DNA from: an uncultured Thiotrichaceae bacterium
Lineage (GTDB): Bacteria; Pseudomonadota; Gammaproteobacteria; SZUA-229
Direction of reading: 5' to 3'
Assembly (NCBI GenBank): GCA_964441285.1
Contig: CAYTUK010000001.1
Coordinates: 225,662 to 289,661 of the forward strand
DNA: 64,000 nt
A model generated the notes under the pieces. That model was not told the DNA's origin and searched no databases. It worked only from the letters and a program-made list of their open reading frames with translations. A program made the position numbers and the translations under genes. Positions 1 to 64,000 of this stretch are shown one piece after another; position 1 is the first letter of the stretch; the number at the start of each line of letters is the position of its first letter.

Positions 1-139
1 CGAGATGAAAAGAATCGTCCAGCGATACTGGATTGTGACTGGCCTTGACAGTAATATTTACCGCGAAAGTCTGACTGCTATAGACAAACAGCGTAATGCT
101 TATTAGGACTGAAAGGAGGTTTATGATTCGGTTTGTCAA
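1..139 (-). CDS. BatD-like protein, N-terminal fragment running off the window edge
   Basis: Too short for the ORF track. Manual reverse translation from TTG at 139 gives MTNRIINLLSVLISITLFVYSSQTFAVNITVKASHNPVSLDDSFHL..., a signal peptide followed by an open frame to the window edge. It starts 9 nt after the stop of the vWA/TPR gene, which is the batD position in Bat operons. Confidence 0.5.
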   Translation of the reverse strand, partial: MTNRIINLLSVLISITLFVYSSQTFAVNITVKASHNPVSLDDSFHL

Positions 140-147
140 TGTTCTTG

Positions 148-2151
148 TTACCATGGCTGAATACTATTGTGCTGGTTAGGTAGTTGGCTGTACTGATATA
201 AAAATTTTCGCCGCAGTAAGCCACCGGGGTCATCGGGTATACGCCGTAGCCATTGTTCAGTGGCTCTTTGATCTTCTGTAAGCGGGGCCTGACGTGGGTT
301 TTCTGCTTTCGTCTGTGGTGTCTGTTTTTTCTGTGGTTTCCCTTTTTGTTTAGCCTCGGCCTGTTTTAATGCTGCATCTTGCTGTTGCTGTTTCTTCTGT
401 TGTGCTGTCTGTTGTTTAGATGCTTGTTGGGATTTTTTAGCTGATTGTTTGTGTTTCTTTCCTTGTTGTTGCCCAGTTTTTGATGACTGCTGTTTCTGTT
501 GACTATTTTGTTTTTTCTGCTGATGCGGAGGGGCTTTCTGCCCCTGTTTAGTGGGGTTTTGTTGTTGATTTTTATTATTTTTATTTTGTTTGCTCTGTTT
601 GTTTTGTTTGTTTTGTTTGCTCTGTTTGTTTTGTTTGTTTTGTTTCTTACCGGATTTATTTTTTTTGTTTTTCCGCTGTTGTTTTTTAAGGGCTTTTTTT
701 ACCAGTTTTCGGTTATACACCGCATCTTTATTGGCTTTGTTTAATTTAATTGCTTCATTATAGGCGTGGATAGAGGCTTTATATTTGCCGGTTTTTGCCA
801 GTGCATTCCCCGCATTATAATAGTCATTACTGCTCGCAGTTGGTGTTTTATCATTCGCCTGTTTTGAGCGTATTAATGTCTGGTCAAACAGTTTTGTTGC
901 CTGTGCGTAGTTGCCGTTGCGATAAAGTGCGCTGGCTTTCCATTGTCTGTTGCTGAATATTTTTGCGGCTTTATTCGTATTACCGGTATTAAAGGCTCGC
1001 ATGGCCCTCTGGTTGGGTGTTAGCCAGAGATTTTTCAGAGAAAAAGAGGAGGCGAAGTGTGTGATGGTGGTTGCCGGTACCTGCGTTGTCTTTTCAGCCG
1101 CAAATCCAGATTGAGGAAAAGGTAAAATAAAAATAATGAATAAAGCGAGCCAGCCTTTTCGTGCCCAGAGTGCAGCAAAAAATAACAGCGGTAAAATTAG
1201 CCAGATACCTTCATCCTGCCAACTGTCTGCATGGATATTGGTGACTAATCTCTCATTGTTGATAGCATTATTGGCGTGCTGAGCAAAGAGTGCTGTCAGT
1301 TTCAGGGTATCACTGTTGTCGGCGGCAATGGATGTATACACACCACCGCCTGCAAGTGCCATTATGCGTAGCCGAGCTGGATTAAGTTTTGGGATGACAA
1401 TGGCGCCATTGGCATCTTGTAGAAAACCATTAGCAAGGGGTATTGGGCTGCCTGCTTCTGTCCCGATACCAAAGATGGAGACACGGTAGCCCTGGGCGCT
1501 AATTTTTTTTATCGCGCTCAAGTCTCGCTTATGGATGCCATCAGTAATGACGAGTACATCACCCTGTGTTACGCCAGCCTGGACAAATAAATTATGTGCT
1601 TTTGCCAATGCATCAGAAAGGTTACTTCCCTGTGCAGGCATCATCGAGGTCACCAGCACGGGCACCAGATTAGCGATGTTGCCATTATCATCGGTGAGCG
1701 GAGTGACGGTAAAGGCATTCGCTGCGTAAACAATCAGTGCTGTCTGTCCACCATGACGTTGTTTGAGTATATCGAGTAATTCGAGCTTTGCGCGTTCGAT
1801 GCGTGAAGGTTTAATGTCAGTGGCATTCATCGACTGTGATAAGTCCAGCAAAATAACCAGTGCGGACTGCTGTCTAAAAACCTGTTGTGGTAATTTCTTA
1901 TAAACGGGGCCAGCGAGTGCAGTAATGCATAGACTGGTTGCGATAAAGGTTAACCAGACGGGTAAAAAACTGCGCTTTCCCTGTTTGTCTGTGAGCATAA
2001 AAGGGAGCAGTTTAGCATCACAGACTTTTTGCCAGTTTATGTTTTGTCCGTGTTTTTTAATCATCCATATCAGATACAGCAGCAGTGGGATAAAGGCATA
2101 AAACCATTGCGGCCGCAAAAAATGTAGATGATGGATGATCTCGTTTATCAT
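148..2151 (-). CDS. vWA-domain plus TPR protein (BatB/BatC-like fusion) with a long Lys/Gln-rich low-complexity region
   Basis: 667-aa ORF. N-terminal TM helices, a vWA MIDAS motif (LLDLSQSM), TPR-like region (YYNAGNALAKTGKYKASIHAYNEAIKL), about 150 aa of K/Q-rich sequence, then WLRRIPDDPGGLLRRKF. Its start overlaps the stop of the upstream batA-like gene. Confidence 0.85.
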   Translation of the reverse strand: MINEIIHHLHFLRPQWFYAFIPLLLYLIWMIKKHGQNINWQKVCDAKLLPFMLTDKQGKRSFLPVWLTFIATSLCITALAGPVYKKLPQQVFRQQSALVILLDLSQSMNATDIKPSRIERAKLELLDILKQRHGGQTALIVYAANAFTVTPLTDDNGNIANLVPVLVTSMMPAQGSNLSDALAKAHNLFVQAGVTQGDVLVITDGIHKRDLSAIKKISAQGYRVSIFGIGTEAGSPIPLANGFLQDANGAIVIPKLNPARLRIMALAGGGVYTSIAADNSDTLKLTALFAQHANNAINNERLVTNIHADSWQDEGIWLILPLLFFAALWARKGWLALFIIFILPFPQSGFAAEKTTQVPATTITHFASSFSLKNLWLTPNQRAMRAFNTGNTNKAAKIFSNRQWKASALYRNGNYAQATKLFDQTLIRSKQANDKTPTASSNDYYNAGNALAKTGKYKASIHAYNEAIKLNKANKDAVYNRKLVKKALKKQQRKNKKNKSGKKQNKQNKQSKQNKQNKQSKQNKNNKNQQQNPTKQGQKAPPHQQKKQNSQQKQQSSKTGQQQGKKHKQSAKKSQQASKQQTAQQKKQQQQDAALKQAEAKQKGKPQKKQTPQTKAENPRQAPLTEDQRATEQWLRRIPDDPGGLLRRKFLYQYSQLPNQHNSIQPW
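586..645. repeat. Perfect tandem 27-bp repeat (2 units plus a partial unit) inside the K/Q-rich coding region
   Basis: Units 586-612 and 613-639 are identical (ttgtttgctctgtttgttttgtttgtt). They encode QNKQNKQSK repeats on the minus strand. Confidence 0.9.
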
Positions 2152-3164
2152 GCTTTTAATCGTGTAGAAAATAAAGGTAGTTTCAATAACAAGGCAAGTA
2201 AAGCGGCTATAAACAGTGCGGCACTTAATGGCAGATAAGACAGGGCTTTTGTTGGGCGATAAGATTTTTTCTCTTTTGCTACCGGCTCAATTTTATCCAG
2301 GATTCGATAAATACTTTCTAAATCAGCAGTATTGCGTGCGCGGAAGTAGCGTCCGCCGGTTATTTTTGCAATGGCTCTTAAGGTATTTTCATCCAGCTCA
2401 CGCGAACCACGGTTGCCAATACCAATAGTGTAGATTTTTAAACCCTTTCTGGCGGCAAGTTCGGCGGCTTTTCGCGGTGTTATTTCTCCGGCATTATTGA
2501 CCCCATCGGTGACGAGTATCAGCACACGGTCATTGTAAGGGTGTTTTTTATTATGTCTGTCTTTACTGGTTGCGTTGGCATTATCTTCCTGTAAACGTTT
2601 AACCGCCAGTCCAATGGCATCGCCAATAGCTGTAGCATTACCTGCCAGTCCGGTAACCGCCTCATGTAAGAATTTATTGACTGTTGTGCGATCAAAAGTA
2701 AGTGGTGCCTGCACATAGGCCTGGTCACCAAATAGAATCAAGCCGATGCGGTCACCGACTCGGTGTTCAATAAACTGGCTGATTACCGCTTTGGTTGCGG
2801 CAAGACGACTGACAGAACGGTTCATATAACGAAACGGTAGTTCCATACTTTTTGACAGGTCGACAGCAATTAATAAATCACGGCCGCTGACAGGCAGTTC
2901 TATCGCGTCACCTATCCATTGCGGGCGTGCGGCGGCAATGACCAGAAATAGCCATGCCAGCGCGTATAACAGTAATGGCCAACGCCGATTTCTGGGTTTT
3001 ATGCTGCTGTTTGTGGTTAATTTAAAATCTTCCAGGTAGGGGACATGCAGTGCGGCTTCGTTGGTCTGTTTTGCTCGTGGCAGCAGCCATCGTAATAACC
3101 AGGGCAGAGGGAATGCTACGAAGACCCAGGGCCAGAGGAAATGCACCATATTCAGCTGCATCAT
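2148..3164 (-). CDS. vWA-domain membrane protein (BatA-like)
   Basis: 338-aa ORF with N-terminal TM helices, MIDAS motif DLSKSM, LVTDGVNN, and a C-terminal TM helix. Start and stop overlap the neighbouring genes by 4 bp. Confidence 0.85.
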   Translation of the reverse strand: MMQLNMVHFLWPWVFVAFPLPWLLRWLLPRAKQTNEAALHVPYLEDFKLTTNSSIKPRNRRWPLLLYALAWLFLVIAAARPQWIGDAIELPVSGRDLLIAVDLSKSMELPFRYMNRSVSRLAATKAVISQFIEHRVGDRIGLILFGDQAYVQAPLTFDRTTVNKFLHEAVTGLAGNATAIGDAIGLAVKRLQEDNANATSKDRHNKKHPYNDRVLILVTDGVNNAGEITPRKAAELAARKGLKIYTIGIGNRGSRELDENTLRAIAKITGGRYFRARNTADLESIYRILDKIEPVAKEKKSYRPTKALSYLPLSAALFIAALLALLLKLPLFSTRLKA

Positions 3165-3778
3165 GCCTGCCGCTCCGATATGAGAGGCTTAAGTTTTTGT
3201 TTGCCACTATCCCTGCTTTGTCTATGGCGGCTGCTTTTTAACGGTTGCGCTGTTAGCCACTGCTCACAGAGTATTAGTAGCGTATCGGCATCGTACTCGA
3301 TGGTATTATTTTTAGCTGTGTCAGGTTCTGGCATATAAGGTGCGGTTAATAAAATCTCACCAAGCGGGCCATTAAATCCCGGTTGTTTTGCTGCCAGAGA
3401 AGTATCGTCAAGATAATTTAACCAGTTTTTTCCAGTGAGGCCTGCAGTGTTCTGGCGAGGGTAAAAACTGATGCTGGCGCGGCGTAATAAAGTGGATAAT
3501 TGTTGTGCCAGGCGGATTTTATTGTGCGTCTGAAGAAACTGTTTCTTAATGGTGTGAAACGTTTCGTTGGTGACACGTTTCAGGCGGCGCGCGTGGCGGA
3601 TTTTTTTTACCATAAAATAAATGGCTACAAGGCAAACGAGAGTCGCTAATACTAACCACCATCCCAGTGCGGGCGGCCACCATGATATAGCCGTAGGCAG
3701 ATGAATATCACGCAGTGGCAGATTGTGACTATTTACCATTGTTGGTAGTGCGGGGCTGGTTAAGATGGGATTAGGCAT
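3161..3778 (-). CDS. DUF4381-like membrane protein of the MoxR/Bat operon
   Basis: 205-aa ORF with LRDIHLPTAISWWPPALGWW followed by a TM helix, located between the DUF58 and BatA genes. Confidence 0.7.
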   Translation of the reverse strand: MPNPILTSPALPTMVNSHNLPLRDIHLPTAISWWPPALGWWLVLATLVCLVAIYFMVKKIRHARRLKRVTNETFHTIKKQFLQTHNKIRLAQQLSTLLRRASISFYPRQNTAGLTGKNWLNYLDDTSLAAKQPGFNGPLGEILLTAPYMPEPDTAKNNTIEYDADTLLILCEQWLTAQPLKSSRHRQSRDSGKQKLKPLISERQA

Positions 3779-3781
3779 GGT

Positions 3782-4741
3782 TTAACCTTTTACTGTGCGC
3801 AGCGGTTTGTTTTTAGCTGCACGTATGCCCAGACCATTCTGTAACTGTTCTAGCGTATCACCTTCGGTTGAGATTGAGAGCAAAAAAATGCGGTGTTGCA
3901 GGCTGAAGCGTTGCAGTGTTTGCAGGCGTTGTTCGAAGCGCTCATGGTAACTCTGGCGGGTTGCTTTACTGGATGCATTGATAAGCTGAATTGATTGACC
4001 ATTGGTTACTCGATAATGGCCAGATAAGGGGAGGTGCGTTTCAATGGGATCATAAATCTGGATCAGCATAACATCGTTATGGCGCGATAGATTGGCCAGA
4101 TGCGAATAGGCGGATTCATCCATTTCACGAAAGTCGCTTAACATAAAGATGAGACTGCCGGGGCGGACAACTTTACGCAGACGCGAGATTGAAGTTGCCA
4201 TATTACGCGCAGCGTGTGTGGACGAGAAGGTTTGTTGCCAGGCACTATGTTTGCAACTTCTACCGATAAAATCCAGCACGGCGGTTTTACCACGCCGTGG
4301 TCGAAGCTCAATATGTTGGTCAGCCGAGAAAATAAGTCCACCAAGCCGATCATTGTTTTCCGTAGCGCTCCATGCAAGTAAAGTGGCAACTGTGCTGGCA
4401 ACAACCGCTTTAAAACTGCCGCGGGTGGCAAAAAACATTGATGGATTTAAGTCCAGACATAAGAGTACTGGACGCTCACGTTCTTCACGAAAGATTTTGG
4501 TATGTGCCGTGCCGGTACGTGCAGTCACGCGCCAGTCCATGTTGCGAATATCGTCACCGGGAAGATAAAGACGTGACTCATCAAATTCCATGCCGCGACC
4601 CTTAAAAGAAGATAAATAAGCGCCGCCCTGTTGTGCATGGATTTTGCCACTATTAAGCGATAGTGTACCGGCTTGATCGCGCAATCGGATTAATGATTGT
4701 GGGCTTATCCAGGTAATATTTTCAGCGGATGGCTCTAACAT
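3782..4741 (-). CDS. DUF58 protein (vWA-like partner of MoxR)
   Basis: 319-aa ORF with GRGMEFDESRLYLPGDDIRNMDWRVTAR, typical of DUF58, immediately downstream of the MoxR ATPase gene. Confidence 0.85.
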   Translation of the reverse strand: MLEPSAENITWISPQSLIRLRDQAGTLSLNSGKIHAQQGGAYLSSFKGRGMEFDESRLYLPGDDIRNMDWRVTARTGTAHTKIFREERERPVLLCLDLNPSMFFATRGSFKAVVASTVATLLAWSATENNDRLGGLIFSADQHIELRPRRGKTAVLDFIGRSCKHSAWQQTFSSTHAARNMATSISRLRKVVRPGSLIFMLSDFREMDESAYSHLANLSRHNDVMLIQIYDPIETHLPLSGHYRVTNGQSIQLINASSKATRQSYHERFEQRLQTLQRFSLQHRIFLLSISTEGDTLEQLQNGLGIRAAKNKPLRTVKG

Positions 4742-4818
4742 TTGATCAATCTAAAATCTAATATTTTAATGGGTCTAATTCTAATCGGGGTAACTTTATA
4801 GGAAATGTGTTAATTAAT

Positions 4819-5793
4819 TTAAGGTACGGCAATACGTGAAATCAGCTTCTGAATAAAATGATCAGGCGTGATACCATCGGCTTCTGCCTCATAGGTTAAA
4901 ATGACGCGATGGCGTAGCACATCAAAAGCAATCGCCTGAATATCACCTGGGTCAACAAAATCCCGGCCAGCGAGCCAGGCATGAGCGCGGGCGCAGCGGT
5001 CGATTGCAATGGTCGCGCGTGGGCTGGCTCCATACAGTGACCAGTTGGCAAGATCATCACCATAAGCAGCCGGTTTGCGTGTTGCCAGTACCAGTTGTAA
5101 TAAATATTCCTGTAAATTATCGGCCATGTGCAGATTCAGCACTTCGTCACGGGCATCAAATATATCTTGCTGGCTGATCTTTTTAAGATTATCCAGATTG
5201 CCAATATCAGTAATACCTTCAATCGCTTCCTGCCTGACCAGTTCAAGAATTTTTCGTTCCGCATCAGCCTCTGGATAATCAATGGTAACGTGCATGAGAA
5301 AGCGGTCAAGTTGTGCCTCAGGCAGAGGGTAAGTGCCTTCCTGTTCAATTGGATTCTGCGTTGCCATGACCATAAAAAGCGGGGGTAATGGGTAGGTGGT
5401 TTTGCCAACCGTAATCTGGCGTTCTGCCATTGCCTCCAGAAGCGCCGACTGAACTTTTGCTGGCGCTCGATTAATTTCATCAGCCAGAACCAGATTATGA
5501 AATAACGGCCCTTGCTGGAAGCTGAAAGAGCCATCCTGGGGTCGATAAACCTCGGTGCCGGTGAGATCGGCGGGTAACAGGTCGGGGGTAAATTGAATAC
5601 GGTGGAAATTGCTTTCAATGCCATCACTAAGAACCTTAATGGCTTTGGTTTTCGCCAGTCCAGGCGCTCCTTCTACCAGTAAATGTCCATCTGCCAGCAT
5701 GGCAATAAGTAGACGGTCAACGAGTGCTTCCTGGCCAATAATGTGATTTTGTACGTGTTGTTTAAGACTAAGTATCGATTCTAGGCTAGACAT
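4819..5793 (-). CDS. MoxR-family AAA+ ATPase
   Basis: 324-aa ORF with Walker A GAPGLAKT, Walker B LADEINRAP, and VMATQNPIEQEGTYPLPEAQLDRF. Confidence 0.93.
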   Translation of the reverse strand: MSSLESILSLKQHVQNHIIGQEALVDRLLIAMLADGHLLVEGAPGLAKTKAIKVLSDGIESNFHRIQFTPDLLPADLTGTEVYRPQDGSFSFQQGPLFHNLVLADEINRAPAKVQSALLEAMAERQITVGKTTYPLPPLFMVMATQNPIEQEGTYPLPEAQLDRFLMHVTIDYPEADAERKILELVRQEAIEGITDIGNLDNLKKISQQDIFDARDEVLNLHMADNLQEYLLQLVLATRKPAAYGDDLANWSLYGASPRATIAIDRCARAHAWLAGRDFVDPGDIQAIAFDVLRHRVILTYEAEADGITPDHFIQKLISRIAVP

Positions 5794-5960
5794 GTTGTGC
5801 TTCTATTCAAAGTTAATATATTTGTGTTGGGTATCTCTGTTTTTGTATGTAACTAACAGATAGTTTATGTGCCTGAAAGTTCATTAAACATTTCATCCCA
5901 AAGGGAGGGTGTTTTATTGTGCTTTCGTAATGTACAATGCTGACAATTCTTTAAATTTCA

Positions 5961-6202
5961 ACCTCAGGTACCCGCCTTTAAATTTTTTTAAAGCGGGATA
6001 ATCGGGAAGTTGGTAAACCGGCAGAGTGTTGTCGGTAATTCCAGCACTGCCCCCGCAACGGTGATTGGTGAGATTTATCAGGAATAGCTGATTGATGAAT
6101 ATTAGCGACGCCACCCACTGCGAGAGTTTTTTTCGCGGGAAGGGGATAAATCAAGTAACAGCATATTGATACACACCATAAGTCCGGAGACCGGCCTGAG
6201 GC
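5961..6202 (+). promoter_or_regulatory. Cobalamin (B12) riboswitch
   Basis: Conserved core GGGAAGTTGGTAAACCGG...GGTAATTCCAGCACTGCCCCCGCAACGGTGA, then GCCACCCACTG...GGGAAGG, then a B12 box AGTCCGGAGACCGGCC at 6181-6196. The closing helix pairs CCTCAGG (5962-5968) with CCTGAGG (6195-6201). It lies 126 nt upstream of a TonB-dependent receptor gene. Confidence 0.85.
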
Positions 6203-6327
6203 TGTTTACAGTAGTCGCGGCGGGCGGCTGACCTGGTTTTGTGGTGCCTGTTCTTCCGTGTGCATCCTTCTGGTCAAGCCTCCTTTCTGCTTTTTTAAAT
6301 TAGAGTTAGAGTATCCAGGCAAATTTT

Positions 6328-8373
6328 TTGATTCACCCTGAACATAAAAGAGCGCGTTATTTTTTTTCGGTTTTTCTGTTACTGCTACAGGTGGCACCTG
6401 CGCGTGCGCAGGGATCACAAAATAATAAAAAATTAAAGGTATTAATTGATAAGGGACGAATCGACCGTGCTGTTGGTGCGGTGAATAAAAGGACTACCTC
6501 ATCAGCAAACTCAACCATTAAAGCCCAACGTTTTCGTCACGGTCTGCTTAACCTGCCAGAAATTCTTGAGCAGGAAGTGGGGGTGCAGGTTCGTTCAAGT
6601 GGCGGTGCAGGCAGTTTGTCAACTGTGGTGTTGCGCGGTGCCAGTGCACAGCAAGTAATGATTTATCTCGATGGCGTGCCATTAAACGATGCCTCTGGCA
6701 GTCCGGTGGATTTGAGCCTTATTCCGGTCAGTTCGATTGAACGCATTGATATTTATCGTGGTTCTACCCCGCTTGAACTGGGTAATCCATCCATTGGCGG
6801 GGCGATTAACATCATAACGCGGCAATCCTCGGTTTCACCGTCATCGATGGTGCAGGCAAACTCAAATGTTAATATCAGTACTGGCAGTTTCCATACCTAT
6901 AAGATTGGTGCTTCCTCAAAGTTGAGAACAAGGCAAGATGACTACCTTTTTAGTACCAGTTATCTACAGAGTAAAAATGACTTCAGGTTTGTGAATAACA
7001 ACGGAACACCGTTAAATCCGAATGATGATCGGGTTGAAAAACGCAAGAATGATGGTGTTAAACAGCGGGCATTACTGGCAAACTGGAAACATAAGGTCAA
7101 CCAGAAATACGACACTGAGGTACGCATGGATTTGTCTGACCGACATAAGGCGCTGCCCAGTGTAACCAATAATGCCGATGTGCAGACCTATCTGGATACA
7201 TTGCAATACCATTTACTGGGGCAGTTGAATGCACGTTCCGTCTGGCTTAAAAACCTGAGTTTTAATGCCAAACTGTTTGCCTCCAGAAAAAATGAAATTT
7301 TTGATGATTCATTAGCACAACTGGGTTTTATTAATCAGCGTACCGTGAGTGTAACCAGAAAAGCAGGAACGCAAATCTATGCACAGTTAAATCAGCAATA
7401 CTCAAGCTGGAAACTACTCAATAGTCTAAGCCTGGAGACCTATGACCATAGTAGTACACAGGCGCTGGTGAGCAGTGATACCAACAGTCGAAAACGACTG
7501 GCACTGTCAGTAGAAAATAACCGTTATTTTGATAACAATCAGCTGATTGTTAATCTGGTTTTACGTTATCAGCTTATTGTTGATGCGGTTGCCGCAACTA
7601 CTGATGCATTTGCTAATGTCACACCAGGGTTTAATATCAATCGGCAGTTGGTTAATCCGCAGCTGGGGGTTAAATACCGTTTTACTCAACACACCTATCT
7701 GACCGCAAATATTGGACAGTACAGTCGCGTGCCATCCTTTCTTGAACTGTTCGGTGGTGATGGTCTGTTGCTGGGTAATGTAAACTTAAAGCAGGAAACG
7801 GCATTAAATACCGATATGGGTTTTACCTATACCTGGTATAAACCCTATCACTGGTTACATCATGCGCGGTTTTATAGCGGGGTGTTTTATAACCGTATAC
7901 AAAATTTAATTGTACGTATTTATAATGGTCAGGGCCTGGGCAAGTCGGAGAATATTGCTGACGCACAGGTACGTGGTTTTGAAACCACATTAAAACTTAT
8001 GCCGGCTAAACACCATACGCTGCACATTAATTTAACCTTACTTGATAGCATCAATTATTCTGATATTACCAGTTTTCAGGGAAAAAGCCTGCCAGGTTAT
8101 TACCAGCAGAGTCTGGGCTTGCGTTATGCTTATCAGATAAATCACTGGCTATACCGTTTTGAAGTCGACATTAAACGTAATCTATTTTATGACCGCAGTA
8201 ATTTGCTGAAGGGCGATAATGTGAACCTGATTAATCTTGGCTTACGTTATTCTTTACAGAAATCCAGTATTGATTTTAAGGTGAATAATTTATTGAATGA
8301 GAATATTCGATATTTTCGTAATCGCCCGACGCCGGGGTTAAATATGTCACTTACCTACAACCATTTATTTTAG
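6328..8373 (+). CDS. TonB-dependent outer-membrane receptor, probably for corrinoid uptake (BtuB-like by context)
   Basis: 681-aa ORF with a TTG start, signal peptide, plug domain (VVLRGASAQQVMIYLDGVPLND, IERIDIYRGSTPLELG) and a beta-barrel ending in a terminal F. It is preceded by the B12 riboswitch. Confidence 0.88.
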   Translation: MIHPEHKRARYFFSVFLLLLQVAPARAQGSQNNKKLKVLIDKGRIDRAVGAVNKRTTSSANSTIKAQRFRHGLLNLPEILEQEVGVQVRSSGGAGSLSTVVLRGASAQQVMIYLDGVPLNDASGSPVDLSLIPVSSIERIDIYRGSTPLELGNPSIGGAINIITRQSSVSPSSMVQANSNVNISTGSFHTYKIGASSKLRTRQDDYLFSTSYLQSKNDFRFVNNNGTPLNPNDDRVEKRKNDGVKQRALLANWKHKVNQKYDTEVRMDLSDRHKALPSVTNNADVQTYLDTLQYHLLGQLNARSVWLKNLSFNAKLFASRKNEIFDDSLAQLGFINQRTVSVTRKAGTQIYAQLNQQYSSWKLLNSLSLETYDHSSTQALVSSDTNSRKRLALSVENNRYFDNNQLIVNLVLRYQLIVDAVAATTDAFANVTPGFNINRQLVNPQLGVKYRFTQHTYLTANIGQYSRVPSFLELFGGDGLLLGNVNLKQETALNTDMGFTYTWYKPYHWLHHARFYSGVFYNRIQNLIVRIYNGQGLGKSENIADAQVRGFETTLKLMPAKHHTLHINLTLLDSINYSDITSFQGKSLPGYYQQSLGLRYAYQINHWLYRFEVDIKRNLFYDRSNLLKGDNVNLINLGLRYSLQKSSIDFKVNNLLNENIRYFRNRPTPGLNMSLTYNHLF

Positions 8374-8545
8374 AAAACTGCGGCTTTAAGCCATGAATCG
8401 ACACTTTGCAATTAAAACATCCTGCTCCCGCGTTATGAAATTTCATAATAACGCTACTATCACCTGCGCTTCATGCGTTGAAGCAGAACATTTTAATCAC
8501 AAGCTGTTCAATCCAGACTTAAGCGGCAGATTTTTAGCTTATACA

Positions 8546-9775
8546 ATGAAAAGAATCATTGCATTATTGCTACTATTTTTAGTTGTGGCCTGTTCAAAAA
8601 CGACAACAAATGCGCCAGTGAATACTTCGGGTAGTACTGCAACCGGCATCAATTCAGATCCACTGTGTTTGTCAACAGGCATCCGTAATCAGCCTGTTAC
8701 ACCCGTTACTGCTGTGATTGCCACGACCGCTGCGGATTACAGCAGCGGGGCGCTGGCTATTGTTTCTGGTAATAGTCAGGGTCAGTTTTCATCCTTAAAT
8801 GCGTTAGACCCCACCGACAGTGATATAAGTATTGCGGCCTATGGTCAATATTTTTATCGTATTGGCCGTGCCTTTGCGGGTAATAACATTACCAAATTTT
8901 CTATCAATAAACCACAAACACCAATCTGGCAATATTCTGTTAATGCGACTACAGGCAGTGCTGTATTAAGCAATCCGCACGATATGGTTTTTGCCAGTGC
9001 AACCAAAGCCTATGTGCTACGTTATGGGACCACTAAAGCCTGGATAGTGAATCCATCAACAACGACAAAAACAGGCTTTAAAACGGGTGAACTTAATTTG
9101 TCTGCTTATGGCGGTATCGATGGTATTCCTGATATGGATAGTGCAGTGATTGCTGATGGTAAATTATTTATTACCCTGCAACGTCTGGAAGGTCCTATGT
9201 TGCAGCCGGATAATGTTTCTTATCTTGCAGTATTTGATATTAAGACAGATAAGGAAATCAATGTAGGAATTCCTGGTGACACATTGAAAGGCATTCCATT
9301 AAAGGTACGTAATCCGACAAAAATTCTGTATGACGCGACTACGGATGAAATTTATGTTCAGGGTTCTGGTAGTACCTTACCACCACTTAAATATGTGGGT
9401 GGCATTGAAGCGATTAATGCTAGTACGTATACCTCAAAACTGATTCTTGATGATGGCGATAAAAATAATCACCCCTATGGATTAATCTATCAAATGACAT
9501 TGGCTTCACCAAATATCCTTTATTTTGTTGGTTATGATGGCTGGCAGAATAATACTTTATATGTCATGAATATAAAGACTTCAAAGATTTTAAAAACCAG
9601 GGTAGCGCAACTTATTGGTGGTGATATCGGTGATATAACCACGGATAATCAGGGACGGGTCTGGGTTGGAGATAATGCTAATGCGGCAATACGCATTATT
9701 GACTCAGGCAGTTGTGATCAGGTGGCGGTGGTTTCGACTCGACTGAATCCGGAGAAAATCGTTTTTACACAATAG
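8546..9775 (+). CDS. Lipoprotein with a probable beta-propeller fold (YncE/BtuG-like position)
   Basis: The ORF-track start at 8393 is probably too far upstream. The ATG at 8546 gives MKRIIALLLLFLVVAC with a lipobox. The rest is repetitive and rich in beta-strand-like sequence. Confidence 0.65.
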   Translation: MKRIIALLLLFLVVACSKTTTNAPVNTSGSTATGINSDPLCLSTGIRNQPVTPVTAVIATTAADYSSGALAIVSGNSQGQFSSLNALDPTDSDISIAAYGQYFYRIGRAFAGNNITKFSINKPQTPIWQYSVNATTGSAVLSNPHDMVFASATKAYVLRYGTTKAWIVNPSTTTKTGFKTGELNLSAYGGIDGIPDMDSAVIADGKLFITLQRLEGPMLQPDNVSYLAVFDIKTDKEINVGIPGDTLKGIPLKVRNPTKILYDATTDEIYVQGSGSTLPPLKYVGGIEAINASTYTSKLILDDGDKNNHPYGLIYQMTLASPNILYFVGYDGWQNNTLYVMNIKTSKILKTRVAQLIGGDIGDITTDNQGRVWVGDNANAAIRIIDSGSCDQVAVVSTRLNPEKIVFTQ

Positions 9776-9853
9776 TAGAACGAGAGGCACAGCAGGCGCC
9801 TTAGCAGTTGCCTGCTGAAAAAAATTTAACTTTTTTAAAACGGAAACACAATC

Positions 9854-10666
9854 ATGAAGAAAAAATATGTATTCCCCACACTGCTAACGGCATTAATATT
9901 GTCGCCAGCTTCAGCCATTGCCGGACCTTATGCACCCGCTGTTGGGCAACCCGGTTCAACGGCAATCAATATGAATAACCCGATCATTAGTTCCTGGGCG
10001 ACCGGTTATACAAGTTATCTGCCTGGTGCGAATGTTTCATCAACCTGGCAGACACCATTAAAAGCCTTAGGTAAGGCGCAGGGAACATCCGGTGATGTTG
10101 TCAGCCTGGGAACGGGTGGGCAGATAACGCTAACTTTTAACGACCCGATTGCTAATGGTACAGGTGCTGATTTTGCGGTGTTTGAAAATAGTTTTAACAA
10201 TACCTTTCTGGAACTGGCAAAAGTAGCCGTATCCTCAGATGGAAGCAATTTTTTTACTTTCCCGACATACTCCTTAACGCCTTCAGCCGTTGGCGCATTC
10301 GGCAGTATTGATCCGACAAATATCAGTGGTCTTGCGGGTAAATATCGTCAGGGCTGGGGCACGCCGTTTGATCTTAATCTATTAAGTGGTATCCCGGCGC
10401 TGGATATCAATCATGTGTCTTATGTTCGTCTGCTTGATGTAGTGGGTAATGGTTCTATGAAAGATACTAATGGGCATCCAATTTACGATCCGTATCCTAC
10501 TACAGGCAGTGCCGGTTTTGATCTGGATGCAATCGGGGTAATGAATAGTCGTTCGACGGTGGTGCCTTTGCCTGCGGGTTTATGGTTGTTTATCAGCGGT
10601 ATGTCTTTATTAGGCTGGTTTGGTAAAAGAAAATTTTTTAAAATAGTTGAAAAAACAGGAGATTGA
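9854..10666 (+). CDS. Secreted protein with a PEP-CTERM (VPLPA-type) sorting signal
   Basis: 270-aa ORF with a signal peptide. The C-terminus reads [24 protein letters not shown], a motif followed by a TM helix and a basic cluster. Confidence 0.75.
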
Positions 10667-10667
10667 A

Positions 10668-11429
10668 ATGAAACAACAGTTATCTATGTCACTATTGCTT
10701 GTTGCAGGGCTTATCGCTACTTCAGCGTCGGCAAGTGTGGCAACATTTGATGATTTATCACTGCCTTCCACAGAATCCCATTACGCACCACAGGCAGCAA
10801 CTAATTTTATTAGTGGGGCGGCGAATTTTATCCATAATTTTACCAATTATGGTGGCGGCTGTTGCTGGAGTGGGTTTACCTATTCCAATATGACTGATAC
10901 TACCACTGCTGGTTATATCAATCAGTACAGTGCGGTTACCGGTGGCGGGGTAAATGGTTCAACAAATTATGCCATCTCAAACCCTGGATCATCATCGTTT
11001 TCGCGGGTTAATTTTGCTACCTCAACAAAAGTAACAGGGGCTTATTTTACTAATACCACTTACGCCTATCTGTCGATGTTAAACGGTGACAGTTTTGCCA
11101 AAAAATTTGCTCTGGGAGATTTTCTTACTTTAACCGTCAGCGGCCTTGACAGTAATAATCAGATAACAAATGCAGTTAATATCAGCCTTGCTCGTGATGC
11201 AAATCTGCTTCATCAGTGGGTCTGGGACGATCTGACACCTCTGGGTAAAGTGAATGCGTTGGAGTTTTCGCTGTCATCTTCAGATGTTGGCGCTTTCGGG
11301 ATGAATACACCTGCCTACTTCGCTATGGATAACTTAACCACGATTCCAGATGTACCCCTGCCAGCGGCTTTCTGGTTATTTGGCTCTGGGTTACTGGGTC
11401 TGGTTGGCATTGCTCGCCGCCGTTGCTAA
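10668..11429 (+). CDS. Secreted PEP-CTERM protein, DUF4465-like by motif recall
   Basis: ATG at 10668 follows AGGAG. Signal peptide, then FDDLSLPSTESHY...GGGCCWSGFTYSNMTD...NQYSAVTGGGVNGSTNYAI, and a C-terminal VPLPAAFWLFGSGLLGLVGIARRRC. Confidence 0.65.
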   Translation: MKQQLSMSLLLVAGLIATSASASVATFDDLSLPSTESHYAPQAATNFISGAANFIHNFTNYGGGCCWSGFTYSNMTDTTTAGYINQYSAVTGGGVNGSTNYAISNPGSSSFSRVNFATSTKVTGAYFTNTTYAYLSMLNGDSFAKKFALGDFLTLTVSGLDSNNQITNAVNISLARDANLLHQWVWDDLTPLGKVNALEFSLSSSDVGAFGMNTPAYFAMDNLTTIPDVPLPAAFWLFGSGLLGLVGIARRRC

Positions 11430-11490
11430 CCCTGTTTTTTATACACATCATCCCTGCCGAACAGTGATTACTAAAACGAATACTGATGCT

Positions 11491-11610
11491 CCAAGAGCGT
11501 CAGTCGCAGGGACGCGGGTGTCGGGCCGGCATGGATGTATTGACAGCGTGTCTTGAACAATAGGTGTTCTTTTTATCTGTTTCAGTAATAGGTATCCGTT
11601 TCATCCATCC
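11491..11610. repeat. MITE-like repeat, copy A (inverted relative to copies B and C, with an adjacent extra end fragment)
   Basis: ccaagagcgtcagtcgcagggacgcgggtgtc...gtcttgaacaataggtgttctttttatctgtttcagtaat aligns to the reverse complement of the copies at 34511 and 47442. A second ggtatccgtttcatcc fragment follows. Confidence 0.8.
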
Positions 11611-11676
11611 TGTTAGCATTTTCTTGGAGGAATTTTTATGTGTATTTTTTGTAGCGAATAAATTAATATCAATACT

Positions 11677-12231
11677 ATGGGGCATCGGTTAACAAAAATT
11701 TACACTCGCACAGGGGATGATGGAACAACTGGTCTGGCGAATGGTTCACGTATACCAAAAGATGATTCCCTGCTACACGCAATGGGTGATGTGGATGAAT
11801 TAAACAGCCAGCTGGCTGTATTACGATCACATATTTCCGGGCAGCTCGCACAACCAGTAACAATTATCCAGAATGAATTATTTAATATTGGCGCTGAACT
11901 GGCAATGGGCGAATGCTTTATTCAGCCATTGCATGTTGACTGGCTGGAACAGTCGCTGGATGATTTAAACACCGGGTTGCCACCATTGAAAGAATTTATT
12001 CTACCCGGTGGTGGACTGGCCGCCTCACATTGCCATATTGCAAGAGCCATTTGTCGACGTGCGGAACGTACCCTGGTTGGGGTTAACCGAGAGAAAGCGT
12101 TGAATAAGTGCTTGATGGCATACTTAAATCGCCTGTCTGATTTTCTATTTGTGCTGGCCCGTGTGATTAGTAAAGCAGCCGGTGAGAAAGAAGTTTACTG
12201 GCAGTCTGACAGGCTAAAACAGGGTAATTAA
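11677..12231 (+). CDS. PduO-type ATP:cob(I)alamin adenosyltransferase
   Basis: 184-aa ORF. KIYTRTGDDGTTGLANGSRIPKDD...GDVDELNSQL is the canonical N-terminus of this family. Confidence 0.9.
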   Translation: MGHRLTKIYTRTGDDGTTGLANGSRIPKDDSLLHAMGDVDELNSQLAVLRSHISGQLAQPVTIIQNELFNIGAELAMGECFIQPLHVDWLEQSLDDLNTGLPPLKEFILPGGGLAASHCHIARAICRRAERTLVGVNREKALNKCLMAYLNRLSDFLFVLARVISKAAGEKEVYWQSDRLKQGN

Positions 12232-12270
12232 ATTTTTCGCTGATCCTTAACGGGGCAGTCGTGATATTTT

Positions 12271-13179
12271 ATGATAAGAATTGGCATTGATTTAGGTGGT
12301 ACAAAAATTGAAGGCATTGCTCTGTCGGAAGCCGGCGATGAAATATATCGCCGACGAATTGCCACCCCACAAGGTAATTATTCGGCAACATTACGAGGTA
12401 TTGTTGATTTGATTTCAACTATCGAAGCACAGACGCAGCAAGGCGGAAGCATTGGTATCTGTACGCCGGGTGCGTTGTCGCCAGTGACAGGTTTGATGCG
12501 TAATTCTAACTCGGTCTGTATGAATGGTCAGCCAGTGCAAAAAGATTTACAGGATTTATTAAACAGAGACATTCGTCTTGCCAATGATGCAAACTGTTTT
12601 GCCTTATCGGAAGCAACGGATGGCGTAGCAAAAAATTGTTCTATAGTATTTGGTGTTATTATTGGCACCGGTACAGGTGCAGGTATTGTTATTGATAAAA
12701 AAGTATTGTCTGGATCTAATGCAATTGCTGGTGAATGGGGACACAATCCATTGCCCTGGCCGGAGGATGTGGAATTACCTGGTGGCGAATGTTATTGCGG
12801 TAAAAATGGTTGTATTGAAACCTGGCTATCAGGGCCGGGTATGGTGCGAGATCATGAGCTACACAATAATGTCTTTGTTGACCCTGAAACGCTGGTTAAA
12901 CAGGCGCGTTTTGGTGATGAAGATGCCAGCGAAACACTGCAGCGTTATGAAAGCCGTTTAGCTAGAAGCTTGGCATACATAATCAATATTTTAGACCCGG
13001 ATGCGATTGTGCTGGGTGGTGGCATGGGTAACATAAAACGTCTGTATAAAAATGTTCCTGAATTATGGGGTGAGTATATTTTCTCTGCTGGGGTAACTAC
13101 ACAATTGCTGGCACCGGATCACGGCGATTCATCGGGTGTTCGTGGTGCTGCCTGGTTATGGAACGCTCAGATTTCCTAG
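12271..13179 (+). CDS. mak: ROK-family sugar kinase (fructokinase/mannokinase, Mak/YajF-like)
   Basis: 302-aa ORF, near-colinear with E. coli Mak as I recall it: MIRIGIDLGGTKIE, ANDANCFALSEA, GEWGHNPLPW, the zinc motif CYCGKNGCIETWLSG, and GDSSGVRGAAWLW. Confidence 0.85.
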   Translation: MIRIGIDLGGTKIEGIALSEAGDEIYRRRIATPQGNYSATLRGIVDLISTIEAQTQQGGSIGICTPGALSPVTGLMRNSNSVCMNGQPVQKDLQDLLNRDIRLANDANCFALSEATDGVAKNCSIVFGVIIGTGTGAGIVIDKKVLSGSNAIAGEWGHNPLPWPEDVELPGGECYCGKNGCIETWLSGPGMVRDHELHNNVFVDPETLVKQARFGDEDASETLQRYESRLARSLAYIINILDPDAIVLGGGMGNIKRLYKNVPELWGEYIFSAGVTTQLLAPDHGDSSGVRGAAWLWNAQIS

Positions 13180-13187
13180 GTCTATCT

Positions 13188-14396
13188 ATGAACACAATAA
13201 ATACACCATCAAACACACAGACAGGCACCCATATAAGCTCGGTCTATGGATGTTATCGTTTACAACGATACCCTGTTATAAAAAAAGAAACATTACGTGC
13301 ATGGGATGCTGCCGATGAATATTTATTACAGTATCTTGCGGATAATAACTTAGCTGATACTGGAGCCTCGCTATTAATTCTCAATGATGGTTTTGGTGGT
13401 TTATCGATACCCTTGCATCGTCTTAACCCAGTGGTGATGACGGATTCCTGGTTGACGATGCAGGCTATTGCAGAAAATATGAAAATAAACCAGCTTGATG
13501 ATGAGGCAATAACCTTTGTTGATAGTCTGGATTTACCCGACAATATCCGGGCGAAGAAAATTGATATTATCTTAATTAAATTGCCTAAATCGCTAGCCAT
13601 GGTTGAAGATCAGTTGCAGCGTATTCGTGCAGTGCTAAATCCGGCAACAAAAATTATTGCAGCGGGTATGTCAAAACATATCCATGTTTCTACACTAAAG
13701 TTGTTTGAGAAAATAATTGGACCGACGAAAACATCGCTGGCACGTAAAAAAGCGCGGTTAATTTTTAGTCAGTTCGATGAAGCTTTAACCGTTGCCGATA
13801 ATGCATACCCTTGTGTATATAAATTACCTTATAAACTGGATGATGTAGAAATAGAGGTGATGAATCATGCCGGTGTGTTTTCTACAGAAAAGCTTGATGT
13901 CGGTACGCGGCTTTTATTAGAAAATATTCCTGCTGATAAGCAATATAAATCTATTGTTGATTTGGGGTGTGGTAATGGTGTGGCAGGTTTAATTGCAGCA
14001 CTAAAAAATTCACAGGCGAAGCTATTTTTTACTGATGAGTCTTATATGGCGATCAAGTCATCAATGGCTAATTTTTTATCTGTTTTTAGCGAATCACGTG
14101 AAGCAGAATTTTTGCAGACTGATTGTTTGCAGGGTATTGCTGATAACAGTATTTCACTGGTTTTATGTAATCCACCTTTTCATCAAAATAATGCAGTCAA
14201 TGATAAAGTTGCCTGGCAAATGTTTTCTGAAGCTAAAGCCGCGTTGGAAGATAAAGGTGAATTGTGGGTTATTGGTAATCGGCACCTGGCTTACCATGCA
14301 AAGTTGAAAAAAATATTTGGTAACTGCAATGTTATTGCAAATAATAAAAAGTTCGTGCTACTAAAAATGATAAAAATACAGGTGGTGGAAAAGTAG
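13188..14396 (+). CDS. rlmG: 23S rRNA (guanine-N2)-methyltransferase RlmG-like
   Basis: ATG at 13188 lies just after the mak stop. LQRYP...LRAWDAADEYLLQYL, DLGCGNGV, LCNPPFHQ and KLKKIFGNCNVIANNKKFVLLK match E. coli RlmG as I recall it. Confidence 0.85.
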   Translation: MNTINTPSNTQTGTHISSVYGCYRLQRYPVIKKETLRAWDAADEYLLQYLADNNLADTGASLLILNDGFGGLSIPLHRLNPVVMTDSWLTMQAIAENMKINQLDDEAITFVDSLDLPDNIRAKKIDIILIKLPKSLAMVEDQLQRIRAVLNPATKIIAAGMSKHIHVSTLKLFEKIIGPTKTSLARKKARLIFSQFDEALTVADNAYPCVYKLPYKLDDVEIEVMNHAGVFSTEKLDVGTRLLLENIPADKQYKSIVDLGCGNGVAGLIAALKNSQAKLFFTDESYMAIKSSMANFLSVFSESREAEFLQTDCLQGIADNSISLVLCNPPFHQNNAVNDKVAWQMFSEAKAALEDKGELWVIGNRHLAYHAKLKKIFGNCNVIANNKKFVLLKMIKIQVVEK

Positions 14397-14458
14397 ATAA
14401 TAGAAAATATTGCGTTAATGAAATAGCAGTGATCAGATAAGAGGGGAAGATATAGTCG

Positions 14459-14848
14459 TTACTGGTTGGAAAGTCTAGATGTTTTCTTGATTAAAACTAC
14501 GACTGCCAGAAAAAATAATACGCTGGTGATCACAATACTATTAGTTTTTAGATCAGGTGGAAATATTAATATAAATTTTTTACCCTTGATAAGGGATGAA
14601 TAGCTTGAGACACAAAAAGGGATAAGAAACAGGCGCATGGTTTGCCATCGGTCCAGCGTTTTTAAACTTACTGGCCAGCAGGTGGTACTGATAACCAGTG
14701 CGGCACCGACGATTAATGCAATGCCAAGTGAGGAAAACCAAAGGTGTGGGCTGGCGTCAAAATAGAGAACAGTGATGGCCAGGTACCAGATAAAATAACT
14801 CCAGAGTAATTGCTGGCCTAGACTTAAAGTTTTTAAATAACACAGCAT
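14459..14848 (-). CDS. Small integral membrane protein of unknown function
   Basis: The ORF 14459-14887 is trimmed to the Met at 14848, just after the upstream stop. About 4 hydrophobic helices. Confidence 0.55.
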   Translation of the reverse strand: MLCYLKTLSLGQQLLWSYFIWYLAITVLYFDASPHLWFSSLGIALIVGAALVISTTCWPVSLKTLDRWQTMRLFLIPFCVSSYSSLIKGKKFILIFPPDLKTNSIVITSVLFFLAVVVLIKKTSRLSNQ

Positions 14849-14852
14849 GGTT

Positions 14853-16436
14853 TTACCAACTTTCGGCGGTGGCATTTTTCCAGTCATATTGCCAGTTATC
14901 GGGTAAGTTTTCAGCGCAAAGCAAACAGTTATGACCGATTGCTGGGTAAAGTTCTGCGTAGTTTGCTATCGTGGTACCATTTACGCGGCGATTGATATGG
15001 ATGGGTTTTAATTCTTCCAGACGTTTAATGCCACTGGCTCCAAGTAATTCAGTTAAATTTTTAACCGTTGAGTTGTGGTAGTTAGCCACACGTTGTCCTT
15101 TATTATCAATATTTAGTGCTTTGTAACGTGCTGGATCCTGGGTGGCGATACCCGTGGGACACTTATCAGTGTTACAGATGCGTGACTGAATACAGCCTAA
15201 CGCCAGCATCATTCCGCGTGCGCTGTTTATCGTGTCAGCACCTAATGCCAGCATCCGGGCCATATGAAAGGCAGTAAATATTTTGCCTGAAGCAATAAGG
15301 CGGATCTTATCGCGCAGGCCAAAACCGAGCAGGGCGCTGTTGACAAATATAATCGCGTCACGCAATGGTGTGCCAACCGAATTAGTTAGTTCAATAGGTG
15401 CTGCGCCAGTGCCGCCTTCACCACCGTCGACAGTAATAAAATCTGGCATAATACCCGTTTCCAGCATCGCTTTGCAGATGGCCAGAAATTCACTTCTTTT
15501 ACCCAGGCAGAGTTTAAATCCAATGGGTTTCCCGCCAGACAGTGTTCTTAATTTGCTGACAAAGTTGAGCAAACCTTTCGGGGTGTTGAATGCTGAATGT
15601 GCTGCTGGAGAAATGACATCATGGCCCATTGGTACATGACGAATTTCAGCGATCTCTCTGGTTAGTTTGGCCGCCGGCAAAATTCCGCCATGACCAGGTT
15701 TTGCGCCCTGGGAGAGCTTAATCTCGATCATTTTAACGCCATCAAGCTGCGCCTTTTTGGTGAATAGGTTTTCATCAAAATTACCGGCCTGATTTCGGCA
15801 ACCAAAATAGCCCGTACCGATTTGCCAGATAAGATCGCCGCCATATTTAAGGTGGTAAGGGCTTAGTCCACCCTCACCTGTATTGTGTGCAAAGTTACCA
15901 ATTTTTGCACCTTTGTTTAACGCCATAATTGCGTGTTTGCTTAAAGCGCCAAAGCTCATGGCCGAGATATTCAGTGGTGAGGCACTGTAGGGTTTTAAAC
16001 AGTCTGAGCCGCCAAACTTAATGCGCGGGTGTGTGTCTTCAATATGGAAGGGTAGCAAGGAATGGTTCATCCATTCATAACCTGTTCGATAAACATCAAA
16101 CTGAGTGCCGAAAGGGCGAGTATCGCGAACATTTTTTGCGCGCTGATAAACCAGTGCACGAAACTCACGATTGATTGGCCGGCCATTGATATTGGATTCA
16201 ACAAAATATTGCTGTATTTCTGGACGTATGGATTCAAATAGATAACGGAAATGACCGATAACAGGGTAAAGACGAAGAATAGTGTGTTTTACCTGAATGA
16301 AGTCATATATCCCCAGCAGGATAATGGGGCCGATAAAAATAAAGCCATAATAGAATCCTGCCCAGTTAGTAGCAAGCAGCAATAGCATGGCCGCTATCAA
16401 TATAGAAAAAATAATAAAACCCTGACGTACACTCAT
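14853..16436 (-). CDS. Membrane-anchored FMN-binding glutamate synthase family protein (GltB domain-2-like), paralog 1
   Basis: 527-aa ORF with an N-terminal TM segment, YPVIGHFRY, ISAMSFGALS, KLSQGAKPGHGG and TVDGGEGGTGAAP. Confidence 0.85.
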   Translation of the reverse strand: MSVRQGFIIFSILIAAMLLLLATNWAGFYYGFIFIGPIILLGIYDFIQVKHTILRLYPVIGHFRYLFESIRPEIQQYFVESNINGRPINREFRALVYQRAKNVRDTRPFGTQFDVYRTGYEWMNHSLLPFHIEDTHPRIKFGGSDCLKPYSASPLNISAMSFGALSKHAIMALNKGAKIGNFAHNTGEGGLSPYHLKYGGDLIWQIGTGYFGCRNQAGNFDENLFTKKAQLDGVKMIEIKLSQGAKPGHGGILPAAKLTREIAEIRHVPMGHDVISPAAHSAFNTPKGLLNFVSKLRTLSGGKPIGFKLCLGKRSEFLAICKAMLETGIMPDFITVDGGEGGTGAAPIELTNSVGTPLRDAIIFVNSALLGFGLRDKIRLIASGKIFTAFHMARMLALGADTINSARGMMLALGCIQSRICNTDKCPTGIATQDPARYKALNIDNKGQRVANYHNSTVKNLTELLGASGIKRLEELKPIHINRRVNGTTIANYAELYPAIGHNCLLCAENLPDNWQYDWKNATAESW

Positions 16437-16518
16437 TGGCTAACCCCGGTTGGTATAAATGGTTTTTTAATGACTATTTTTTTGTCTGTAAGTTCTTAAT
16501 TTTATAGTTATGATTATC

Positions 16519-16539
16519 GGTATCCTTTTCATCTATCTG
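16519..16539. repeat. Solo end-fragment of the MITE-like repeat (copy G)
   Basis: ggtatccttttcatctatctg in the intergenic region matches the terminal-repeat core of the family. Confidence 0.5.
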
Positions 16540-16780
16540 GTTAGTCTGTTTTTTAAGGCAGCATGAATTTGGATGTTATTGTAGTTGATGTTTTTTATTT
16601 GTCGATAATGGCGCGGGTATAAATCTTTTTACCCAAGCCCATCATAGAGTATATATTATGTTAGGCTTGTCTGTAACAGGGACGCACAAGACAAGTTTTT
16701 TCCTGGCTGCTTAAATTTTGTCAGAGAAAATTCGTGTCTTCGTGGTACATGCGGAACCTAAATTAATACCGAGTTGTATT

Positions 16781-17419
16781 ATGAATTTAGTAAATATTAT
16801 GAAGTGGCTGAGTGGTTTTCTACGCAACGGCGTCATGGTTCTTATTAGTCTAGGTGTGGCCTCACCTTTAGCCATGGGTGCGCATAATGCAGTGCAGAAA
16901 ATTGTTAAGCAAAATTGCGGCGCATGTCATGGCATTAATGGTAATAGTGTTGCGCCGATCTATCCAAAGTTGGCCGCTCAGACACCCGCTTATATAACAA
17001 AACAATTGCATGACTTTACTGATGGCGTACGTACCAGTCCAGTCATGTCCGGTATAGCGAAAGCACTTTCTAATACACAAATTCAACAGCTGGCGCAATA
17101 CTTTTCGCAACAAACCAATATCAATAAAGCCCGACCGAATATACCGTTGGTGGCTCAAGGTGAAAAAATCTTTCGGGGTGGTGTGATCGCCCGGGGTGTT
17201 CCGGCCTGCGCTGCCTGTCACGGCCCTGCAGCCATTGGCTTGCCACCGCTCTATCCACGCCTGGCCGGGCAAAATCCGCCTTATGTCGAGAGTCAACTGC
17301 TGGCGTTTCGTAGCAAGAAGCGAAGTAATGATTTACACGCAATGATGCGTGATATCGCAGGCAAACTGACTGCGCAGCAAATTAAGGCGGTTGCAGCCTA
17401 CCTGGGTTCGTTACCTTAA
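16781..17419 (+). CDS. Dihaem cytochrome c4
   Basis: Two CxxCH motifs (CGACHG, CAACHG), each followed by YPKLAGQ/YPRLAGQ and YI..QL..F. Signal peptide from the ATG at 16781. Confidence 0.88.
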   Translation: MNLVNIMKWLSGFLRNGVMVLISLGVASPLAMGAHNAVQKIVKQNCGACHGINGNSVAPIYPKLAAQTPAYITKQLHDFTDGVRTSPVMSGIAKALSNTQIQQLAQYFSQQTNINKARPNIPLVAQGEKIFRGGVIARGVPACAACHGPAAIGLPPLYPRLAGQNPPYVESQLLAFRSKKRSNDLHAMMRDIAGKLTAQQIKAVAAYLGSLP

Positions 17420-17592
17420 TCCTTCTCGTGCAAATATTACGCTTAAAAATCGTGTGAGATAGACGTGTAGGATAGATATGTGTTCAAGTTTTGATGATAA
17501 TTTGATTGCTGGCTGTATGTTAAGGACTCAATGCAGCGCCTGAATAAATTAAAACTTCCGCCAGAGTTTTGAAACTAAAAGGCCAGAAATTT

Positions 17593-18231
17593 ATGAACAA
17601 AAAAAAGGATAAGAATAAAAGCGATGTAGAACATCAGGTTCTGAGCCAGAAAGAACGCTCAAAGCGACGTTTTCTGAGCGCAGCAACGGCTGCTGTTGGT
17701 ACTGCCGGTGTTGGGGTGTTAGCGGTGCCATTTATTAAAAGTCTGGAGCCCGATGCAGCCGCTGCGGCAGCTTCGGTCATCACGGTTGATATATCAGGGA
17801 TACCGCCGGGCGGGCATCTCACAACAAGCTGGCAGCAAAAACCGCTTCTTATTGCCAATCGAACACCAGAAATGCTGGCGACATTAAGCCAGATGAATTC
17901 TCAGCTGAAAGATCCAGATAATAAGGTTCCTCAGCAACCTCCTTATGCACAAAATATTTATCGTTCACGGAAGCCGGAATGGTTGATTATGATGCAGGTT
18001 TGTACTCACCTGTGCTGTTCTCCTGCTTATAAACCGAGAAAGGGGACGGTGAGCCCTACCTGGTTGGGCGGCTTCCATTGTGCCTGCCATGGCTCACTGT
18101 ATGATTTATCCGGCAGGGTAATGTTTGGTTCGCCGGCACCTGCAAATATGGTCATTCCCCAATATATGTTCACTGATGATGGGAAATCGGTGCAGATTAC
18201 CGGCCTCGAAAAGAAATCCAAGCTATGTTAA
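17593..18231 (+). CDS. petA: Ubiquinol-cytochrome c reductase Rieske iron-sulfur subunit
   Basis: Tat-like signal SKRRFLSAATAAVG, Rieske boxes CTHLCC and CACHGS, located upstream of the cytochrome b and c1 genes. Confidence 0.88.
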   Translation: MNKKKDKNKSDVEHQVLSQKERSKRRFLSAATAAVGTAGVGVLAVPFIKSLEPDAAAAAASVITVDISGIPPGGHLTTSWQQKPLLIANRTPEMLATLSQMNSQLKDPDNKVPQQPPYAQNIYRSRKPEWLIMMQVCTHLCCSPAYKPRKGTVSPTWLGGFHCACHGSLYDLSGRVMFGSPAPANMVIPQYMFTDDGKSVQITGLEKKSKLC

Positions 18232-18265
18232 AAATATCCTTGCAATGGTAAATCAGGAGTAGACG

Positions 18266-19483
18266 ATGAGTAAAAACCATAGTTTCTGGACGTGGATTAA
18301 CGAAAGGTTACCCGTAAGCAGTTTTTTGAAAGCCTCAGTAACCGAATACTATGCGCCTAAGAACTTTAATTTCTGGTATTTTTTTGGTTCACTGGCACTT
18401 CTGGTTCTTATCTCACAGATTTTTTCAGGAATTTTCCTGCTGACACACTATCATAGTGATGCGAATCGGGCCTTTGATTCGGTGCAGGGTATCATGTTTG
18501 ACGTAAAATGGGGATGGTTAATTCGCTATATTCATACCACCGGTGCTTCGATGTTTTTTCTGGTGATTTACTTACACATATCTCGAGCATTTCTTTATGG
18601 CTCTTCTCGTAAACCGCGTGAATTGCTGTGGATTATCGGTTGGGTTATTTATATCGTGCTTATGGCAGAGGCGTATTTTGGTTATGTACTGCCGTTTGGG
18701 AACATGTCCTACTGGGGTGGGGAAGTCATTACCTCTATTATTGGTGCCATCCCCGTTATCGGTGACTGGCTGGTTTCGATTGTCCGCGGTGGGCCTGGTT
18801 TAGGCGGGGCAACACTCACGCGTTTTATGGCCTTTCATGTTGTCCTTATTCCGCTGCTACTGATTGTGCTTGTCGTTTTACATCTGGTGGCACTACATAA
18901 AGTAGGGTCCAATAATCCTGATGGTATAGAAATTTCGAAAAAACTCGATGCGAAAGGCATTCCTCTGGATGGCATCCCTTTCCACCCTTATTATACGGTG
19001 AAAGATCTCTATGGTGTCGGCGTGTTTCTGACTCTGTTTGCGATGATTATCCTGTTTGCACCGACCTTGCATGGTCTGATTATTGAGTACGATAATTACA
19101 TTCCGGCCAACCCGTTACAGACACCCGCCGATGTTACACCGGCATGGTATCTCTCTCCGTATTACGCAATACTGCGTTCAATACCCGATAAAGGGCTCGG
19201 TATCCTTATGCTGGGCTTAGCCATAGTATTTCCATTTTTTCTCCCCTGGTTAGACCGTTGTCCAGCTAAATCAGTACGCTATCGCCCCGTTTATTTTGGT
19301 ATGTTGATTGTACTGGCTATTGCATTATTGGTATTGGGCTGGATTGGGATGCAACCAGCCAACCCGGCACTGCTGCCGCCTGCACGCATTGCGCTGGGGG
19401 TGTATATCGGCTTTTTTATATTGCTACCCGTTGTTAGCCAACTTGAACCGGTTCGACCAGTACCAGACAGGGTGAAATCATGA
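18266..19483 (+). CDS. petB: Cytochrome b of the bc1 complex
   Basis: 405-aa polytopic ORF with NFNFWYFFGSLAL, IRYIHTTGASMFF, and PEWY replaced by PAWYLSPYYAILR. Confidence 0.93.
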   Translation: MSKNHSFWTWINERLPVSSFLKASVTEYYAPKNFNFWYFFGSLALLVLISQIFSGIFLLTHYHSDANRAFDSVQGIMFDVKWGWLIRYIHTTGASMFFLVIYLHISRAFLYGSSRKPRELLWIIGWVIYIVLMAEAYFGYVLPFGNMSYWGGEVITSIIGAIPVIGDWLVSIVRGGPGLGGATLTRFMAFHVVLIPLLLIVLVVLHLVALHKVGSNNPDGIEISKKLDAKGIPLDGIPFHPYYTVKDLYGVGVFLTLFAMIILFAPTLHGLIIEYDNYIPANPLQTPADVTPAWYLSPYYAILRSIPDKGLGILMLGLAIVFPFFLPWLDRCPAKSVRYRPVYFGMLIVLAIALLVLGWIGMQPANPALLPPARIALGVYIGFFILLPVVSQLEPVRPVPDRVKS

Positions 19484-20178
19484 GGATAATATTAAGTATT
19501 GGAGTGGTGGTTATGGTTGTTTTTACCACCCTTGTTGGAACCGCGTATGCCGATGAAGTTGCGTTGCCGACTGCGAAGTACAAGTTCGATAAAGAAACCA
19601 TTATTCGTGGAGGCATATTTTTTGCCCAGAACTGCCTGGCATGTCACAGTATGAAGTATATTCGTTACAACCGTCTGGCGGTAGACCTCGGGCTAAATAA
19701 AGAATTCATTAAGCGTAACTTTATGCTCCCGTCGGGGGCTAAATATTTACGTGGTATGACAACGGTTATGCCCCCAAAGCTTGCTGCCAGATGGCTTGGT
19801 GTTACACCACCCGATTTAACACTGGTTGCGCGTTACCGAGGTGTGGACTGGATCTACAACTATCTAAGAAGTTTTTATTGGGATCCCAGTAAATCAACCG
19901 GATGGAATAACCATGTTTTTCCAGGTGTCGCGATGCCAAATGTGCTGTTTTCATATAGCGGTGTAGTTGACAGCAAGGGACGTGTACTTAAAAAGGCCAG
20001 TCATAGTCATCAGAAATATGATGAAGTAATAACTAACCTTATAGCATGGATGCGATATACCAGTGACCCTTCGATTATCATTCGTAGACAGATCAGCCCT
20101 TATGTTATTGGGTTCCTGTTAATTTTTACACTGCTTGCGTATCTTTTAAAACGTGCTTACTGGCGCGATGTACATTAG
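19480..20178 (+). CDS. petC: Cytochrome c1
   Basis: 232-aa ORF with a signal peptide, haem motif CLACHSM, PPDLTLVARYRG, and a C-terminal TM anchor. The start overlaps the petB stop by 4 bp. Confidence 0.9.
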   Translation: MRIILSIGVVVMVVFTTLVGTAYADEVALPTAKYKFDKETIIRGGIFFAQNCLACHSMKYIRYNRLAVDLGLNKEFIKRNFMLPSGAKYLRGMTTVMPPKLAARWLGVTPPDLTLVARYRGVDWIYNYLRSFYWDPSKSTGWNNHVFPGVAMPNVLFSYSGVVDSKGRVLKKASHSHQKYDEVITNLIAWMRYTSDPSIIIRRQISPYVIGFLLIFTLLAYLLKRAYWRDVH

Positions 20179-20272
20179 CGCTCCCTCTGATGTAAAGGCA
20201 CAGAGCTAGCAGCCAGGCCTGGGTATTGTCCGACCTGCTCCTGGTGGGGGCATTATCGCTATAATGCCGACT

Positions 20273-21712
20273 CTATAGTGCAGTCGAACGTATCACCATC
20301 ATTTTCTCTACCTGCATGTCTCTAAACGTGTGTGGTATGCCGCCGATACCAAAACCAGAATGTTTCAGACCCGCAAATGGCATCCAGTCGACACGAAAAG
20401 CGGTGTGGTCATTGACCATTACGGCGGATGCATCCAGTTGTTTGAAAGCATACATGCAGGTGTCAATGTTTTTCGAGAAGACTGCTGCCTGGAATGCGAC
20501 ATCAAGACTGTTGGCGCAAGTTATAGCCTCTGCTATATCGGTATAGGTATAAATGCAAACGACTGGGCCAAAAATCTCATTACTGGTAATGATGGCATCT
20601 GCTGAAGGATTAAATAAAACCGTTGCTTCATAACAGCTGGCTGAAATTTTATTGCCTCCGGTTATACATTCAGCGCCCTTGTCAATTGCATCCTCTACCC
20701 ACGCATGAACACGATCTGTTTCAGCATGGCGAATTAAAGGCCCAATGTCGGTATCTTCTTTTGTTGGGTCGCCAATTTTCATTTGTTTTACTGCTGTGGC
20801 GATATGTTCGGCAAGTTTACGCGCGATAGATTTATGTGCATAAATACGTTGAACCGATACACAGACCTGTCCGGCGTGATAGAAACCTGCTTTGGTCAGC
20901 AGTGGCACAGTCTCGTCCATATTGGCATCTTCAGCGACAATCACTGGGGCAACACCACCATGTTCAAGTGCGCAACGCGTACCGGCTGCGAGTTTGGAGC
21001 GTAACATCCAGCCTACATTGGCGCTGCCAATAAAGCTGAAAAAAGCGACTCGCTTATCGGTAACCAGGGCTGTGGCAGTTTCATGATCTGAGGTGATAAT
21101 GCCCTGACACCATGCTTCTGGTAGACCCGCTTCACGAAAAATCTGGATTAGTCGAAAACATGACAAAGGTGTATCTTCAGCAGGTTTAATAATAACCGGA
21201 CAACCCGAAGCAACTGCTGGCCCAATCTGATGCACGGCAAGATTAAGTGGGTGGTTAAATGCACTGACGGCGACGACAACGCCAATAGGCTCATGTGTGG
21301 TAAATGCCAGCCGGTTCATTGACGCAGCATTTTTACTCATTGGAACTTCTTCACCATGTATCGTCCGTAATACTTCGATGCAGTTGCGTATGCCATCAAT
21401 GGCGCGAGTCACTTCTACACGGGAATCAATTAGAGGTTTACCGCCTTCGCGTGCTGCTTCAAGAGCCAGCATTTCGAAACGTGACTGCATGATCATGGCC
21501 GTTTTATTTAATATGTCGATACGGGTTTCAGCGTCCAGCCATTTCGAGCGGTCACGGAAAAGACTATGAGCGGTATTAAGTGCAATATTCACTGCGGTTT
21601 TATCACCGATTTCGACGGTAGCAATGTGACTGTCATCGAAAGGGGCAGTCACATTAATTTCACCTATGGCAGCGGCACCGGGAACCAGTAATTTAAAATG
21701 TTCAGTCATCAT
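20273..21712 (-). CDS. NAD(P)+-dependent aldehyde dehydrogenase
   Basis: 479-aa ORF with FSFIGSANVG, LEHGGVAPVIV, catalytic region GQVCVS, and EIFGPV. Confidence 0.9.
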   Translation of the reverse strand: MMTEHFKLLVPGAAAIGEINVTAPFDDSHIATVEIGDKTAVNIALNTAHSLFRDRSKWLDAETRIDILNKTAMIMQSRFEMLALEAAREGGKPLIDSRVEVTRAIDGIRNCIEVLRTIHGEEVPMSKNAASMNRLAFTTHEPIGVVVAVSAFNHPLNLAVHQIGPAVASGCPVIIKPAEDTPLSCFRLIQIFREAGLPEAWCQGIITSDHETATALVTDKRVAFFSFIGSANVGWMLRSKLAAGTRCALEHGGVAPVIVAEDANMDETVPLLTKAGFYHAGQVCVSVQRIYAHKSIARKLAEHIATAVKQMKIGDPTKEDTDIGPLIRHAETDRVHAWVEDAIDKGAECITGGNKISASCYEATVLFNPSADAIITSNEIFGPVVCIYTYTDIAEAITCANSLDVAFQAAVFSKNIDTCMYAFKQLDASAVMVNDHTAFRVDWMPFAGLKHSGFGIGGIPHTFRDMQVEKMMVIRSTAL

Positions 21713-21913
21713 TTATTCTCCTTTTATTTTGTTGTTTGACGCAGAGATACTAACAGGATGGATGATATATAATCTGGAAAGCAATGGATATTAGCCATAC
21801 TTTTTAATTCGGGTTAAAACAGATAGCTGTGATAGAATAGAACGATTACTATTCAAAAGCTAAATTAATAAATTTAATATTAAAACAGATATGGTGGCCA
21901 GAGGTTAATACAG

Positions 21914-22423
21914 ATGAAAACTAAAGTAATGACACTGGTTATAATTATATTTTCTTTAGCTGTTTTTCGATTGCTACCGCATTTGCCGAATGTATCGCCT
22001 GTAGCAGCGATGGCGCTTTTTGGCGGTGTCTACTTTGCAGATAAACGTCTGGCCTTCATTGTTCCTTTCCTCGCCTTGTTATTCAGTGACCTGATACTCG
22101 GGTTGCATAATACGATGTTATTCGTCTATGGCGGATTTGGTCTTACTGTTGTAATTGGCATGTGGTTGAGCCATCGTGTCACGATTACCAATACTGCGCT
22201 TGCAACTATGGTTGCATCGGTTGCTTTTTTCCTGATTACTAATTTTGGTGCCTGGCTTACTTCAGGTATATACGCCAGCACGACTGAAGGTTTAATACAG
22301 GCCTATGTCGCGGGCATCCCTTTCTTTCAGAATTCACTGATGGGTAATCTGGGGTTTGTTGCGCTGATATTTGGCGGTTATGAACTTTTGAAAAATAATA
22401 TTATCGCATTACGACAGACTTGA
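21914..22423 (+). CDS. Integral membrane protein (about 5 TM helices, possibly DUF6580 / S-component-like)
   Basis: 169-aa hydrophobic ORF. The family assignment rests only on loose recall of the LPHLPNVSPVAAMALFGG type of N-terminus. Confidence 0.5.
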   Translation: MKTKVMTLVIIIFSLAVFRLLPHLPNVSPVAAMALFGGVYFADKRLAFIVPFLALLFSDLILGLHNTMLFVYGGFGLTVVIGMWLSHRVTITNTALATMVASVAFFLITNFGAWLTSGIYASTTEGLIQAYVAGIPFFQNSLMGNLGFVALIFGGYELLKNNIIALRQT

Positions 22424-22527
22424 TTTTGTTGTTAAACAATAAATTATCGTAACACAGTCGCTAAGTTTGCTCCCTGCCTGGCTGTAATCCAGTTATTCTT
22501 ATTCAGTTATTCTTTTTCAACCTGCCG

Positions 22528-23301
22528 TTAAGGTTTTAAGCCTGTCCCCCTGGCGAGTAGTCGCAATGAAAACAGGTATAGCACCGCAATAAACGCAATG
22601 ATGATGGTAAACGCAACGGAAACATTGATGTCACTAATACCTAAAATACCATATCGAAAAGCATTAATCATATAAAGAATGGGGTTAGCCATTGATGCAT
22701 CCTGCCAGAATTGTGGCAGCATTTTTATTGAATAGAAAACGCCGCCGAGATAGGTCAGAGGGGTTAAAACAAACGTAGGGACAATGGTGATGTCATCGAA
22801 ACTCCTTGCATACGCAGCATTAATAAAACCCGCAAGTGAAAATAATACCGAGGTTAGGAAGAACACGGCAAAACTAATCAGATAACTGTGTACCTGAATT
22901 TCGGTAAAAAACATAGATACAATGGTTACGATAATACCAACGATAATGCCGCGTGCAACCCCACCGGAAACAAAACCGATCAGAATAATGTTATTTGATA
23001 AGGGTGAGACCAGCATTTCTTCGATACTATGCTGAAATTTTGCACTGAAAAACGAGGAAACAACATTGGAGTAGGCATTGGTAATAACCGACATTAATAT
23101 TAATCCGGGTACAATGTAATTCATATAGCTGTAACCATCAATGTCCGCGATCTGGGAACCAATGAGTCGGCCGAAGATAATAAAATACAGGCTAACAGTT
23201 ATTGCAGGAGGCAATATGGTTTGTATCCAGATGCGGATAAAGCGTAAAAATTCTTTTATAATGATGGTTTGCAGTGCGACCCATTTTTGAGAAAAATTCA
23301 T
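22528..23301 (-). CDS. yadH: ABC-2 type transporter permease (YadH-like)
   Basis: 257-aa ORF with 6 TM helices, 4-bp overlap with the upstream ATPase gene. Confidence 0.8.
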   Translation of the reverse strand: MNFSQKWVALQTIIIKEFLRFIRIWIQTILPPAITVSLYFIIFGRLIGSQIADIDGYSYMNYIVPGLILMSVITNAYSNVVSSFFSAKFQHSIEEMLVSPLSNNIILIGFVSGGVARGIIVGIIVTIVSMFFTEIQVHSYLISFAVFFLTSVLFSLAGFINAAYARSFDDITIVPTFVLTPLTYLGGVFYSIKMLPQFWQDASMANPILYMINAFRYGILGISDINVSVAFTIIIAFIAVLYLFSLRLLARGTGLKP

Positions 23302-24242
23302 GATTGGGTAACTGTTTGAGGCTGCATATTGCTTTTGGTTTTAATCATAGAAACAAATAATTGTTCGAGCCGGTTAGTTTTATTTTTCATCCCATGCACG
23401 TCAATGCCGCATTGCTTTAACAGGTTAAAAACGTCGCTTAGTAGCTGCGTATCAAGTACATCAATCTCCAGTGTGGTTTTGTCCACATAACGAACGGTAA
23501 AGTCGCCACAGTGTGGTAATGATGTAATTTCATTCTTAAGATAGAGGACAAATGTTTCCTGGTGGAGTCTGTCCAACAGTTTGCGCATACTGGTCTGCTC
23601 AATGGTAACACCGTGATCAATAATAGCGATGGTATTGCACAGACTTTCTGCCTCTTCCAGGTAGTGTGTGGTGAGGATAATTGTCGTACCTTGCTGATTA
23701 ATCTGTTTTAAAAACGTCCACATGCTGTGACGAATTTCTATATCGACTCCAGCTGTTGGTTCATCCAGTATCAGCAACTCTGGCTGGTGCATCAGCGCAC
23801 GCGCAATCATTAGCCGACGTTTCATGCCGCTGGATAATTCTTTTGCCATGTGGGCACGTTTGTCCCATAGGTCCAGTTGTGTCAGGTAGGTTTTGGCTCG
23901 CTGCCGGGCTGTTATCCGATCAATACCGTAATAACCTGCCTGGTTAATAAGAATTTCCTCAATTGGCTCAAAAATATTAAAGTTAAACTCCTGTGGTACC
24001 AGGCCAATATGCATACGTGTAGTAGCGCTCTGCTGATCCATGTTCTGCCCGAATACTTCAATTTCCCCGGATGTTTTGTTAATCAGTGACGAAATAATAC
24101 CAATAACGGTCGATTTACCTGCACCATTGGGGCCTAATAAAGCGAAGAAATCCCCTTTTTTTACTGAAAGATTGACCCCTTTCAGTGCCGTTACACCATT
24201 TCTATAGGTTTTTTGCAGGTTTTTAATGGCTAAAGCGTTCAT
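23298..24242 (-). CDS. yadG: ABC transporter ATP-binding protein (YadG-like)
   Basis: 314-aa ORF with GPNGAGKST, LSSGMKRRLMIARAL and LILDEPTAGVD. Colinear with E. coli YadG as I recall it. Confidence 0.85.
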   Translation of the reverse strand: MNALAIKNLQKTYRNGVTALKGVNLSVKKGDFFALLGPNGAGKSTVIGIISSLINKTSGEIEVFGQNMDQQSATTRMHIGLVPQEFNFNIFEPIEEILINQAGYYGIDRITARQRAKTYLTQLDLWDKRAHMAKELSSGMKRRLMIARALMHQPELLILDEPTAGVDIEIRHSMWTFLKQINQQGTTIILTTHYLEEAESLCNTIAIIDHGVTIEQTSMRKLLDRLHQETFVLYLKNEITSLPHCGDFTVRYVDKTTLEIDVLDTQLLSDVFNLLKQCGIDVHGMKNKTNRLEQLFVSMIKTKSNMQPQTVTQS

Positions 24243-24414
24243 GTTGATTATTATATCTGGATGAAGAAATTTATTGTTATTTACCTGGTGCTAATGTTAC
24301 AGTGTTTATGATAGTAATACGACCGTCTGATAAATTCTTGTATTAGCGGTATGAGAGTGCGGTGTTTTGTTGCAATGAGTAATCCGGTTGGTTATGCGGC
24401 CAAAGAGTGAAACT

Positions 24415-24981
24415 ATGGGTACAAAAGGTGAGGGGAATCGTCAACGTATTGTAACAGCAGCGGATGATCTGTTCTATAAACGCGGTTACAACCAGACCTC
24501 GTTTCAGGATATATCTGAAGCGACTGATATACCACGAGGTAATTTTTATTATTACTTTAAAACTAAAGACGATATTCTGGAGGCTGTGGTACAGGCGCGT
24601 AGCGCGGATTTTACTGCTATGCTACAAAATTTTGAGGCCAGCAGCACTAGCCCGCGAGAGTCGTTATTAATGCTTGTTGGTATGCTGGATACCAATCAGG
24701 ATGGCGTGATTGAGTCGGGTTGCCCGATCGGTTCGCTAAGTTCTGAGTTGGCGAAAGATAATGCTTCTTTGCAGGGTAAATCCCGAATTGTATTTGAGGT
24801 TTTGTATGACTGGGCTGCGAGGCAGTTTAGTGCTTCTGGCGCGGATAAGGCAAATGAACTGGCGATGGATTTATTAGCGCGTATGCAGGGGATAACCGTT
24901 ATGGCCTGTGCATTTAAGGATGCAGTCTTTTTGCAGCGCAGTTTGCAGGGACTTAAAGAATGGGTAAACAGTAAGATTTAG
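24415..24981 (+). CDS. TetR-family transcriptional regulator
   Basis: N-terminal HTH RIVTAADDLFYKRGYNQTSFQDISEATDIPRGNFYYYFKTKDDIL. Confidence 0.88.
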   Translation: MGTKGEGNRQRIVTAADDLFYKRGYNQTSFQDISEATDIPRGNFYYYFKTKDDILEAVVQARSADFTAMLQNFEASSTSPRESLLMLVGMLDTNQDGVIESGCPIGSLSSELAKDNASLQGKSRIVFEVLYDWAARQFSASGADKANELAMDLLARMQGITVMACAFKDAVFLQRSLQGLKEWVNSKI

Positions 24982-25052
24982 AGACTAAAAGCAGCCAGCA
25001 ACATACGGTAATAGATAAAACCGTCGCTTGAAAAATACCGGAGGTGATAATT

Positions 25053-25493
25053 TTGGATATATCGATAGAAGGTAACTATTTAACTGCCTATAAAGGTAAA
25101 TTTACCTCAGTAATGCGTTGGCCTCAACTGGATAAATTCTGGAATTTATTCCGTGGGCAGGCGGATGATGGCTGGTATATTTATGCGGTTGGCGAGCATC
25201 CACCACAGGTCACTGCCTCAAAGCGGCAGTTATTAAAGTTTATTGATGAAGTGGACACCTTGTTGCATAAAGAACATGACGAAGATTATTGCGGTATTGT
25301 GTATATTGATAATCATCAGCATGCTGAATTTATTAAGATTTTTGATCCGAATAATCTGGGCGTTTCCTGTGGTTTTAGTGAAAAGCCACCTTTACCGGGC
25401 TGGATACTTTCCCGGATTCAACCAGTCGAGCTGGAAGCTGCACTTTATCCACCGAAAAATCGCCAGCGCTGGTGGCAGGGAATATTCCAGTAA
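25053..25493 (+). CDS. Hypothetical cytoplasmic protein
   Basis: The ORF-track start at 25044 (GTG) overlaps a GGAGG. An in-frame TTG at 25053 sits 8 nt after it. No family recognised. Confidence 0.5.
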   Translation: MDISIEGNYLTAYKGKFTSVMRWPQLDKFWNLFRGQADDGWYIYAVGEHPPQVTASKRQLLKFIDEVDTLLHKEHDEDYCGIVYIDNHQHAEFIKIFDPNNLGVSCGFSEKPPLPGWILSRIQPVELEAALYPPKNRQRWWQGIFQ

Positions 25494-25535
25494 TGCGGCT
25501 AATTCTCGCTTCTAATCTTCGTTTCTAATTTTCTA

Positions 25536-25820
25536 TTAGTCCGAGTTGTCGGGGCGAACTAAACTATTTTTGACCACTCCTATGGGCTGGTCGGCTTCAC
25601 TGAGAGGGCTGTTTTTTAGCTGCTGGCGTTCTTTATCGTAAGTGTTATAACTTTTTTTTGATCGCTGCATGCAGTCCTGGTATTCCGCTATGGGTAATTT
25701 CAGACAGGCGCTTTCGTGGGATGCCTGCATACCCGCATACCAGTTGCTAGTGCTGCAGCCAGCGGTGTTAATCAGGGCAAGGCTTAACAGGAACAGGTTG
25801 AATGTGAATAAGATTTTCAT
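25536..25820 (-). CDS. Small lipoprotein, last gene of the DUF692/DUF2063 unit
   Basis: 94-aa ORF with lipobox LINTAGC. It starts 39 nt downstream of the DUF2063 gene stop. The mature part contains two further Cys residues. Confidence 0.6.
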   Translation of the reverse strand: MKILFTFNLFLLSLALINTAGCSTSNWYAGMQASHESACLKLPIAEYQDCMQRSKKSYNTYDKERQQLKNSPLSEADQPIGVVKNSLVRPDNSD

Positions 25821-25859
25821 TCTGGTTTAGTTTTTTGGCAGCGAGGTGGTATCCACCCG

Positions 25860-26660
25860 TTACAATGAAACCGGTTTCATTGTAAAACAATCGCTTGTTC
25901 CAAGAATTATACCATACTGGCGTAACTGTTCAAGCGTGGTTTTGCCGCCCTGTTTTACCACGTTAGCATCAGGATGCTTGATTTCATGGATGATAATATC
26001 GATTGCCTGCTCTCCAGTTATCGCTTTACCTTTCATTGCATTTCCTTCAAATAGATTAATTAAACGTGCGGTTGCAGGCGTTATGTTAAGAAATTTAACC
26101 TGATCGTTATTGTTGCGGTAGACGACCAGATGGCTGGCCTGTTCTGGAGGTACTTTGGGCAAGTAATCCGGTCCCATCAGGTGAACTGGAAACTGATAAG
26201 CCAGTGACCACGCCAGTGGTGAGAATACAGGTGGGTTTTTCAGTAAATCACCGTTGGCATTGACATTGGTCATGTCAATGGTTTCAGTGGAGATATGCAA
26301 TGCTATTTCAATCCACTCGTAATGTGCCAGTTCCAGCAATCCGGCGGGATCCTCGGCTTGTGGTGTGCGCTCTTTTTCTAGATATTGGATAAATTCTTCC
26401 GAGATTTTCAGAAAGTAGGGAGTATGAGAGCGGTGGTTGGCGAAAAAATCGCGTACCATTTTATGCCAGTTTTTCTCATTATATATTTTTCGTATAACAG
26501 GAAAACCATTAGCAATAAAATTTTCTATATTGTTATAAAGTAATTCGCGGTAAACAGCCATGCGCCGATCTTCAATGCCTGCAGGGAGTGCATTTTTCTC
26601 CGGGTCGCGGAGATGCGCTGTAAAGGCGTGCTGATGTTGTTTAAACACCGCTTCAGACAT
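25860..26660 (-). CDS. DUF2063-family protein (MbnC/BufC/HvfC-like partner of MNIO enzymes)
   Basis: 266-aa ORF with FKQHQHAFTAHLRDP...YRELLYNNIENFIANGFPV...FFANHRSHTPYF. It overlaps the DUF692 gene by 8 bp. Confidence 0.85.
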   Translation of the reverse strand: MSEAVFKQHQHAFTAHLRDPEKNALPAGIEDRRMAVYRELLYNNIENFIANGFPVIRKIYNEKNWHKMVRDFFANHRSHTPYFLKISEEFIQYLEKERTPQAEDPAGLLELAHYEWIEIALHISTETIDMTNVNANGDLLKNPPVFSPLAWSLAYQFPVHLMGPDYLPKVPPEQASHLVVYRNNNDQVKFLNITPATARLINLFEGNAMKGKAITGEQAIDIIIHEIKHPDANVVKQGGKTTLEQLRQYGIILGTSDCFTMKPVSL

Positions 26661-27534
26661 GTGCTTTCACTGCATTAATCTTATTGAGTTGAGTGTTTAT
26701 GAACGACCATTTAGCTTGTGTCTGCTTAATCTGTGCGACCTCTGTCAGCAGTTCTGGCACGCTGGGGATATTAAAGTCACGTTCCAGTAGTGTTGGAAAG
26801 ACACCGAAATATTCATAGGCCTTATCGAGAATATCCCACACTGGATCAATAATGTCAGCACCGTGAGTATCAATAATTAAGTCCTCAGCCTCATTGTAGT
26901 GACCGGCGATATGTGCATAACGAATACGAGCAGCGGGAAGCTGTTTTAAAAATTCAACTGGATCGTAACAATGGTTGATGGCATTAACATAAATATTATT
27001 TACATCCAGTAGCAGGCCACAGTTAGCTTCTTCCAGTACCGCATTAATAAACTCGATTTCTTCCATTTCTTTGCCCGGTGCAGGGGTGTAGTAGGAAGCA
27101 TTTTCCATAGAAATTTCCTGTTGCAGAATATCCTGCACACAACGGATACGTTCAGCAACATAATGTACCGCTTCCTCAGTGAAAGGCATGGGTAAAAGGT
27201 CGTATAGGTGGCCGTTGTCTGAGCAGTAGGTTAAATGCTCAGAATAATGTTTGATATTGTGAGTGCTAAGAAATTTTCCAATAGCCTTGACAAAGCTTTT
27301 ATCCAGCGGTGTCGGGCTACCGATAGACAGGGAAAGGCCGTGACATACAAAGTCATATTTTTCAGTAAACTGGCGAAATTTTTTACCGAAGCTACCGCCA
27401 ACATTTATCCAGTTCTCTGGAGCAACTTCCATAAAGTCTACTGGTTGCAGAGGATGTTTCAGTAGATCATCAAGTATTTCACGTCGCAGTCCCAGACCTG
27501 CGCCCGTTACGGGATAATTATGTTCTTTTATCAC
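26653..27534 (-). CDS. DUF692-family multinuclear non-haem iron oxidative enzyme (MNIO, MbnB-like)
   Basis: 293-aa ORF with a GTG start. GAGLGLRREI, FMEVAPENW, HGLSLSIGS, YSEHLTY, LLPMPFTEEA, MENASYY, LLLDVNNIYVNAINH, HIAGH, IDTHG and LLERDFNIPS. Confidence 0.9.
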   Translation of the reverse strand: MIKEHNYPVTGAGLGLRREILDDLLKHPLQPVDFMEVAPENWINVGGSFGKKFRQFTEKYDFVCHGLSLSIGSPTPLDKSFVKAIGKFLSTHNIKHYSEHLTYCSDNGHLYDLLPMPFTEEAVHYVAERIRCVQDILQQEISMENASYYTPAPGKEMEEIEFINAVLEEANCGLLLDVNNIYVNAINHCYDPVEFLKQLPAARIRYAHIAGHYNEAEDLIIDTHGADIIDPVWDILDKAYEYFGVFPTLLERDFNIPSVPELLTEVAQIKQTQAKWSFINTQLNKINAVKAHV

Positions 27535-27593
27535 GGTTTTAGTGTTGTGGTTAACATACGTTTAATGCCCTTTGAGCTTCTACATGAGCTGTG

Positions 27594-27625
27594 AATGGGT
27601 ATCCTTTTTATTCGTTTCAGTAATA
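27594..27625. repeat. Solo end-fragment of the MITE-like repeat (copy E)
   Basis: aatgggtatcctttttattcgtttcagtaata, located between the FMN-protein gene and the DUF692 gene. Confidence 0.6.
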
Positions 27626-27750
27626 TGTTGCGCTTAAAATACCTGGCTCTTAATCCATTTTATTCATAATCTATTTATCAGCTGTCCTGATGGACAGAGA
27701 CTGTTAGTCCGTTTTTAAGTTCAATTTTTGTGCTGCGCGTGGCCAGGTGT

Positions 27751-29256
27751 TTATGGCATTTCTTCCTGAGGCTGTGGATATAAGTCTTTTAGGCTGACAG
27801 ATTTACCGCTTGGCTGAACAATTCTGGCATGGCTTCGACCCAGTTCGCGCGCAGTGGCTACCCCACAGGAGTGTGCGATGACACCAACTTCATAGCGTAT
27901 ATTCTGGATATAGTTACAGACGCGTGAAGATTTCTGTTCTGCTACCAACCCATGTTGCAGCTTTCTATCGTGTGTGGTGATGCCAGTTGGACAGGTGTTT
28001 TGATGGCATTGTAATGCCTGTATGCAGCCCAGCGACATCATAAAACCGCGCGCTGAGGTAATAAAATCCGCACCGACGCACATAGCCCAGGCAACCTCTG
28101 ACGGGTTAATTAATTTACCTGAGGCAATAATTTTAACTCGATCACGTAACCCGGTTTCAAATAATGCATCGATAGCCAGTGGCAGACTTTCTTGAATTGG
28201 CAGACCGACATAATCCATTAAGCTCATTGGTGCAGCGCCTGAGCCTCCATCTGCGCTATCAATAGTAATAAAGTCGGGTGCATATTCTTTACCATGCTGC
28301 TTGACTGTTTGTAGAAATTCGCGTAACCAGATTGTATCGCCCAGCACGGCTTTAAAACCGACAGGCTTTCCGGTGACATCACGTATGTGATTGATCATCT
28401 CGATGAGGTTGTCATTATTTTCAATCTCAGGGTGTCGGTTTGGGCTAATAGAATCTTCACCTGCCGTTATGCCTCGGATTTTCGCAATTTCTGCACTGAC
28501 TTTTACCGCCGGTAACATACCACCTTTCCCCGGTTTCGCGCCCTGAGACATTTTTATCTCAAACATTCGAACATTTTCGTGGGCGGCTATTTCACGGAGC
28601 TTTTCATCTGAGAGCTTGCCATTTTTATCGCGCACTCCATATTTTGCGGTTCCAATCTGGAAAACAATGTCGGCATTACCCTCAAGATGGTATGGCGTGA
28701 GTCCACCTTCACCCGTATTTATCCATGCATCAGCTTTTTTTGCACCGTATGATAACGCCTGTATTGCAGGTTTGGAGATGGCACCAAAGCTCATACCTGA
28801 AATATTGAAAAAAGATCGGGCTGTAAATGGGGTGCGTGCAGAGTTTTCACCAATAACAACAGGTTGTGAGTTAACAGCGTCTCTACCGAGTGTGGGGAAA
28901 GCGGTATTAACAAATAAAACGCTACCAGCCGGGCGTAAATCACGAGTAGAGCCAAAGGCAATCGTATTCTGAATATTTTTTGCTGCACGATAAACCCAGG
29001 AACGCTGTGCGCGATTGAAAGGCATTTCTTCTCTATCCATAGTGAAAAAATATTGCCGGAAGAAAGTACCAAGGTGTTCGAAATAATATCGGAAGTGACC
29101 AATAATCGGGTAGTTTCGTCGTATCGCCTGTTTTGTTTGGGTAACATCTGCGATGTAGACACCAACAAGGAATATCAGTAATAGTCCGATAGCAATAATA
29201 AAAGTTATCGCCATCCAGCCCAGCACTTCCAGGCCAAACGATTCAGTGGTGAACAT
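27751..29256 (-). CDS. Membrane-anchored FMN-binding glutamate synthase family protein, paralog 2
   Basis: 501-aa ORF with an N-terminal TM segment, YPIIGHFRY, ISGMSFGAIS, KMSQGAKPGKGG and TIDSADGGSGAAP. Confidence 0.85.
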   Translation of the reverse strand: MFTTESFGLEVLGWMAITFIIAIGLLLIFLVGVYIADVTQTKQAIRRNYPIIGHFRYYFEHLGTFFRQYFFTMDREEMPFNRAQRSWVYRAAKNIQNTIAFGSTRDLRPAGSVLFVNTAFPTLGRDAVNSQPVVIGENSARTPFTARSFFNISGMSFGAISKPAIQALSYGAKKADAWINTGEGGLTPYHLEGNADIVFQIGTAKYGVRDKNGKLSDEKLREIAAHENVRMFEIKMSQGAKPGKGGMLPAVKVSAEIAKIRGITAGEDSISPNRHPEIENNDNLIEMINHIRDVTGKPVGFKAVLGDTIWLREFLQTVKQHGKEYAPDFITIDSADGGSGAAPMSLMDYVGLPIQESLPLAIDALFETGLRDRVKIIASGKLINPSEVAWAMCVGADFITSARGFMMSLGCIQALQCHQNTCPTGITTHDRKLQHGLVAEQKSSRVCNYIQNIRYEVGVIAHSCGVATARELGRSHARIVQPSGKSVSLKDLYPQPQEEMP

Positions 29257-29723
29257 ACAGCGTCCCCTGCGGTAAATTATTTTTAATTTTTATTGTGTTA
29301 TGCCGAAATTACAGCATTACTTAATGTAGTTACTCCACTAATTGTAATCGTTTTTTCAGGTTAAGCTCGATTTTTAAACTATTGCAGGCTCTGTGGATGT
29401 TTTTTTATTGGGATGGATGGCGTTACAGTCAAAACTCCGGGGGTTGTCAAATAGGGCTAATGGGCAGCTAACACTATACGGTTATGGACGGGCCTGATTT
29501 GACAGACAGTTTATTTTCAAAGATGCATACAGGGTGAGCGTCAGTGGTTATAGCTGACGCAAATCCTTCTTTTGTGCCACTTTTGCCGTGCGAGTTGGTT
29601 GCTCGACGCTATCTGTAACCCTGAATATTGAGGCAACGATTAGCGGGTATAACGTTAATGGAAAAATTTGAGTTGTTAGCGCCTATCTTGGTTCAGAAGT
29701 CGTCCTGATGACAGCGCTATCGC

Positions 29724-30071
29724 CTATCTGCTGCCACCACATTTACCTTCTGTCCCTGCTTTCTTCTCCAGTTCTTCTATTTTTTTTGCGCCGCGTTTGC
29801 CTTCTTTCTCCAGTTTTCCTATTGTTTTTGCGCCGCATTTTCCTTCTTCTTTTGCTTTAACTTTCTTTACCATGAATTTGCCACCACATTTGCCTTCTTT
29901 TATTTTATTTGCACCACATTTGGCATCTGCCAGTTGTATATAACCGCTATGAAGGTTCTGTATACCAAATGGATTCGTGTCTGCGTGAGCTATTGGAGTG
30001 CCCGTTATGGCGGCAACAAATGTTGCACTCATAGCAATAGACAGAGATTTTTTTATAGCTACTTTTGACAT
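29724..30071 (-). CDS. Secreted Lys-rich protein with Cys-Gly repeats (AKCG, 3x EGKCG, 1x EGKRG); candidate MNIO substrate/metallophore precursor
   Basis: The ORF 29724-30152 is trimmed to the ATG at 30071, which is preceded by GGAG. It encodes MSKVAIKKSLSIAMSATFVAAITGTPIAHA (signal peptide) followed by the repeats. Confidence 0.75.
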   Translation of the reverse strand: MSKVAIKKSLSIAMSATFVAAITGTPIAHADTNPFGIQNLHSGYIQLADAKCGANKIKEGKCGGKFMVKKVKAKEEGKCGAKTIGKLEKEGKRGAKKIEELEKKAGTEGKCGGSR

Positions 30072-30212
30072 CGGTTTTTCTCCAGGATATTTTGTTTTCA
30101 CCCAGATAGGGTGACTGAGTGCACAAGGCGCACAGTACGTAAAGACCGGCATAAAATCTGGAAGTTCAGTTGGTAGGTATAAAAAAGCGAGTAGATTTAG
30201 TGATTAGCAGGG

Positions 30213-30644
30213 TCATTTTTTATGGATTAATGTCTGTAGACAACGTATATATGCATCTTCATCAGGTGCCGTTTGATTGCGCTGTGCCTGCCAGATCGAT
30301 TTACCCAGGCAATCCATCATTTTATGTTCGGCTTTATGGGCGCTAGCCTGTTGCTGGCAGAGTTTTTGATAAAGAGTATTAATGCCTGCAGGTCGATTGA
30401 TGCTTAGCTGTTCATGCAGGGCAATATGCATACTTATGTGGAGAAATGGATTGTTTTCACCACTTTCGATGGAAAAATCTTTCTCTAATGACGCTTTATT
30501 TTCAAATAGATGATGGTATTCGGGATGTGATTCAATAATAGTCAGGATGACTTTTTGCATTGCATCAGGTGCTTGTCCGGTTTTTTTTAGCTGCCAGCTG
30601 TCAAAGAAAACTTGCCTGAGCTGTTTACGGTTATTGCCAAACAT
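30213..30644 (-). CDS. DUF1841-family protein
   Basis: 143-aa ORF with RQVFFDSWQLKK...IIESHPEYHHLF...NPFLHISMHIALHEQL. Confidence 0.7.
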   Translation of the reverse strand: MFGNNRKQLRQVFFDSWQLKKTGQAPDAMQKVILTIIESHPEYHHLFENKASLEKDFSIESGENNPFLHISMHIALHEQLSINRPAGINTLYQKLCQQQASAHKAEHKMMDCLGKSIWQAQRNQTAPDEDAYIRCLQTLIHKK

Positions 30645-30706
30645 ATCTGTTTAGAAATGAAAGAAAATAATGGTGGTTAACAGTAGGCTGATATTTCGTT
30701 AATAAA

Positions 30707-31507
30707 CTATTCATTAACTACTTTCTCGGGTGTCGATGAGCCTGTATAAGTAGCAGTTTTACTGGTGTTCTGTTGTTTATTTACTTCGGTTGTTGCTGGC
30801 CTGGGTAGCGATGTTGTGACAGTAGCCACTTTTTTTACATAAGGTTTTAGTAATCGACTATAAATCCAGCCGATGGTTTGTTTGTCTGATGGGCTATCAA
30901 TAATACCAACCTGACTCCAGTTACCCTGTTTGTGTAACTGAATAACGCGGTGATTTTTTGCTAATCGGGTGATAATTCTACCTTTGAGTGAGGGTGCTTG
31001 TCTGACATTGACCCGGTGAGTTCTTATCTGTAATTGAGGGCCGAATAGTTTGCCATGTTGATTAATCAGTTGTTGTTTACGCCCTTGAATAGCCTTGTCA
31101 TTACGCATTAACATCGAACGTAATATAACATTGGCTTCGTTATGCTTATCCGCTGTAGCAAGCAGGTAATAATCAACGGCTTTGGTGAGATTTTTACTTA
31201 TTGGGCCTTCGCCCTGATTGTATAGCATAGCGATTGAAAAACTGGCATCGGTATTGCCCTGTTCCGAAGCTTTTATCCACCACTCAAGCGCTAAATTATC
31301 GTTCACCCGTAGGCCGTATCCATTATGGTACATCCACCCAATGGTGTATTGCGCTTCGTTATTACCTGCTTGTGCCAACGGTTTTAACTGGCAATAGGCT
31401 TCAGCATAATCACCTAGCCGCATCGCGGTGGCAGCATCGCCAAGTTCATTACTAAACGTTGCAGTAGAGACTAAAAAAAGTGATATGGTCAGTAATGTTT
31501 TTATCAA
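30707..31507 (-). CDS. Secreted Sel1-repeat protein with a C-terminal SH3-like domain
   Basis: The ORF-track start at 31639 overlaps the gshA 3' end and a repeat element. A TTG at 31507 gives the signal peptide MIKTLLTISLFLVSTATFS. Sel1 repeats: AQAGNNEAQYTIGWMYHNGYGL, ASEQGNTDASFSIAMLYNQGEG. SH3-like region: VNVRQAPSLKGRIITRL. Confidence 0.75.
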   Translation of the reverse strand: MIKTLLTISLFLVSTATFSNELGDAATAMRLGDYAEAYCQLKPLAQAGNNEAQYTIGWMYHNGYGLRVNDNLALEWWIKASEQGNTDASFSIAMLYNQGEGPISKNLTKAVDYYLLATADKHNEANVILRSMLMRNDKAIQGRKQQLINQHGKLFGPQLQIRTHRVNVRQAPSLKGRIITRLAKNHRVIQLHKQGNWSQVGIIDSPSDKQTIGWIYSRLLKPYVKKVATVTTSLPRPATTEVNKQQNTSKTATYTGSSTPEKVVNE

Positions 31508-31542
31508 TGTCGGGTAACCTCTTTTAAGCGGAGCAGGCGAAT

Positions 31543-31577
31543 AATGGGTATCCTTTTCATCTGTACTGTTCGTAAAT
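31543..31577. repeat. Solo end-fragment of the MITE-like repeat (copy F)
   Basis: aatgggtatccttttcatctgtactgttcgtaaat, located between gshA and the Sel1 gene. Confidence 0.55.
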
Positions 31578-31595
31578 AACCGGTTCTTAAACAAT

Positions 31596-33176
31596 TCATG
31601 CTTTTGAACGAATATAATATTGCAACAGGTAATCATCAAAATTCAGAGTGTCTGCGGTTTCTATCTGCTGCTGCTTTATTGTCGAATTTCTGGCGAGCTG
31701 CTCAAACAGCTTAATTTTTTCTTCAGAAAGGGTCTGTTTTTTGTAATACGTAGAGTGGTGTTGGGACATTCGTTTTGCGTAATGGTAAAAACCTTCATCA
31801 TAGCCTCTCATCTCTGCCAGCATTCTTGCTGAAGGTGTCAGTGTTGGGTCATAGACGCTGGCAATTTGCGATTTTACGCTGGAAAAATAGTTTTCGCAGA
31901 AATTGGCCTGGTCAAGTAACGAGGATACGGCTTTCATTTCATTACACAACTCCCCTGCCCATTGTTGCAGATTGATCGTTTCGTTATCGCGTTGCAGTGC
32001 CAGATCAGGCTTGCGACCCTGGTGTGCAACCAGTAATAAATTATGGTCAATGGCATTAACTGCATTTTTATTGAGTTGAGGGCTGTTTTGTAATAAGCAG
32101 AACAACATGAATACTTCAAGAAAGTGCAGTTGTTCAGCATTGATGCCGTGCGGATCAAAGACGTTCACGTCCAATGAGCGCAGTTCAATATAGGCAATGC
32201 CACGTTTTTTTAGCGCAATAGCGGGCGATTCATCGGTCTGTAAAAGTTGTTTAGGCCGGACGGTACTATAATATTCATTTTCAATTTGCAGAATATTGGC
32301 GTTTAACTGGTGGTACTCTCCATTAACTTTGACACCAATTTTTTTATAACCAGAGTAGGGTGTATTGATAGCGCACTGCAAACTTTCTGCATAGCTGGCA
32401 ACAGAATCGTAACAGGCTTTAATTCCAGCAAGATCCTCTTTATTATTTTGATAACCAATATTGCCAAGCCGCAATGAGGTGGCATAAGGTTCAAAATACG
32501 TGTTGACATTAAATTCCTTAAGCTGCGTTTTTTTACCATTAAGAAAAGATTTGCATACTGCGGGTGAGGCACCAAATAGATAGGGGACCAACCAGCCATA
32601 ACGTAACAGGTTTCTTACCAGCCCCATTGAGCGTTCAGAGATAAAATCCTGTAAAGAGTGGGTGTCTTTCTCCCGTTGTTGGAAACTGGACCAAAATGGT
32701 GTGGAAAAGGAGTAATTAAAATGTACGCCGGCAATTACCTGCATGGCGCGACCATAGCGTAGACCAAGCCCTCGCCGATAGGCTGTTTTCATCTGTGCGG
32801 CATTAGAACTTCCATACTGTGCCAGTGGAATACTGGTTTCACCAGCAACCACGCAGGGCATGCTGGTCGCCCACAAAATTTCATTATCAAGGTGACGGTA
32901 GATAAAATGCTGAATATCATCCAGTGATTGAATAACTGCATTGATTGAATCGCAGGGCGGGGTAATTAATTCTGCCAGCGCTTCAGAAAAATCAGTGGTG
33001 ATCATGGGGTTGGTGAGCATGGAACCCCATGCCTCTGGCGAGGGATGCTGTGAAATGCTACCTTCAGGTGAAACTCGCAGGCTCTCTTTCTCCAGACCTA
33101 TCTTTGAACCGGCCAGAGTTTCCTGTTTCCCCGACTCGGTAAGATGAGTCAGGCGTTGGTGGAGTAAATCGTACAC
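31596..33176 (-). CDS. gshA: Glutamate-cysteine ligase
   Basis: 526-aa ORF, colinear with E. coli GshA as I recall it: GLEKESLRV, ITTDFSEALAELITPP, MPCV, YRRGLGLRYG. Confidence 0.92.
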   Translation of the reverse strand: MYDLLHQRLTHLTESGKQETLAGSKIGLEKESLRVSPEGSISQHPSPEAWGSMLTNPMITTDFSEALAELITPPCDSINAVIQSLDDIQHFIYRHLDNEILWATSMPCVVAGETSIPLAQYGSSNAAQMKTAYRRGLGLRYGRAMQVIAGVHFNYSFSTPFWSSFQQREKDTHSLQDFISERSMGLVRNLLRYGWLVPYLFGASPAVCKSFLNGKKTQLKEFNVNTYFEPYATSLRLGNIGYQNNKEDLAGIKACYDSVASYAESLQCAINTPYSGYKKIGVKVNGEYHQLNANILQIENEYYSTVRPKQLLQTDESPAIALKKRGIAYIELRSLDVNVFDPHGINAEQLHFLEVFMLFCLLQNSPQLNKNAVNAIDHNLLLVAHQGRKPDLALQRDNETINLQQWAGELCNEMKAVSSLLDQANFCENYFSSVKSQIASVYDPTLTPSARMLAEMRGYDEGFYHYAKRMSQHHSTYYKKQTLSEEKIKLFEQLARNSTIKQQQIETADTLNFDDYLLQYYIRSKA

Positions 33177-33196
33177 AGGATATTTCCGCTTTTTAA

Positions 33197-34420
33197 TTAA
33201 TCCAGTACATGTGATACCAGCCCATCAGCCAGTTTTGGTTCAAACCAGGTGGACTTTGGTGGCATCACTTCACCCGCATCGGCAACGGCCATTAATGCTT
33301 CCATGCTGGTTGGGAACAGTGAAAATGCAATCGCCATTTCACCGCTGTTAACCCGTTTTTCCAGTTCACCCAGGCCTCGAATACCACCAATAAAATCAAT
33401 TCGATTATCGGTGCGTGGATCAGAAATACCTAATACAGGTTCAATCAGGTTATTTGCCAGCAAGCTCACATCCAGTGATTCTACTGGATCAGCAGGAATC
33501 AGTTCGGGGTGAAGATTCAGACGATACCATTGTCCATCCAGGTACATACCAAACTCGGTGGTTTTGGCTGGATGTACTTCAGCAGATTCAGCCTGAATAT
33601 TAAATGCTAGCTTCACCTTTGTCAGCATATCTGCCTTGGTCAAACCATTCAGATCAGTGATAACCCGATTATAATCCAGGATATTCATCTGGTTGTGTGG
33701 ATAAATGACGGCGAGAAAATAATCGCTATTCTGGTTACCATCACCGCCTTTCGTTTTGGCAATGCGCGAGGCAGAAGCCGAACGATGATGGCCATCAGCA
33801 ATATAAATCGCCGCCATTTTATCAAATCCGCTGGTGATTTTATTAATGGTCTCCTCGTCATCAATTTTCCAGAAGGTATGTTGCACCTCATCGTCGGCAG
33901 TAACGTCCACCAACGGTTCTGTGGTAGTGGTTTGCTCCAGTATGGCATCTATATCTGCCTGTGATTTGTAGGCGAGCAGTACTGGGCCGGTCTGTGCATT
34001 TAACGCTTCAATTTGGCGAACTCGGTCATCTTCTTTTGCCGGACGGGTAAACTCATGTTTGCGAATTCGGTTACTGTTGTAATCGACAACCGAGGCGGTG
34101 GCAACCAGTCCGGTTTGTGAATGCCCATTCATAATTAAACGGTAAACGTAATAACAGTCCTTATTTTCACGCATCAAAATGCCTGCATCGCGCATTTTAC
34201 GCAAATTCTCTGCCGATTTTTCATACACTGCGGGAGCGTACGGGCTGGTTGCTTCCGGCAGGTCGATTTCGGCTTTGGAAATATGTAGAAAGCTCCACGG
34301 GCGACCTTTAACACGCTCGCGTGCTTCAGCAGAATTTAGTACATCATAAGGCGGGGCGACAACTTCTTTAGCCCGTTCAGGAACAGGGCGCAGACCGGCA
34401 AAAGGGCGGATTAAGGGCAT
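33197..34420 (-). CDS. DUF1015-family protein
   Basis: 407-aa ORF. MPLIRPFAGLRPVPERAKEVVAPPYDVLNSAEAR and IADGHHR are family hallmarks. Confidence 0.85.
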   Translation of the reverse strand: MPLIRPFAGLRPVPERAKEVVAPPYDVLNSAEARERVKGRPWSFLHISKAEIDLPEATSPYAPAVYEKSAENLRKMRDAGILMRENKDCYYVYRLIMNGHSQTGLVATASVVDYNSNRIRKHEFTRPAKEDDRVRQIEALNAQTGPVLLAYKSQADIDAILEQTTTTEPLVDVTADDEVQHTFWKIDDEETINKITSGFDKMAAIYIADGHHRSASASRIAKTKGGDGNQNSDYFLAVIYPHNQMNILDYNRVITDLNGLTKADMLTKVKLAFNIQAESAEVHPAKTTEFGMYLDGQWYRLNLHPELIPADPVESLDVSLLANNLIEPVLGISDPRTDNRIDFIGGIRGLGELEKRVNSGEMAIAFSLFPTSMEALMAVADAGEVMPPKSTWFEPKLADGLVSHVLD

Positions 34421-34510
34421 GGTGGTTCTCGTATGATTAGCTTCTGTGGTTTAAATATGGCGCGATTATACAATGACATGTCGCCTGACATCAGTATTTA
34501 ACGTTGATTT

Positions 34511-34632
34511 ATTACTGAAACAGACAAAAAGGCGACTATTGTTCAAGACACGCGGTAAATACTTCCATCTAAGCTCAACACCCGCATCCCTGCGGCTAAT
34601 GGTCTTGAACAATAGGTCGCCTTTTTATCCAT
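34511..34632. repeat. MITE-like repeat, full copy B
   Basis: attactgaaacagacaaaaaggcgactattgttcaagacacgcgg...cccgcatccctgcggctaatggtcttgaacaataggtcgcctttttatcc. The terminal arms of about 35 bp are inverted repeats of each other. Confidence 0.85.
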
Positions 34633-34685
34633 CTTTTTAGTCCCTTTAGATTAATGTTCGGGCGGTTTTTTCAAAGCGCATTTTT

Positions 34686-35606
34686 TTATGGTAGCTTGCT
34701 GGTTTTGCAAAGGTCTGTAGTGGCTTCAAACTGAAAGGTGGTGTGGTTAATTTTAAATTTATTATGCAGGAGATCTTCAAGTTGTTCTCTTAATGTTGCA
34801 ATTTGACTTAGTGGCTGGTCATTAACGGTAATATGGCCTTCAAAATGAATATCTGTTTCAGAAAGTGGCCATAGATGAATATGATGCACATTAGCAATAC
34901 CGGGATATTGGTGGATGACCTGCCTGATTTCATTTGTATCCAGGTCGGATGGTACTGCCAGCATAAAAATGTTTAGTGTCCGCCAGAGTATGGATAGGCT
35001 TTCTTTTAGCACATAAAGCCCGATTAACACGGTGAGTAAAGGGTCAATCCAGTAAATATGGAAGACCATAATTGCGAGGCCACCCAGAATGACACCAACA
35101 CTGGAAATAGCATCTGAAAAAAGATGTAAATACACGGCCCGCAGATTCATGCTGTGTTTTGCACCACGATGCAATAACCAGGTGCCGATAATGTTCGCAA
35201 GCAGACCAATGGTTGCCACCAGTGTCATAATGTTGCCGGCTACCGGTTCCGGGTGCAGAGTGTGTTTCCATGCTTCAAAAAACAGGTAAATACTAATGGC
35301 AATCAGTGTGCCTGCATTAATCACCGCAGCCAATACTTCTGCACGCTTTAAACCAAAAGTATAACGGTCATTACGAGGCAGGGTGCGTAGTTTAATGGCA
35401 ATCCAGGCAATAATCACAGCAATACCATCACTAAAATTATGTAATGCGTCGGATAATAGCGACAGACTGCCAGACATTAAGCCACCGATAATTTCTGTAA
35501 TGGTGATGATAAAATTTAGCACAACGACAATAGCGAGCCGCTTCCCTGATTCGGGCATTGAATGGGAATGGGAATGGCCGTGGCCGTGAGAATGATTGTG
35601 TGACAT
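34686..35606 (-). CDS. Cation diffusion facilitator (CzcD/ZitB-like) divalent metal exporter
   Basis: 306-aa ORF with a His-rich N-terminus (MSHNHSHGHGHSHSHS), 6 TM helices, HNFSD and HLFSD motifs. Confidence 0.88.
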   Translation of the reverse strand: MSHNHSHGHGHSHSHSMPESGKRLAIVVVLNFIITITEIIGGLMSGSLSLLSDALHNFSDGIAVIIAWIAIKLRTLPRNDRYTFGLKRAEVLAAVINAGTLIAISIYLFFEAWKHTLHPEPVAGNIMTLVATIGLLANIIGTWLLHRGAKHSMNLRAVYLHLFSDAISSVGVILGGLAIMVFHIYWIDPLLTVLIGLYVLKESLSILWRTLNIFMLAVPSDLDTNEIRQVIHQYPGIANVHHIHLWPLSETDIHFEGHITVNDQPLSQIATLREQLEDLLHNKFKINHTTFQFEATTDLCKTSKLP

Positions 35607-35852
35607 AGCTTATTTAATTCCTCTTCGATACGGAGTCGGTACAGTAATACTTCGATCTTTTTGTGCGGGCTCAAATAAAAATAGAATCGGGTGTTGACGG
35701 CGGGTCATCGCGATAATCCTCTGTTCATGTACCATGTATTATTATAAACAATTCATCCTTATACAATATGAAGATACAATATTATCTGTCCTGTTAGTAA
35801 GATTAACGGGGCAGCAGTGGTAGGCTTTAATAAAATAAGAGGTTTATAAGGG

Positions 35853-36272
35853 ATGGAATTTTTTGCCGAGATAGAAAATACTCGCCTGGATAGCAACGGG
35901 TTAAAGACATTATTAAGCCTGGAGAATTTGCCTCTGTTGTGTGATTCAATTGATTCAGTTCTTCTGGATGAACGGGAAAATGGGGTTATTTACTGTGTCT
36001 GGGGTGAACATAAAATTACTCGTACAGAGTTAAAACAGGGGGTTCGGTTTTCATTAAATAATTGTCCTAATGCACTGGCGTGGTCAATAACCACGGATAC
36101 TCAAAAGATGCACGAGAATGGTTTGGAAAATAGCTATCCTGTTGTTATTCATTGCACCATTAATACAGAGAAGCATGAGGAGGACTTTATTGAGTCCATT
36201 CATGCTTTTATCAGTAGCTGGGTAACAGGGATAACTGCCGTATTAGAAAAGCAACGCTCAGTTGAGCAGTAA
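35853..36272 (+). CDS. Hypothetical protein
   Basis: 139-aa ORF divergent from the CDF gene. No family recognised. Confidence 0.45.
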   Translation: MEFFAEIENTRLDSNGLKTLLSLENLPLLCDSIDSVLLDERENGVIYCVWGEHKITRTELKQGVRFSLNNCPNALAWSITTDTQKMHENGLENSYPVVIHCTINTEKHEEDFIESIHAFISSWVTGITAVLEKQRSVEQ

Positions 36273-36364
36273 ACCATCGTACCCTGACATAATCAGTGGA
36301 ATATTGCGGATCAAATCAGGCTGGATAGCGTACCTTTCATTAAGCCGGCATTGTTCCTGATTGT

Positions 36365-36592
36365 TTATGATGGACAACCAGACTGCTTATCTCGGATGCC
36401 GATAGCATATAATATTTTTGTTGCGGGACAAAACCCGGTAAACCCCATCTGAAATAAATTGGCACCAACGAAAAAAGTTAGCCATAACCAGCTTATATGG
36501 AATAAGTTAATTTGACCGGTAAGGTGTGCCACAACCAGACTGCCCATAATAATGGTGCCAGCGAATACACCAACTGCGCTAAATAGTTTCAT
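36365..36592 (-). CDS. DUF2892 (YgaP-like) small membrane protein
   Basis: 75-aa ORF with two TM helices and the [10 protein letters not shown] motif. Confidence 0.7.
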
Positions 36593-36689
36593 TTTTTCTC
36601 CTGATTAATTATTGATCGTGATGAACTTGTTTGGGAAGTATTCGGTATAAATAACGGCTTGCCCGTGAGGGCAGATGGTTAGCGTTATT

Positions 36690-37808
36690 TTATGTCAATC
36701 TAACTGGGCAACATTGCTCCTGGCTTTCAATGCCCTGGCGTTGTTCATACCAGCCAGCTGTTGCATTAACCACGCGAACCACCAGTAACATCACCGGAAC
36801 TTCGACTAATACCCCAACTACGGTTGCCAGCGCTGCACCGGATTTAAAACCAAACAGTGAAATGGCCGTTGCTACCGCCAGTTCAAAAAAGTTGCTGGCA
36901 CCAATCAATGCGGAAGGTCCAGCAATGCAGCGGGGTGATTTTACAACACGATTAAGGAGATAAGCCAGTGAAGAATTAAATAATACCTGAATTAGAATGG
37001 GTATAGCCAGCAGTAGAATAATAAACGGGTGTTTGAAAAACTGGTTCCCCTGAAAACCAAATAAGAGGATCAGCATTACCAGCAGTGCGCACAGCGACCA
37101 GGGGTGTAATACGTTTAAGGTATGCTCCAGTTTCTGTTGGCCATTATTGCCATTGAGTAAAATTCGGCGTATGGCGCTGGCGATTACCAATGGTACTATA
37201 ATGTAGAGTAAAACAGATAACAGTAAAGTGTTCCAGGGTATAACAATGGATGACAGGCCAAGTAATAAGGCAACAATGGGCGCAAATGCAAAGACCATAA
37301 TGATGTCATTCAGTGCAACCTGTGACAGGGTGAAATGAGGTTCGCCATTGGCGAGGTTACTCCACACAAAAACCATCGCTGTACAGGGCGCTGCTGCCAG
37401 CAGAATTAAGCCAGCAATGTAGCTGTCAAGCTGACCCTGTGGCAACCAGTGACGAAATAAATAACCAATAAACAACCAGGCCAGCAATGCCATCGAGAAT
37501 GGTTTGACTAGCCAGTTAATAACCAGGGTGACACCCATGCCGCGCCAGTGTTTCCCCACATTTTTGAGCGCTTTTAGATCAATTTTAAGTAACATCGGAA
37601 TAATCATTAGCCAGATTAATAGCGCAACTGGCAGGTTGATCTGCGCTACCTCCAAATGGCCGATGGTTTGAAAGAGTTGAGGGATTAAGTGTCCCAGGCC
37701 TATGCCTGCGACAATGCAAAGTACTACCCACAATGTCAGGTAACGCTCAAAAAAACCTATATTTGTACTGCTGGCTTTTTTAGGGGTGATTTTATGTTGA
37801 ATAGACAT
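36690..37808 (-). CDS. acr3: ACR3-family arsenite efflux permease
   Basis: 372-aa polytopic ORF with FERYLTLWV, MIIPMLLKIDLKAL and LVINWLVKPF, located downstream of arsR and arsC. Confidence 0.88.
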   Translation of the reverse strand: MSIQHKITPKKASSTNIGFFERYLTLWVVLCIVAGIGLGHLIPQLFQTIGHLEVAQINLPVALLIWLMIIPMLLKIDLKALKNVGKHWRGMGVTLVINWLVKPFSMALLAWLFIGYLFRHWLPQGQLDSYIAGLILLAAAPCTAMVFVWSNLANGEPHFTLSQVALNDIIMVFAFAPIVALLLGLSSIVIPWNTLLLSVLLYIIVPLVIASAIRRILLNGNNGQQKLEHTLNVLHPWSLCALLVMLILLFGFQGNQFFKHPFIILLLAIPILIQVLFNSSLAYLLNRVVKSPRCIAGPSALIGASNFFELAVATAISLFGFKSGAALATVVGVLVEVPVMLLVVRVVNATAGWYEQRQGIESQEQCCPVRLT

Positions 37809-37813
37809 GCGGG

Positions 37814-38069
37814 TTATGCTCTCTTTGTCTGGTTTAAACGGAATAATAAATTTTCAACTCGGCATTTAATTTCGTCGCGGCTATTTTGAAATGTCTATCC
37901 CAGCAGCTTTCATTATTGCAATTGCGTGTGGGTTCTTACCGTGGTTTTCGATACCGGCAGACTGGATATTAAAGCATGGTCTGCTCAGGTATTTGGCCCA
38001 GCCTTCTGCCATTTGAGAGCGACAGGAATTGCCGGTGCATAAAAATAAAATATTAAAGGGTTTTTTCAT
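37814..38069 (-). pseudogene. arsC: LMW-PTP-type arsenate reductase arsC with an internal deletion/frameshift
   Basis: The N-terminal 62 codons ([18 protein letters not shown]5R loop) end at a stop at 37881. A different frame (37879-37814) reads RDEIKCRVENLLFRLNQTKRA*, which looks like an ArsC C-terminus. Roughly 50-60 central codons are missing. Confidence 0.7.
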
Positions 38070-38078
38070 AAGAGCAAC

Positions 38079-38432
38079 CTAAGAACAGCATATCAGCCCT
38101 GGTCGATTTGCCATTTTATCGAGCATCTTTCTATCGGAGATAAAAGGTTCGGTTTTGCGTATGCCATTGAGTGTGGTCTGGAGAATTTCCAGTACCCAGC
38201 CCTGTAGGTTAGGATTGATGCGGTAATTCATCCAGGTGCCATTTCGCCTGGCGATAAGTAAGCCGGCCTCACGTAGATGTGCCAGATGGCGCGAAATTTT
38301 TGGTTGTGACAGATTGAGTGCATGGGTGAGTTCACAGACGCATAGCTCGCCTTCGGCTTGCATTAACATCAGGCAGCGCAAGCGAGTACTGTCTGCCAGC
38401 ATTTTAAAAAAAATATCGGTTTCATTTAGCAT
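38079..38432 (-). CDS. arsR: ArsR/SmtB-family metalloregulator
   Basis: 117-aa ORF with LADSTRLRCLMLM, the metal-site motif ELCVCEL, and LSQPKISRHLAHLREAGL. Confidence 0.9.
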   Translation of the reverse strand: MLNETDIFFKMLADSTRLRCLMLMQAEGELCVCELTHALNLSQPKISRHLAHLREAGLLIARRNGTWMNYRINPNLQGWVLEILQTTLNGIRKTEPFISDRKMLDKMANRPGLICCS

Positions 38433-38440
38433 GGGTATTA

Positions 38441-38492
38441 ATATACGTTATTCCATATATATTGTAAAGAATATATATGGAATAACGTATAT
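38441..38492. promoter_or_regulatory. Perfect 23-bp inverted repeat (6-bp spacer) in the arsR / cytochrome-propeller divergent promoter region; candidate operator
   Basis: The arm 38441-38463 (atatacgttattccatatatatt) is the exact reverse complement of 38470-38492. It begins 9 bp upstream of the arsR start codon. Confidence 0.6.
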
Positions 38493-38626
38493 ATTGAGTC
38501 TGTAATGACACTAATCAGTGTGCCAATAGAGAAAAGTCTTGAAAATATAGGCGAGTGAATGGTATAAAACAGTTCTTCAATCTTCACCGGAAGTCGCCAA
38601 CAAGCCAGAAAGTAGCAGGAGAGTTA

Positions 38627-39898
38627 ATGAGAATTCAATTGAATTTAAGTGTTTTGGTTATTGCTGCATGCGTTTCTATGCCCTGTTTTGCGAGCAACAA
38701 CCCATTGCGTAATAAAGTTGCAATCTGTGCAGGATGCCACGGACAAACAGGGATTGGGGTGAGCGATGCGTTTCCTAATCTTGCTGGACAGAAAAAGGCT
38801 TATCTGGAAAAACAGTTAAAGGCGTTTAAATCAGGTGACAGAAAAAACCCAACGATGAATGCGATGGCCGTATCCTTATCGGATACAGATATTGATGGCT
38901 TGACTCGCTATTTTTCCCGGCAAAGTATTTACCCGAAAAAAGTTCACCAGAAAATCCAGCAAACAAAAGCGCTTGCAACGCAACATGCCCTCGTCGATGA
39001 AGAGCATGCCAGCAAAAAAGAGTTTCCGCAAGACGTTTATATCAGCATGAAGAAAAGTGGCGTGATAGAACGTTTTCCGGCCGAGAAAATCTGGTCAGGT
39101 CGTGCGAATATGCTGTATGACGCTATCACTCCAGATGGTAAACGTGTGCTGGCCACCAGTCCGTCAGAAAACACAGTGACTGTATTCGATGTCGCCAATG
39201 GTAAACAACTGGCGGTGATACCTGTGGGTAAAGCACCCAAGGGAGTCAAGGTATCACCGGATGGAAAACAGGCTTACATTGTCAATCAGGGTTCGGCCAC
39301 AATCAGTGTGGTGAATATGCAAACATTAAAAGTGGTGCATTCCATTAAAACTAAAGCTGGACCACATAATGTACGATTTACTCGCAACGGTAAAATTGCT
39401 TATGTTACGTTACAGGGTGGTGCGGGCATTGGGGTCATTGATACGGCTAAACAGAAGATGATAAAGGTTATTCCTGTGCCAGGTATTATCGGGCCGCATA
39501 ATATTGACTTATCAAAGGATGAGAAAACCGCTTTTGTCCGTGATTTTGTACACCATGTTGCGGTGCTCGACCTAAGCACTGGTAAAGTGAAAAAAGTAAT
39601 TACCGTGGGTAATGGGCATGGTGGTATTGATGTCGCTCCCAATGGCCATTTTGTTGTAACAGGTGCAATCGGTGATGATTTTATTTCGATAATCAACACG
39701 CAAACGCTAAGAGTAACGAATATTAAAGTAGGTAATGGGCCCCATGGGGTTCGTTTCAGCAAAGATAGCCAGTGGATTTATGTGACCGTAACAAAGGATA
39801 ATGTCGTCGCAGTTATTAATGCAAAAACGATGCAGCTAGAAAAGAAAATTGCGGTGGGTAAATTTCCATTCTGGATTGCAGTTAGAGGGAACCCGTAA
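38627..39898 (+). CDS. Periplasmic monohaem cytochrome c fused to a YVTN-type beta-propeller
   Basis: ATG at 38627 follows AGGAG. Signal peptide, CAGCHG with FPNLAGQKKAYLEKQLKAFKSG, then repeated units of the type AYIVNQGSATISVVN, AYVTLQGGAGIGVID and IYVTVTKDNVVAVIN. Confidence 0.8.
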   Translation: MRIQLNLSVLVIAACVSMPCFASNNPLRNKVAICAGCHGQTGIGVSDAFPNLAGQKKAYLEKQLKAFKSGDRKNPTMNAMAVSLSDTDIDGLTRYFSRQSIYPKKVHQKIQQTKALATQHALVDEEHASKKEFPQDVYISMKKSGVIERFPAEKIWSGRANMLYDAITPDGKRVLATSPSENTVTVFDVANGKQLAVIPVGKAPKGVKVSPDGKQAYIVNQGSATISVVNMQTLKVVHSIKTKAGPHNVRFTRNGKIAYVTLQGGAGIGVIDTAKQKMIKVIPVPGIIGPHNIDLSKDEKTAFVRDFVHHVAVLDLSTGKVKKVITVGNGHGGIDVAPNGHFVVTGAIGDDFISIINTQTLRVTNIKVGNGPHGVRFSKDSQWIYVTVTKDNVVAVINAKTMQLEKKIAVGKFPFWIAVRGNP

Positions 39899-40020
39899 GC
39901 ATTAATGTATTGGTAGCTGATGATGAAAATGTTGATATCTATGGATATCCCTGGTCACCCCATAGAGCTTAAAAAATCTATGTGTGCCGGAATATTAGTG
40001 TGATACATTCACGTTATCTT

Positions 40021-40070
40021 CGGCTGAGGGTCTTGAACAATGGGTATCCTTTTCATTTGTTTCAGTAATA
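40021..40070. repeat. Partial MITE-like repeat (copy D, right half)
   Basis: cggctgagggtcttgaacaatgggtatccttttcatttgtttcagtaata. It ends 10 nt before the ydbH ATG. Confidence 0.75.
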
Positions 40071-40080
40071 ACTATCTACA

Positions 40081-42411
40081 ATGAAAATTTTAAAGTGGTT
40101 ATCGGTGTGGTCTGGACTGCTGGCAATAACCGCATCAGCGGGCTGGTTTTACCGTACTGAAATTATACAGGTTTCATTCCCTGTGTTGTTAACCGAAACA
40201 TTACAACAGATGGGTGTCAGGAATTTTCATATGGAGTTGAAAAATATTAATGCGCAATATGCCATGCTTGCATCGCTAACTTTTGATGTTGTTACAAAAA
40301 AAGAAGGGCGAATAGAACAGGTTTACCATATAAAACTCAAGGACATTCTGCTTCAATATACACCGCAGACTATGTTAGAAGGCAGGCTAAAAAATATAGT
40401 AATAAAAAATATGCAAATAACAGTAGTGGATAATAATGCCCGTACATTGCAGAAAAAAAGACAAAACCAAGATACGACAATAGCCGATATTATTGTTGCT
40501 GGAATTACCGAGTTGCGCAGTGACTGGCGTGAAAAAATCCCATTTAAGTCGGTAAAAATTGATGCATTAAAGGTGCATGGTAAGGTATTTAATGCATTGA
40601 ATAACAATGTGTTCAGCATTAACTTGAAAAAATTAAAAGGCAGTGCTGGTAATATGGATCTGTCATTGCAGATACTGAGCCCATCCCTGGCAGAAAAATT
40701 AAGCATTAATTTCGATAAAAAAAATACAATAAATATCCGTCTGGACGGGGCGAAAACAGCCTGGTTTAATATAGAACTGACGGATAAAAAAGTTAAAGTG
40801 GATTATCAAATTGATATTGTGCGGTTTCAGCGCCTGTTGAATAAATTGGGTTTAACAAACAATATTAATCAGTTTGTTGTGATAACCGATAAAGTTAGTC
40901 GGAGCGGCGTTATTGCTATACAGCCTGTTAGTGGGGTCGCTATTATTGCTTTAAATACTCTTATTTCAGTTCCGCATAAAAAATCGCCAGCGCGAAAGAT
41001 ACTGTCTCTTTTAAAACTAAAAACTGGCCTGATAAAAACAGATACGGTAGAGTTAAAAAATGTTGAAACTGGGCTCCTGTTTAATTATTCATTAACACAC
41101 AATGGACTGATTCTGACCATTAATCATGGTAGCTTTATTCGTTATAACAGCCTTAAAATCGCCAGCACTATGGTTAAAAATATGGATATAAATTTACAGG
41201 CTAAATTAGTTATTAACCACACGATTAACCATCAGCTACGCTGGGCTATGAATGGTGATCTACTTACTAAAACGCTCCATATATCTCAGTCACTGGCAGA
41301 TAATAGAAATATTAATGCGGCAATTAAAAACATCGCGGTAGTTATTAATGCGACTAATAAACACATTGATTTTAATGGTCGGTTTGACGCTTCATCTATA
41401 CCGGCACAATTCGTTTATAAAGGTCAGTATAAGCTAAGAAACAAGAATGGAAAGTTACAGATCCAATCGGATAAAGTCATCAACTTGTCCATGAACAATA
41501 CTCGTCTGAGCCAGATTATCTCACCCTGGCCGTATCCGTTTGATCTGGTTAGTGGGAAAATACGCATACAAGCCAATATGTCATGGGCGAGAACTAAAGC
41601 GTTTAAATTATCGACAACGGTGCAACTGATCGATGCCGGTGGCATGTATAATAAACTGGTATTTTCAGGATTAAATACGGAACAAAACCTGGATATTTTT
41701 CCCATTCTGGAGACGCAGAAATCAACTAAGGGAAACCCTGATAGCAATATGGGTTTAATTCATGTTCATCACCTTGATATGGGTGTTCTGATTAGTAATC
41801 TACATTTGCAACTGTTTTTACAGGGGGCAAAGAAATCTGCCTTACCTGTTTTTAACATCCGTAATTTTGTCGGACATTTGTTTGGTGGTAAAATTTTCAG
41901 TAAAAAAATCACGTTTGATTTTAGTCGGCCAGTTAATTATTTAAAGTTTGATGTCAGTGATATAAATTTAGCCAAAATGGTTAAGGTGAAACAATCTTCA
42001 GGCCTGGATGTTTCTGGCTTGATTGATGGTGAACTACCGATTGGAGTTAGCGCGGAAGGTCTCTTTATTAAACATGGGTATTTTGATAATGCAGGCAGGA
42101 AAGGGTATATTCGTTACCAGTCAAAAGCGAGTGGCAGAACTGTTCCCACTAACTCTTTATCAACTATAGTTTTAAAAGCATTGCAGGATTTTGAATATAA
42201 TAAGCTGACTGCGAACTTAACCTATATGCCTGATGGGGCTTTAAGTGTTAAGCTAAAAATGCGGGGTATAAGTCCTGCACTCGGCAAAAAACAGCGGGTA
42301 GAGCTGAATATTAATACCGAGCAAAATGTGAAAGTTTTACTTAAAAGTCTCCGCTATACGCAAGGGCTGGATGAAAAAATTGACGCAATAGTAAGGAGAA
42401 AATATCATTAA
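40081..42411 (+). CDS. ydbH: YdbH-like AsmA-family protein (large periplasm-spanning protein)
   Basis: 776-aa ORF with an N-terminal TM anchor and repetitive beta-rich sequence. Followed by ynbE and ydbL in the conserved order. Confidence 0.8.
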   Translation: MKILKWLSVWSGLLAITASAGWFYRTEIIQVSFPVLLTETLQQMGVRNFHMELKNINAQYAMLASLTFDVVTKKEGRIEQVYHIKLKDILLQYTPQTMLEGRLKNIVIKNMQITVVDNNARTLQKKRQNQDTTIADIIVAGITELRSDWREKIPFKSVKIDALKVHGKVFNALNNNVFSINLKKLKGSAGNMDLSLQILSPSLAEKLSINFDKKNTINIRLDGAKTAWFNIELTDKKVKVDYQIDIVRFQRLLNKLGLTNNINQFVVITDKVSRSGVIAIQPVSGVAIIALNTLISVPHKKSPARKILSLLKLKTGLIKTDTVELKNVETGLLFNYSLTHNGLILTINHGSFIRYNSLKIASTMVKNMDINLQAKLVINHTINHQLRWAMNGDLLTKTLHISQSLADNRNINAAIKNIAVVINATNKHIDFNGRFDASSIPAQFVYKGQYKLRNKNGKLQIQSDKVINLSMNNTRLSQIISPWPYPFDLVSGKIRIQANMSWARTKAFKLSTTVQLIDAGGMYNKLVFSGLNTEQNLDIFPILETQKSTKGNPDSNMGLIHVHHLDMGVLISNLHLQLFLQGAKKSALPVFNIRNFVGHLFGGKIFSKKITFDFSRPVNYLKFDVSDINLAKMVKVKQSSGLDVSGLIDGELPIGVSAEGLFIKHGYFDNAGRKGYIRYQSKASGRTVPTNSLSTIVLKALQDFEYNKLTANLTYMPDGALSVKLKMRGISPALGKKQRVELNINTEQNVKVLLKSLRYTQGLDEKIDAIVRRKYH

Positions 42412-42450
42412 ACAGAGAAGCATTAGTAGTCCTTATCGCGAGTGGAAATC

Positions 42451-42660
42451 ATGAATATGAAATCGTCTATAAAAGCTTTTGTGCTGTTATTTTATCTGCT
42501 GGGCTTATGCTCGCTTCTATCCTGTTCGCCAGTGATTAAAGTAGAGGCACCGGATAAACCCATAACAATTAATCTTAATATTAAAATTCAACATGAAATT
42601 CGGGTGAAAGTGGATAAGGATCTTAATGGTGTATTCAGCAATAATAAGGGGTTGTTCTAA
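42451..42660 (+). CDS. ynbE: YnbE-family lipoprotein
   Basis: Lipobox LLSC, then PVIKVEAPDKPITINLNIKIQHEIRVKVDKD, close to E. coli YnbE as I recall it. The start could be the ATG at 42451 or 42457. Confidence 0.85.
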   Translation: MNMKSSIKAFVLLFYLLGLCSLLSCSPVIKVEAPDKPITINLNIKIQHEIRVKVDKDLNGVFSNNKGLF

Positions 42661-42998
42661 TGAAAAAACTTAACAGATATTTTATTTTACCTTTCATTTC
42701 GCTATCTTTATTTCTGTTTTCCAGTTATGTTTTTGCGCTCAACTTGCAAGCAGCTAAACAGCAGGGTCTGGTTGGTGAAACAGCCAGTGGTTATCTGGAG
42801 ACAGTGAGTACGGCTAATGCTGAAGTCAATACACTAATCTCCGATGTAAATAACCGACGTAAGCAGATGTATCAGAAAATCGCCAGGCGTAATGGTATAA
42901 CACTGAATGTGGTTGAACATCTGGCTGGTAAGAAAGCCATTAAGATGTCACAATCAGGCAACTATATTAAACCTGCTGGTAGATGGCGAAAGAAATAG
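42660..42998 (+). CDS. ydbL: YdbL-family periplasmic protein (DUF1318)
   Basis: 112-aa ORF with a signal peptide and LQAAKQQGLVGETASGYLE...NNRRKQMYQKIARRNG. Confidence 0.85.
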   Translation: MKKLNRYFILPFISLSLFLFSSYVFALNLQAAKQQGLVGETASGYLETVSTANAEVNTLISDVNNRRKQMYQKIARRNGITLNVVEHLAGKKAIKMSQSGNYIKPAGRWRKK

Positions 42999-43087
42999 CT
43001 GTCAGCTTACGGTGCGAATAAAAGCTGGGGCAGTGACATAGAATTATTTATCTCTCGTGTTTTTCAATACTGGGTGAGCCTGAATAA

Positions 43088-44266
43088 ATGTATGACTATA
43101 ACTGGCTTAACCTCCATTCATCCAATGGTTTTAATATGAATTTTTCTTATCAGCCGACTTTACGCTTCCCTTTATTGCGCAATCCAGTGTCCAGGTATTT
43201 GTGGATTATCGTTACCCTGATTACCCTTGTTTTTGCCGTAGAAAATGCCGAAGCAACACCAGAGCGAGTCCTTAAAGTGAGTGCCGTACCTGTTACTGTT
43301 ATTGATGTAACAACCGGTGATATAAAATCAGTAACCACCGTGCAGGGCATTATTGAGAGCAAAAATACGCCGCATGTTTCATCAATGGTAGCGGCTGAGG
43401 TTGTGCAGGTTGATGTTAATGAAGGCGATACGGTTGTTGTAGGGCAAGTGCTGGCATTAATGGATGGTACCCGTTTTCGGCTGGAAAAAACGGCGGCAGA
43501 GGCGAATGTTGAGCGTTTACAGGCCCTGCTGGAAAATCAGAAGTTATTTTTAAAGCGCGATCAGTCATTGTTTAAACAGAAGACAATCCCTGTTTCAAAA
43601 CTGGATACATCAATGAGTGCAGTCAGGCAAACTCATGCTCAGATCAGGCTGGCGCAGGCACGGCTTAAAATCGCGAATTATGCATTGTCACACACGCGTA
43701 TAGTTGCGCCGATTTCGGGGATAATACAAACACGCTCGGTATCAAAAGGGGATTATATTAATCCCATGTCGCCGTCAGGCAAACCTTTATTTCAAATTGT
43801 TGATACCCGCCATTTACGGGCGCGGCTATATTTTCCTGAAACTCTGGCCGAAGTAATTAAACTGGGAATGTCAGTGACTTTAAATAAGGGTACGGACAGA
43901 CTCAGAGCAAAAATCACTCGTATTCGACCTATGCTGGAGCGGCAGAGCTTGTCACTCGATGCGTTGGCTGAATTTGATAACAGTCAACACTGGAAACCTG
44001 GTGAGTCAATTACCGCCAACGTGGTGCTGGCACAGCATAACAATGTCGTCATTATCCCTGTGGCTGCGCTAGTTCAGCGTCCAGCCGGTAATGTGGTGTA
44101 TCAGCTGAAGAATGGAAAAGCCAAAGAAAAGCCGGTGGTCACGGGCATCAGACAGGGTGATAAGGTTGAAATTATATCCGGCCTTAACGCAGGCGCGCGC
44201 ATTGCTCTTGATGGTGCCGCCTACCTCAGCAATGGTGTGCGTGTGCAAATTAAGAGTCAGCAATAA
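43088..44266 (+). CDS. RND efflux periplasmic adaptor (membrane fusion protein)
   Basis: 392-aa ORF (alternative start 43136) with a TM anchor, lipoyl-like hairpin, coiled coil and IVAPISGII. The stop abuts the RND gene start. Confidence 0.85.
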   Translation: MYDYNWLNLHSSNGFNMNFSYQPTLRFPLLRNPVSRYLWIIVTLITLVFAVENAEATPERVLKVSAVPVTVIDVTTGDIKSVTTVQGIIESKNTPHVSSMVAAEVVQVDVNEGDTVVVGQVLALMDGTRFRLEKTAAEANVERLQALLENQKLFLKRDQSLFKQKTIPVSKLDTSMSAVRQTHAQIRLAQARLKIANYALSHTRIVAPISGIIQTRSVSKGDYINPMSPSGKPLFQIVDTRHLRARLYFPETLAEVIKLGMSVTLNKGTDRLRAKITRIRPMLERQSLSLDALAEFDNSQHWKPGESITANVVLAQHNNVVIIPVAALVQRPAGNVVYQLKNGKAKEKPVVTGIRQGDKVEIISGLNAGARIALDGAAYLSNGVRVQIKSQQ

Positions 44267-47200
44267 TGAATTTACCTGCACTGTCGATCAAACAGTATGT
44301 TCTGACAACAATGTTAAGTCTGGTGCTGGTTCTGTTCGGTGTCATCAGTTATCAGCGTATTGGTGTTGACCGCCTGCCGAAAATTGATTTCCCCATGCTA
44401 TCCGTGGCTACGATTTTGCCGGGTGCAGACCCAGATGTGATTGATGCATCGGTGACGAATGTGGTCGAGTCGGCGGTTAACAGCGTTTCGGGTATCGAAA
44501 GTATTCAGTCATCCTCCCTTTCTGGTATGTCGGTGGTGATTATACAGTTTGAGCTGAAAAAAAATATTAACACGGCCTTTAATGAGGTGCAGGCGAAACT
44601 TAATGAAGTTTTACAGCAACTTCCGACGGATGCAAGAACACCCGTACTAAAAAAGGTTGAGGCTGGTTCTCAACCGATTATGTGGCTAGCACTACAGGGG
44701 AACAATACCCTGCAACAGTTAAATGTTTATGCCAGAAATGTGATTAAAAAACGCCTCGAAACGATCAGTGGGGTGGGTGATGTAGTCATTGCGGGGGAGC
44801 GTAAACGCACCATTCGTATCAATCTGAGTATAGATAAAATGGCTGCGCTGGGCATTACTGTGGGTCAGGTGATACAGGCGTTTGGTCTGGAACACATAAA
44901 ATTACCAGGTGGTTTTATTACCAGTGTAAAACGCGAGCGTGAACTCAAACTGGACCTTGAGTATCACCATGTTAAGAATCTTGGCAAGCTGATTGTAGGC
45001 TACCACAGGCATATCCCTGTTTATCTGAATGAAATCAGCCAGATTAAAGACGGGCTGGAAGATTTTCGGCGATTTGCCAGTTATAACGGTAAACCGGCAG
45101 TAGGGTTGGGGCTGGTTAAAATTTCTGGGAGCAATACAGTTGCCATTATTAATGAAGCCAAAGAACGCTTGCGCACAGAAATTTTGCCACAGTTACCACC
45201 GAGTATGCAGCTCCATACAGTGGTGGATGATGCCAGCCTGATTACGGCTATTATTGATGGATTAAAGTCGCATCTATTTGAAGGCACATTGCTGGCGGCA
45301 TTGGTGGTCTGGCTATTTTTGCGTAATCTACGCTCGACGTTAATTATTGCTACTGCCATTCCAGTATCACTGCTCGGTGCCATTGCAGGCATTTATTTTG
45401 CTGGCTATACCTTTAATACTATGACCATGTTAGGCCTGCTGTTACTGATTGGGGTGGTGGTTGATGATGCCATTGTGGTGCTGGAAAATATATTTCGGCA
45501 TATGGAGGAAGACCCTGCCACGCCAGTCAGTGTATTAGCGGAAAAGGGCACTTTACAGGTGATGTTTGCGGTGGTGGCATCGACTGCAACGCTGCTTTCG
45601 TTATTTGGCGCAGTGGTGTTTATGGGCGGCATTATCGGGCGTTTTATTAGCTCTTTTGCGGTAGTTGTGGTGATTGGTGTGATCATTTCCCTGTTTGTTT
45701 CACTGACCTTGACCCCCATGTTGTGTGCCCGCTTTCTGCGTGTGCGACAAACTCATGGCCATTTTTATCGTCTGCTTGGCTCGGCTTTTCAGGCGCTGGA
45801 CAGGGGATATAAGAATATTCTCCATTTTGCTATTGGTCAGCGTCTGCTTATTCTTATTCTTGCCGCGCTGGTAGTGTACAGCAGTGGCTGGTTTATGGGG
45901 CAATTGGGTAAAGGTTTTATGCCGAATGAGGACGAAGGTCGATTTATTGTTTCTTTTAAGACTCCACTGGGTTCCAGTATCTATTATACTCGAGATCGAA
46001 TGCAGCAGGCAGAAAAAATTCTCCGGCAGAACACCAATATACGTGGTCTATTCAGTACCATCGGCACCGGTGACCGCGGTCAGGTAAATCAGGGGCAGAT
46101 CTATGTTAGCCTGATACCACGCGAACAACGTAAAGATAATCAGGTTGAAATTATTGAGCAGGTAAGACGTGAGCTGGCTCCAGTGCCGGGGATTAAAGCG
46201 TTTGCAGCACCAGTGCCGATTGTTGGCGGGCAGCGTGGTGAACCCTTGCAATTTGTGCTTAAAGGGCCAAATTTGAGCAAAGTCGCCGAGTTGTCAGCAA
46301 AGCTGGCGAAGAAACTGCAGCAGATTCCTCAGATCGGTAAACTCGATACTGATTTAGAGCTTAATATGCCACAAACGGTGCTTAGTGTTGATCGTGCAAA
46401 AGCTTACAGCGTTGGGCTGGATACACGTACCATTGCCAATACGCTACGCGTGCTGGTTGGTGGTTTTGATGTAGCCAAATACAACGATGATCCAGGTGAT
46501 GGCGAGCGCTACGATATTCGGCTTAAAACGGGTTCAGGGCTGCACCATGCCTATGATCTAAAGAAAATTTACCTGCGTAGCCGTAATGGCAACCTGGTGC
46601 GACTGGATACGGTGGCGAAATTGACATCAAAACTGGGTCCGGCAGTGATTGGTCGCTACAAACTACAGTACGCCGCAACTTTCTTCGACACCCCAACGAT
46701 TGCTGAAGGTGATGCCGCTGAAATTGTTCTAAAGGTTGCCAAAACGATGTTACCAACAGGGTATCAAATAGAGCTTATCGGGCGTGCTAAAGCCTTTAGT
46801 AAAACGGTGGGTTATGTGATGTTTGCGATTGTTACCGGCCTGATTCTGGTTTACATGACACTGGCCAGTCAGTTCAATTCATTTATCCAGCCGCTGATTG
46901 TGATGGTGGCGCAACCGCTCGCTGTTATTGGGGGAGTGTTTGGGCTCTGGCTGGCGAACGAATCATTGAATATTTATTCAATGATCGGTATGGTGTTGCT
47001 GATCGGCCTGGTGGCGAAAAACTCTATCTTGCTGATTGACCTGACCAACAAGCTTCGTGCACAGGGTCAAAGCGTGAATGGTGCATTACTGGAGGCCTGC
47101 CCCATAAGAATGCGGCCTATATTAATGACCTCACTCACTATTATTATTTCTATGTTGCCTGCTGCAATGGGGGTGGGTGCTGGGTCAGACACGAATGCAC

Positions 47201-47346
47201 CGCTGGCAGTGGCAGTTATTGGCGGTATGATTAGTTCTACCTTACTTACATTAGTGGTTGTTCCAGTAGTTTACTCGTTGGTTGAAAATGGACAGCTTCA
47301 TCTCAGCCGCTGGCTGCAACATCGTTTTCCTGAGAATAATGGCTAG
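44266..47346 (+). CDS. RND-family efflux permease (AcrB/HAE-like)
   Basis: 1026-aa ORF with 12 TM helices and two large periplasmic loops. LGLLLLIGVVVDDAIVVLENI and LLIGLVAKNSILLID. Confidence 0.92.
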   Translation: MNLPALSIKQYVLTTMLSLVLVLFGVISYQRIGVDRLPKIDFPMLSVATILPGADPDVIDASVTNVVESAVNSVSGIESIQSSSLSGMSVVIIQFELKKNINTAFNEVQAKLNEVLQQLPTDARTPVLKKVEAGSQPIMWLALQGNNTLQQLNVYARNVIKKRLETISGVGDVVIAGERKRTIRINLSIDKMAALGITVGQVIQAFGLEHIKLPGGFITSVKRERELKLDLEYHHVKNLGKLIVGYHRHIPVYLNEISQIKDGLEDFRRFASYNGKPAVGLGLVKISGSNTVAIINEAKERLRTEILPQLPPSMQLHTVVDDASLITAIIDGLKSHLFEGTLLAALVVWLFLRNLRSTLIIATAIPVSLLGAIAGIYFAGYTFNTMTMLGLLLLIGVVVDDAIVVLENIFRHMEEDPATPVSVLAEKGTLQVMFAVVASTATLLSLFGAVVFMGGIIGRFISSFAVVVVIGVIISLFVSLTLTPMLCARFLRVRQTHGHFYRLLGSAFQALDRGYKNILHFAIGQRLLILILAALVVYSSGWFMGQLGKGFMPNEDEGRFIVSFKTPLGSSIYYTRDRMQQAEKILRQNTNIRGLFSTIGTGDRGQVNQGQIYVSLIPREQRKDNQVEIIEQVRRELAPVPGIKAFAAPVPIVGGQRGEPLQFVLKGPNLSKVAELSAKLAKKLQQIPQIGKLDTDLELNMPQTVLSVDRAKAYSVGLDTRTIANTLRVLVGGFDVAKYNDDPGDGERYDIRLKTGSGLHHAYDLKKIYLRSRNGNLVRLDTVAKLTSKLGPAVIGRYKLQYAATFFDTPTIAEGDAAEIVLKVAKTMLPTGYQIELIGRAKAFSKTVGYVMFAIVTGLILVYMTLASQFNSFIQPLIVMVAQPLAVIGGVFGLWLANESLNIYSMIGMVLLIGLVAKNSILLIDLTNKLRAQGQSVNGALLEACPIRMRPILMTSLTIIISMLPAAMGVGAGSDTNAPLAVAVIGGMISSTLLTLVVVPVVYSLVENGQLHLSRWLQHRFPENNG

Positions 47347-47403
47347 TCGATCCTGAAAAATTCCAGACCACTGGAACTAAAAATAAAACCATCAGAACCG
47401 TCG

Positions 47404-47441
47404 CAAACTTAACAACTATGGACTTTCTATCCATAGTTGTT
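47404..47441. terminator. Residual hairpin (12-bp stem, 7-nt loop) of what was a 19-bp-stem bidirectional terminator-like structure, interrupted by repeat copy C
   Basis: aacaactatgga (47411-47422) pairs with tccatagttgtt (47430-47441). The outer 7 bp, caaactt (47404-47410), find their partner aagtttg only at 47574-47580, beyond the inserted element. Confidence 0.5.
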
Positions 47442-47568
47442 GTTACTGAAATGAATGAAAAGGCTACCCATTGTTAAAGACACGCGGTGAATATATCCCT
47501 GTCGATTTGACACCCGCATCCCTGCGGCTGACGGTCTTGAACAATGGGTCGCTTTTTCATCCGTAGCA
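47442..47568. mobile_element. MITE-like repeat, full copy C (127 bp), flanked by a 5-bp direct duplication TTGTT
   Basis: gttactgaaatgaatgaaaaggctacccattgttaaagacacgcgg...cccgcatccctgcggctgacggtcttgaacaatgggtcgctttttcatccgtagca. TTGTT is present at 47437-47441 and 47569-47573. Removing the element and one TTGTT restores a perfect 19-bp stem. Confidence 0.8.
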
Positions 47569-47661
47569 TTGTTAAGTTTGGCCTGGAGTGGATGTTTCAG
47601 AGTCGACTAAATAACAAGTTTCTAGAATGTTATGATAAAATTTTTCGTTTAATCAGATGCT

Positions 47662-49812
47662 TCACATTTCAGTGAAGTCATAATCCAGACCCTCGGATGG
47701 TGCCTGCAGGAAATGTCCCTGTATAAAGTTTACCCCCATGCCCCATAATATCGACAAACTGGCTGCGTCAGGGACATGCTGTGCTATGGTGAGTTTGTCG
47801 AGTTTGCTGGCTTCACTGGTAATCTCTTTTATGTGTTCCTGATGGTGGGTGTTTTTTGCAAGATCCTCCATAAGGCTGGGGTCAAGGCGAACATAATCGG
47901 CGTGTATATGCTGGAGCAATTGAAAGGGGTTGGTGCCTGAACCGAAGTCATCCAGTATAAAGCCACACTGAAGATTTTTAAGGTGCAGTGAAAGCTCCTT
48001 TGTATGTTTCAGATTGGTTACCGCAACAGTTTCTTTCACCACAAATGACAGTGAATTTGGCGGCAACTGTTTTTCTTTTATCTGGTAAGTTAGCCAGTCA
48101 ATTAATGTATTGTCTTTGATTGATGCCGCAGATAGTTTGAGGAAAAACTGCGTTTTATAACCTTCTTTCCAGCGGTTTAAAATTTGATTAATTGTTTGGT
48201 AGAATACCCAGCGGTCGATAGCCGTTGCCATACCGATACGCTCGGCAGCAGGTAAAAATTCCTGTGGCATGATCAGGTCAGAATGCTCTGCATTATCGGC
48301 TACATTTTTAAGCCGTATAAATACTTCATACCGTTCTTTAGTGTCGCCATGCAAGCTAATAATGGGTTGAAAGTGCAGAATGAAATTATCGTCTTTAAGT
48401 GCAGTAGTCAGTTGTTCTCTGAAACGAGTATCGACTTCCTGACGAGTTAGCTCACCTTTTTCAGGTTCATGTACACAGCAATGATTACCGCCTTGTTCCG
48501 TTGCTTCTAGCAGTGCCTTTTCGGTACGAACAAGTACGCTATTGTATTCGGGTGTGTCCTGGTCTATCAAGGTTGCACCAATGCTACACGTTGTATTGAT
48601 GCTGTTATCTTTTATATTAAAGATCAGATTTGAAATGATTTTATGAAATTTTTTGGCCAGTTTCTTGGCATTTATTTTATCGCAGTTGTGAGAAATATAG
48701 CCAAATGATGAATGATTATAGCGGGCAAGAAAATCCTTTTCACCAATATTTTTATTGAGGATTTCTGCTGCTGCGATAATGTAATTATCGGCATCTGCAA
48801 TACCGAGGGTATCTCTTATTTTGTCAAAATTATCCAGCTGAATTTCCATCATAACAGCGGTTATCTCACTCTTTTCACAGCTAGCAATAACTTCTTCCAG
48901 TGTTTCAATAAAATATTGGCGGTTAAATATGCCTGTTAGTTGATCTTTCTGACTGAGAAGTTTTAACTGTTTTTCAAGTTCTTCTATATTGGCATTTTCC
49001 TTGCGGATTATAATTTGAATGCAAGGTTCATTATCAATGTATGCAGGCGATAGTTCCATTTCACCTTCAAACGCTTCGCCATTAGGTTTGAGTAATTGTG
49101 TTTGTAATGCTTGAATATCAGTTTTATTTTTTACATAATCACGTAAAAATTCTTTAAAGGTTTCTCTCTGGTATTTTGAAATTACATCAAGAATAGGTAA
49201 GCCTTCAAGCTCGTCAGATGCGGTTATGCCGAATAGTTCCAGGTAGGACTGGTTGGAATAAACATGCATGCCTTCATGAATGTAAGCAATGGCATCTCTG
49301 GAACTGTCTAGCAGTGAGTTGCAACGGCACTCAGTTTGCTGCAGAGATTCCTGCATAGTTTCAATTTTTCTGGCATCAATCAGGGCTTTATATTCTCTGC
49401 TTATAACCAGGAGTAAATGTTCAATATTGCTGAATGAAACCAGATCCACAGCACCAGTTTGTAGTGCTTCGATTATGGATGATGTCGAGTTTTTATCAAC
49501 GGCGATAACGCGACTGAGCTTGCTGGCTGGAGTCCCGCCTAAACAGTGGCAGACCTGTTGCAGACTGAAATCTTCTATACCATTAAAGTAGATAACCAGG
49601 TCAGGTGGTTGTGAGTTAATGGCTTCAATCAGGTCTTCTTCGTCTTCTACACGCAGGGGTCTCGCTGTAAAACCCGCACTTCTCATTGCGCTGACAATGC
49701 GTTGCTCACTGTCAAATGAGTTATCAATAATAATTAAATTAACTGATCTTTCTTCCACAATATTTCCTATAATAGCTGAAGAACCCTGTGCCTGTTCAGT
49801 GTTAAGGTACAT
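47662..49812 (-). CDS. FimX-like REC-PAS-GGDEF-EAL protein with degenerate catalytic motifs (probable c-di-GMP sensor)
   Basis: 716-aa ORF with a receiver-like N-terminus lacking obvious phospho-acceptor context, and a PAS region. The GGDEF position reads NHSSF and the EAL position reads EVF (RYEVFIRL). Confidence 0.8.
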   Translation of the reverse strand: MYLNTEQAQGSSAIIGNIVEERSVNLIIIDNSFDSEQRIVSAMRSAGFTARPLRVEDEEDLIEAINSQPPDLVIYFNGIEDFSLQQVCHCLGGTPASKLSRVIAVDKNSTSSIIEALQTGAVDLVSFSNIEHLLLVISREYKALIDARKIETMQESLQQTECRCNSLLDSSRDAIAYIHEGMHVYSNQSYLELFGITASDELEGLPILDVISKYQRETFKEFLRDYVKNKTDIQALQTQLLKPNGEAFEGEMELSPAYIDNEPCIQIIIRKENANIEELEKQLKLLSQKDQLTGIFNRQYFIETLEEVIASCEKSEITAVMMEIQLDNFDKIRDTLGIADADNYIIAAAEILNKNIGEKDFLARYNHSSFGYISHNCDKINAKKLAKKFHKIISNLIFNIKDNSINTTCSIGATLIDQDTPEYNSVLVRTEKALLEATEQGGNHCCVHEPEKGELTRQEVDTRFREQLTTALKDDNFILHFQPIISLHGDTKERYEVFIRLKNVADNAEHSDLIMPQEFLPAAERIGMATAIDRWVFYQTINQILNRWKEGYKTQFFLKLSAASIKDNTLIDWLTYQIKEKQLPPNSLSFVVKETVAVTNLKHTKELSLHLKNLQCGFILDDFGSGTNPFQLLQHIHADYVRLDPSLMEDLAKNTHHQEHIKEITSEASKLDKLTIAQHVPDAASLSILWGMGVNFIQGHFLQAPSEGLDYDFTEM

Positions 49813-49814
49813 GG

Positions 49815-51665
49815 CTAAAGGGATGACCAGATTTCGTCGAAGTCATCCTGCGTTTTTGATGCCTGTGCTTTTTTTGCCTGTTTCTGGATGCGCGATGCCT
49901 CTTCAGTGTTGGTATAATAAAACTGGGTAAATAAGCCAGTATGTTCTTTAGATAAGCCAAGTGTAACGGGTAGTTTCCTGGTCATAATGTCTACGGTTAG
50001 TTTATCATTAGCTTTAAATGCATGTGCGGGAAGAATAATACTTGATGGTTGTTTGAGTGGTTTCACCCCCGGCAGCAGCAAACATTCAAAGGGTTTTTCA
50101 TTTGGGCGATTAGCGCGTTGTACTACAGCACTGATTACCTGGGGGGATATAACCTGAACGCCAATTTCAAGGCCGTTTTTCTGGGTGAATTGCATCCAGC
50201 GTATGATACCAATTCTCCACTCGAACTTATCGTTGTTAACTTGTTCGTAAAGTGCGATGACTTCACCTATTTGTGCGTGGGAGGCATCTTCCGAGTTCCA
50301 GCGCAGGCAATAACCACCGGCACTAATATTAACTACTGCCCAGCGTGTATCGGCCTGTTTTTTATGCTGATTAAGTCCTTCTTTCGTTAGCTTTCTTTGT
50401 TCTTTATCGTAGGTATCAGTCAGTACTGTACCGCGAGCAACCATATCCCATGAATTATTTTGGCTGTCATCGATTTCAGTATGTGTCACATAACCGCTTA
50501 AATTCGGTACTTCATTGTCATCAGCAATGGCTTCGAGCGTAAAACCAAAGTCGGAGGTAGTGGCCTGCTCTGTTCGGACAATGCCCGAGCGGGTATCAAC
50601 ACCTTTGGTTTTTTTATTTTTTTCAAAAATCATATGGGCGATTATTTTTAAGCCAATGGAGACTTCAATTTTTCCCTGGCGGTTTGCACGAGAGAAGCGT
50701 CGTTTGGTACTGGTTCCCCAGTTCGTGCATACTATTTTTAGTGAATCAGGCGATATTTCGTCACCCAGAGTAAGCTTTGATGGATTATTTTCGGGCAGGT
50801 TGATGGACTCTTTTATGTGTGCAACCAGTTGTGTTGCATCTAGAAAACGCTTTGTAGTATTGGTGTCTAAATCTTCTTTGCTTAGATAGTCTGGGGCTGC
50901 ATCTTCGTCTATTTTTAAACAGAAAATTTTGTCAACCTGCGCGGTGACTGCTTGATGTTGTATGGTGCAGTACTTTACCCAGTGGGGAAGTTTCTGAAAT
51001 ACACGTTCACTGTCACTCTGACTTAAAGCAATCGGTCGAGCCAGTGTAAATAAAAGTATTTGTTTGTAGCAAAGATTAACATTGATGGCTATTTTTTTGT
51101 CTGCTTTTATTTCATTGTCGTTAACGGAAACTTCAAGCAAATGATGTGACTCGGCAAAAAGATAGACCTGATGTACGTCTCGCCATAAATTTTTAGCGGG
51201 TGTTGCGTAAATTTCACTTGAGCGAAGCAGTAGTTCGGCGAGATAGCTAATCGTCCGGCAGCAAGCGATTGCCTGTGATTTCTTGTTTATTTTGCTGCTT
51301 TTACCGTTTTTTTCTACGTCAGCTAACAGAATTTTATAGCCATAGGCCATTTCTTGCAGCAACAACTGATTCAGGTTTACAACTTTTCTACTTTTATCGG
51401 GTAGCGGTAATGAGCGGCTAATAAAATATTTTTTCAGATTTTTGAAAACTTCGCGACAGGGTTTACGCAACATTTCCATGTTTTCAAGTCGATATTTCGC
51501 CGGCATTGTCTGCCGGTTTAATTCGCGCAATATCTGGTATAGCTGTTTGGTTAATTCTCCCATATTGGCATTGGGCAGGGTTGCCAATATCTTTTTTAGC
51601 TTACGTGGCTGATTAGGTGTTGCGCTTTCTGCAGGGGTTATTTGTGCTGGTATTTGTAGTTTCAT
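49815..51665 (-). CDS. Large protein with a C-terminal PilZ-like domain
   Basis: 616-aa ORF. KRRFSRANRQ (RxxxR-like) and VVNISAGGYCLRW (D/NxSxxG-like) are separated by about 110 aa. The gene ends 3 nt before the FimX-like gene. Confidence 0.6.
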   Translation of the reverse strand: MKLQIPAQITPAESATPNQPRKLKKILATLPNANMGELTKQLYQILRELNRQTMPAKYRLENMEMLRKPCREVFKNLKKYFISRSLPLPDKSRKVVNLNQLLLQEMAYGYKILLADVEKNGKSSKINKKSQAIACCRTISYLAELLLRSSEIYATPAKNLWRDVHQVYLFAESHHLLEVSVNDNEIKADKKIAINVNLCYKQILLFTLARPIALSQSDSERVFQKLPHWVKYCTIQHQAVTAQVDKIFCLKIDEDAAPDYLSKEDLDTNTTKRFLDATQLVAHIKESINLPENNPSKLTLGDEISPDSLKIVCTNWGTSTKRRFSRANRQGKIEVSIGLKIIAHMIFEKNKKTKGVDTRSGIVRTEQATTSDFGFTLEAIADDNEVPNLSGYVTHTEIDDSQNNSWDMVARGTVLTDTYDKEQRKLTKEGLNQHKKQADTRWAVVNISAGGYCLRWNSEDASHAQIGEVIALYEQVNNDKFEWRIGIIRWMQFTQKNGLEIGVQVISPQVISAVVQRANRPNEKPFECLLLPGVKPLKQPSSIILPAHAFKANDKLTVDIMTRKLPVTLGLSKEHTGLFTQFYYTNTEEASRIQKQAKKAQASKTQDDFDEIWSSL

Positions 51666-51820
51666 ACGTTATTTCTAAGTTCTACTTGCAAGATCATCGG
51701 CCAAGCCACTTGTTTTTCATAGGACTTTGAATCTGTTGCATTATTAAATAATAACCATTAAAAAGATTAACTATATGCATGATATCTATTCTTATTCCAT
51801 GTATTGCTTTTAAGTGTAGC

Positions 51821-52849
51821 TTAGATACTAAAAATTGCTGTTTTTGAATCATTTCCAGGAATTTCCTGTACCAGTTGTGGAACCAGGTATCCAGGTAGTT
51901 GAGTGCGCATTTTCTTTATTAATGTTACCGCTGCCTGCTTGCTGGTGTCAAAATGCATCGCACCTTGAACCGGATCAAGTTTATGCAGGTAATAAGGCAG
52001 GGTAAAACAGGTATGCAAACGCTTACTTAACTGGGTCAGCGATACTACGTCATCATTAATCCCCTTAAGTAATACGCTCTGATTTAATAATGTTATATCT
52101 GCACGGTGCAATTGTTTTAGTACCTGTTGCTCGTCGTCACCAAGTTCGTTTGCATGGTTGGCATGAATAACCATTGTAATACGAAAGCGACTATTTTTTA
52201 GTAAATTAAGTAAGTTTTCGGCAATGCGTGCGGGTAAAACAACGGGTAGGCGTGTATGAATACGTAATGAGGTAAGCGAGTCAATACTCTCAAGTTGTGA
52301 GAATAATGTTTTAAGTTTTGAATCGTCTAACACCAGTGGGTCGCCACCACTAAGAATAATCTCATCAATGTTTGTATGTGTGCGCAGGTAAGCGAAGATT
52401 TTTTGCATAACCGAGGGTTTGCAAGCCGCTTGTGGATAAGGATAGTGACGGCGAAAACAGTAGCGGCAGTGGATGGCGCAGGCACCAGTGGTAATTAATA
52501 GCGCACGGCCGTGATATTTATGTAACAGACCACTACTGGGCATCGCCGTTAAGTCGCCAACGGGATCAAGCAGTCCCTGTGGTTCGTTTTCAATTGCTAG
52601 CGGCAAAATTTGTTTTAACAGTGGGTCATTCCTATTGCCGTATTGAATTTTTTTCAGGTAGCTTCGTGGCACCAGACATTTAAACTCAGGCTGCTTGATA
52701 ATTTCTGCGGCCAGTTCCTTATGTAAGCCAAGTTCATTTATCAGTTGCATCGGTGAGGTAATGGCGTTGTTGAGTGCCTGTTTCCAGTTTTCGGCGAGAG
52801 TCGAATTCTTTACGGGTGTTTTTATGGGCAATAGGTGAGTTACAGACAT
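51821..52849 (-). CDS. epmB: EF-P beta-lysylation protein EpmB (lysine 2,3-aminomutase-like radical SAM)
   Basis: Radical-SAM motif CAIHCRYCFRR and LSGGDPL, divergent from efp. The start is trimmed to the ATG at 52849. Confidence 0.88.
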   Translation of the reverse strand: MSVTHLLPIKTPVKNSTLAENWKQALNNAITSPMQLINELGLHKELAAEIIKQPEFKCLVPRSYLKKIQYGNRNDPLLKQILPLAIENEPQGLLDPVGDLTAMPSSGLLHKYHGRALLITTGACAIHCRYCFRRHYPYPQAACKPSVMQKIFAYLRTHTNIDEIILSGGDPLVLDDSKLKTLFSQLESIDSLTSLRIHTRLPVVLPARIAENLLNLLKNSRFRITMVIHANHANELGDDEQQVLKQLHRADITLLNQSVLLKGINDDVVSLTQLSKRLHTCFTLPYYLHKLDPVQGAMHFDTSKQAAVTLIKKMRTQLPGYLVPQLVQEIPGNDSKTAIFSI

Positions 52850-52998
52850 GATTTTTTCTGCTCGATAAATTTCGCAGTGAAGTAAAGGTGAAATCAGGGT
52901 AATATTACGCCAAATTACAGGCTGCGACAGCATCGGCTGAAATAACTGACCAATCTAGTCATCTACCCATCTGGGTTGAAAATAAAAGGCAAACAATT

Positions 52999-53562
52999 AT
53001 GGCGACATACAGTCCAAATCAATTTAAGAATGGGTTAAAAATTATACTCGATAACGCACCCTGTTCTATTACAGAGAATATTGTGGTTAAACCTGGAAAA
53101 GGGCAGGCCTTTAATCGGATTAAAGCAAAAAATTTAAAAACTGGTCGGGTTATCGAAAAAACATTTAAAAGTACCGAATCGGTAGAAGCGGCGGATGTAG
53201 ATGAAATGAGCGTAGAATTTCTGTACAGTGATAATGAGTACTGGCACTTTATGGAACCGACATCCTATGAGCAATATGCAGCAGATAAAATAGCAACGGG
53301 TGAGGCAATAAAATGGTTAAAGGGCCAGGAAGTTTGTGTGTTGGTATTGTGGAATGGTGATCCTTTGGCTATTACCCCACCAAATTTTGTTGAACTGGCG
53401 GTAGCGCAAACTGATCCGGGTTTGAAAGGGGATACGGCGCAGGGTGGCACTAAACCAGCAACTCTGGAAACCGGAACGGAAGTAAAAGTGCCCCTGTTTA
53501 TTGAAGCAGGCGATGTGCTGAAAATTGATACTCGCACAGGTGATTATGTGTCGCGTGCCTAG
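52999..53562 (+). CDS. efp: Translation elongation factor P
   Basis: 187-aa ORF with VKPGKGQAF (modified-Lys loop) and [23 protein letters not shown]. Confidence 0.95.
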
Positions 53563-53609
53563 TTACCTGTTATCTCGCCTCCCGTATTTTTTTGTTATGC
53601 AAGGTTGAA

Positions 53610-54590
53610 ATGGTCTCTGGTGGGCAGGCACCAGCAACTTTGGTGCGGTTAAAAAAGCGAGCCTGTATGTTAAAAAATATACGGGCTTTTTTTGATGCGC
53701 GTAAGGTGATGGAGGTAGAGACTCCGTTATTATCTCGCTTTGCGGTCACTGACCCCCATCTCGATAGTTTGCATACCCAGTTTCGTGATGAAACTTTTTA
53801 TTTGAACACATCACCCGAATATTGTATGAAGCGCTTGCTGGCAGAAAATGCCGTACCGATTTATCAGATAAGTAAAGCTTTTCGGGACGATGAATTTGGC
53901 CAGCAGCATAATCCTGAATTCACTTTGTTGGAATGGTATCGACCAGGTTTTACATTAAATCAGTTAATGGATGAAATGGAAGCTTTAATTGGTTTTGTTT
54001 TTGGTGATAACCCGTTGAGCTGTTGTTTTCAGCGGATCAGTTATCAACAGGCATTTGAATTATATGCCGATATTAATCCTCATACTGCTAGTGTGCAAGA
54101 GTGTCGGCAATGTGCAATAAAGCATACTATTGATATTCCCGTGGGGTTGGGTGTTGAGCGCCACGAGTTAAATGACTGGCTGGACTGGTTACTCACACAG
54201 CTGGTATTGCCAAAATTACCCAGGCATCAATTCACCTTTCTGTTCGATTACCCGGCATCGCAGGCTGCGCTGGCAAAGATTGAAATGAATCAAGACGGTT
54301 ATTCGGTAGCGCGGCGTTTCGAGTTGCTGTACGGTGAGCTGGAACTGGCGAATGCGTTCGACGAATTGACTGATGCAAAAGAGCAGCGGCAACGCTTTGA
54401 GCGTGATAACAGGCAGCGGTCTGCCGCAGGCAACCCCCCCCAGGCTCTCGATAACAACTTGTTGGCTGCATTACAGCAGGGTTTGCCGGATTGCGCCGGG
54501 GTTGCATTAGGGCTGGATCGGTTGCTAATGGTGTTAGCCCGGTGTCGCTCGATTGAGTCGGTACTGGCATTTTCCTGGCGGCAAATTTAA
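53610..54590 (+). CDS. epmA: EF-P-lysine lysyltransferase EpmA (PoxA/GenX)
   Basis: Colinear with E. coli EpmA as I recall it: LLKRA..IR.FF, EVETPLLS, TSPEYCMKRLL, HNPEFTLLEWY, ELANAFDELTDAKEQRQRFE, GVALGLDRLLMV. The ATG at 53610 follows AAGG. Confidence 0.9.
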   Translation: MVSGGQAPATLVRLKKRACMLKNIRAFFDARKVMEVETPLLSRFAVTDPHLDSLHTQFRDETFYLNTSPEYCMKRLLAENAVPIYQISKAFRDDEFGQQHNPEFTLLEWYRPGFTLNQLMDEMEALIGFVFGDNPLSCCFQRISYQQAFELYADINPHTASVQECRQCAIKHTIDIPVGLGVERHELNDWLDWLLTQLVLPKLPRHQFTFLFDYPASQAALAKIEMNQDGYSVARRFELLYGELELANAFDELTDAKEQRQRFERDNRQRSAAGNPPQALDNNLLAALQQGLPDCAGVALGLDRLLMVLARCRSIESVLAFSWRQI

Positions 54591-54616
54591 GCGCGAACAA
54601 TGCTCGCTTACGGGTC

Positions 54617-55990
54617 TTAAAGCAGATTAAATTTTTGCATCCGACGCCACAGAGTACTGCGATCAATACCGAGTGTTTCGGCAGCCAGTGAGCGGTTGCC
54701 ATGGGAACATTTTAGCGCCTGTTTAATGGCTATTTGTTGTTCTATTTCGTTACTGACGGCACAATTTTCATTGTCCTGTTGAAAATATCTACGGATATCC
54801 TGCGGTAGACTGTCTGGAGTTACTGCATCACCTGTTGCACAGATCACGCCATGCTCGACCGCATTTTCCAGCTCGCGCACGTTTCCGGGCCAGGGGTAGT
54901 CAAGCATCATCCCAAGAGTCTCTTTGCTGAAACAGCTATGACTGGAATAACCTCTATCACTTAAACGTCTGAGAAAGTGGTCGATTAATGCCGGAATGTC
55001 GCTAGGACGGTCGTGCAAACAGGGCAGTTCTATTGGGATTACCGCTAGTCGATAATATAGATCGGCGCGAAATTTACCCTCATCAACCAGTTCACGTAGG
55101 TTTTTATTGGATGCGGCGATCACTCGCGTGTTAATGGTGATTGTTTTATCTGAGCCGACCATTTCGAACGCCTGATACTGTAGAGCTTTGAGCAGTTTAG
55201 CCTGCAGGTGTAGCGGTATCTCACTGACCTCATCCAGAAACAGTGTGCCTTTATCGGCAGAAAGAAAACGCCCGTTGCGGTTCTGGATGGCGCCGGTGAA
55301 GGCCCCTTTTACGTGACCAAAAAGTTCTGATTCAATGAGTGATTCGGGTATGGCGGCGCAGTTTACTTCGATCAGAGGGGCTTTGGAGCGTAAGCTACTC
55401 TGGTGAATTATGCGCGCAAGCTGGGATTTACCAGTACCAGATTCACCCTGTAATAATATGTAGGCATCCGTTGGTGCTACTTGCTGAATCTGTGCAAGAA
55501 TAGAGAGAAGTTTTGGGTCTTTAGTGATTAAACCCTGGTGATCACGTTGCAGTACCGAGTCCAGTGTGATGTGCTCGGTTAAGTCTTGCATCATAATCAG
55601 CCGGATCCCTTTGCCCGAATGCTGTAGCCTGAGAATACCCGAATGGAACTCAATATAGCGTGTTACACCGTCAATCAGCACCTGTTCAGTAAAGCGCACA
55701 AAATCATCACTGGGTTTACCTGCCGCATCAGCATGACCTGCGTTAATGGCTGCACGTACCAGACTTTTTTTCAGGTTAATGGTATTGAGCTGGTTGATTG
55801 ATGTAATGGGAATGTTCGCGGGTAGACCGAGTAACTGATACGCCGACGGGTTGTGATAAAGCACCTTACCTCGGGTATCGGCAATGATGATGCCTTCATC
55901 AATAAAGGATACGATGGATTCGAGTACTAAGTTAAAATCATTAAAATCCTGCATCATGTCAGTCCACCCTGCAACGTAAGGGTCTAGCAT
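54617..55990 (-). CDS. Sigma-54-dependent transcriptional activator (PAS-AAA+-HTH)
   Basis: 457-aa ORF with GESGTGKS, GAFTGA, the ESELFGH region, and a C-terminal Fis-type HTH AAETLGIDRSTLWRRMQKF. Confidence 0.92.
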   Translation of the reverse strand: MLDPYVAGWTDMMQDFNDFNLVLESIVSFIDEGIIIADTRGKVLYHNPSAYQLLGLPANIPITSINQLNTINLKKSLVRAAINAGHADAAGKPSDDFVRFTEQVLIDGVTRYIEFHSGILRLQHSGKGIRLIMMQDLTEHITLDSVLQRDHQGLITKDPKLLSILAQIQQVAPTDAYILLQGESGTGKSQLARIIHQSSLRSKAPLIEVNCAAIPESLIESELFGHVKGAFTGAIQNRNGRFLSADKGTLFLDEVSEIPLHLQAKLLKALQYQAFEMVGSDKTITINTRVIAASNKNLRELVDEGKFRADLYYRLAVIPIELPCLHDRPSDIPALIDHFLRRLSDRGYSSHSCFSKETLGMMLDYPWPGNVRELENAVEHGVICATGDAVTPDSLPQDIRRYFQQDNENCAVSNEIEQQIAIKQALKCSHGNRSLAAETLGIDRSTLWRRMQKFNLL

Positions 55991-56029
55991 AACATGCTGA
56001 TAAATAAACAGATGGTCTGATTTGGTTGC

Positions 56030-56066
56030 TTATGTGTTGCATTATACTCCTGATTGCAACACATAA
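56030..56066. promoter_or_regulatory. Perfect 12-bp inverted repeat (13-bp spacer), candidate upstream activator site for the adjacent sigma-54 activator
   Basis: TTATGTGTTGCA (56030-56041) and TGCAACACATAA (56055-56066), about 40-75 bp upstream of the -24/-12 element. Confidence 0.55.
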
Positions 56067-56104
56067 TGCCTGACGGATTTCATATAAAACAATGACTTAA
56101 GTGT

Positions 56105-56120
56105 TGGCATAATGATTGCA
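56105..56120 (+). promoter_or_regulatory. Sigma-54 (-24/-12) promoter
   Basis: TGGCAT-aatga-TTGCA has the exact GG-N10-GC spacing of the TGGCAC-N5-TTGCW consensus. It lies about 165 nt upstream of the MFP gene and is divergent from the sigma-54 activator gene. Confidence 0.75.
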
Positions 56121-56285
56121 TCAAGTTTTTCTAAACATGCCGGATAAGTTTGAGTAATACGTGCGTGTTTGGTATTGAGATTGGTTTCGCCGCAAGTTAG
56201 GAAATATCTTGCAATTTATTGGGTTGCGAGGCATTCTTGCGAATCTGTGCATTGTTAATGCATGGTCGCGATTAAATTTATGTAA

Positions 56286-57419
56286 ATGAACATGAAGGTA
56301 GCTTTCAGCATGTCGATCAGAAAACTAATAACATATCCTCTTTTCTTTTTATCTTTTGTCTCGGTGGTTGCACAGGCGAGCCATATTATTACTGTGGGCG
56401 TGGCGACACACGGTGGTTACACCATCATTGGTGGTGGCGTGATTCCTTTAAAGCAAGTAACCCTTGCCGCGCAAATGTCCGGGCGAGTGGTTTCTATCGC
56501 GGGTGTGGCCGGTGATGCCTTTAAAGCCGGAACTCGGTTGGTAAAACTTAATGATGAAAAATTGCTGGCAAAGAAAGCAGCGGCCGAGGCAAAATTAATC
56601 TCGGCGAGAAATTCGGTACAAAATTCACAGGTACAATATAACCGTGAGTTATGGAGTCCCAGCGTTTACAACCCACGCCCAGTATCAGGTATGGCAATGC
56701 CTTCTATGTTCGATAGCTTTTTTAATAAAGGACCTATGAACATGAATTCGGGTAACAAAATTATTGATCGTAATGCGGATCTGGTGAGTCGAGGAACACA
56801 GGTTAATGTAGCACGTTCACGAGTTCAGGAGGCTAAATCGGGTTTGCGTGAAGTGGATGCAAAATTGCGTGATACGGTTGCGATTGCACCTTTTGATGGC
56901 ATTATTATGAAAAAAATGGTTGAAATTGGTGATACGGTTCAGCCGGGTCAGCCCTTACTGGTTTTCGCCTATACCAGATTCTTGCAGATACGTGCTGAGG
57001 TGCCCGCGAGAATAATGCCCGGGCTTAGAAAGGGCATGGTGGTGCCTGCTCTGCTGGATGTTGGTAATACTCAGGTGAATGCGCGGGTGGCACATATTTC
57101 ACCTGTTGCGAATAAAATGCAGCATACAGTCACGGTAAAATTTGATCTACCAGAAGGCGTTCCAGGTGGGCCCGGAATGTATGCCGAAGTCATGATTCCT
57201 GATATTAATTCGCCGGCACTCACCCTGCCTGTTATACCTAATGCAGCGATTAACCGAAATGGTAGTTTACCCTCCGTTCAGGTTCTGGATAAAGACAACA
57301 AACCTAAAATGCGTTTAATTCGTATTGGTGAAAAAGTAGGGAATAATGCGGTTGTGGTGCTTTCTGGATTGAAGCCAGGCGAGCGTATTCTGGTGCGCGA
57401 TGAGCTAAATGAGCATTAG
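56286..57419 (+). CDS. RND efflux periplasmic adaptor (membrane fusion protein)
   Basis: 377-aa ORF with a signal/anchor sequence, coiled-coil region, IAPFDGIIMKK, and beta-barrel and membrane-proximal domains. Confidence 0.85.
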   Translation: MNMKVAFSMSIRKLITYPLFFLSFVSVVAQASHIITVGVATHGGYTIIGGGVIPLKQVTLAAQMSGRVVSIAGVAGDAFKAGTRLVKLNDEKLLAKKAAAEAKLISARNSVQNSQVQYNRELWSPSVYNPRPVSGMAMPSMFDSFFNKGPMNMNSGNKIIDRNADLVSRGTQVNVARSRVQEAKSGLREVDAKLRDTVAIAPFDGIIMKKMVEIGDTVQPGQPLLVFAYTRFLQIRAEVPARIMPGLRKGMVVPALLDVGNTQVNARVAHISPVANKMQHTVTVKFDLPEGVPGGPGMYAEVMIPDINSPALTLPVIPNAAINRNGSLPSVQVLDKDNKPKMRLIRIGEKVGNNAVVVLSGLKPGERILVRDELNEH

Positions 57420-57494
57420 TTACACCCATTTACTTAGTGGTATCTATAGCATCCATCTGATGAATTGTAATTGTATAAAAAATTAGTACTCCTT

Positions 57495-60400
57495 ATGACA
57501 GATAATAAAGAAAATAAATCACTTAATACCGTGGCAGAAAAAAAGCATTTAGGTGTGGCTGGATGGATTGCAAAAGTCTTTATCTCATCACCATTGACAC
57601 CAATGTTAATTATATTATTTATTTTGATGGGGCTGGCTGGTATTACGTTTGTACCGCGCCAGGAAGACCCAACAATATCTGTCCCAATGGTCGATATACT
57701 TGTCAAATATCCTGGCGCATCCCCTGAGCAGGTTGCCGCACTGGTAACCGACCCGCTGGGACGCATTATGAGCGAAATGAGTGGCGTCAAGCACATCTAT
57801 TCGGTGGCGCAACGTGATAGTGCCATTGTGACAGTGCAGTTTAAGGTCGGGCAGCCTATGGGGCCTTCGCTGACTAAACTGTACAGCAAACTTAATTCAA
57901 ACAAAGATGCGATGCCACCGGGTGTTACCCAATACCTGGTAAAACCCAGGTCAGTGAACGACGTGCCAGGCCTTACTCTGACGCTCTGGTCTAATAAGGT
58001 GGATGATGCCTCTCTACGCCTGATTGCGCTGGATGTGTTACAGAGTTTAAGCGAAGTCCCTGATACGAATAAAGGTTTTGTTGTCAGTGGTCGCAGAGAG
58101 CAGTTGCGAGTTGAGGTGCTGCCAGCGAAACTGGCCGGTTACGGGCTTACTCTGCAACAGATTGCCCGCGCCATTCAACAATCAAACAGTGAAGAGGGCG
58201 TGGGTAAGAATATTGAATCAGGAAACCACAGTTTTAAAATTTATACCGGATCTTTTCTGAAATCAGCCCGGGATGTCGAAAATCTTATTGTTGGCATTAA
58301 AGGCGGTGATCCGGTTTATCTGCGTGATGTGGCAAACGTCATTCACGGACCATCAGAGGCTTCCAGTGAAGTAAGAGAATATAGTGGTCCGGCAAGCAAA
58401 GATGCCAACGTGGTAAATGGTGCCCCGGCAGTTACTATTGCTATTGCCAAGAAAAAAGGCACCAATGGTGTTTCTGTATACAATGCGCTACTGAAGAAAG
58501 TCCAGGAGATTAAGGGCGTTATTATTCCGGATAATGTTCATGTTCATGTCTCGCGCGACTATGGTGTTACCGCCAATAATAAAGTAAATGAGCTTGTTTT
58601 TAAATTATTTGTGGCTACCGGTGCCGTTGTTTTTCTGGTGTGGTTTGCGCTTGGCTGGCGGCCAGCCGTTGTCGTGTTAATTGTTATTCCAATTGTTATT
58701 TTGTTCTCTCTGTTTGGTGCGATGTTGTTGGGTATGTCGATTAATCGAGTCAGTCTGTTTGCCATGATATTTGCTATCGGTATTCTGGTCGATGATGCCA
58801 TTGTGGTGATAGAAAATATTTATCGCCACTGGTTATTGAATAAAGATATGAGCGAAGAGACAACGATTGAAGCGGTGAATGAAGTGGGAAACCCAACCAT
58901 TCTGGCGACATTTACCGTTATTGCAGCATTGTTACCTATGGGGGCAGTGGGTGGCATGATGGGGCCTTATATGGCTCCAATTCCAATTTTGGGTTCGGTT
59001 GCAATGATAACTTCACTCTTTGCCGCGTTTGCCTTTACGCCCTGGCTGGCAAATAAGATGAAGCCTTCAATGCAGACGTTGGCAACCCAGGCAGAAAAAG
59101 AGCATCGATCCAGCGAGCGTCTGGGCGGTTTTTTTAAACGTCTGATTTGCCCATTAATTGAAAATAGTATCCTGGGTTATGGTTTTCTAGCTTCATTGTT
59201 TGTAATTTTCTTTGCTGTCTGTGTGATGTTTTATACACATGCTGTACGGGTGAAGATGCTACCACTGGATAATAAAGCCGAATTTAATGTGGTGATTAAT
59301 TTTCCAGCAGGTACTTCGCTAATTGATACGGCTAATCTGACAGCCAATCTTGTAAGTGAAATAAGAAAATCCAGCCAGGTGGTTGCCTTACAGTCTTATG
59401 TTGGCACCGCCTCACCCTATAATTTTAATGGTCTGGTACGGCATTATTACCTACGCGATAATCCCTGGCAGGCGGATATTCAGGTTGAGTTAACCAAAAA
59501 AACGACGCGTAAGATTAGTAGTCATGAAATTGCAGAACAGGTGCGCGCAAAGCTGACACCGATTGCTAAAGCAGCGGGCGCTCGTATTCAGGTTGTAGAA
59601 ATGCCGCCGGGGCCGCCCGTTCTACAGGACGTTGTAGCAACGATTTACGGTCCAGATGCAAAAATCCGCCGCCAGTTTGCCAGGGATATGACTAAAATGT
59701 TTCAGCAGGCACCGAGTATTACTGATGTGGATAATCTGATGCAGCCACCTTATGAAATATGGCGATTTGAGGTGGATAGGGACAAGGCGTCTCGTGCTGG
59801 AATTAGCGTGGATGAAATTAATCAGACTTTGGCGATGGCGATGGGTGGCTATGTTCTGGGTGACATTAAGCGTGGTTTTGTGGTTGAACCGACATACATC
59901 ATTTTGCAGGTACCGTTACCCATTCGTTCTGAATTTTCACGTCTGGGTGCTATTCCTGTAAAATCATCAAATGGTACTCTGGTACCGTTATCTGAGCTGG
60001 GATCCTTTGTTAAAGGTTTTGAGCGGAATGTTATTTACCAGAAGGATTTACGCTATGTGGAATTTGTTACGGGTGCCAGTGCCGGCCACCTGGCTGCTCC
60101 TATCTACGGTATGTTTCAGGTGGATAAGATGCTGGATAACTATACTGCACCGGATGGTGTTAAAGTGGCACACGGCTTTTTTGGTGGTGGTTTCTTTGGG
60201 CCACCGGCAAACAGTAAGAAATCAGCGATTGAATGGACTGGCGAGTGGAATGTTACCTATGAGACCTTCCGCGATATGGGTGGCGCTTTTATTATAGCGC
60301 TGGTAGTTATCTTTATGTTGGTAGTGGTTGAGTTTAAAAACTTTATCTTTCCATCAATTATTATGGCACCGATACCGCTCACGCTAGTCGGTATTATTCC

Positions 60401-61262
60401 TGGGCACTGGCTGTTTCATGCGTATTTTACAGCCACATCGATGATCGGCTGGATTGCGCTATCGGGGATTATTGTGCGTAATTCTATTTTGCTGGTTGAC
60501 TTTACCCGGCGCGAAGTGGCTCAGGGTGTGGATGTGCGTGATGCCGTAATTCATTCATGCCAGGCAAGAACCCGTCCCATTGTCATTACTGCGCTGGCGC
60601 TAGTCGCAGGATCCAGTGTTATTTTAACGGATCCGATCTTTCAGGGGATGGCAATATCGTTACTATTTGGTGTACTTGTATCGACAGTGCTTACCTTGCT
60701 GATTATTCCGTTAGGCTGCATTTCAATGAAAAAGGCCTTTCCTGTCTGTGCAATTGAGTCAGCTGTTGCTCCGGTTGAACCAGCAGAGCCAAAGTATAAA
60801 ACCCCTTTGTGGATGTCGGTTTACAGCGTGATGGTAACGCTTATTAGCGGGTTAATTGTTATCGTGAAAATGGTATTTAATTTAATACGATTCATTATTC
60901 GTCTATTGATGTCGATGCGTGGATCCGGCGACTCACCACCGCCTGCGCCACCAGCTCCTGCCTCAGCAGATGTAGATTCTGCAAGCCATGATGCTACCAA
61001 AGCGGCAGCTGATACGGTTGTAGACGTTCAGGTGGTGAAAACGGAAGGTAAAGATAAGGTGCCGGTAGTGAAAAAAACAGCCGCTATCAAGAAAACTCCG
61101 ATAAAAACGGCGGTGAAAAAAAAGCCTGCAATAAAAAAAGCGGCAATAAAAAAGGCCGCAGTAAAAAAAGCACCAGGTAAGAAATCTTCACCAGCTAATC
61201 GTCGGGGTATACGTTTAAAAGTTGAAGATGTGCCGTCTACTGATAAAGAAAGCGGGGAGTAA
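57495..61262 (+). CDS. RND-family efflux permease with an extra C-terminal hydrophobic segment and a Lys/Ala/Pro-rich tail
   Basis: Start trimmed to the ATG at 57495. RND hallmarks: FAIGILVDDAIVVIENI and LSGIIVRNSILLVDF. After TM12 there is a further roughly 180 aa: a hydrophobic helix (LWMSVYSVMVTLISGLIVIV...), PPPAPPAP, then KKTAAIKKTPIKTAVKKKPAIKKAAIKKAAVKKAPGKK. Confidence 0.88.
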   Translation: MTDNKENKSLNTVAEKKHLGVAGWIAKVFISSPLTPMLIILFILMGLAGITFVPRQEDPTISVPMVDILVKYPGASPEQVAALVTDPLGRIMSEMSGVKHIYSVAQRDSAIVTVQFKVGQPMGPSLTKLYSKLNSNKDAMPPGVTQYLVKPRSVNDVPGLTLTLWSNKVDDASLRLIALDVLQSLSEVPDTNKGFVVSGRREQLRVEVLPAKLAGYGLTLQQIARAIQQSNSEEGVGKNIESGNHSFKIYTGSFLKSARDVENLIVGIKGGDPVYLRDVANVIHGPSEASSEVREYSGPASKDANVVNGAPAVTIAIAKKKGTNGVSVYNALLKKVQEIKGVIIPDNVHVHVSRDYGVTANNKVNELVFKLFVATGAVVFLVWFALGWRPAVVVLIVIPIVILFSLFGAMLLGMSINRVSLFAMIFAIGILVDDAIVVIENIYRHWLLNKDMSEETTIEAVNEVGNPTILATFTVIAALLPMGAVGGMMGPYMAPIPILGSVAMITSLFAAFAFTPWLANKMKPSMQTLATQAEKEHRSSERLGGFFKRLICPLIENSILGYGFLASLFVIFFAVCVMFYTHAVRVKMLPLDNKAEFNVVINFPAGTSLIDTANLTANLVSEIRKSSQVVALQSYVGTASPYNFNGLVRHYYLRDNPWQADIQVELTKKTTRKISSHEIAEQVRAKLTPIAKAAGARIQVVEMPPGPPVLQDVVATIYGPDAKIRRQFARDMTKMFQQAPSITDVDNLMQPPYEIWRFEVDRDKASRAGISVDEINQTLAMAMGGYVLGDIKRGFVVEPTYIILQVPLPIRSEFSRLGAIPVKSSNGTLVPLSELGSFVKGFERNVIYQKDLRYVEFVTGASAGHLAAPIYGMFQVDKMLDNYTAPDGVKVAHGFFGGGFFGPPANSKKSAIEWTGEWNVTYETFRDMGGAFIIALVVIFMLVVVEFKNFIFPSIIMAPIPLTLVGIIPGHWLFHAYFTATSMIGWIALSGIIVRNSILLVDFTRREVAQGVDVRDAVIHSCQARTRPIVITALALVAGSSVILTDPIFQGMAISLLFGVLVSTVLTLLIIPLGCISMKKAFPVCAIESAVAPVEPAEPKYKTPLWMSVYSVMVTLISGLIVIVKMVFNLIRFIIRLLMSMRGSGDSPPPAPPAPASADVDSASHDATKAAADTVVDVQVVKTEGKDKVPVVKKTAAIKKTPIKTAVKKKPAIKKAAIKKAAVKKAPGKKSSPANRRGIRLKVEDVPSTDKESGE

Positions 61263-61265
61263 CGA

Positions 61266-62090
61266 ATGCAGTTTGAATTTAATCGCCAGTCATCATTGTG
61301 GGTTGTTGTGACACTGCTCGTATTTTCTGTTTCAACCGCAGCACAAAATAGTGCGGCAGCAGCAACACCAATCGCCGGAAACCGGCCTGTTCAGCTGATA
61401 ACGAATGCCAGGGTATCCGGTTTATCGCACATTAAGCCCTCGGTTAGTGCTAAAAATGCAGCGGTAAATTCCCGTCCGGCTCCACATGGTAGCGAGTTTG
61501 GTATGGGAAGGACGGTGATGCGGTTCCCACATTGGTCGCATAAAAGAACATTGGTGCGTAAACTATTGCCCCCACCCCCACCGGGGCCCTACAACTCTTT
61601 TGCGTATAATATTAATCCGCTAGTCGATGCAGATATCCAGTACATAAAACCTGCTCCAGTTCCAGCTATTGAGGCATCCTCGGCAACCAGATTTAGCCCA
61701 AATACTCCCTGGCCTGGTGATAAAGGGAGTGTGAATCGCTGGCGACCTGATGATGGTTACCATTTTGTTGCACCGGGATTTATGCCCCCGATGCCTGTAC
61801 CCATGCCCATCGAGTCTTTTAATTATCCACAGCCAGTTTATTTACCACCTGCTCGACCCGTAATGCCGGTAATGAATAATGGGATTAGACCGCCTCGCCA
61901 GTTGCATTATAATGCACCAGGGTTGATACCAAATCATAGAGGTCGCCGGCCTGTTATATCGCATAATACGCCACCGAGGCATACGTTATCCTCAGGCAGA
62001 CGGTACTTTGAGCCACGGTACCGCGTGCATTCAGAGTTACGCCAAAGGAATAACCAGGCAGGATGGATACCTAATGGTAATGGCTTTTAA
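61266..62090 (+). CDS. Secreted proline-rich basic low-complexity protein
   Basis: 274-aa ORF starting 4 nt after the RND stop. Signal peptide, LLPPPPPGPY, MPPMPVPMPIESFNYPQPVYLPPARPVMPVM. No family recognised. Confidence 0.6.
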   Translation: MQFEFNRQSSLWVVVTLLVFSVSTAAQNSAAAATPIAGNRPVQLITNARVSGLSHIKPSVSAKNAAVNSRPAPHGSEFGMGRTVMRFPHWSHKRTLVRKLLPPPPPGPYNSFAYNINPLVDADIQYIKPAPVPAIEASSATRFSPNTPWPGDKGSVNRWRPDDGYHFVAPGFMPPMPVPMPIESFNYPQPVYLPPARPVMPVMNNGIRPPRQLHYNAPGLIPNHRGRRPVISHNTPPRHTLSSGRRYFEPRYRVHSELRQRNNQAGWIPNGNGF

Positions 62091-62291
62091 GTCAGAACAG
62101 GTCGATATATAATAGAATGGGTCAGGTTCGAAGTGTGCTAAGTCTGGTCTCAGTATTTATACTTAGCCAGGTAGACTGAGTGAAGTGTCGTGAAGTCTGG
62201 CATAAGCATGGTTAGGCTTTGAAAGCTTGTTTGCTGAGTTTATTCGTGAACAGGCGGTTAATAATTTCTGTTACAGGTGTAAATCAAGTTA

Positions 62292-62975
62292 ATGTATATA
62301 AGGCGTTTTTTTTTACTTTGTGTGGTCCTTACGCCGACGACCATCGTGGTTGCTGCGGATTATGTTAGTGGATTCAGTGATGGCTTAATGCATGTTCCAG
62401 GCAGTCAATCAGGATTTGTTTCTGCGAATGACTACAATCCCTGGGCTGTGCCGCAGTTGCCTGTTTTGCCGCGTTATTCTGCTGTGCAGAAAACAGATGC
62501 AGGATTATCGGCAGGTCTTAAACCAAGCGTAAGTAATCCTTATCAGAGCAGCGTGTATCAGCGAAGAAATTATAATCCATATTATCAATCTGCGACTGTG
62601 CGCCAACACTATTCGTTAAAATACAACCAAAAATATAGTCCGAGGACAGCGCCAGACATTAATGCACCTCAACCCCGTTATGCGTTTCGCCAGCCATCAC
62701 GTTATGTTACACCAGGTATACTTGAGGCATTAAAGAAACAGCAAATGCGGATGCAACAAACACGCTTGCCCAGACAATATAATTATTACCAGAAAAACCG
62801 CAATAATCAAAATTTAACCGGGAGAGAGTTTAATTCTCCTGCAATGCTAGCGAATGCACCATTGTCATATCAAAGTGAATCGCTACCAATGGGATTATCA
62901 GGTCGAAATTATAACTATAACCGTAACTTTAATCCGTTTAACTTTGAGCCATTTGGTAATTTCACTCCATACTGA
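62292..62975 (+). CDS. Secreted Tyr/Asn/Gln/Pro/Arg-rich low-complexity protein
   Basis: 227-aa ORF with a signal peptide, NYNPYYQS, RQYNYYQKNRNNQN and GRNYNYNRNFNPFNFEPFGNFTPY. No family recognised. Confidence 0.55.
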   Translation: MYIRRFFLLCVVLTPTTIVVAADYVSGFSDGLMHVPGSQSGFVSANDYNPWAVPQLPVLPRYSAVQKTDAGLSAGLKPSVSNPYQSSVYQRRNYNPYYQSATVRQHYSLKYNQKYSPRTAPDINAPQPRYAFRQPSRYVTPGILEALKKQQMRMQQTRLPRQYNYYQKNRNNQNLTGREFNSPAMLANAPLSYQSESLPMGLSGRNYNYNRNFNPFNFEPFGNFTPY

Positions 62976-63056
62976 GTCGCTACAAAATTAATTTGATGCA
63001 AGACATTGTTGTATGATTTTATTGTAGATGATTTTGCACTACTTTTAAACTTAAAA

Positions 63057-63824
63057 ATGACTATTCAGAAAACGGTTTTATTGATCAGTGCAATTTTTTT
63101 TAGTGTTATGACCAGTCGTGCGTCTGCGATTTCATTTACGGCGGATGCAGTGCAAATTCACGGCAAGCAGATCAGTCATGCGAAGCTGTTCTGGCAGGGT
63201 GATCGTGTTCGCTTTGAGTACCTGATAAAAGGTGTGCCAATGGTGCAGATCTTTGATATGTTAAAAAATAAAGTGATCTGGCTGAATACTAAAGACAGAT
63301 TTTATCTTGAAAAAAAACTGCCGACATCTGAAAAAATGCAGTTGGAGATAAAAACGAGTAAAACCTATAATCCGTGTAAGCAATTTCAGCAAGCGAGCTG
63401 TTTACATCTGAAGAAAGCAAAAGTGAATGGACGTGAAGCAGACGAATGGTTAATCACGCTAACGAATCATGGCCGAGATTACCATGTTTTTCAGTGGATA
63501 GATCAACGTTACAAAACCCTGCTACGACAGGAAAACCCGGATGGTTCAGCGCTGAATGTTAAGATTACGGATAATCAAGTGATCAACGGGCGTAAAACCC
63601 GCAAACTGGATATGTACGCTTTTTCTGCCAATGGTCAGCGAACACATGGTATTCAGTGGTATGACAATGCGCTGAATGTTGTAGTAAGGCAACAGTACCG
63701 GAACAATATTATTGATGAATTGAGACATATCAAGGTGCGGAAAATAAAACAGACTATGTTTGTTATTCCTAAAGGCTATAAGCCTTATAGCAAGTCAGTG
63801 CAGATGGTGAAACAGGCTGAATAA
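63057..63824 (+). CDS. Secreted protein of unknown function (LolA/DUF4412-like fold is only a guess)
   Basis: ATG at 63057 gives the signal peptide MTIQKTVLLISAIFFSVMTSRASA. The remainder appears rich in beta-strand-like sequence. Confidence 0.55.
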   Translation: MTIQKTVLLISAIFFSVMTSRASAISFTADAVQIHGKQISHAKLFWQGDRVRFEYLIKGVPMVQIFDMLKNKVIWLNTKDRFYLEKKLPTSEKMQLEIKTSKTYNPCKQFQQASCLHLKKAKVNGREADEWLITLTNHGRDYHVFQWIDQRYKTLLRQENPDGSALNVKITDNQVINGRKTRKLDMYAFSANGQRTHGIQWYDNALNVVVRQQYRNNIIDELRHIKVRKIKQTMFVIPKGYKPYSKSVQMVKQAE

Positions 63825-63876
63825 TTCATTTGGCCAGGATTTATACATCTAATTACTTTACAGGCAGGCAATATTT

Positions 63877-64000
63877 ATGTTGACAGTTGTGGGAAATTTA
63901 AAGGGCGGAACGGGTAAAAGTACCGTGGCGTTTAATTTATCGGTCTGGCTGGCGTATGAAAAAGCAGGTGTAAAAGCGTTTGATCTGGATCCACAATGTA
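63877..64000 (+). CDS. ParA/MinD-family ATPase, N-terminal fragment running off the window
   Basis: MLTVVGNLKGGTGKSTVAFNLSVWLA... carries the deviant Walker A motif KGGTGKST. Confidence 0.8.
   Translation, partial: MLTVVGNLKGGTGKSTVAFNLSVWLAYEKAGVKAFDLDPQC

Follow-up and report, generated by a model that had tools for sequence, protein, structure and literature searches.

The window, meaning the whole 64-kb stretch of DNA analysed here, comes from a vent gammaproteobacterium, and its sequence was found in DNA metagenome runs only. One strand carries a riboswitch, a receptor gene, a lipoprotein gene, genes for two secreted proteins with VPLPA/PEP-CTERM tails, and a PduO adenosyltransferase gene, arranged as follows:

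5949..6213, plus strand: cobalamin riboswitch aptamer (Rfam RF00174, 94.6 bits, E = 3e-22, model positions 1-189)
6328..8373, plus strand: TonB-dependent outer-membrane receptor (Plug, PF07715; TonB_dep_Rec_b-barrel, PF00593)
8546..9775, plus strand: BtuG-like outer-membrane lipoprotein, modelled as a beta-propeller (lipobox, AlphaFold2, Foldseek)
9854..10666, plus strand: short BtuH-like domain protein, here called X270 (signal peptide, ~210-aa beta-sandwich, VPLPA-type PEP-CTERM tail)
10668..11429, plus strand: BtuJ-family (DUF4465) protein with signal peptide and VPLPA-CTERM tail (PF14717, E = 8e-48)
11490..11590, no strand assigned: dispersed repeat of ~100 nt in the DUF4465-pduO spacer (second copy at ~34470-34570, minus strand)
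11677..12231, plus strand: PduO-type ATP:cob(I)alamin adenosyltransferase (PF01923, E = 1.5e-55; TIGR00636, 186.5 bits)

An initial annotation of this DNA had described a B12-riboswitch operon starting at 6328. Every element it named is present, with small coordinate corrections, and the riboswitch itself sits just 5' of that position, matching the full model at a score far above the gathering score of 31.5 bits. The riboswitch leader has a weak terminator-like hairpin at 6212-6230, and folding of 6185-6345, around the expression-platform interval (6214-6327), gave no informative signal (z = 0.94). No terminator-like sites were found in the intergenic gaps 3' of the leader. The X270 and DUF4465 genes are separated by 1 nt (ATG at 10668), while the spacers between receptor and lipoprotein (172 nt) and between DUF4465 and pduO (247 nt) could harbour promoters. 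Gene spacing is tight in the corresponding loci of relatives, and we infer a single transcript under the riboswitch. The full gene set is kept in a related MAG (L013), and dozens of genomes have parts of it downstream of a cobalamin riboswitch, so the arrangement is not due to chance. Riboswitch sites called by nhmmer at the relatives' loci were confirmed by Rfam in all eight cases tested.

The Plug and barrel domains of the first gene bear out its naming as a TonB receptor, and correspond to the plug plus 22-strand barrel architecture of BtuB. It scores below the curated BtuB equivalog cut-offs (TIGR01779, 112.6 vs 599.7 bits; NF007926, 77.3 vs 836). Its best PDB matches include E. coli BtuB (E = 7.6e-15) and B. 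theta BtuB1 and BtuB3, with 25-27% identity to BtuB1 over the plug and C-terminal barrel. By its context it is a divergent BtuB-type receptor, B12 specificity being assigned because of the riboswitch and the neighbouring genes.

The lipoprotein ORF had been called from 8393; its true start is the Met at 8546 (MKRIIALLLLFLVVAC, with the lipobox), and the N-termini and lengths of homologues agree with this position. The lipobox reads LVVAC followed by S, and a linker of ~35 residues comes after the lipidated Cys. The protein gives an all-beta AlphaFold2 model (pLDDT 89.5), for which the 15 best PDB matches in Foldseek are BtuG1, BtuG2, BtuG3 and the BtuG-like 3dsm (E = 2e-14 to 8e-11, target TM 0.72-0.79, 13-16% identity), with generic propellers at 1e-10 or worse. 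The propeller first suspected from repeats in the sequence is thereby supported. BtuG sequence models do not recognise it: the window protein has no PF16819 (DUF5074) match, its family is without a Pfam match of its own, PF16819 matches just 5 of 52 family members and these weakly (best E = 1.3e-3), and hhalign of the family against BtuG gives 15%, which is not a significant profile match. The protein is therefore likened to BtuG (BT1954 and paralogues; 8BMY, 8PTF, 8OKV) by its modelled fold and by gene context, that is, a lipoprotein gene directly after a btuB-type receptor gene and under a B12 riboswitch. This context is found in the window and at L013, L120, L121 and L122; at the last three, genes of the same lipoprotein family directly follow riboswitch-controlled receptors. 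The window and L121 are syntenic, the propeller gene of L122 comes with its own riboswitch, and that of L120 lies near CobS, CbiA, BtuF-like and BtuCD-like genes and PduO. From model and context together, the propeller lipoprotein would be expected to bind corrinoid.

X270 (270 aa) has no Pfam or PDB sequence match. Its AlphaFold2 model (pLDDT 91) finds the BtuG1/BtuGH chain 8blw_B as its best Foldseek match, followed by discoidin and CBM32 domains. In hhalign the X270 and BtuH family profiles match at 96.7-98.1% (E = 4e-10 to 5e-13), whereas reversed or shuffled controls reach at most 3.1%. HMMER searches of each family with the profile of the other matched every sequence, 132/132 one way and 105/105 the other. 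These profiles identify X270 as a distant and shorter homologue of the B12-binding domain of BtuH. The common core comprises VSLG-GG-IT...I-N--G-DF...N-F...V-VS-D and a C-terminal FDL...I-FVK segment. Compared with BtuH (BT1488, BT1956; PDB 7BIZ), which shares this core and the linkage to btuB and a riboswitch, the X270 domain has ~210 rather than ~270 residues, is differently anchored, and is without PKD domains or lipobox. The BtuH segment of 50-60 residues holding the corrin-contacting H476 and Y510 of BtuH2 is absent from the X270 family, and no conserved Gln aligns with the third contact, Q333 (PAPGQ).

Recognition of X270 as a remote BtuH-domain relative, spread over many phyla, is new. 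The family is large and previously unannotated, and its genes usually neighbour one for DUF4465, one for a receptor, and a B12 riboswitch. It occurs in at least 585 species of about ten phyla or classes, with 44-77% identity across phyla. Among 80 species-level loci, 53 have a same-strand DUF4465 gene within 6 kb, 50 have a receptor and 56 have a B12 riboswitch upstream; 71 of the 80 have one or more of these. In 16 ORFs the X270 core is fused to DUF4465 cores, in both orders, and in a gammaproteobacterial relative (L076) it is fused to a propeller of the window lipoprotein's family, which is the BtuGH architecture.

X270 could alternatively serve as an adaptor or a tether. It might, for example, be a sugar- or protein-binding domain of discoidin/CBM32 type that keeps BtuJ close to the receptor or within exopolysaccharide, leaving corrinoid binding to BtuJ and the propeller. 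The muskelin discoidin domain and CBM32 carbohydrate-binding modules were found at scores similar to the BtuGH chain, the segment with H476 and Y510 is missing, and the many fusions with between one and three DUF4465 domains would suit a scaffold too. Still, X270 is homologous to a domain whose sole known activity is B12 binding (PMC8941943), its conservation across phyla fits a universal, invariant ligand, and at some loci it stands without DUF4465 beside receptor and riboswitch (riboswitch/270-aa/receptor or receptor/270-aa). A pure tether is on this evidence somewhat unlikely, and X270 may be taken as a candidate corrinoid binder.

For the third accessory protein the assignment is more direct. 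DUF4465 is the BtuJ family, in which BtuJ1, BtuJ2, D5EK51 and five further members are experimentally validated B12 binders (PMC13398666), the demonstrations dating from 2025-26. The window protein scores 163.5 bits against the PF14717 gathering score of 25, and its PDB matches are 4jqr, 9hmu (D5EK51 with B12) and 9fct (BtuJ1). The B12-contacting tyrosines of BtuJ1, Y146 (TTYDYL) and Y245 (NTPSYF), are kept as TTYAYL and NTPAYF, giving both the DE-helix tyrosine and the HI-loop NTPAY tyrosine described for the family (PMC13398666). It is thus a clear family member, and by its residues a predicted corrinoid-binding protein. The DUF4465 motifs named in the initial annotation were read correctly; in the Bacteroides parallel drawn there, the counterpart of this family is BtuJ and not BtuH. 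BtuJ1 (9FCT), BtuJ2 (9I2L) and D5EK51 (9HMU) are its structural references; BtuJ has a lipoprotein anchor, while the gammaproteobacterial protein has a Sec signal and a VPLPA-CTERM tail.

That the system handles another cargo under B12 control, such as cobalt or nickel chelates, is very improbable. In Methylomonas and Aquabacterium the cluster is bordered by HupE/UreJ and NikR genes, and the receptor fails the curated BtuB models, but DUF4465 crystal structures bind B12 through tyrosines that the window protein retains (PMC13398666), and BtuG and BtuH, which its partners resemble, are corrinoid binders.

The Bacteroides BtuB-BtuG-BtuH comparison made earlier holds for the propeller fold and, through X270, for BtuH. 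The parallel is in fact closer than first described, because the lipoprotein is modelled with a BtuG-like fold, X270 is a BtuH homologue and DUF4465 is BtuJ. The window order (riboswitch, then btuB-, btuG-, btuH- and btuJ-like genes) mirrors operon 1 of B. thetaiotaomicron, riboswitch-btuB1-btuGH(BT1490)-btuJ1(BT1491) (PMC13616437). In the window, however, the propeller and H-like domains are encoded by two genes, VPLPA/PEP-CTERM tails take the place of a lipoprotein anchor on the H-like and J proteins, btuFCD, BtuK and PKD domains are missing, PduO is attached, and the host is an environmental gammaproteobacterium rather than a gut member of the Bacteroidota. The E. coli btuB and btuFCD system shares TonB-dependent outer-membrane uptake and the cobalamin riboswitch, but it has no accessory capture proteins, whereas the window has a receptor that is distantly BtuB-like and no btuF or btuCD gene within its 64 kb.

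Sorting tails were found on both secreted proteins, as had been proposed. Each has three parts, a VP-x-P motif, a hydrophobic helix and a basic cluster, and no other PEP-CTERM-like tail occurs in the 64-kb window. That of the DUF4465 protein scores 30.8 bits with TIGR03370 (cut-off 25.35); that of X270 is sub-threshold at 17 bits, and PF07589 matches 38 of its 51 close homologues. No exosortase gene (EpsH/Xrt) was found within the 64-kb window. The PEP-CTERM/exosortase system is known for cargo connected with the formation of exopolysaccharide and flocs (Haft et al. 2006, PMC1569441); the literature searched describes no cargo for nutrient capture, the role proposed for the window proteins. 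The statement that exosortase-sorted corrinoid binders were uncharacterised is partly out of date, as soluble DUF4465 domains of Verrucomicrobiota, Planctomycetota and Cyanobacteriota bound B12 in 2026 (PMC13398666). That paper never mentions PEP-CTERM. The crystallised D5EK51 construct stops at ...VVPE, and a Haloferula DUF4465 protein (L057), from a different species than the one tested, has a full PEP-CTERM tail.

The anchor of the X270/DUF4465 module varies by lineage. PEP-CTERM or VPLPA tails occur in Proteobacteria and in part of the PVC and Desulfobacterota members; Bacteroidales versions have a type A T9SS domain (TIGR04183, 38 bits), those of Spirochaetota have a lipobox at the N-terminus, and X270 of L076 is fused to a lipoprotein. 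Anchors that change with lineage are as expected for a displayed module. We know of no generally established route by which PEP-CTERM proteins or proteobacterial lipoproteins reach the outer surface. The C-terminal helix might instead keep both tailed proteins anchored in the inner membrane, as periplasmic, BtuF-like corrinoid receivers. The lack of btuF/btuCD and of an exosortase gene in the window, the make-up of the tail (a transmembrane helix and basic cluster) and the poorly documented final location of PEP-CTERM proteins would agree with this. Against it, the T9SS sorting domain of the Bacteroidales versions implies that these are exported through the outer membrane, B. thetaiotaomicron has BtuH and BtuJ at its surface or in vesicles (PMC13616437), and L120 holds a propeller plus a separate BtuF-like protein. 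Retention in the inner membrane is accordingly quite improbable, and the X270 and DUF4465 proteins are presumed to be extracellular and exosortase-dependent.

Taken together, the locus is probably an operon that a cobalamin riboswitch represses and that serves to scavenge and salvage corrinoids at the outer membrane. Low cellular adenosylcobalamin would allow the five operon products to be made. The X270 and BtuJ proteins would be exported by Sec, processed by an exosortase via their VPLPA tails and exposed on the cell or in its vicinity, where they would capture corrinoids and hand them over to the lipoprotein-transporter pair. In this pair the propeller would most likely act as a corrinoid-binding lid or loader on the divergent BtuB-type TonB-dependent transporter, which would import the corrinoid. 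The order of hand-over among the capture proteins is a presumed one. PduO would then turn the imported corrinoid into the coenzyme.

The adenosyltransferase was correctly named as the next gene, its TIGR00636 score exceeding the cut-off of 108.45, and a ROK kinase gene comes after it. Whether these two belong to the operon bears on the last step, since they might form a separate transcription unit and the adenosylation theme be coincidental. The long DUF4465-pduO spacer with its dispersed repeat, and the presence of PduO beside the 270-aa gene in only 2 of ~75 loci, point that way. In L121, however, pduO lies 36 nt after the propeller gene and shares 4 nt with the ROK gene, and a single riboswitch precedes them all; the spacer is 101 nt in L013; an adenosyltransferase is nearby in L120 and L122; and the window spacer itself has no terminator-like site. 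A separate unit is therefore unlikely, and pduO is best counted with the operon. The repeat in the spacer has an assembly word depth ~3.5- to 12-fold over its flanks, contigs break there, and it plays no part in the function.

A single Rfam family occurs in the 64-kb window, a full-length cobalamin riboswitch aptamer (5949–6213, + strand; 94.6 bits against a gathering threshold of 31.5). Six genes lie 3' of it, all on the riboswitch's strand.

Genes 3' of the cobalamin riboswitch
6328–8373, +, TonB-dependent receptor, plug plus barrel
8546–9775, +, lipoprotein; the Met at 8546 starts the lipobox MKRIIALLLLFLVVAC and agrees with homologue N-termini (ORF callable from 8393)
9854–10666, +, 270-aa secreted protein with a PEP-CTERM-like tail
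10668–11429, +, DUF4465 protein (PF14717, E = 8e-48); its tail VPLPAAFWLFGSGLLGLVGIARRRC is above the VPLPA-CTERM cut-off
11677–12231, +, PduO-type adenosyltransferase (TIGR00636, 186.5 bits against 108.45)
12271–13179, +, ROK sugar kinase (ROK family)

Gene and domain calls bear out the operon content proposed in the initial annotation (receptor, lipoprotein, two tailed proteins and PduO), and the layout stands, with two start codons corrected and the riboswitch placed just outside the range originally given. The stop of the 270-aa gene and the start of the DUF4465 gene are 1 nt apart, and apart from those of their two products no PEP-CTERM-like tail occurs in the window. Within the 64 kb there is no exosortase, no btuFCD and no cobalamin biosynthesis gene, and promoter and terminator scans of the locus gave no enrichment over shuffles. 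RNA-seq data were sought for co-transcription; the sequence occurs in DNA metagenomes only (hydrothermal-vent and other), with no RNA run. A 172-nt spacer (8374–8545) separates the receptor and lipoprotein genes, a gap that gene callers close by starting the lipoprotein ORF at 8393; in relatives it measures 10–11 nt (loci L120 and L121), or the genes abut (L013, a related MAG). The 247-nt spacer between the DUF4465 gene and pduO contains a copy of a dispersed repeat of about 100 nt, with the core GGATGTATTGACAGCGTGTCTTGAACAATA.

Copies of the dispersed repeat
11490–11590, +, first copy
~34470–34570, −, second copy

The second copy has a flanking 13-nt inverted repeat (TATTGTTCAAGAC...GTCTTGAACAATA). 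Over the repeat, assembly word depth exceeds that of the flanks ~3.5- to 12-fold, and metagenome contigs end at it; the one spanning riboswitch to pduO end stops at repeats. Candidate identities are a MITE- or REP-like element and a small structured RNA. Directly upstream of the riboswitch, and divergent from it, are genes for a MoxR AAA ATPase, DUF58, DUF4381, VWA and VWA-TPR proteins (148–5793, −; Bat/aerotolerance-like), a set that also adjoins the B12 operon in L121.

DUF4465 corresponds to the BtuJ family, whose augmented beta-jellyroll proteins use loops to bind B12. Such binding has been demonstrated for BtuJ1, for BtuJ2 and for six divergent representatives, which come from Verrucomicrobiota, Planctomycetota, Bacteroidota and Cyanobacteriota (PMC13398666). 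The window protein matches PDB entries 4jqr, 9hmu (D5EK51 with B12) and 9fct (BtuJ1) at E = 5e-26 to 2e-17, and both conserved B12-contacting tyrosines are kept, Y146 (TTYDYL) and Y245 (NTPSYF) of BtuJ1 appearing as TTYAYL and NTPAYF. Judged by its sequence, it is a BtuJ. The DUF4465 motifs had thus been named correctly in the initial annotation; the family is BtuJ and not BtuH, and corrinoid binding has been demonstrated experimentally for it. PEP-CTERM and exosortase are never mentioned in the binding paper (PMC13398666). The crystallised D5EK51 construct ends ...VVPE, the start of a PEP-CTERM-type tail, and a complete tail is present on the DUF4465 protein of Haloferula sargassicola, from a genus that also supplied one of the tested proteins.

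The 270-aa protein and its profile have no match in Pfam, NCBIfam or PDB sequences except for the PEP-CTERM tail. More than 7,000 of the scored candidates are homologues, with 55–75% identity across classes among the matches listed. Its model is a beta-sandwich (pLDDT 91) with 8blw chain B as the best PDB match (E = 1.3e-4; BtuG1, a BtuGH fusion with a BtuH domain); muskelin discoidin and CBM32 modules come next with scores near to this, and the fold result alone is ambiguous. Homology to BtuH became apparent only with the B. thetaiotaomicron locus and a BtuH profile in hand. For this, a partial BtuJ1 was rebuilt from its PDB alignment and the locus fetched from gut metagenomes, from which the genes for BtuK2, BtuH1, BtuB1, BtuGH and BtuJ1 were read. 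BLASTP of the window protein against BtuH1 finds a 33-residue core (45% identity, E = 6e-4), and a shallow 270-aa profile reached 76.6% against BtuH1. With 132 sequences of the family set against 105 BtuH sequences, hhalign gives 96.7–98.1% (E = 4e-10 to 5e-13, 138–233 columns), while reversed and ten column-shuffled BtuH profiles stay at or below 3.1% and the propeller profile at 1.9%. In HMMER searches the BtuH HMM matches all 132 family sequences (best 4e-9), and the 270-aa core HMM matches 105/105 BtuH proteins in two separate segments (best 1e-12). These are the common core VSLG-GG-IT--F---I-N--G-DF-(V/I)--N-F---E----V-VS-D and a C-terminal FDL...I-(F/Y)V(K/R). Profile comparison thereby identifies the 270-aa protein as a short homologue of the BtuH domain. 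A relationship to DUF4465 was rejected: hhalign gives 94–95%, but the confident columns fall on the signal peptide and PEP-CTERM tail that both families have, and a comparison of BtuH with DUF4465 reaches 5.5%.

Compared with BtuH, the 270-aa domain lacks about 60 residues. BtuH2 contacts the corrin through three residues, H476, Y510 and Q333 (PMC13616437); the first two lie in the absent stretch, and no conserved Gln of the family aligns with Q333 (PAPGQ; contacts mapped on 7biz, residue number = chain index + 100), so that corrinoid binding cannot be deduced from conserved contacts. The conserved core (residues 80–144 of the window protein; also L037 and L061) weakly matches NCBIfam NF033170 (E = 4e-4 to 1e-3), the 'LIC_13355 family lipoprotein' of Leptospira, which may be a third branch of a BtuH-like superfamily.

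Counting one genome per species, the family is carried by at least 585 species, of Gamma- and Betaproteobacteria, Desulfobacterota, Planctomycetota, Verrucomicrobiota, Kiritimatiellia, Spirochaetota, Myxococcota, Gemmatimonadota and Bacteroidales. An exhaustive profile search found 3,491 representatives at 50% identity, 1,297 of them at E = 1e-30 or better. Neighbours were counted at the 80 best loci, on the same strand and within 6 kb of the gene; many contigs end early, making the counts lower bounds. A DUF4465 domain is present at 53/80 loci, a TonB-dependent receptor at 50/80 and an upstream cobalamin-riboswitch-like element at 56/80; 71/80 have at least one of the three and 30/80 all three, in varying gene order. 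Rfam confirmed the riboswitch at all eight nhmmer-positive loci tested, and found an AdoCbl-type element at one of seven nhmmer-negative loci. Earlier analyses of DUF4465 neighbourhoods missed this partner because the family has no Pfam model. NikR and HupE/UreJ genes (nickel/cobalt) flank the riboswitch/receptor/270-aa/DUF4465 cluster in Methylomonas sp. DH-1 (L005) and Aquabacterium (L011/L012), which suggests that cobalt and corrinoid acquisition genes cluster together; cobalt/nickel import, prompted by these neighbours, was rejected as the main role.

Core-only HMMs recover 16 ORFs that join a 270-aa-family core to one to three DUF4465 cores, in either order; one of them, from Bacteroidales, also has a T9SS type A sorting domain (TIGR04183, 38 bits). 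A single lipoprotein from a Spongiibacteraceae MAG (L076) consists of a propeller of the window family (1–393, E = 1e-78) followed by a 270-aa domain (424–630, E = 4e-87), the architecture of Bacteroides BtuGH. Two Aquabacterium ORFs (L019, 7743–9545; L037, 7899–9491), in which the 270-aa gene runs into the DUF4465 gene, were not relied on as fusions, since the internal PEP-CTERM tail is kept and they may be two-gene read-through, by either recent stop-codon loss or assembly error. Planctomycetota proteins of 1,400–2,000 aa (L024, L048, L060, L074, L084) have one N-terminal 270-aa-type domain and then three DUF4465 domains, and are potential multivalent corrinoid binders.

The anchors differ between lineages. 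PEP-CTERM tails (VPLPA, VPVPA, VPEP) occur in Proteobacteria and in some PVC and Desulfobacterota members, the T9SS domain in Bacteroidales, and N-terminal lipoboxes in Spirochaetota. In many Desulfobacterota the C-terminus is of the ...GGCFI type, Gly-rich ...GGCFI(x)5-8 in both 270-aa and DUF4465 proteins (L028, L041, L053, L061, L062, L085), and many Verrucomicrobiota and Kiritimatiellia have an extra C-terminal domain ending F(W/Y)R, more fully F(W/Y)R(L/V/I) (L054, L056, L057, L064, L068–L071, L073, L080, L081). Both look like lineage-specific sorting signals. Such swaps are expected of a module displayed outside the cell by the host's own sorting system.

Neither Pfam nor NCBIfam has a family for the lipoprotein; the scored candidates include at least 316 unnamed homologues, mostly from uncultured Gammaproteobacteria. 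Its AlphaFold2 model (52 sequences; pLDDT 89.5, pTM 0.88) is all-beta, with a ~35-residue disordered linker behind the lipidated Cys. Foldseek against the PDB places Bacteroides BtuG1, BtuG2 and BtuG3 and the BtuG-like 3dsm at ranks 1–15 (E = 2e-14 to 8e-11, target-normalised TM 0.72–0.79, 13–16% identity); generic propellers (XusB, G-beta, YncE, AztD) do no better than 1e-10. The BtuG likeness put forward in the initial annotation is thus upheld by the modelled fold and not by sequence models, PF16819 matching five of the 52 family members, weakly. The family profile reaches only E = 0.04–0.7 against BtuG chains, and kinship at sequence level with BtuG or BtuK was judged unconvincing (hhalign 15% to the BtuGH G-domain, 0.5% to BtuK). 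Genomic context points to BtuG independently. A riboswitch-controlled receptor gene in L120 directly precedes a family member, the two set among genes for CobS, CbiA, a BtuF-like binding protein, BtuCD-like ABC components and PduO. L121 and the window share synteny (MoxR/VWA genes upstream; PduO, ROK and RlmG downstream), with the order riboswitch, receptor, propeller, PduO and gaps of 10 and 36 nt, and in L122 the propeller gene has its own cobalamin riboswitch. By modelled fold and by context the lipoprotein is BtuG-like, a sequence link to BtuG not being established. The receptor falls below curated BtuB cut-offs; its best PDB matches include E. coli BtuB and B. theta BtuB1 and BtuB3.

The window order, riboswitch and btuB-, btuG-, btuH- and btuJ-like genes, matches operon 1 of B. 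thetaiotaomicron, riboswitch-btuB1-btuGH-btuJ1 (PMC13616437). By analogy, the mechanism is most likely the Bacteroides relay with different anchors. Low AdoCbl would let the riboswitch permit expression; the BtuJ and BtuH-like proteins would be exported, their PEP-CTERM tails processed, and would capture corrinoids outside the cell; the BtuG-like lipoprotein would load the receptor, TonB would energise import, and PduO would adenosylate the product. Once corrected as set out above, the overall interpretation first offered for the locus is supported. L013, the closest relative of the window, has the same six parts, tightly spaced, with pduO 101 nt after the DUF4465 gene, whereas L121 has receptor, propeller and pduO and lacks the two tailed genes; the tailed pair therefore has the appearance of a module that entered an older receptor/propeller/pduO operon.

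Few microbes make B12 and most need it, so that capture systems shape communities. To our knowledge, a multi-protein surface relay, in which BtuG, BtuH and BtuJ feed BtuB, has been described only for gut Bacteroidota. A 2026 review places BtuH predominantly there and describes its fold as without recognisable homologues. The riboswitch, the receptor, PduO and B12 binding by DUF4465 are already known. The literature searched contains no proteobacterial counterpart of the whole BtuB/G/H/J relay, no BtuG-like lipoprotein family outside Bacteroidota, no PEP-CTERM tails as the anchor of corrinoid-capture proteins, and no recognition that the very large unannotated 270-aa family is a shorter version of BtuH, homologous to it and linked in many phyla to BtuJ, BtuB and B12 riboswitches. 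Counterparts of all relay parts exist in environmental Proteobacteria, and BtuH-like and DUF4465 parts also in PVC bacteria, Desulfobacterota and Spirochaetota. A testable function can now be assigned to this family (~3,500 representatives at 50% identity, at least 585 species), and PEP-CTERM/exosortase sorting gains a concrete cargo class. A bolder reading, held with somewhat less than even confidence, is that the 270-aa domain is an overlooked, widespread corrinoid-binding class, a minimal BtuH with a re-built site and the best-conserved partner of BtuJ and BtuB outside Bacteroidota, and that in Proteobacteria and some PVC bacteria exosortase sets it and BtuJ in the envelope or exopolysaccharide as an extracellular B12 'sponge'. 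If true, this would be the first nutrient-capture role of PEP-CTERM cargo, and the multi-protein cobamide relay would be a strategy of bacteria at large rather than one peculiar to gut Bacteroides.

Elsewhere in the window, at 25860–27534 (−), a RiPP-modification enzyme of the MbnB/TglH/ChrH family (PF05114, E = 4.5e-104) stands beside a DUF2063/NGO1945-type partner, and the two resemble a methanobactin-like or DUF692-type peptide-modification pair. Unrelated to the B12 locus are a cytochrome c fused to a YncE-like beta-propeller (38555–39898, +) and two stand-alone glutamate-synthase FMN-domain proteins (14853–16436 and 27751–29256, −).

Follow-up and report, generated by a model that had tools for sequence, protein, structure and literature searches.

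The Buf_EGKCG/oxazolin group has been described in 2024-25 as the captophorin class (PMC11252979, PMC12452194, PMC12668002). In the Haemophilus system, HvfABC(X), the HvfBC enzymes act on a precursor that bears a Sec signal and modify the Cys of its EGKCG motifs, and the product, oxazolin, then binds Cu(I) (PMC11252979). The captophorin modification was first given as an oxazolone/thioamide and has been revised, together with the oxazolin structure, to a 5-thiooxazole that absorbs at 302-305 nm (PMC12668002; bioRxiv 10.64898/2026.06.05.730506). In the fontiphorin (FonABC) and gonophorin (NgoABC) systems, a multinuclear non-haem iron oxidase (MNIO) and its PME1 partner install 5-thiooxazoles in precursors of the Lys-Cys (EGKCG) group, and FonBC prefers Cys followed by Gly; in vitro, FonBC failed to process a short peptide derived from FonA that had only one EGKCG repeat (PMC12668002). 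The co-occurring genes listed for these systems are only DoxX, DUF2282 and regulators, with no flavoprotein reported, and the supplements of the paper do not mention glutamate synthase, PF01645 or DUF1841 (PMC12668002). Bufferins (BufABC-DoxX), whose precursors are of the DUF2282 or Buf_6/12Cys type, have a closely related MNIO alongside PME1; their precursor is exported by Sec, their chemistry is of the thiooxazole type, and they function in copper buffering (PMC11626156, PMC12452194). Methanobactin (MbnABC) shares the MNIO superfamily and Cys-derived copper-binding heterocycles, but it differs in its leader peptide, its oxazolone/thioamide chemistry and its role in copper uptake.

The locus analyzed here is assigned, on gene content and family models, to the HvfABC-type captophorin systems as a largely ordinary member. 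It is unusual in harboring a membrane flavoprotein gene that recurs in related bacteria and in lacking the usual DoxX. An ORF map of the window (the whole 64-kb stretch of DNA under study) placed all six genes on the (-) strand at the coordinates listed in Table 1, and a Pfam and NCBIfam scan covered nine ORFs of 24.4-31.6 kb. Gene content, family membership, gene intactness and conservation of the neighbourhood were established directly. The first-pass annotation had recognized a DUF692/DUF2063 maturase pair with an 8-bp overlap, linked to a secreted Cys-Gly repeat protein in a non-canonical layout, and had left product and function open. The pair, the link and the layout were all borne out, and the product can now be placed in a described class (PMC11252979, PMC12452194, PMC12668002). 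Its proposed oxazolone/thioamide modification is superseded by the revision cited above, and MovX, which it had named as a Haemophilus enzyme, belongs to Vibrio.

Table 1. Genes and intervening gap of the captophorin locus, in window coordinates.
Feature	Position	Strand	Description
DUF1841 protein	30213-30644	(-)	143 aa, without signal peptide; PF08897, E 9.8e-53
hvfA-like precursor	29724-30071	(-)	115 aa, counted from the ATG after GGAG
Flavoprotein, Glu_synthase domain	27751-29256	(-)	501 aa; PF01645, E 5.5e-88
Gap between flavoprotein and HvfB	27535-27750	(-)	216 bp; position of doxX (hvfX) in relatives
HvfB, DUF692/MNIO	26653-27534	(-)	293 aa, GTG start; PF05114, E 4.5e-104
HvfC, DUF2063	25860-26660	(-)	266 aa; PF09836 and PF22106 (N- and C-terminal domains)
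Lipoprotein-like ORF	25536-25820	(-)	94 aa

Both maturases exceeded the curated cut-offs of their equivalog models, with 435.2 bits against 360 for HvfB (NF003818) and 307.5 bits against 142 for HvfC (NF050145), and they matched PDB 3BWW (258.9 bits) and 3DEE (NGO1945), respectively. The overlap of their genes spans 26653-26660. By analogy with the characterized enzymes, HvfB is the MNIO that would modify the precursor cysteines, and HvfC is the DUF2063/RRE partner protein (PME1). A bufferin system was rejected, since HvfB reached only 263.6 bits with the BufB model NF050167 (cut-off 310) and the precursor is neither a DUF2282 nor a Buf2 protein; furthermore, no sigma/anti-sigma (NrsF) genes were found near the locus. 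A methanobactin system was also rejected (TIGR04159 for MbnB, 38.6 bits against 325), and no MbnA- or MbnC-type match was obtained with Pfam or NCBIfam among the nine ORFs.

The precursor begins with a Sec-type N-terminus, read by eye as a K-rich n-region and a hydrophobic core ending in AHA and then D, where cleavage (AHA|D) is predicted to follow residue 30; mechanically, its ORF extends beyond the chosen ATG to 30152. The signal is followed by a conserved segment, DTNPFGIQNLHSGYIQLA, and by a Lys-rich core with four isolated (A/E)GKCG sites and one decayed EGKRG, and the DNA contains a 42-bp (14-aa) tandem repeat at 29757-29848. A total of 232 homologues were found, and in an alignment the NPF..L..GY segment was invariant and the KCG columns were shared. 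The precursor had no Pfam match, but it scored 81.6 bits against an HMM of precursors lying directly upstream of HvfB in other gene orders, whereas the best of 200 shuffles of the precursor reached 7.8 bits. The HMM check that had been proposed for the system was positive for the maturases (PF05114, PF09836 and the Hvf models) and negative for the precursor with the NCBIfam HvfA repeat model NF050137 ('KCGExKCG_twice'; 8.9 bits, cut-off 19.5), because the precursor lacks a tandem KCGxxKCG unit. The same precursor family was found in the HvfBC clusters of relatives. On this homology, the 115-aa secreted protein is classed with the EGKCG ("oxazolin"/captophorin) precursors, and its site cysteines are followed by Gly, the context that FonBC prefers.

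The HvfABC-type captophorin (oxazolin-class) pathway with an accessory flavoprotein, taken as a whole, is probably the correct explanation of the locus and the best one available. Weighing against it are the low NF050137 score, the isolated sites of the precursor in view of the unprocessed single-repeat FonA peptide, the 2.2 kb between precursor and HvfB, the flavoprotein homologues that lack hvf genes nearby, the tracking of DoxX and the precursor rather than HvfBC by the flavoprotein, the missing DoxX, the GTG start of HvfB and the loss of DoxX and HvfBC in the closest relatives. Following the published Hvf, Fon and Ngo work for chemistry, export and copper binding, the precursor would be synthesized in the cytoplasm and bound by HvfC, through its DUF2063 and RRE-like C-terminal domains, probably at the conserved post-signal segment. 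HvfC would also maintain the mixed-valent Fe(II)/Fe(III) form in which HvfB is active. With O2, HvfB would then carry out a four-electron oxidation of the Cys in each of the four (A/E)GKCG sites, yielding 5-thiooxazoles with a loss of 4 Da each. Sec would export the modified protein, with cleavage following AHA, and in the periplasm the product, a disordered peptide rich in Lys, would bind Cu(I) and may buffer copper, as bufferins do, or oxidant stress.

In likeness to Haemophilus HvfABC(X), the locus has HvfB, HvfC, an EGKCG-type Sec precursor and a predicted periplasmic copper-binding product. However, the operon of non-typeable Haemophilus influenzae is a compact doxX-hvfA-hvfB-hvfC, with a precursor of three tandem AEGKCGEGKCG units and an N-terminal disulfide, whereas here the four sites are isolated, no tandem unit is present, DoxX is absent, and a flavoprotein gene and 2.2 kb intervene. 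In contrast to the arrangement expected of HvfABC/EGKCG clusters, the precursor gene is not directly adjacent to the maturase genes. The HvfB start lies 2.19 kb from the precursor stop, in agreement with the earlier estimate of about 2.2 kb on the same strand, and the 501-aa gene and a 467-bp spacer (29257-29723) are found between them. This interrupted order, precursor-flavoprotein-(DoxX)-HvfB-HvfC, was seen again in relatives, and seven loci (L010, L016, L021, L022, L051, L056 and L057) have the order DUF1841-precursor-flavoprotein-DoxX-HvfB-HvfC in common. The GC content is even across the locus (0.41-0.46), and the locus therefore bears no island signature. A search of the locus for promoters and terminators gave none that was convincing.

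The flavoprotein consists of one N-terminal TM helix followed by a glutamate synthase FMN domain. Its match to the GltB FMN domain spans residues 130-476, including LGC..CH..TCP; the [3Fe-4S] motif C-x5-C-x4-C (C411/C417/C422) is conserved, and the protein agrees with its homologues in 176 of the 181 columns that are strongly conserved. The protein was rejected as a glutamate synthase, as it scored 138.6 bits with NF008730 (cut-off 1047) and only the FMN/[3Fe-4S] domain matched. Compared with the GltB large subunit (PDB 1EA0, 7MFM), it shares the FMN barrel and the three cluster cysteines but has no amidotransferase, central or GXGXG domain; at its N-terminus it adds the TM helix and a conserved extension of 130 aa. 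It represents a stand-alone family. From a reading of its sequence, it is predicted to face the cytoplasm, based on the positive-inside rule and the lack of a Tat signal. A paralogue is encoded elsewhere in the window, at 14853-16436.

A survey of flavoprotein neighbourhoods took in 75 metagenomic loci, for which the N-terminal 135 aa of the protein served as the sole seed. An hvf-type gene was located within 6 kb of the flavoprotein homologue in 32 of these loci, and among the 25 flanked by 3 kb or more on each side, DoxX was found in 14 and HvfB in 7. De novo clustering of the neighbours ranked DoxX first, followed by the precursor, then DUF1841 and HvfB, and then HvfC. The association with hvf genes is spread over the flavoprotein tree, deep branches included, in at least four gene orders (A-GluS-DoxX-B-C; A-B-C-GluS-DoxX; B-C-DoxX-GluS; GluS-DoxX alone). 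Judged from this recurrence, the flavoprotein is a genuine accessory of HvfABC-type clusters and the new element of the locus; no mention of such a link was found in the literature searched.

It could be argued that the flavoprotein gene does no more than share synteny with the cluster and serves some unrelated housekeeping function, outside captophorin biology. About 11 of the 25 well-flanked homologues had no hvf gene within 6 kb and adjoined other recurring ORF families (a ~480-aa ORF upstream and a ~410-aa membrane protein downstream), indicating that the flavoprotein is not dedicated to the captophorin system. In addition, its distances to its neighbours (100-470 bp) are not operon-tight, the window holds the paralogue, and HvfBC alone is enough for modification in E. 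coli (PMC11252979). Nevertheless, the link holds over deep branches and several gene orders, it is also present at loci without an nth/DUF1841 match upstream (e.g., L062 and L106), and the frequency of DoxX adjacency is far above any genomic background, so that we regard a mere neighbour as somewhat improbable.

As an accessory of the pathway, the flavoprotein would be a membrane-anchored FMN/[3Fe-4S] oxidoreductase, most likely forming an electron-transfer module with DoxX (HvfX); this role is hypothetical. The module might feed or drain electrons, for example to hold thiols, thiooxazoles or copper in the reduced state, or to re-reduce HvfB. In a more specific and tentative form, which we think has rather less than an even chance, the two proteins would be an unrecognized two-component membrane redox module dedicated to captophorins, linking a source of electrons in the cytoplasm or among the quinones either to the thiooxazole/copper chemistry of the periplasm or to the MNIO cofactor, which would thereby be re-reduced. 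If true, this would provide the first concrete biochemical role for DoxX in captophorin clusters and would reveal the physiological reductant that is still missing from the pathway.

DoxX (HvfX) is a frequent but not a universal member of HvfABC/EGKCG clusters, and in relatives it is encoded between the flavoprotein and HvfB. Here, tblastn with three cluster DoxX proteins detected no DoxX in the 64-kb window, as the first-pass annotation had stated, and no DoxX remnant in the 216-bp gap, which has no (-) strand ORF of 20 aa or more. The gap contains one copy (27594-27625) of a dispersed 24-32-nt intergenic motif with four copies in the window against 0 expected. By comparison with relatives, DoxX has been deleted in the present genome, and the flavoprotein consequently either functions by itself or is in the course of being lost as well. 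The nearest relatives (L008, L027 and L053; flavoprotein 83-84% identical) lack both DoxX and HvfBC, and L005/L017 keep only the precursor. This distribution points to a lineage that is eroding the cluster, with DoxX gone here and DoxX and HvfBC gone in the closest relatives.

A further reading is that the present locus is itself a decaying remnant, yielding little or no mature product. The loss of DoxX and the state of the closest relatives are consistent with it, as are the decayed precursor repeat, where Cys became Arg through a single transition, the four remaining Cys against 6-15 in relatives, and the GTG start of HvfB without an obvious Shine-Dalgarno sequence, where ATG was read at the start of all 11 other homologues inspected. 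However, no frameshifts or internal stops are present, and the two maturases keep 84 of 84 (HvfB, 44 homologues) and 32 of 32 (HvfC) of the columns that are at least 95% conserved. Of the proteins encoded here, HvfB is also the most strongly conserved, sharing ~80-83% identity with its clade relatives where DUF1841 shares 56-62%, a pattern that purifying selection would produce, and the precursor is kept in every relative. We therefore consider a remnant unlikely.

Alternatively, the flavoprotein could be the physiological reductase of HvfB rather than a DoxX partner, resetting a diferric or triferric cofactor to Fe(II)/Fe(III). HvfBC requires a reductant in vitro, where DTT is needed, DTT or ascorbate raises the mixed-valent signal and only ~20% of the enzyme becomes mixed-valent; no physiological donor is named in that study (10.64898/2026.07.17.739211). 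The predicted orientation would place the flavoprotein in the compartment where HvfBC acts, and its gene is kept beside HvfBC here although DoxX is gone. On the other hand, across loci the flavoprotein accompanies DoxX and the precursor more often than it does HvfBC; eight loci (L044, L075, L080, L081, L085, L086, L093 and L104) have precursor-flavoprotein-DoxX with HvfBC absent from the available sequence, the contigs of L044 and L075 ending soon after DoxX. Moreover, 33 of 40 precursor-seeded loci have no flavoprotein gene, and a role restricted to HvfB reduction seems distinctly unlikely.

Finally, the Cys-Gly protein could be an unmodified periplasmic thiol metal binder, with HvfBC serving another precursor elsewhere, and this would fit its separation from HvfB, the stand-alone precursor genes common in its family (PMC12452194), the relatives that retain it with no HvfBC nearby and the failed NF050137 model, but the KCG sites and the conserved post-signal segment that it has in common with precursors encoded immediately beside HvfB, the clustering of this precursor family with HvfBC in many relatives and the lack of any other candidate precursor or small Cys-rich ORF near or upstream of HvfB make it very improbable.

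The remaining two neighbours are more loosely connected with the HvfABC-type pathway. The annotated position of DUF1841 before the precursor was found in 20 of 40 precursor-seeded loci, but its membership in the system is doubtful, as nth (endonuclease III) is directly upstream of DUF1841 in 23 loci and DUF1841 occurs without any hvf genes in three distant genomes. It is probably a mainly nth-linked synteny anchor and not a component; its AF2 model (pLDDT 90.5) had no fold match in the PDB. Of the co-occurrences suggested earlier, that of the flavoprotein held, DUF1841 followed nth, and the lipoprotein was confined to a clade. The small Cys-containing lipoprotein annotated after DUF2063 corresponds to an ORF that had no Pfam or NCBIfam match and carries two further conserved Cys (C..P..E...C). 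It is best described from its distribution as a clade-specific downstream neighbour and at most a candidate member of the system: six loci (L008, L013, L016, L027, L053 and L056), some of them without HvfBC, carry homologues of 34-50% identity at the cluster's 3' end.

The locus is one more representative of a known system, characterised since 2024, in which a secreted Cys-Gly precursor is modified by HvfB (DUF692/MNIO) and HvfC (DUF2063/PME1). The first-pass annotation had proposed such a maturase pair and precursor in a non-canonical layout; the observation was confirmed and its interpretation is supported, except that the product and its function are not of an unknown kind. All the genes it listed were found on the minus strand at the same coordinates (see the table of features), and the spacers of 467 bp and 216 bp are both real. 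The locus is nevertheless a variant: its layout is interrupted, its recurrent flavoprotein accessory has apparently gone undescribed, it has no DoxX gene, and its precursor is reduced. MNIO-PME1 clusters have been reported in approximately half of the reference genomes of Pseudomonadota, and virulence factors of H. influenzae and N. gonorrhoeae are among them.

Features of the locus and its surroundings (window positions)
Feature	Position	Strand	Remarks
ABC transporter (ATPase + permease)	22528-24242	-	3' boundary block, hvf strand
149-aa ORF (no Pfam match) + TetR regulator	24388-25493	+	3' boundary block, strand opposite the hvf genes
Lipoprotein-like ORF, 94 aa	25536-25820	-	ORF call
DUF2063 gene (HvfC)	25860-26660	-	ORF call; overlaps DUF692 gene by 8 bp
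DUF692 gene (HvfB)	26653-27534	-	ORF call
Flavoprotein, Glu_synthase domain + N-terminal TM helix, 501 aa	27751-29256	-	ORF call
Precursor, secreted Cys-Gly protein, 115 aa	29724-30071	-	ORF call
DUF1841 gene	30213-30644	-	ORF call
gshA (glutamate-cysteine ligase) + DUF1015 gene	31596-34420	-	
Second Glu_synthase-domain protein, 527 aa	14853-16436	-	PF01645, E 4.9e-88
Intergenic motif	11565-11588	-	
Intergenic motif	27600-27623	-	
Intergenic motif	40045-40068	-	
Intergenic motif	47443-47466	+	

The DUF692 protein scored 435.2 bits with the NCBI HvfB equivalog model (cut-off 360) and remained below the cut-offs of the BufB (263.6 bits, cut-off 310) and MbnB (38.6 bits, cut-off 325) models. The DUF2063 protein reached 307.5 bits with the HvfC equivalog model (cut-off 142) and contained both HvfC Pfam domains, so that the proposed pair of overlapping maturase genes held up in the HMM check. 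The nearest solved structures were 3BWW for HvfB and 3DEE for HvfC. Both genes look functional from their sequences, because the proteins retained every column conserved at 95% or more among the homologues collected here (84 of 84 columns for HvfB, 44 homologues; 32 of 32 for HvfC, 30 homologues). One reservation concerns the HvfB start codon, which is GTG with no visible Shine-Dalgarno sequence; ATG was the start in all 11 other HvfB homologues whose start region was read.

The precursor had 232 homologues, among which "uncharacterized low-complexity protein" was a frequent label. Three elements were shared in the alignment, namely the signal peptide, the KCG columns, and, after the signal, an invariant NPF..L..GY segment. 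An HMM built only from precursors of other orders whose genes directly precede HvfB gave it a score of 81.6 bits (best of 200 shuffles, 7.8 bits), and its N-terminal 48 residues alone scored 51 bits. These results support the suggested role of the secreted Cys-Gly repeat protein as the precursor. With the NCBIfam HvfA domain model "KCGExKCG_twice" it scored 8.9 bits, below the cut-off of 19.5, because its only four KCG sites are isolated and none forms a tandem unit; its relatives carry 6-15 Cys. This failure appears to reflect repeat spacing rather than a lack of homology. One repeat, located inside a 42-bp tandem repeat, reads EGKRG, and a single transition separates its Arg codon (CGC) from the Cys codon TGC. 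In some homologues (P0073 and P0110), the EGKCG region is followed by fused EF-hand domains, matching the Buf_EGKC|EF-hand type (EfhP-like) of PMC12452194.

In H. influenzae, HvfA contains AEGKCGEGKCG repeats. HvfB, together with HvfC, oxidises each of the six Cys in these repeats (-4 Da), and the modified HvfA binds Cu(I); a DoxX protein, HvfX, is encoded in the same operon (PMC11252979). The modification was reassigned to 5-thiooxazole and the class named captophorins (PMC12668002; bioRxiv 10.64898/2026.06.05.730506). The Buf_EGKCG/oxazolin catalogue has ~2,000 members with a core of RiPP, MNIO, DUF2063, and DoxX genes (PMC12452194), and the Haemophilus operon is induced by HOCl via the ECF sigma factor RpoE2 (PMC7907618). 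The core mechanism of the locus probably follows the same course, as far as can be read from the genes: cytoplasmic HvfBC would convert the four (A/E)GKCG cysteines into 5-thiooxazoles, the modified precursor would be exported by Sec and cleaved by signal peptidase after AHA, and the Lys-rich product would act as a Cu(I) buffer in the periplasm.

A precursor-seeded scan (one genome per species, seeded with an alignment of 7 closer sequences, annotated by tblastn) yielded 40 loci; related loci came from MAGs labelled Gammaproteobacteria or Thiotrichaceae. HvfB was located downstream of the precursor in 30 of the 40, most of the other 10 stopping at a contig edge, and the flavoprotein was present in seven. 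The placement of the flavoprotein between precursor and maturases, which had been regarded as non-canonical, recurs in the same order in relatives (see the table of gene orders). The window differs from the full arrangement in DoxX only: as the first-pass annotation had said, the gene is absent, with no remnant in the gap or in the whole 64-kb window, and the 216-bp gap contains no minus-strand ORF of at least 20 aa. The GC content is flat over the whole locus. By sequence, the window matched contig VAOX01010042.1 of MAG GCA_006240815.1.

Gene orders in relatives (A, precursor; B, HvfB; C, HvfC; GluS, flavoprotein)
Gene order	Loci
DUF1841-A-GluS-DoxX-B-C(-lipoprotein), then 149-aa ORF + TetR on other strand	L010, L016, L021, L022, L051, L056, L057
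The same without GluS	L013, L015, L020
DUF1841, A, GluS, lipoprotein kept; no DoxX, B, C	L008, L027, L053 (nearest relatives)
DUF1841 and A only	L005/L017
A-B-C(-DoxX), compact	Methylococcaceae, Alteromonas, Pseudomonadales
A-GluS-DoxX-B-C	flavoprotein tree
A-GluS-DoxX, no B, C in available flank	L044, L075, L080, L081, L085, L086, L093, L104
A-B-C-GluS-DoxX	L062, L106, L110
B-C-DoxX-GluS	L082, L107, L121, L131, L132
GluS-DoxX alone	L115, L125

The flavoproteins of the three nearest relatives were 83-84% identical to that of the window. The simplest history is that DoxX was lost in the common ancestor and HvfBC afterwards in the sister lineage. The series documents a stepwise erosion, with DoxX lost first, HvfBC next, and the flavoprotein last, while the precursor is always kept, which prompts one to ask if EGKCG proteins might have a function even when unmodified. 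Eight further loci (L044, L075, L080, L081, L085, L086, L093, and L104) had DUF1841-precursor-flavoprotein-DoxX and no HvfB or HvfC within a flank of up to 10 kb, the flank being shorter in L044 and L075, where the contig ends soon after DoxX. The precursors of these loci contained 6-13 KCG-type sites, and in those that were read the sites mostly formed tandem EGKCGEGKCG units. Two readings are open to such loci, maturases that act in trans or a function of the unmodified proteins. In another relative (L062, 300-1720), three tandem precursor genes precede HvfB-HvfC-flavoprotein-DoxX, and in the third a divergent CGSICGG/CGSTCGE motif replaces EGKCG.

The flavoprotein aligned with the GltB FMN domain, including the C-x5-C-x4-C [3Fe-4S] motif. 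Read from the sequence, its catalytic domain should face the cytoplasm, because a basic segment comes directly after the TM helix and there is no Tat signal. A metagenome scan seeded with its N-terminal 135 aa only gave 75 loci with a usable match, and an hvf-type gene was located within 6 kb in 32 of them (DoxX 26, Cys-Gly repeat ORF 21, DUF1841 15, HvfB 14, and HvfC 14). Where at least 3 kb was available on both sides (n = 25), DoxX was found in 14 loci and HvfB in seven. Unsupervised clustering of neighbouring ORFs ranked DoxX first, followed by the precursor, DUF1841 and HvfB, and then HvfC; the tightest partner is DoxX, not HvfBC. When 65 flavoproteins were placed in a neighbour-joining tree, the hvf association was spread beyond one clade and over several gene orders. 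A neighbourhood that outlasts rearrangement is good evidence for a functional link. However, approximately 11 of the 25 well-flanked homologues had no hvf gene nearby, indicating that the link is facultative. We give a functional link of the flavoprotein to the hvf-type cluster a roughly even chance.

A link between a glutamate-synthase-like protein and MNIO, DUF692, or DoxX was absent from two survey papers (main text and supplements) and from a wider literature search, and this recurrent accessory is apparently undescribed. In the survey of PMC12452194, a gene that belonged to none of the listed known BGC families was taken in only when 10 bp or less separated it from a listed gene; published surveys would thus miss the flavoprotein. 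HvfBC depends in vitro on the mixed-valent Fe(II)/Fe(III) form, and it needs a reductant, with DTT required; the mixed-valent signal was raised by DTT or ascorbate, and no physiological donor was named (bioRxiv 10.64898/2026.07.17.739211). A flavin/iron-sulfur membrane protein that repeatedly accompanies both DoxX and the precursor is a concrete candidate for the redox partner in MNIO-PME1 clusters, with a bearing on the role of DoxX/HvfX and on the cellular reduction of HvfBC or its substrate. It might serve as an accessory redox protein normally working with DoxX, although a two-component redox module of the two is only a tentative suggestion. Another stand-alone Glu_synthase-domain protein is encoded in the window, with ~11 kb between the two genes; its L008 homologue was ~39% identical to the cluster flavoprotein and had no hvf context.

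DUF1841 was located upstream of the precursor in 20 of the 40 precursor-seeded loci, in agreement with the position pointed out in the first-pass annotation. However, homologues with 41-46% identity (Candidatus Thioglobus and others) directly follow nth (endonuclease III) in surroundings that contain no hvf gene, and nth was the upstream neighbour in 23 loci. DUF1841 is therefore seen, from its gene neighbourhoods, as mainly an nth-linked gene with the hvf cluster downstream in many gammaproteobacteria, and we rejected a dedicated hvf component as the main reading, given the distant homologues that follow nth without any hvf gene. In the window lineage, gshA/Sel1 takes the place of nth and the DUF1841-precursor adjacency is retained, which is weak evidence for a link. 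The invariant residues H40, H69, H73, E78, H103, E106, H107, C112, and C135 suggest a metal site. The AF2 model was all-helical and confident (pLDDT 90.5), with no Foldseek match in the PDB at E < 1; sequence searches gave no PDB relative, and the literature searched had no mention of DUF1841. Across Gammaproteobacteria (L133-L135), DUF1841 was tightly linked to nth, often after rnf genes.

The small Cys-containing lipoprotein recurs at the cluster 3' end in clade relatives, with and without HvfBC. It is unlikely to be a second substrate, because no small residue follows its Cys and it persists where HvfBC was lost. The ORF is 94 aa long in the window and one Logan contig, and 74 aa with a different C-terminus in an NCBI MAG contig (L001, 14252-14476) and another Logan contig, suggesting an indel/frameshift polymorphism or an assembly difference. 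The window lipobox NTAGC is weaker than those of relatives (LTAC, LSAC, and VTAC).

A promoter/terminator scan of 25-31 kb gave counts at the shuffled expectation, with no minus-strand terminator after the precursor. RNA folding of the 146 nt that follow the precursor stop codon gave z = -0.77, and Rfam gave no match at E <= 1 over 24-32 kb. The 149-aa ORF/TetR/ABC transporter block at the cluster 3' end was conserved in many relatives, with HvfBC present or absent. At the other end, gshA and the DUF1015 gene directly precede the genes of the Sel1/SH3 protein, DUF1841, and the precursor, an arrangement kept in the nearest relatives L005, L008, and L027; a thiol-metabolism gene adjoining a Cys-rich peptide gene may or may not be meaningful. 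Additionally, a dispersed 24-32-nt intergenic motif, TTACTGAAAC(A/G)(A/G)AT(G/A)AAAAG(G/A)ATA, occurs in four copies in the window against 0 expected by chance, as well as at unrelated intergenic sites of related MAGs (L008, L027, L053, and L056). Candidates for its identity are a regulator site and a small REP-like element. One copy lies in the gap where DoxX was deleted, with the HvfB start 60 nt downstream.
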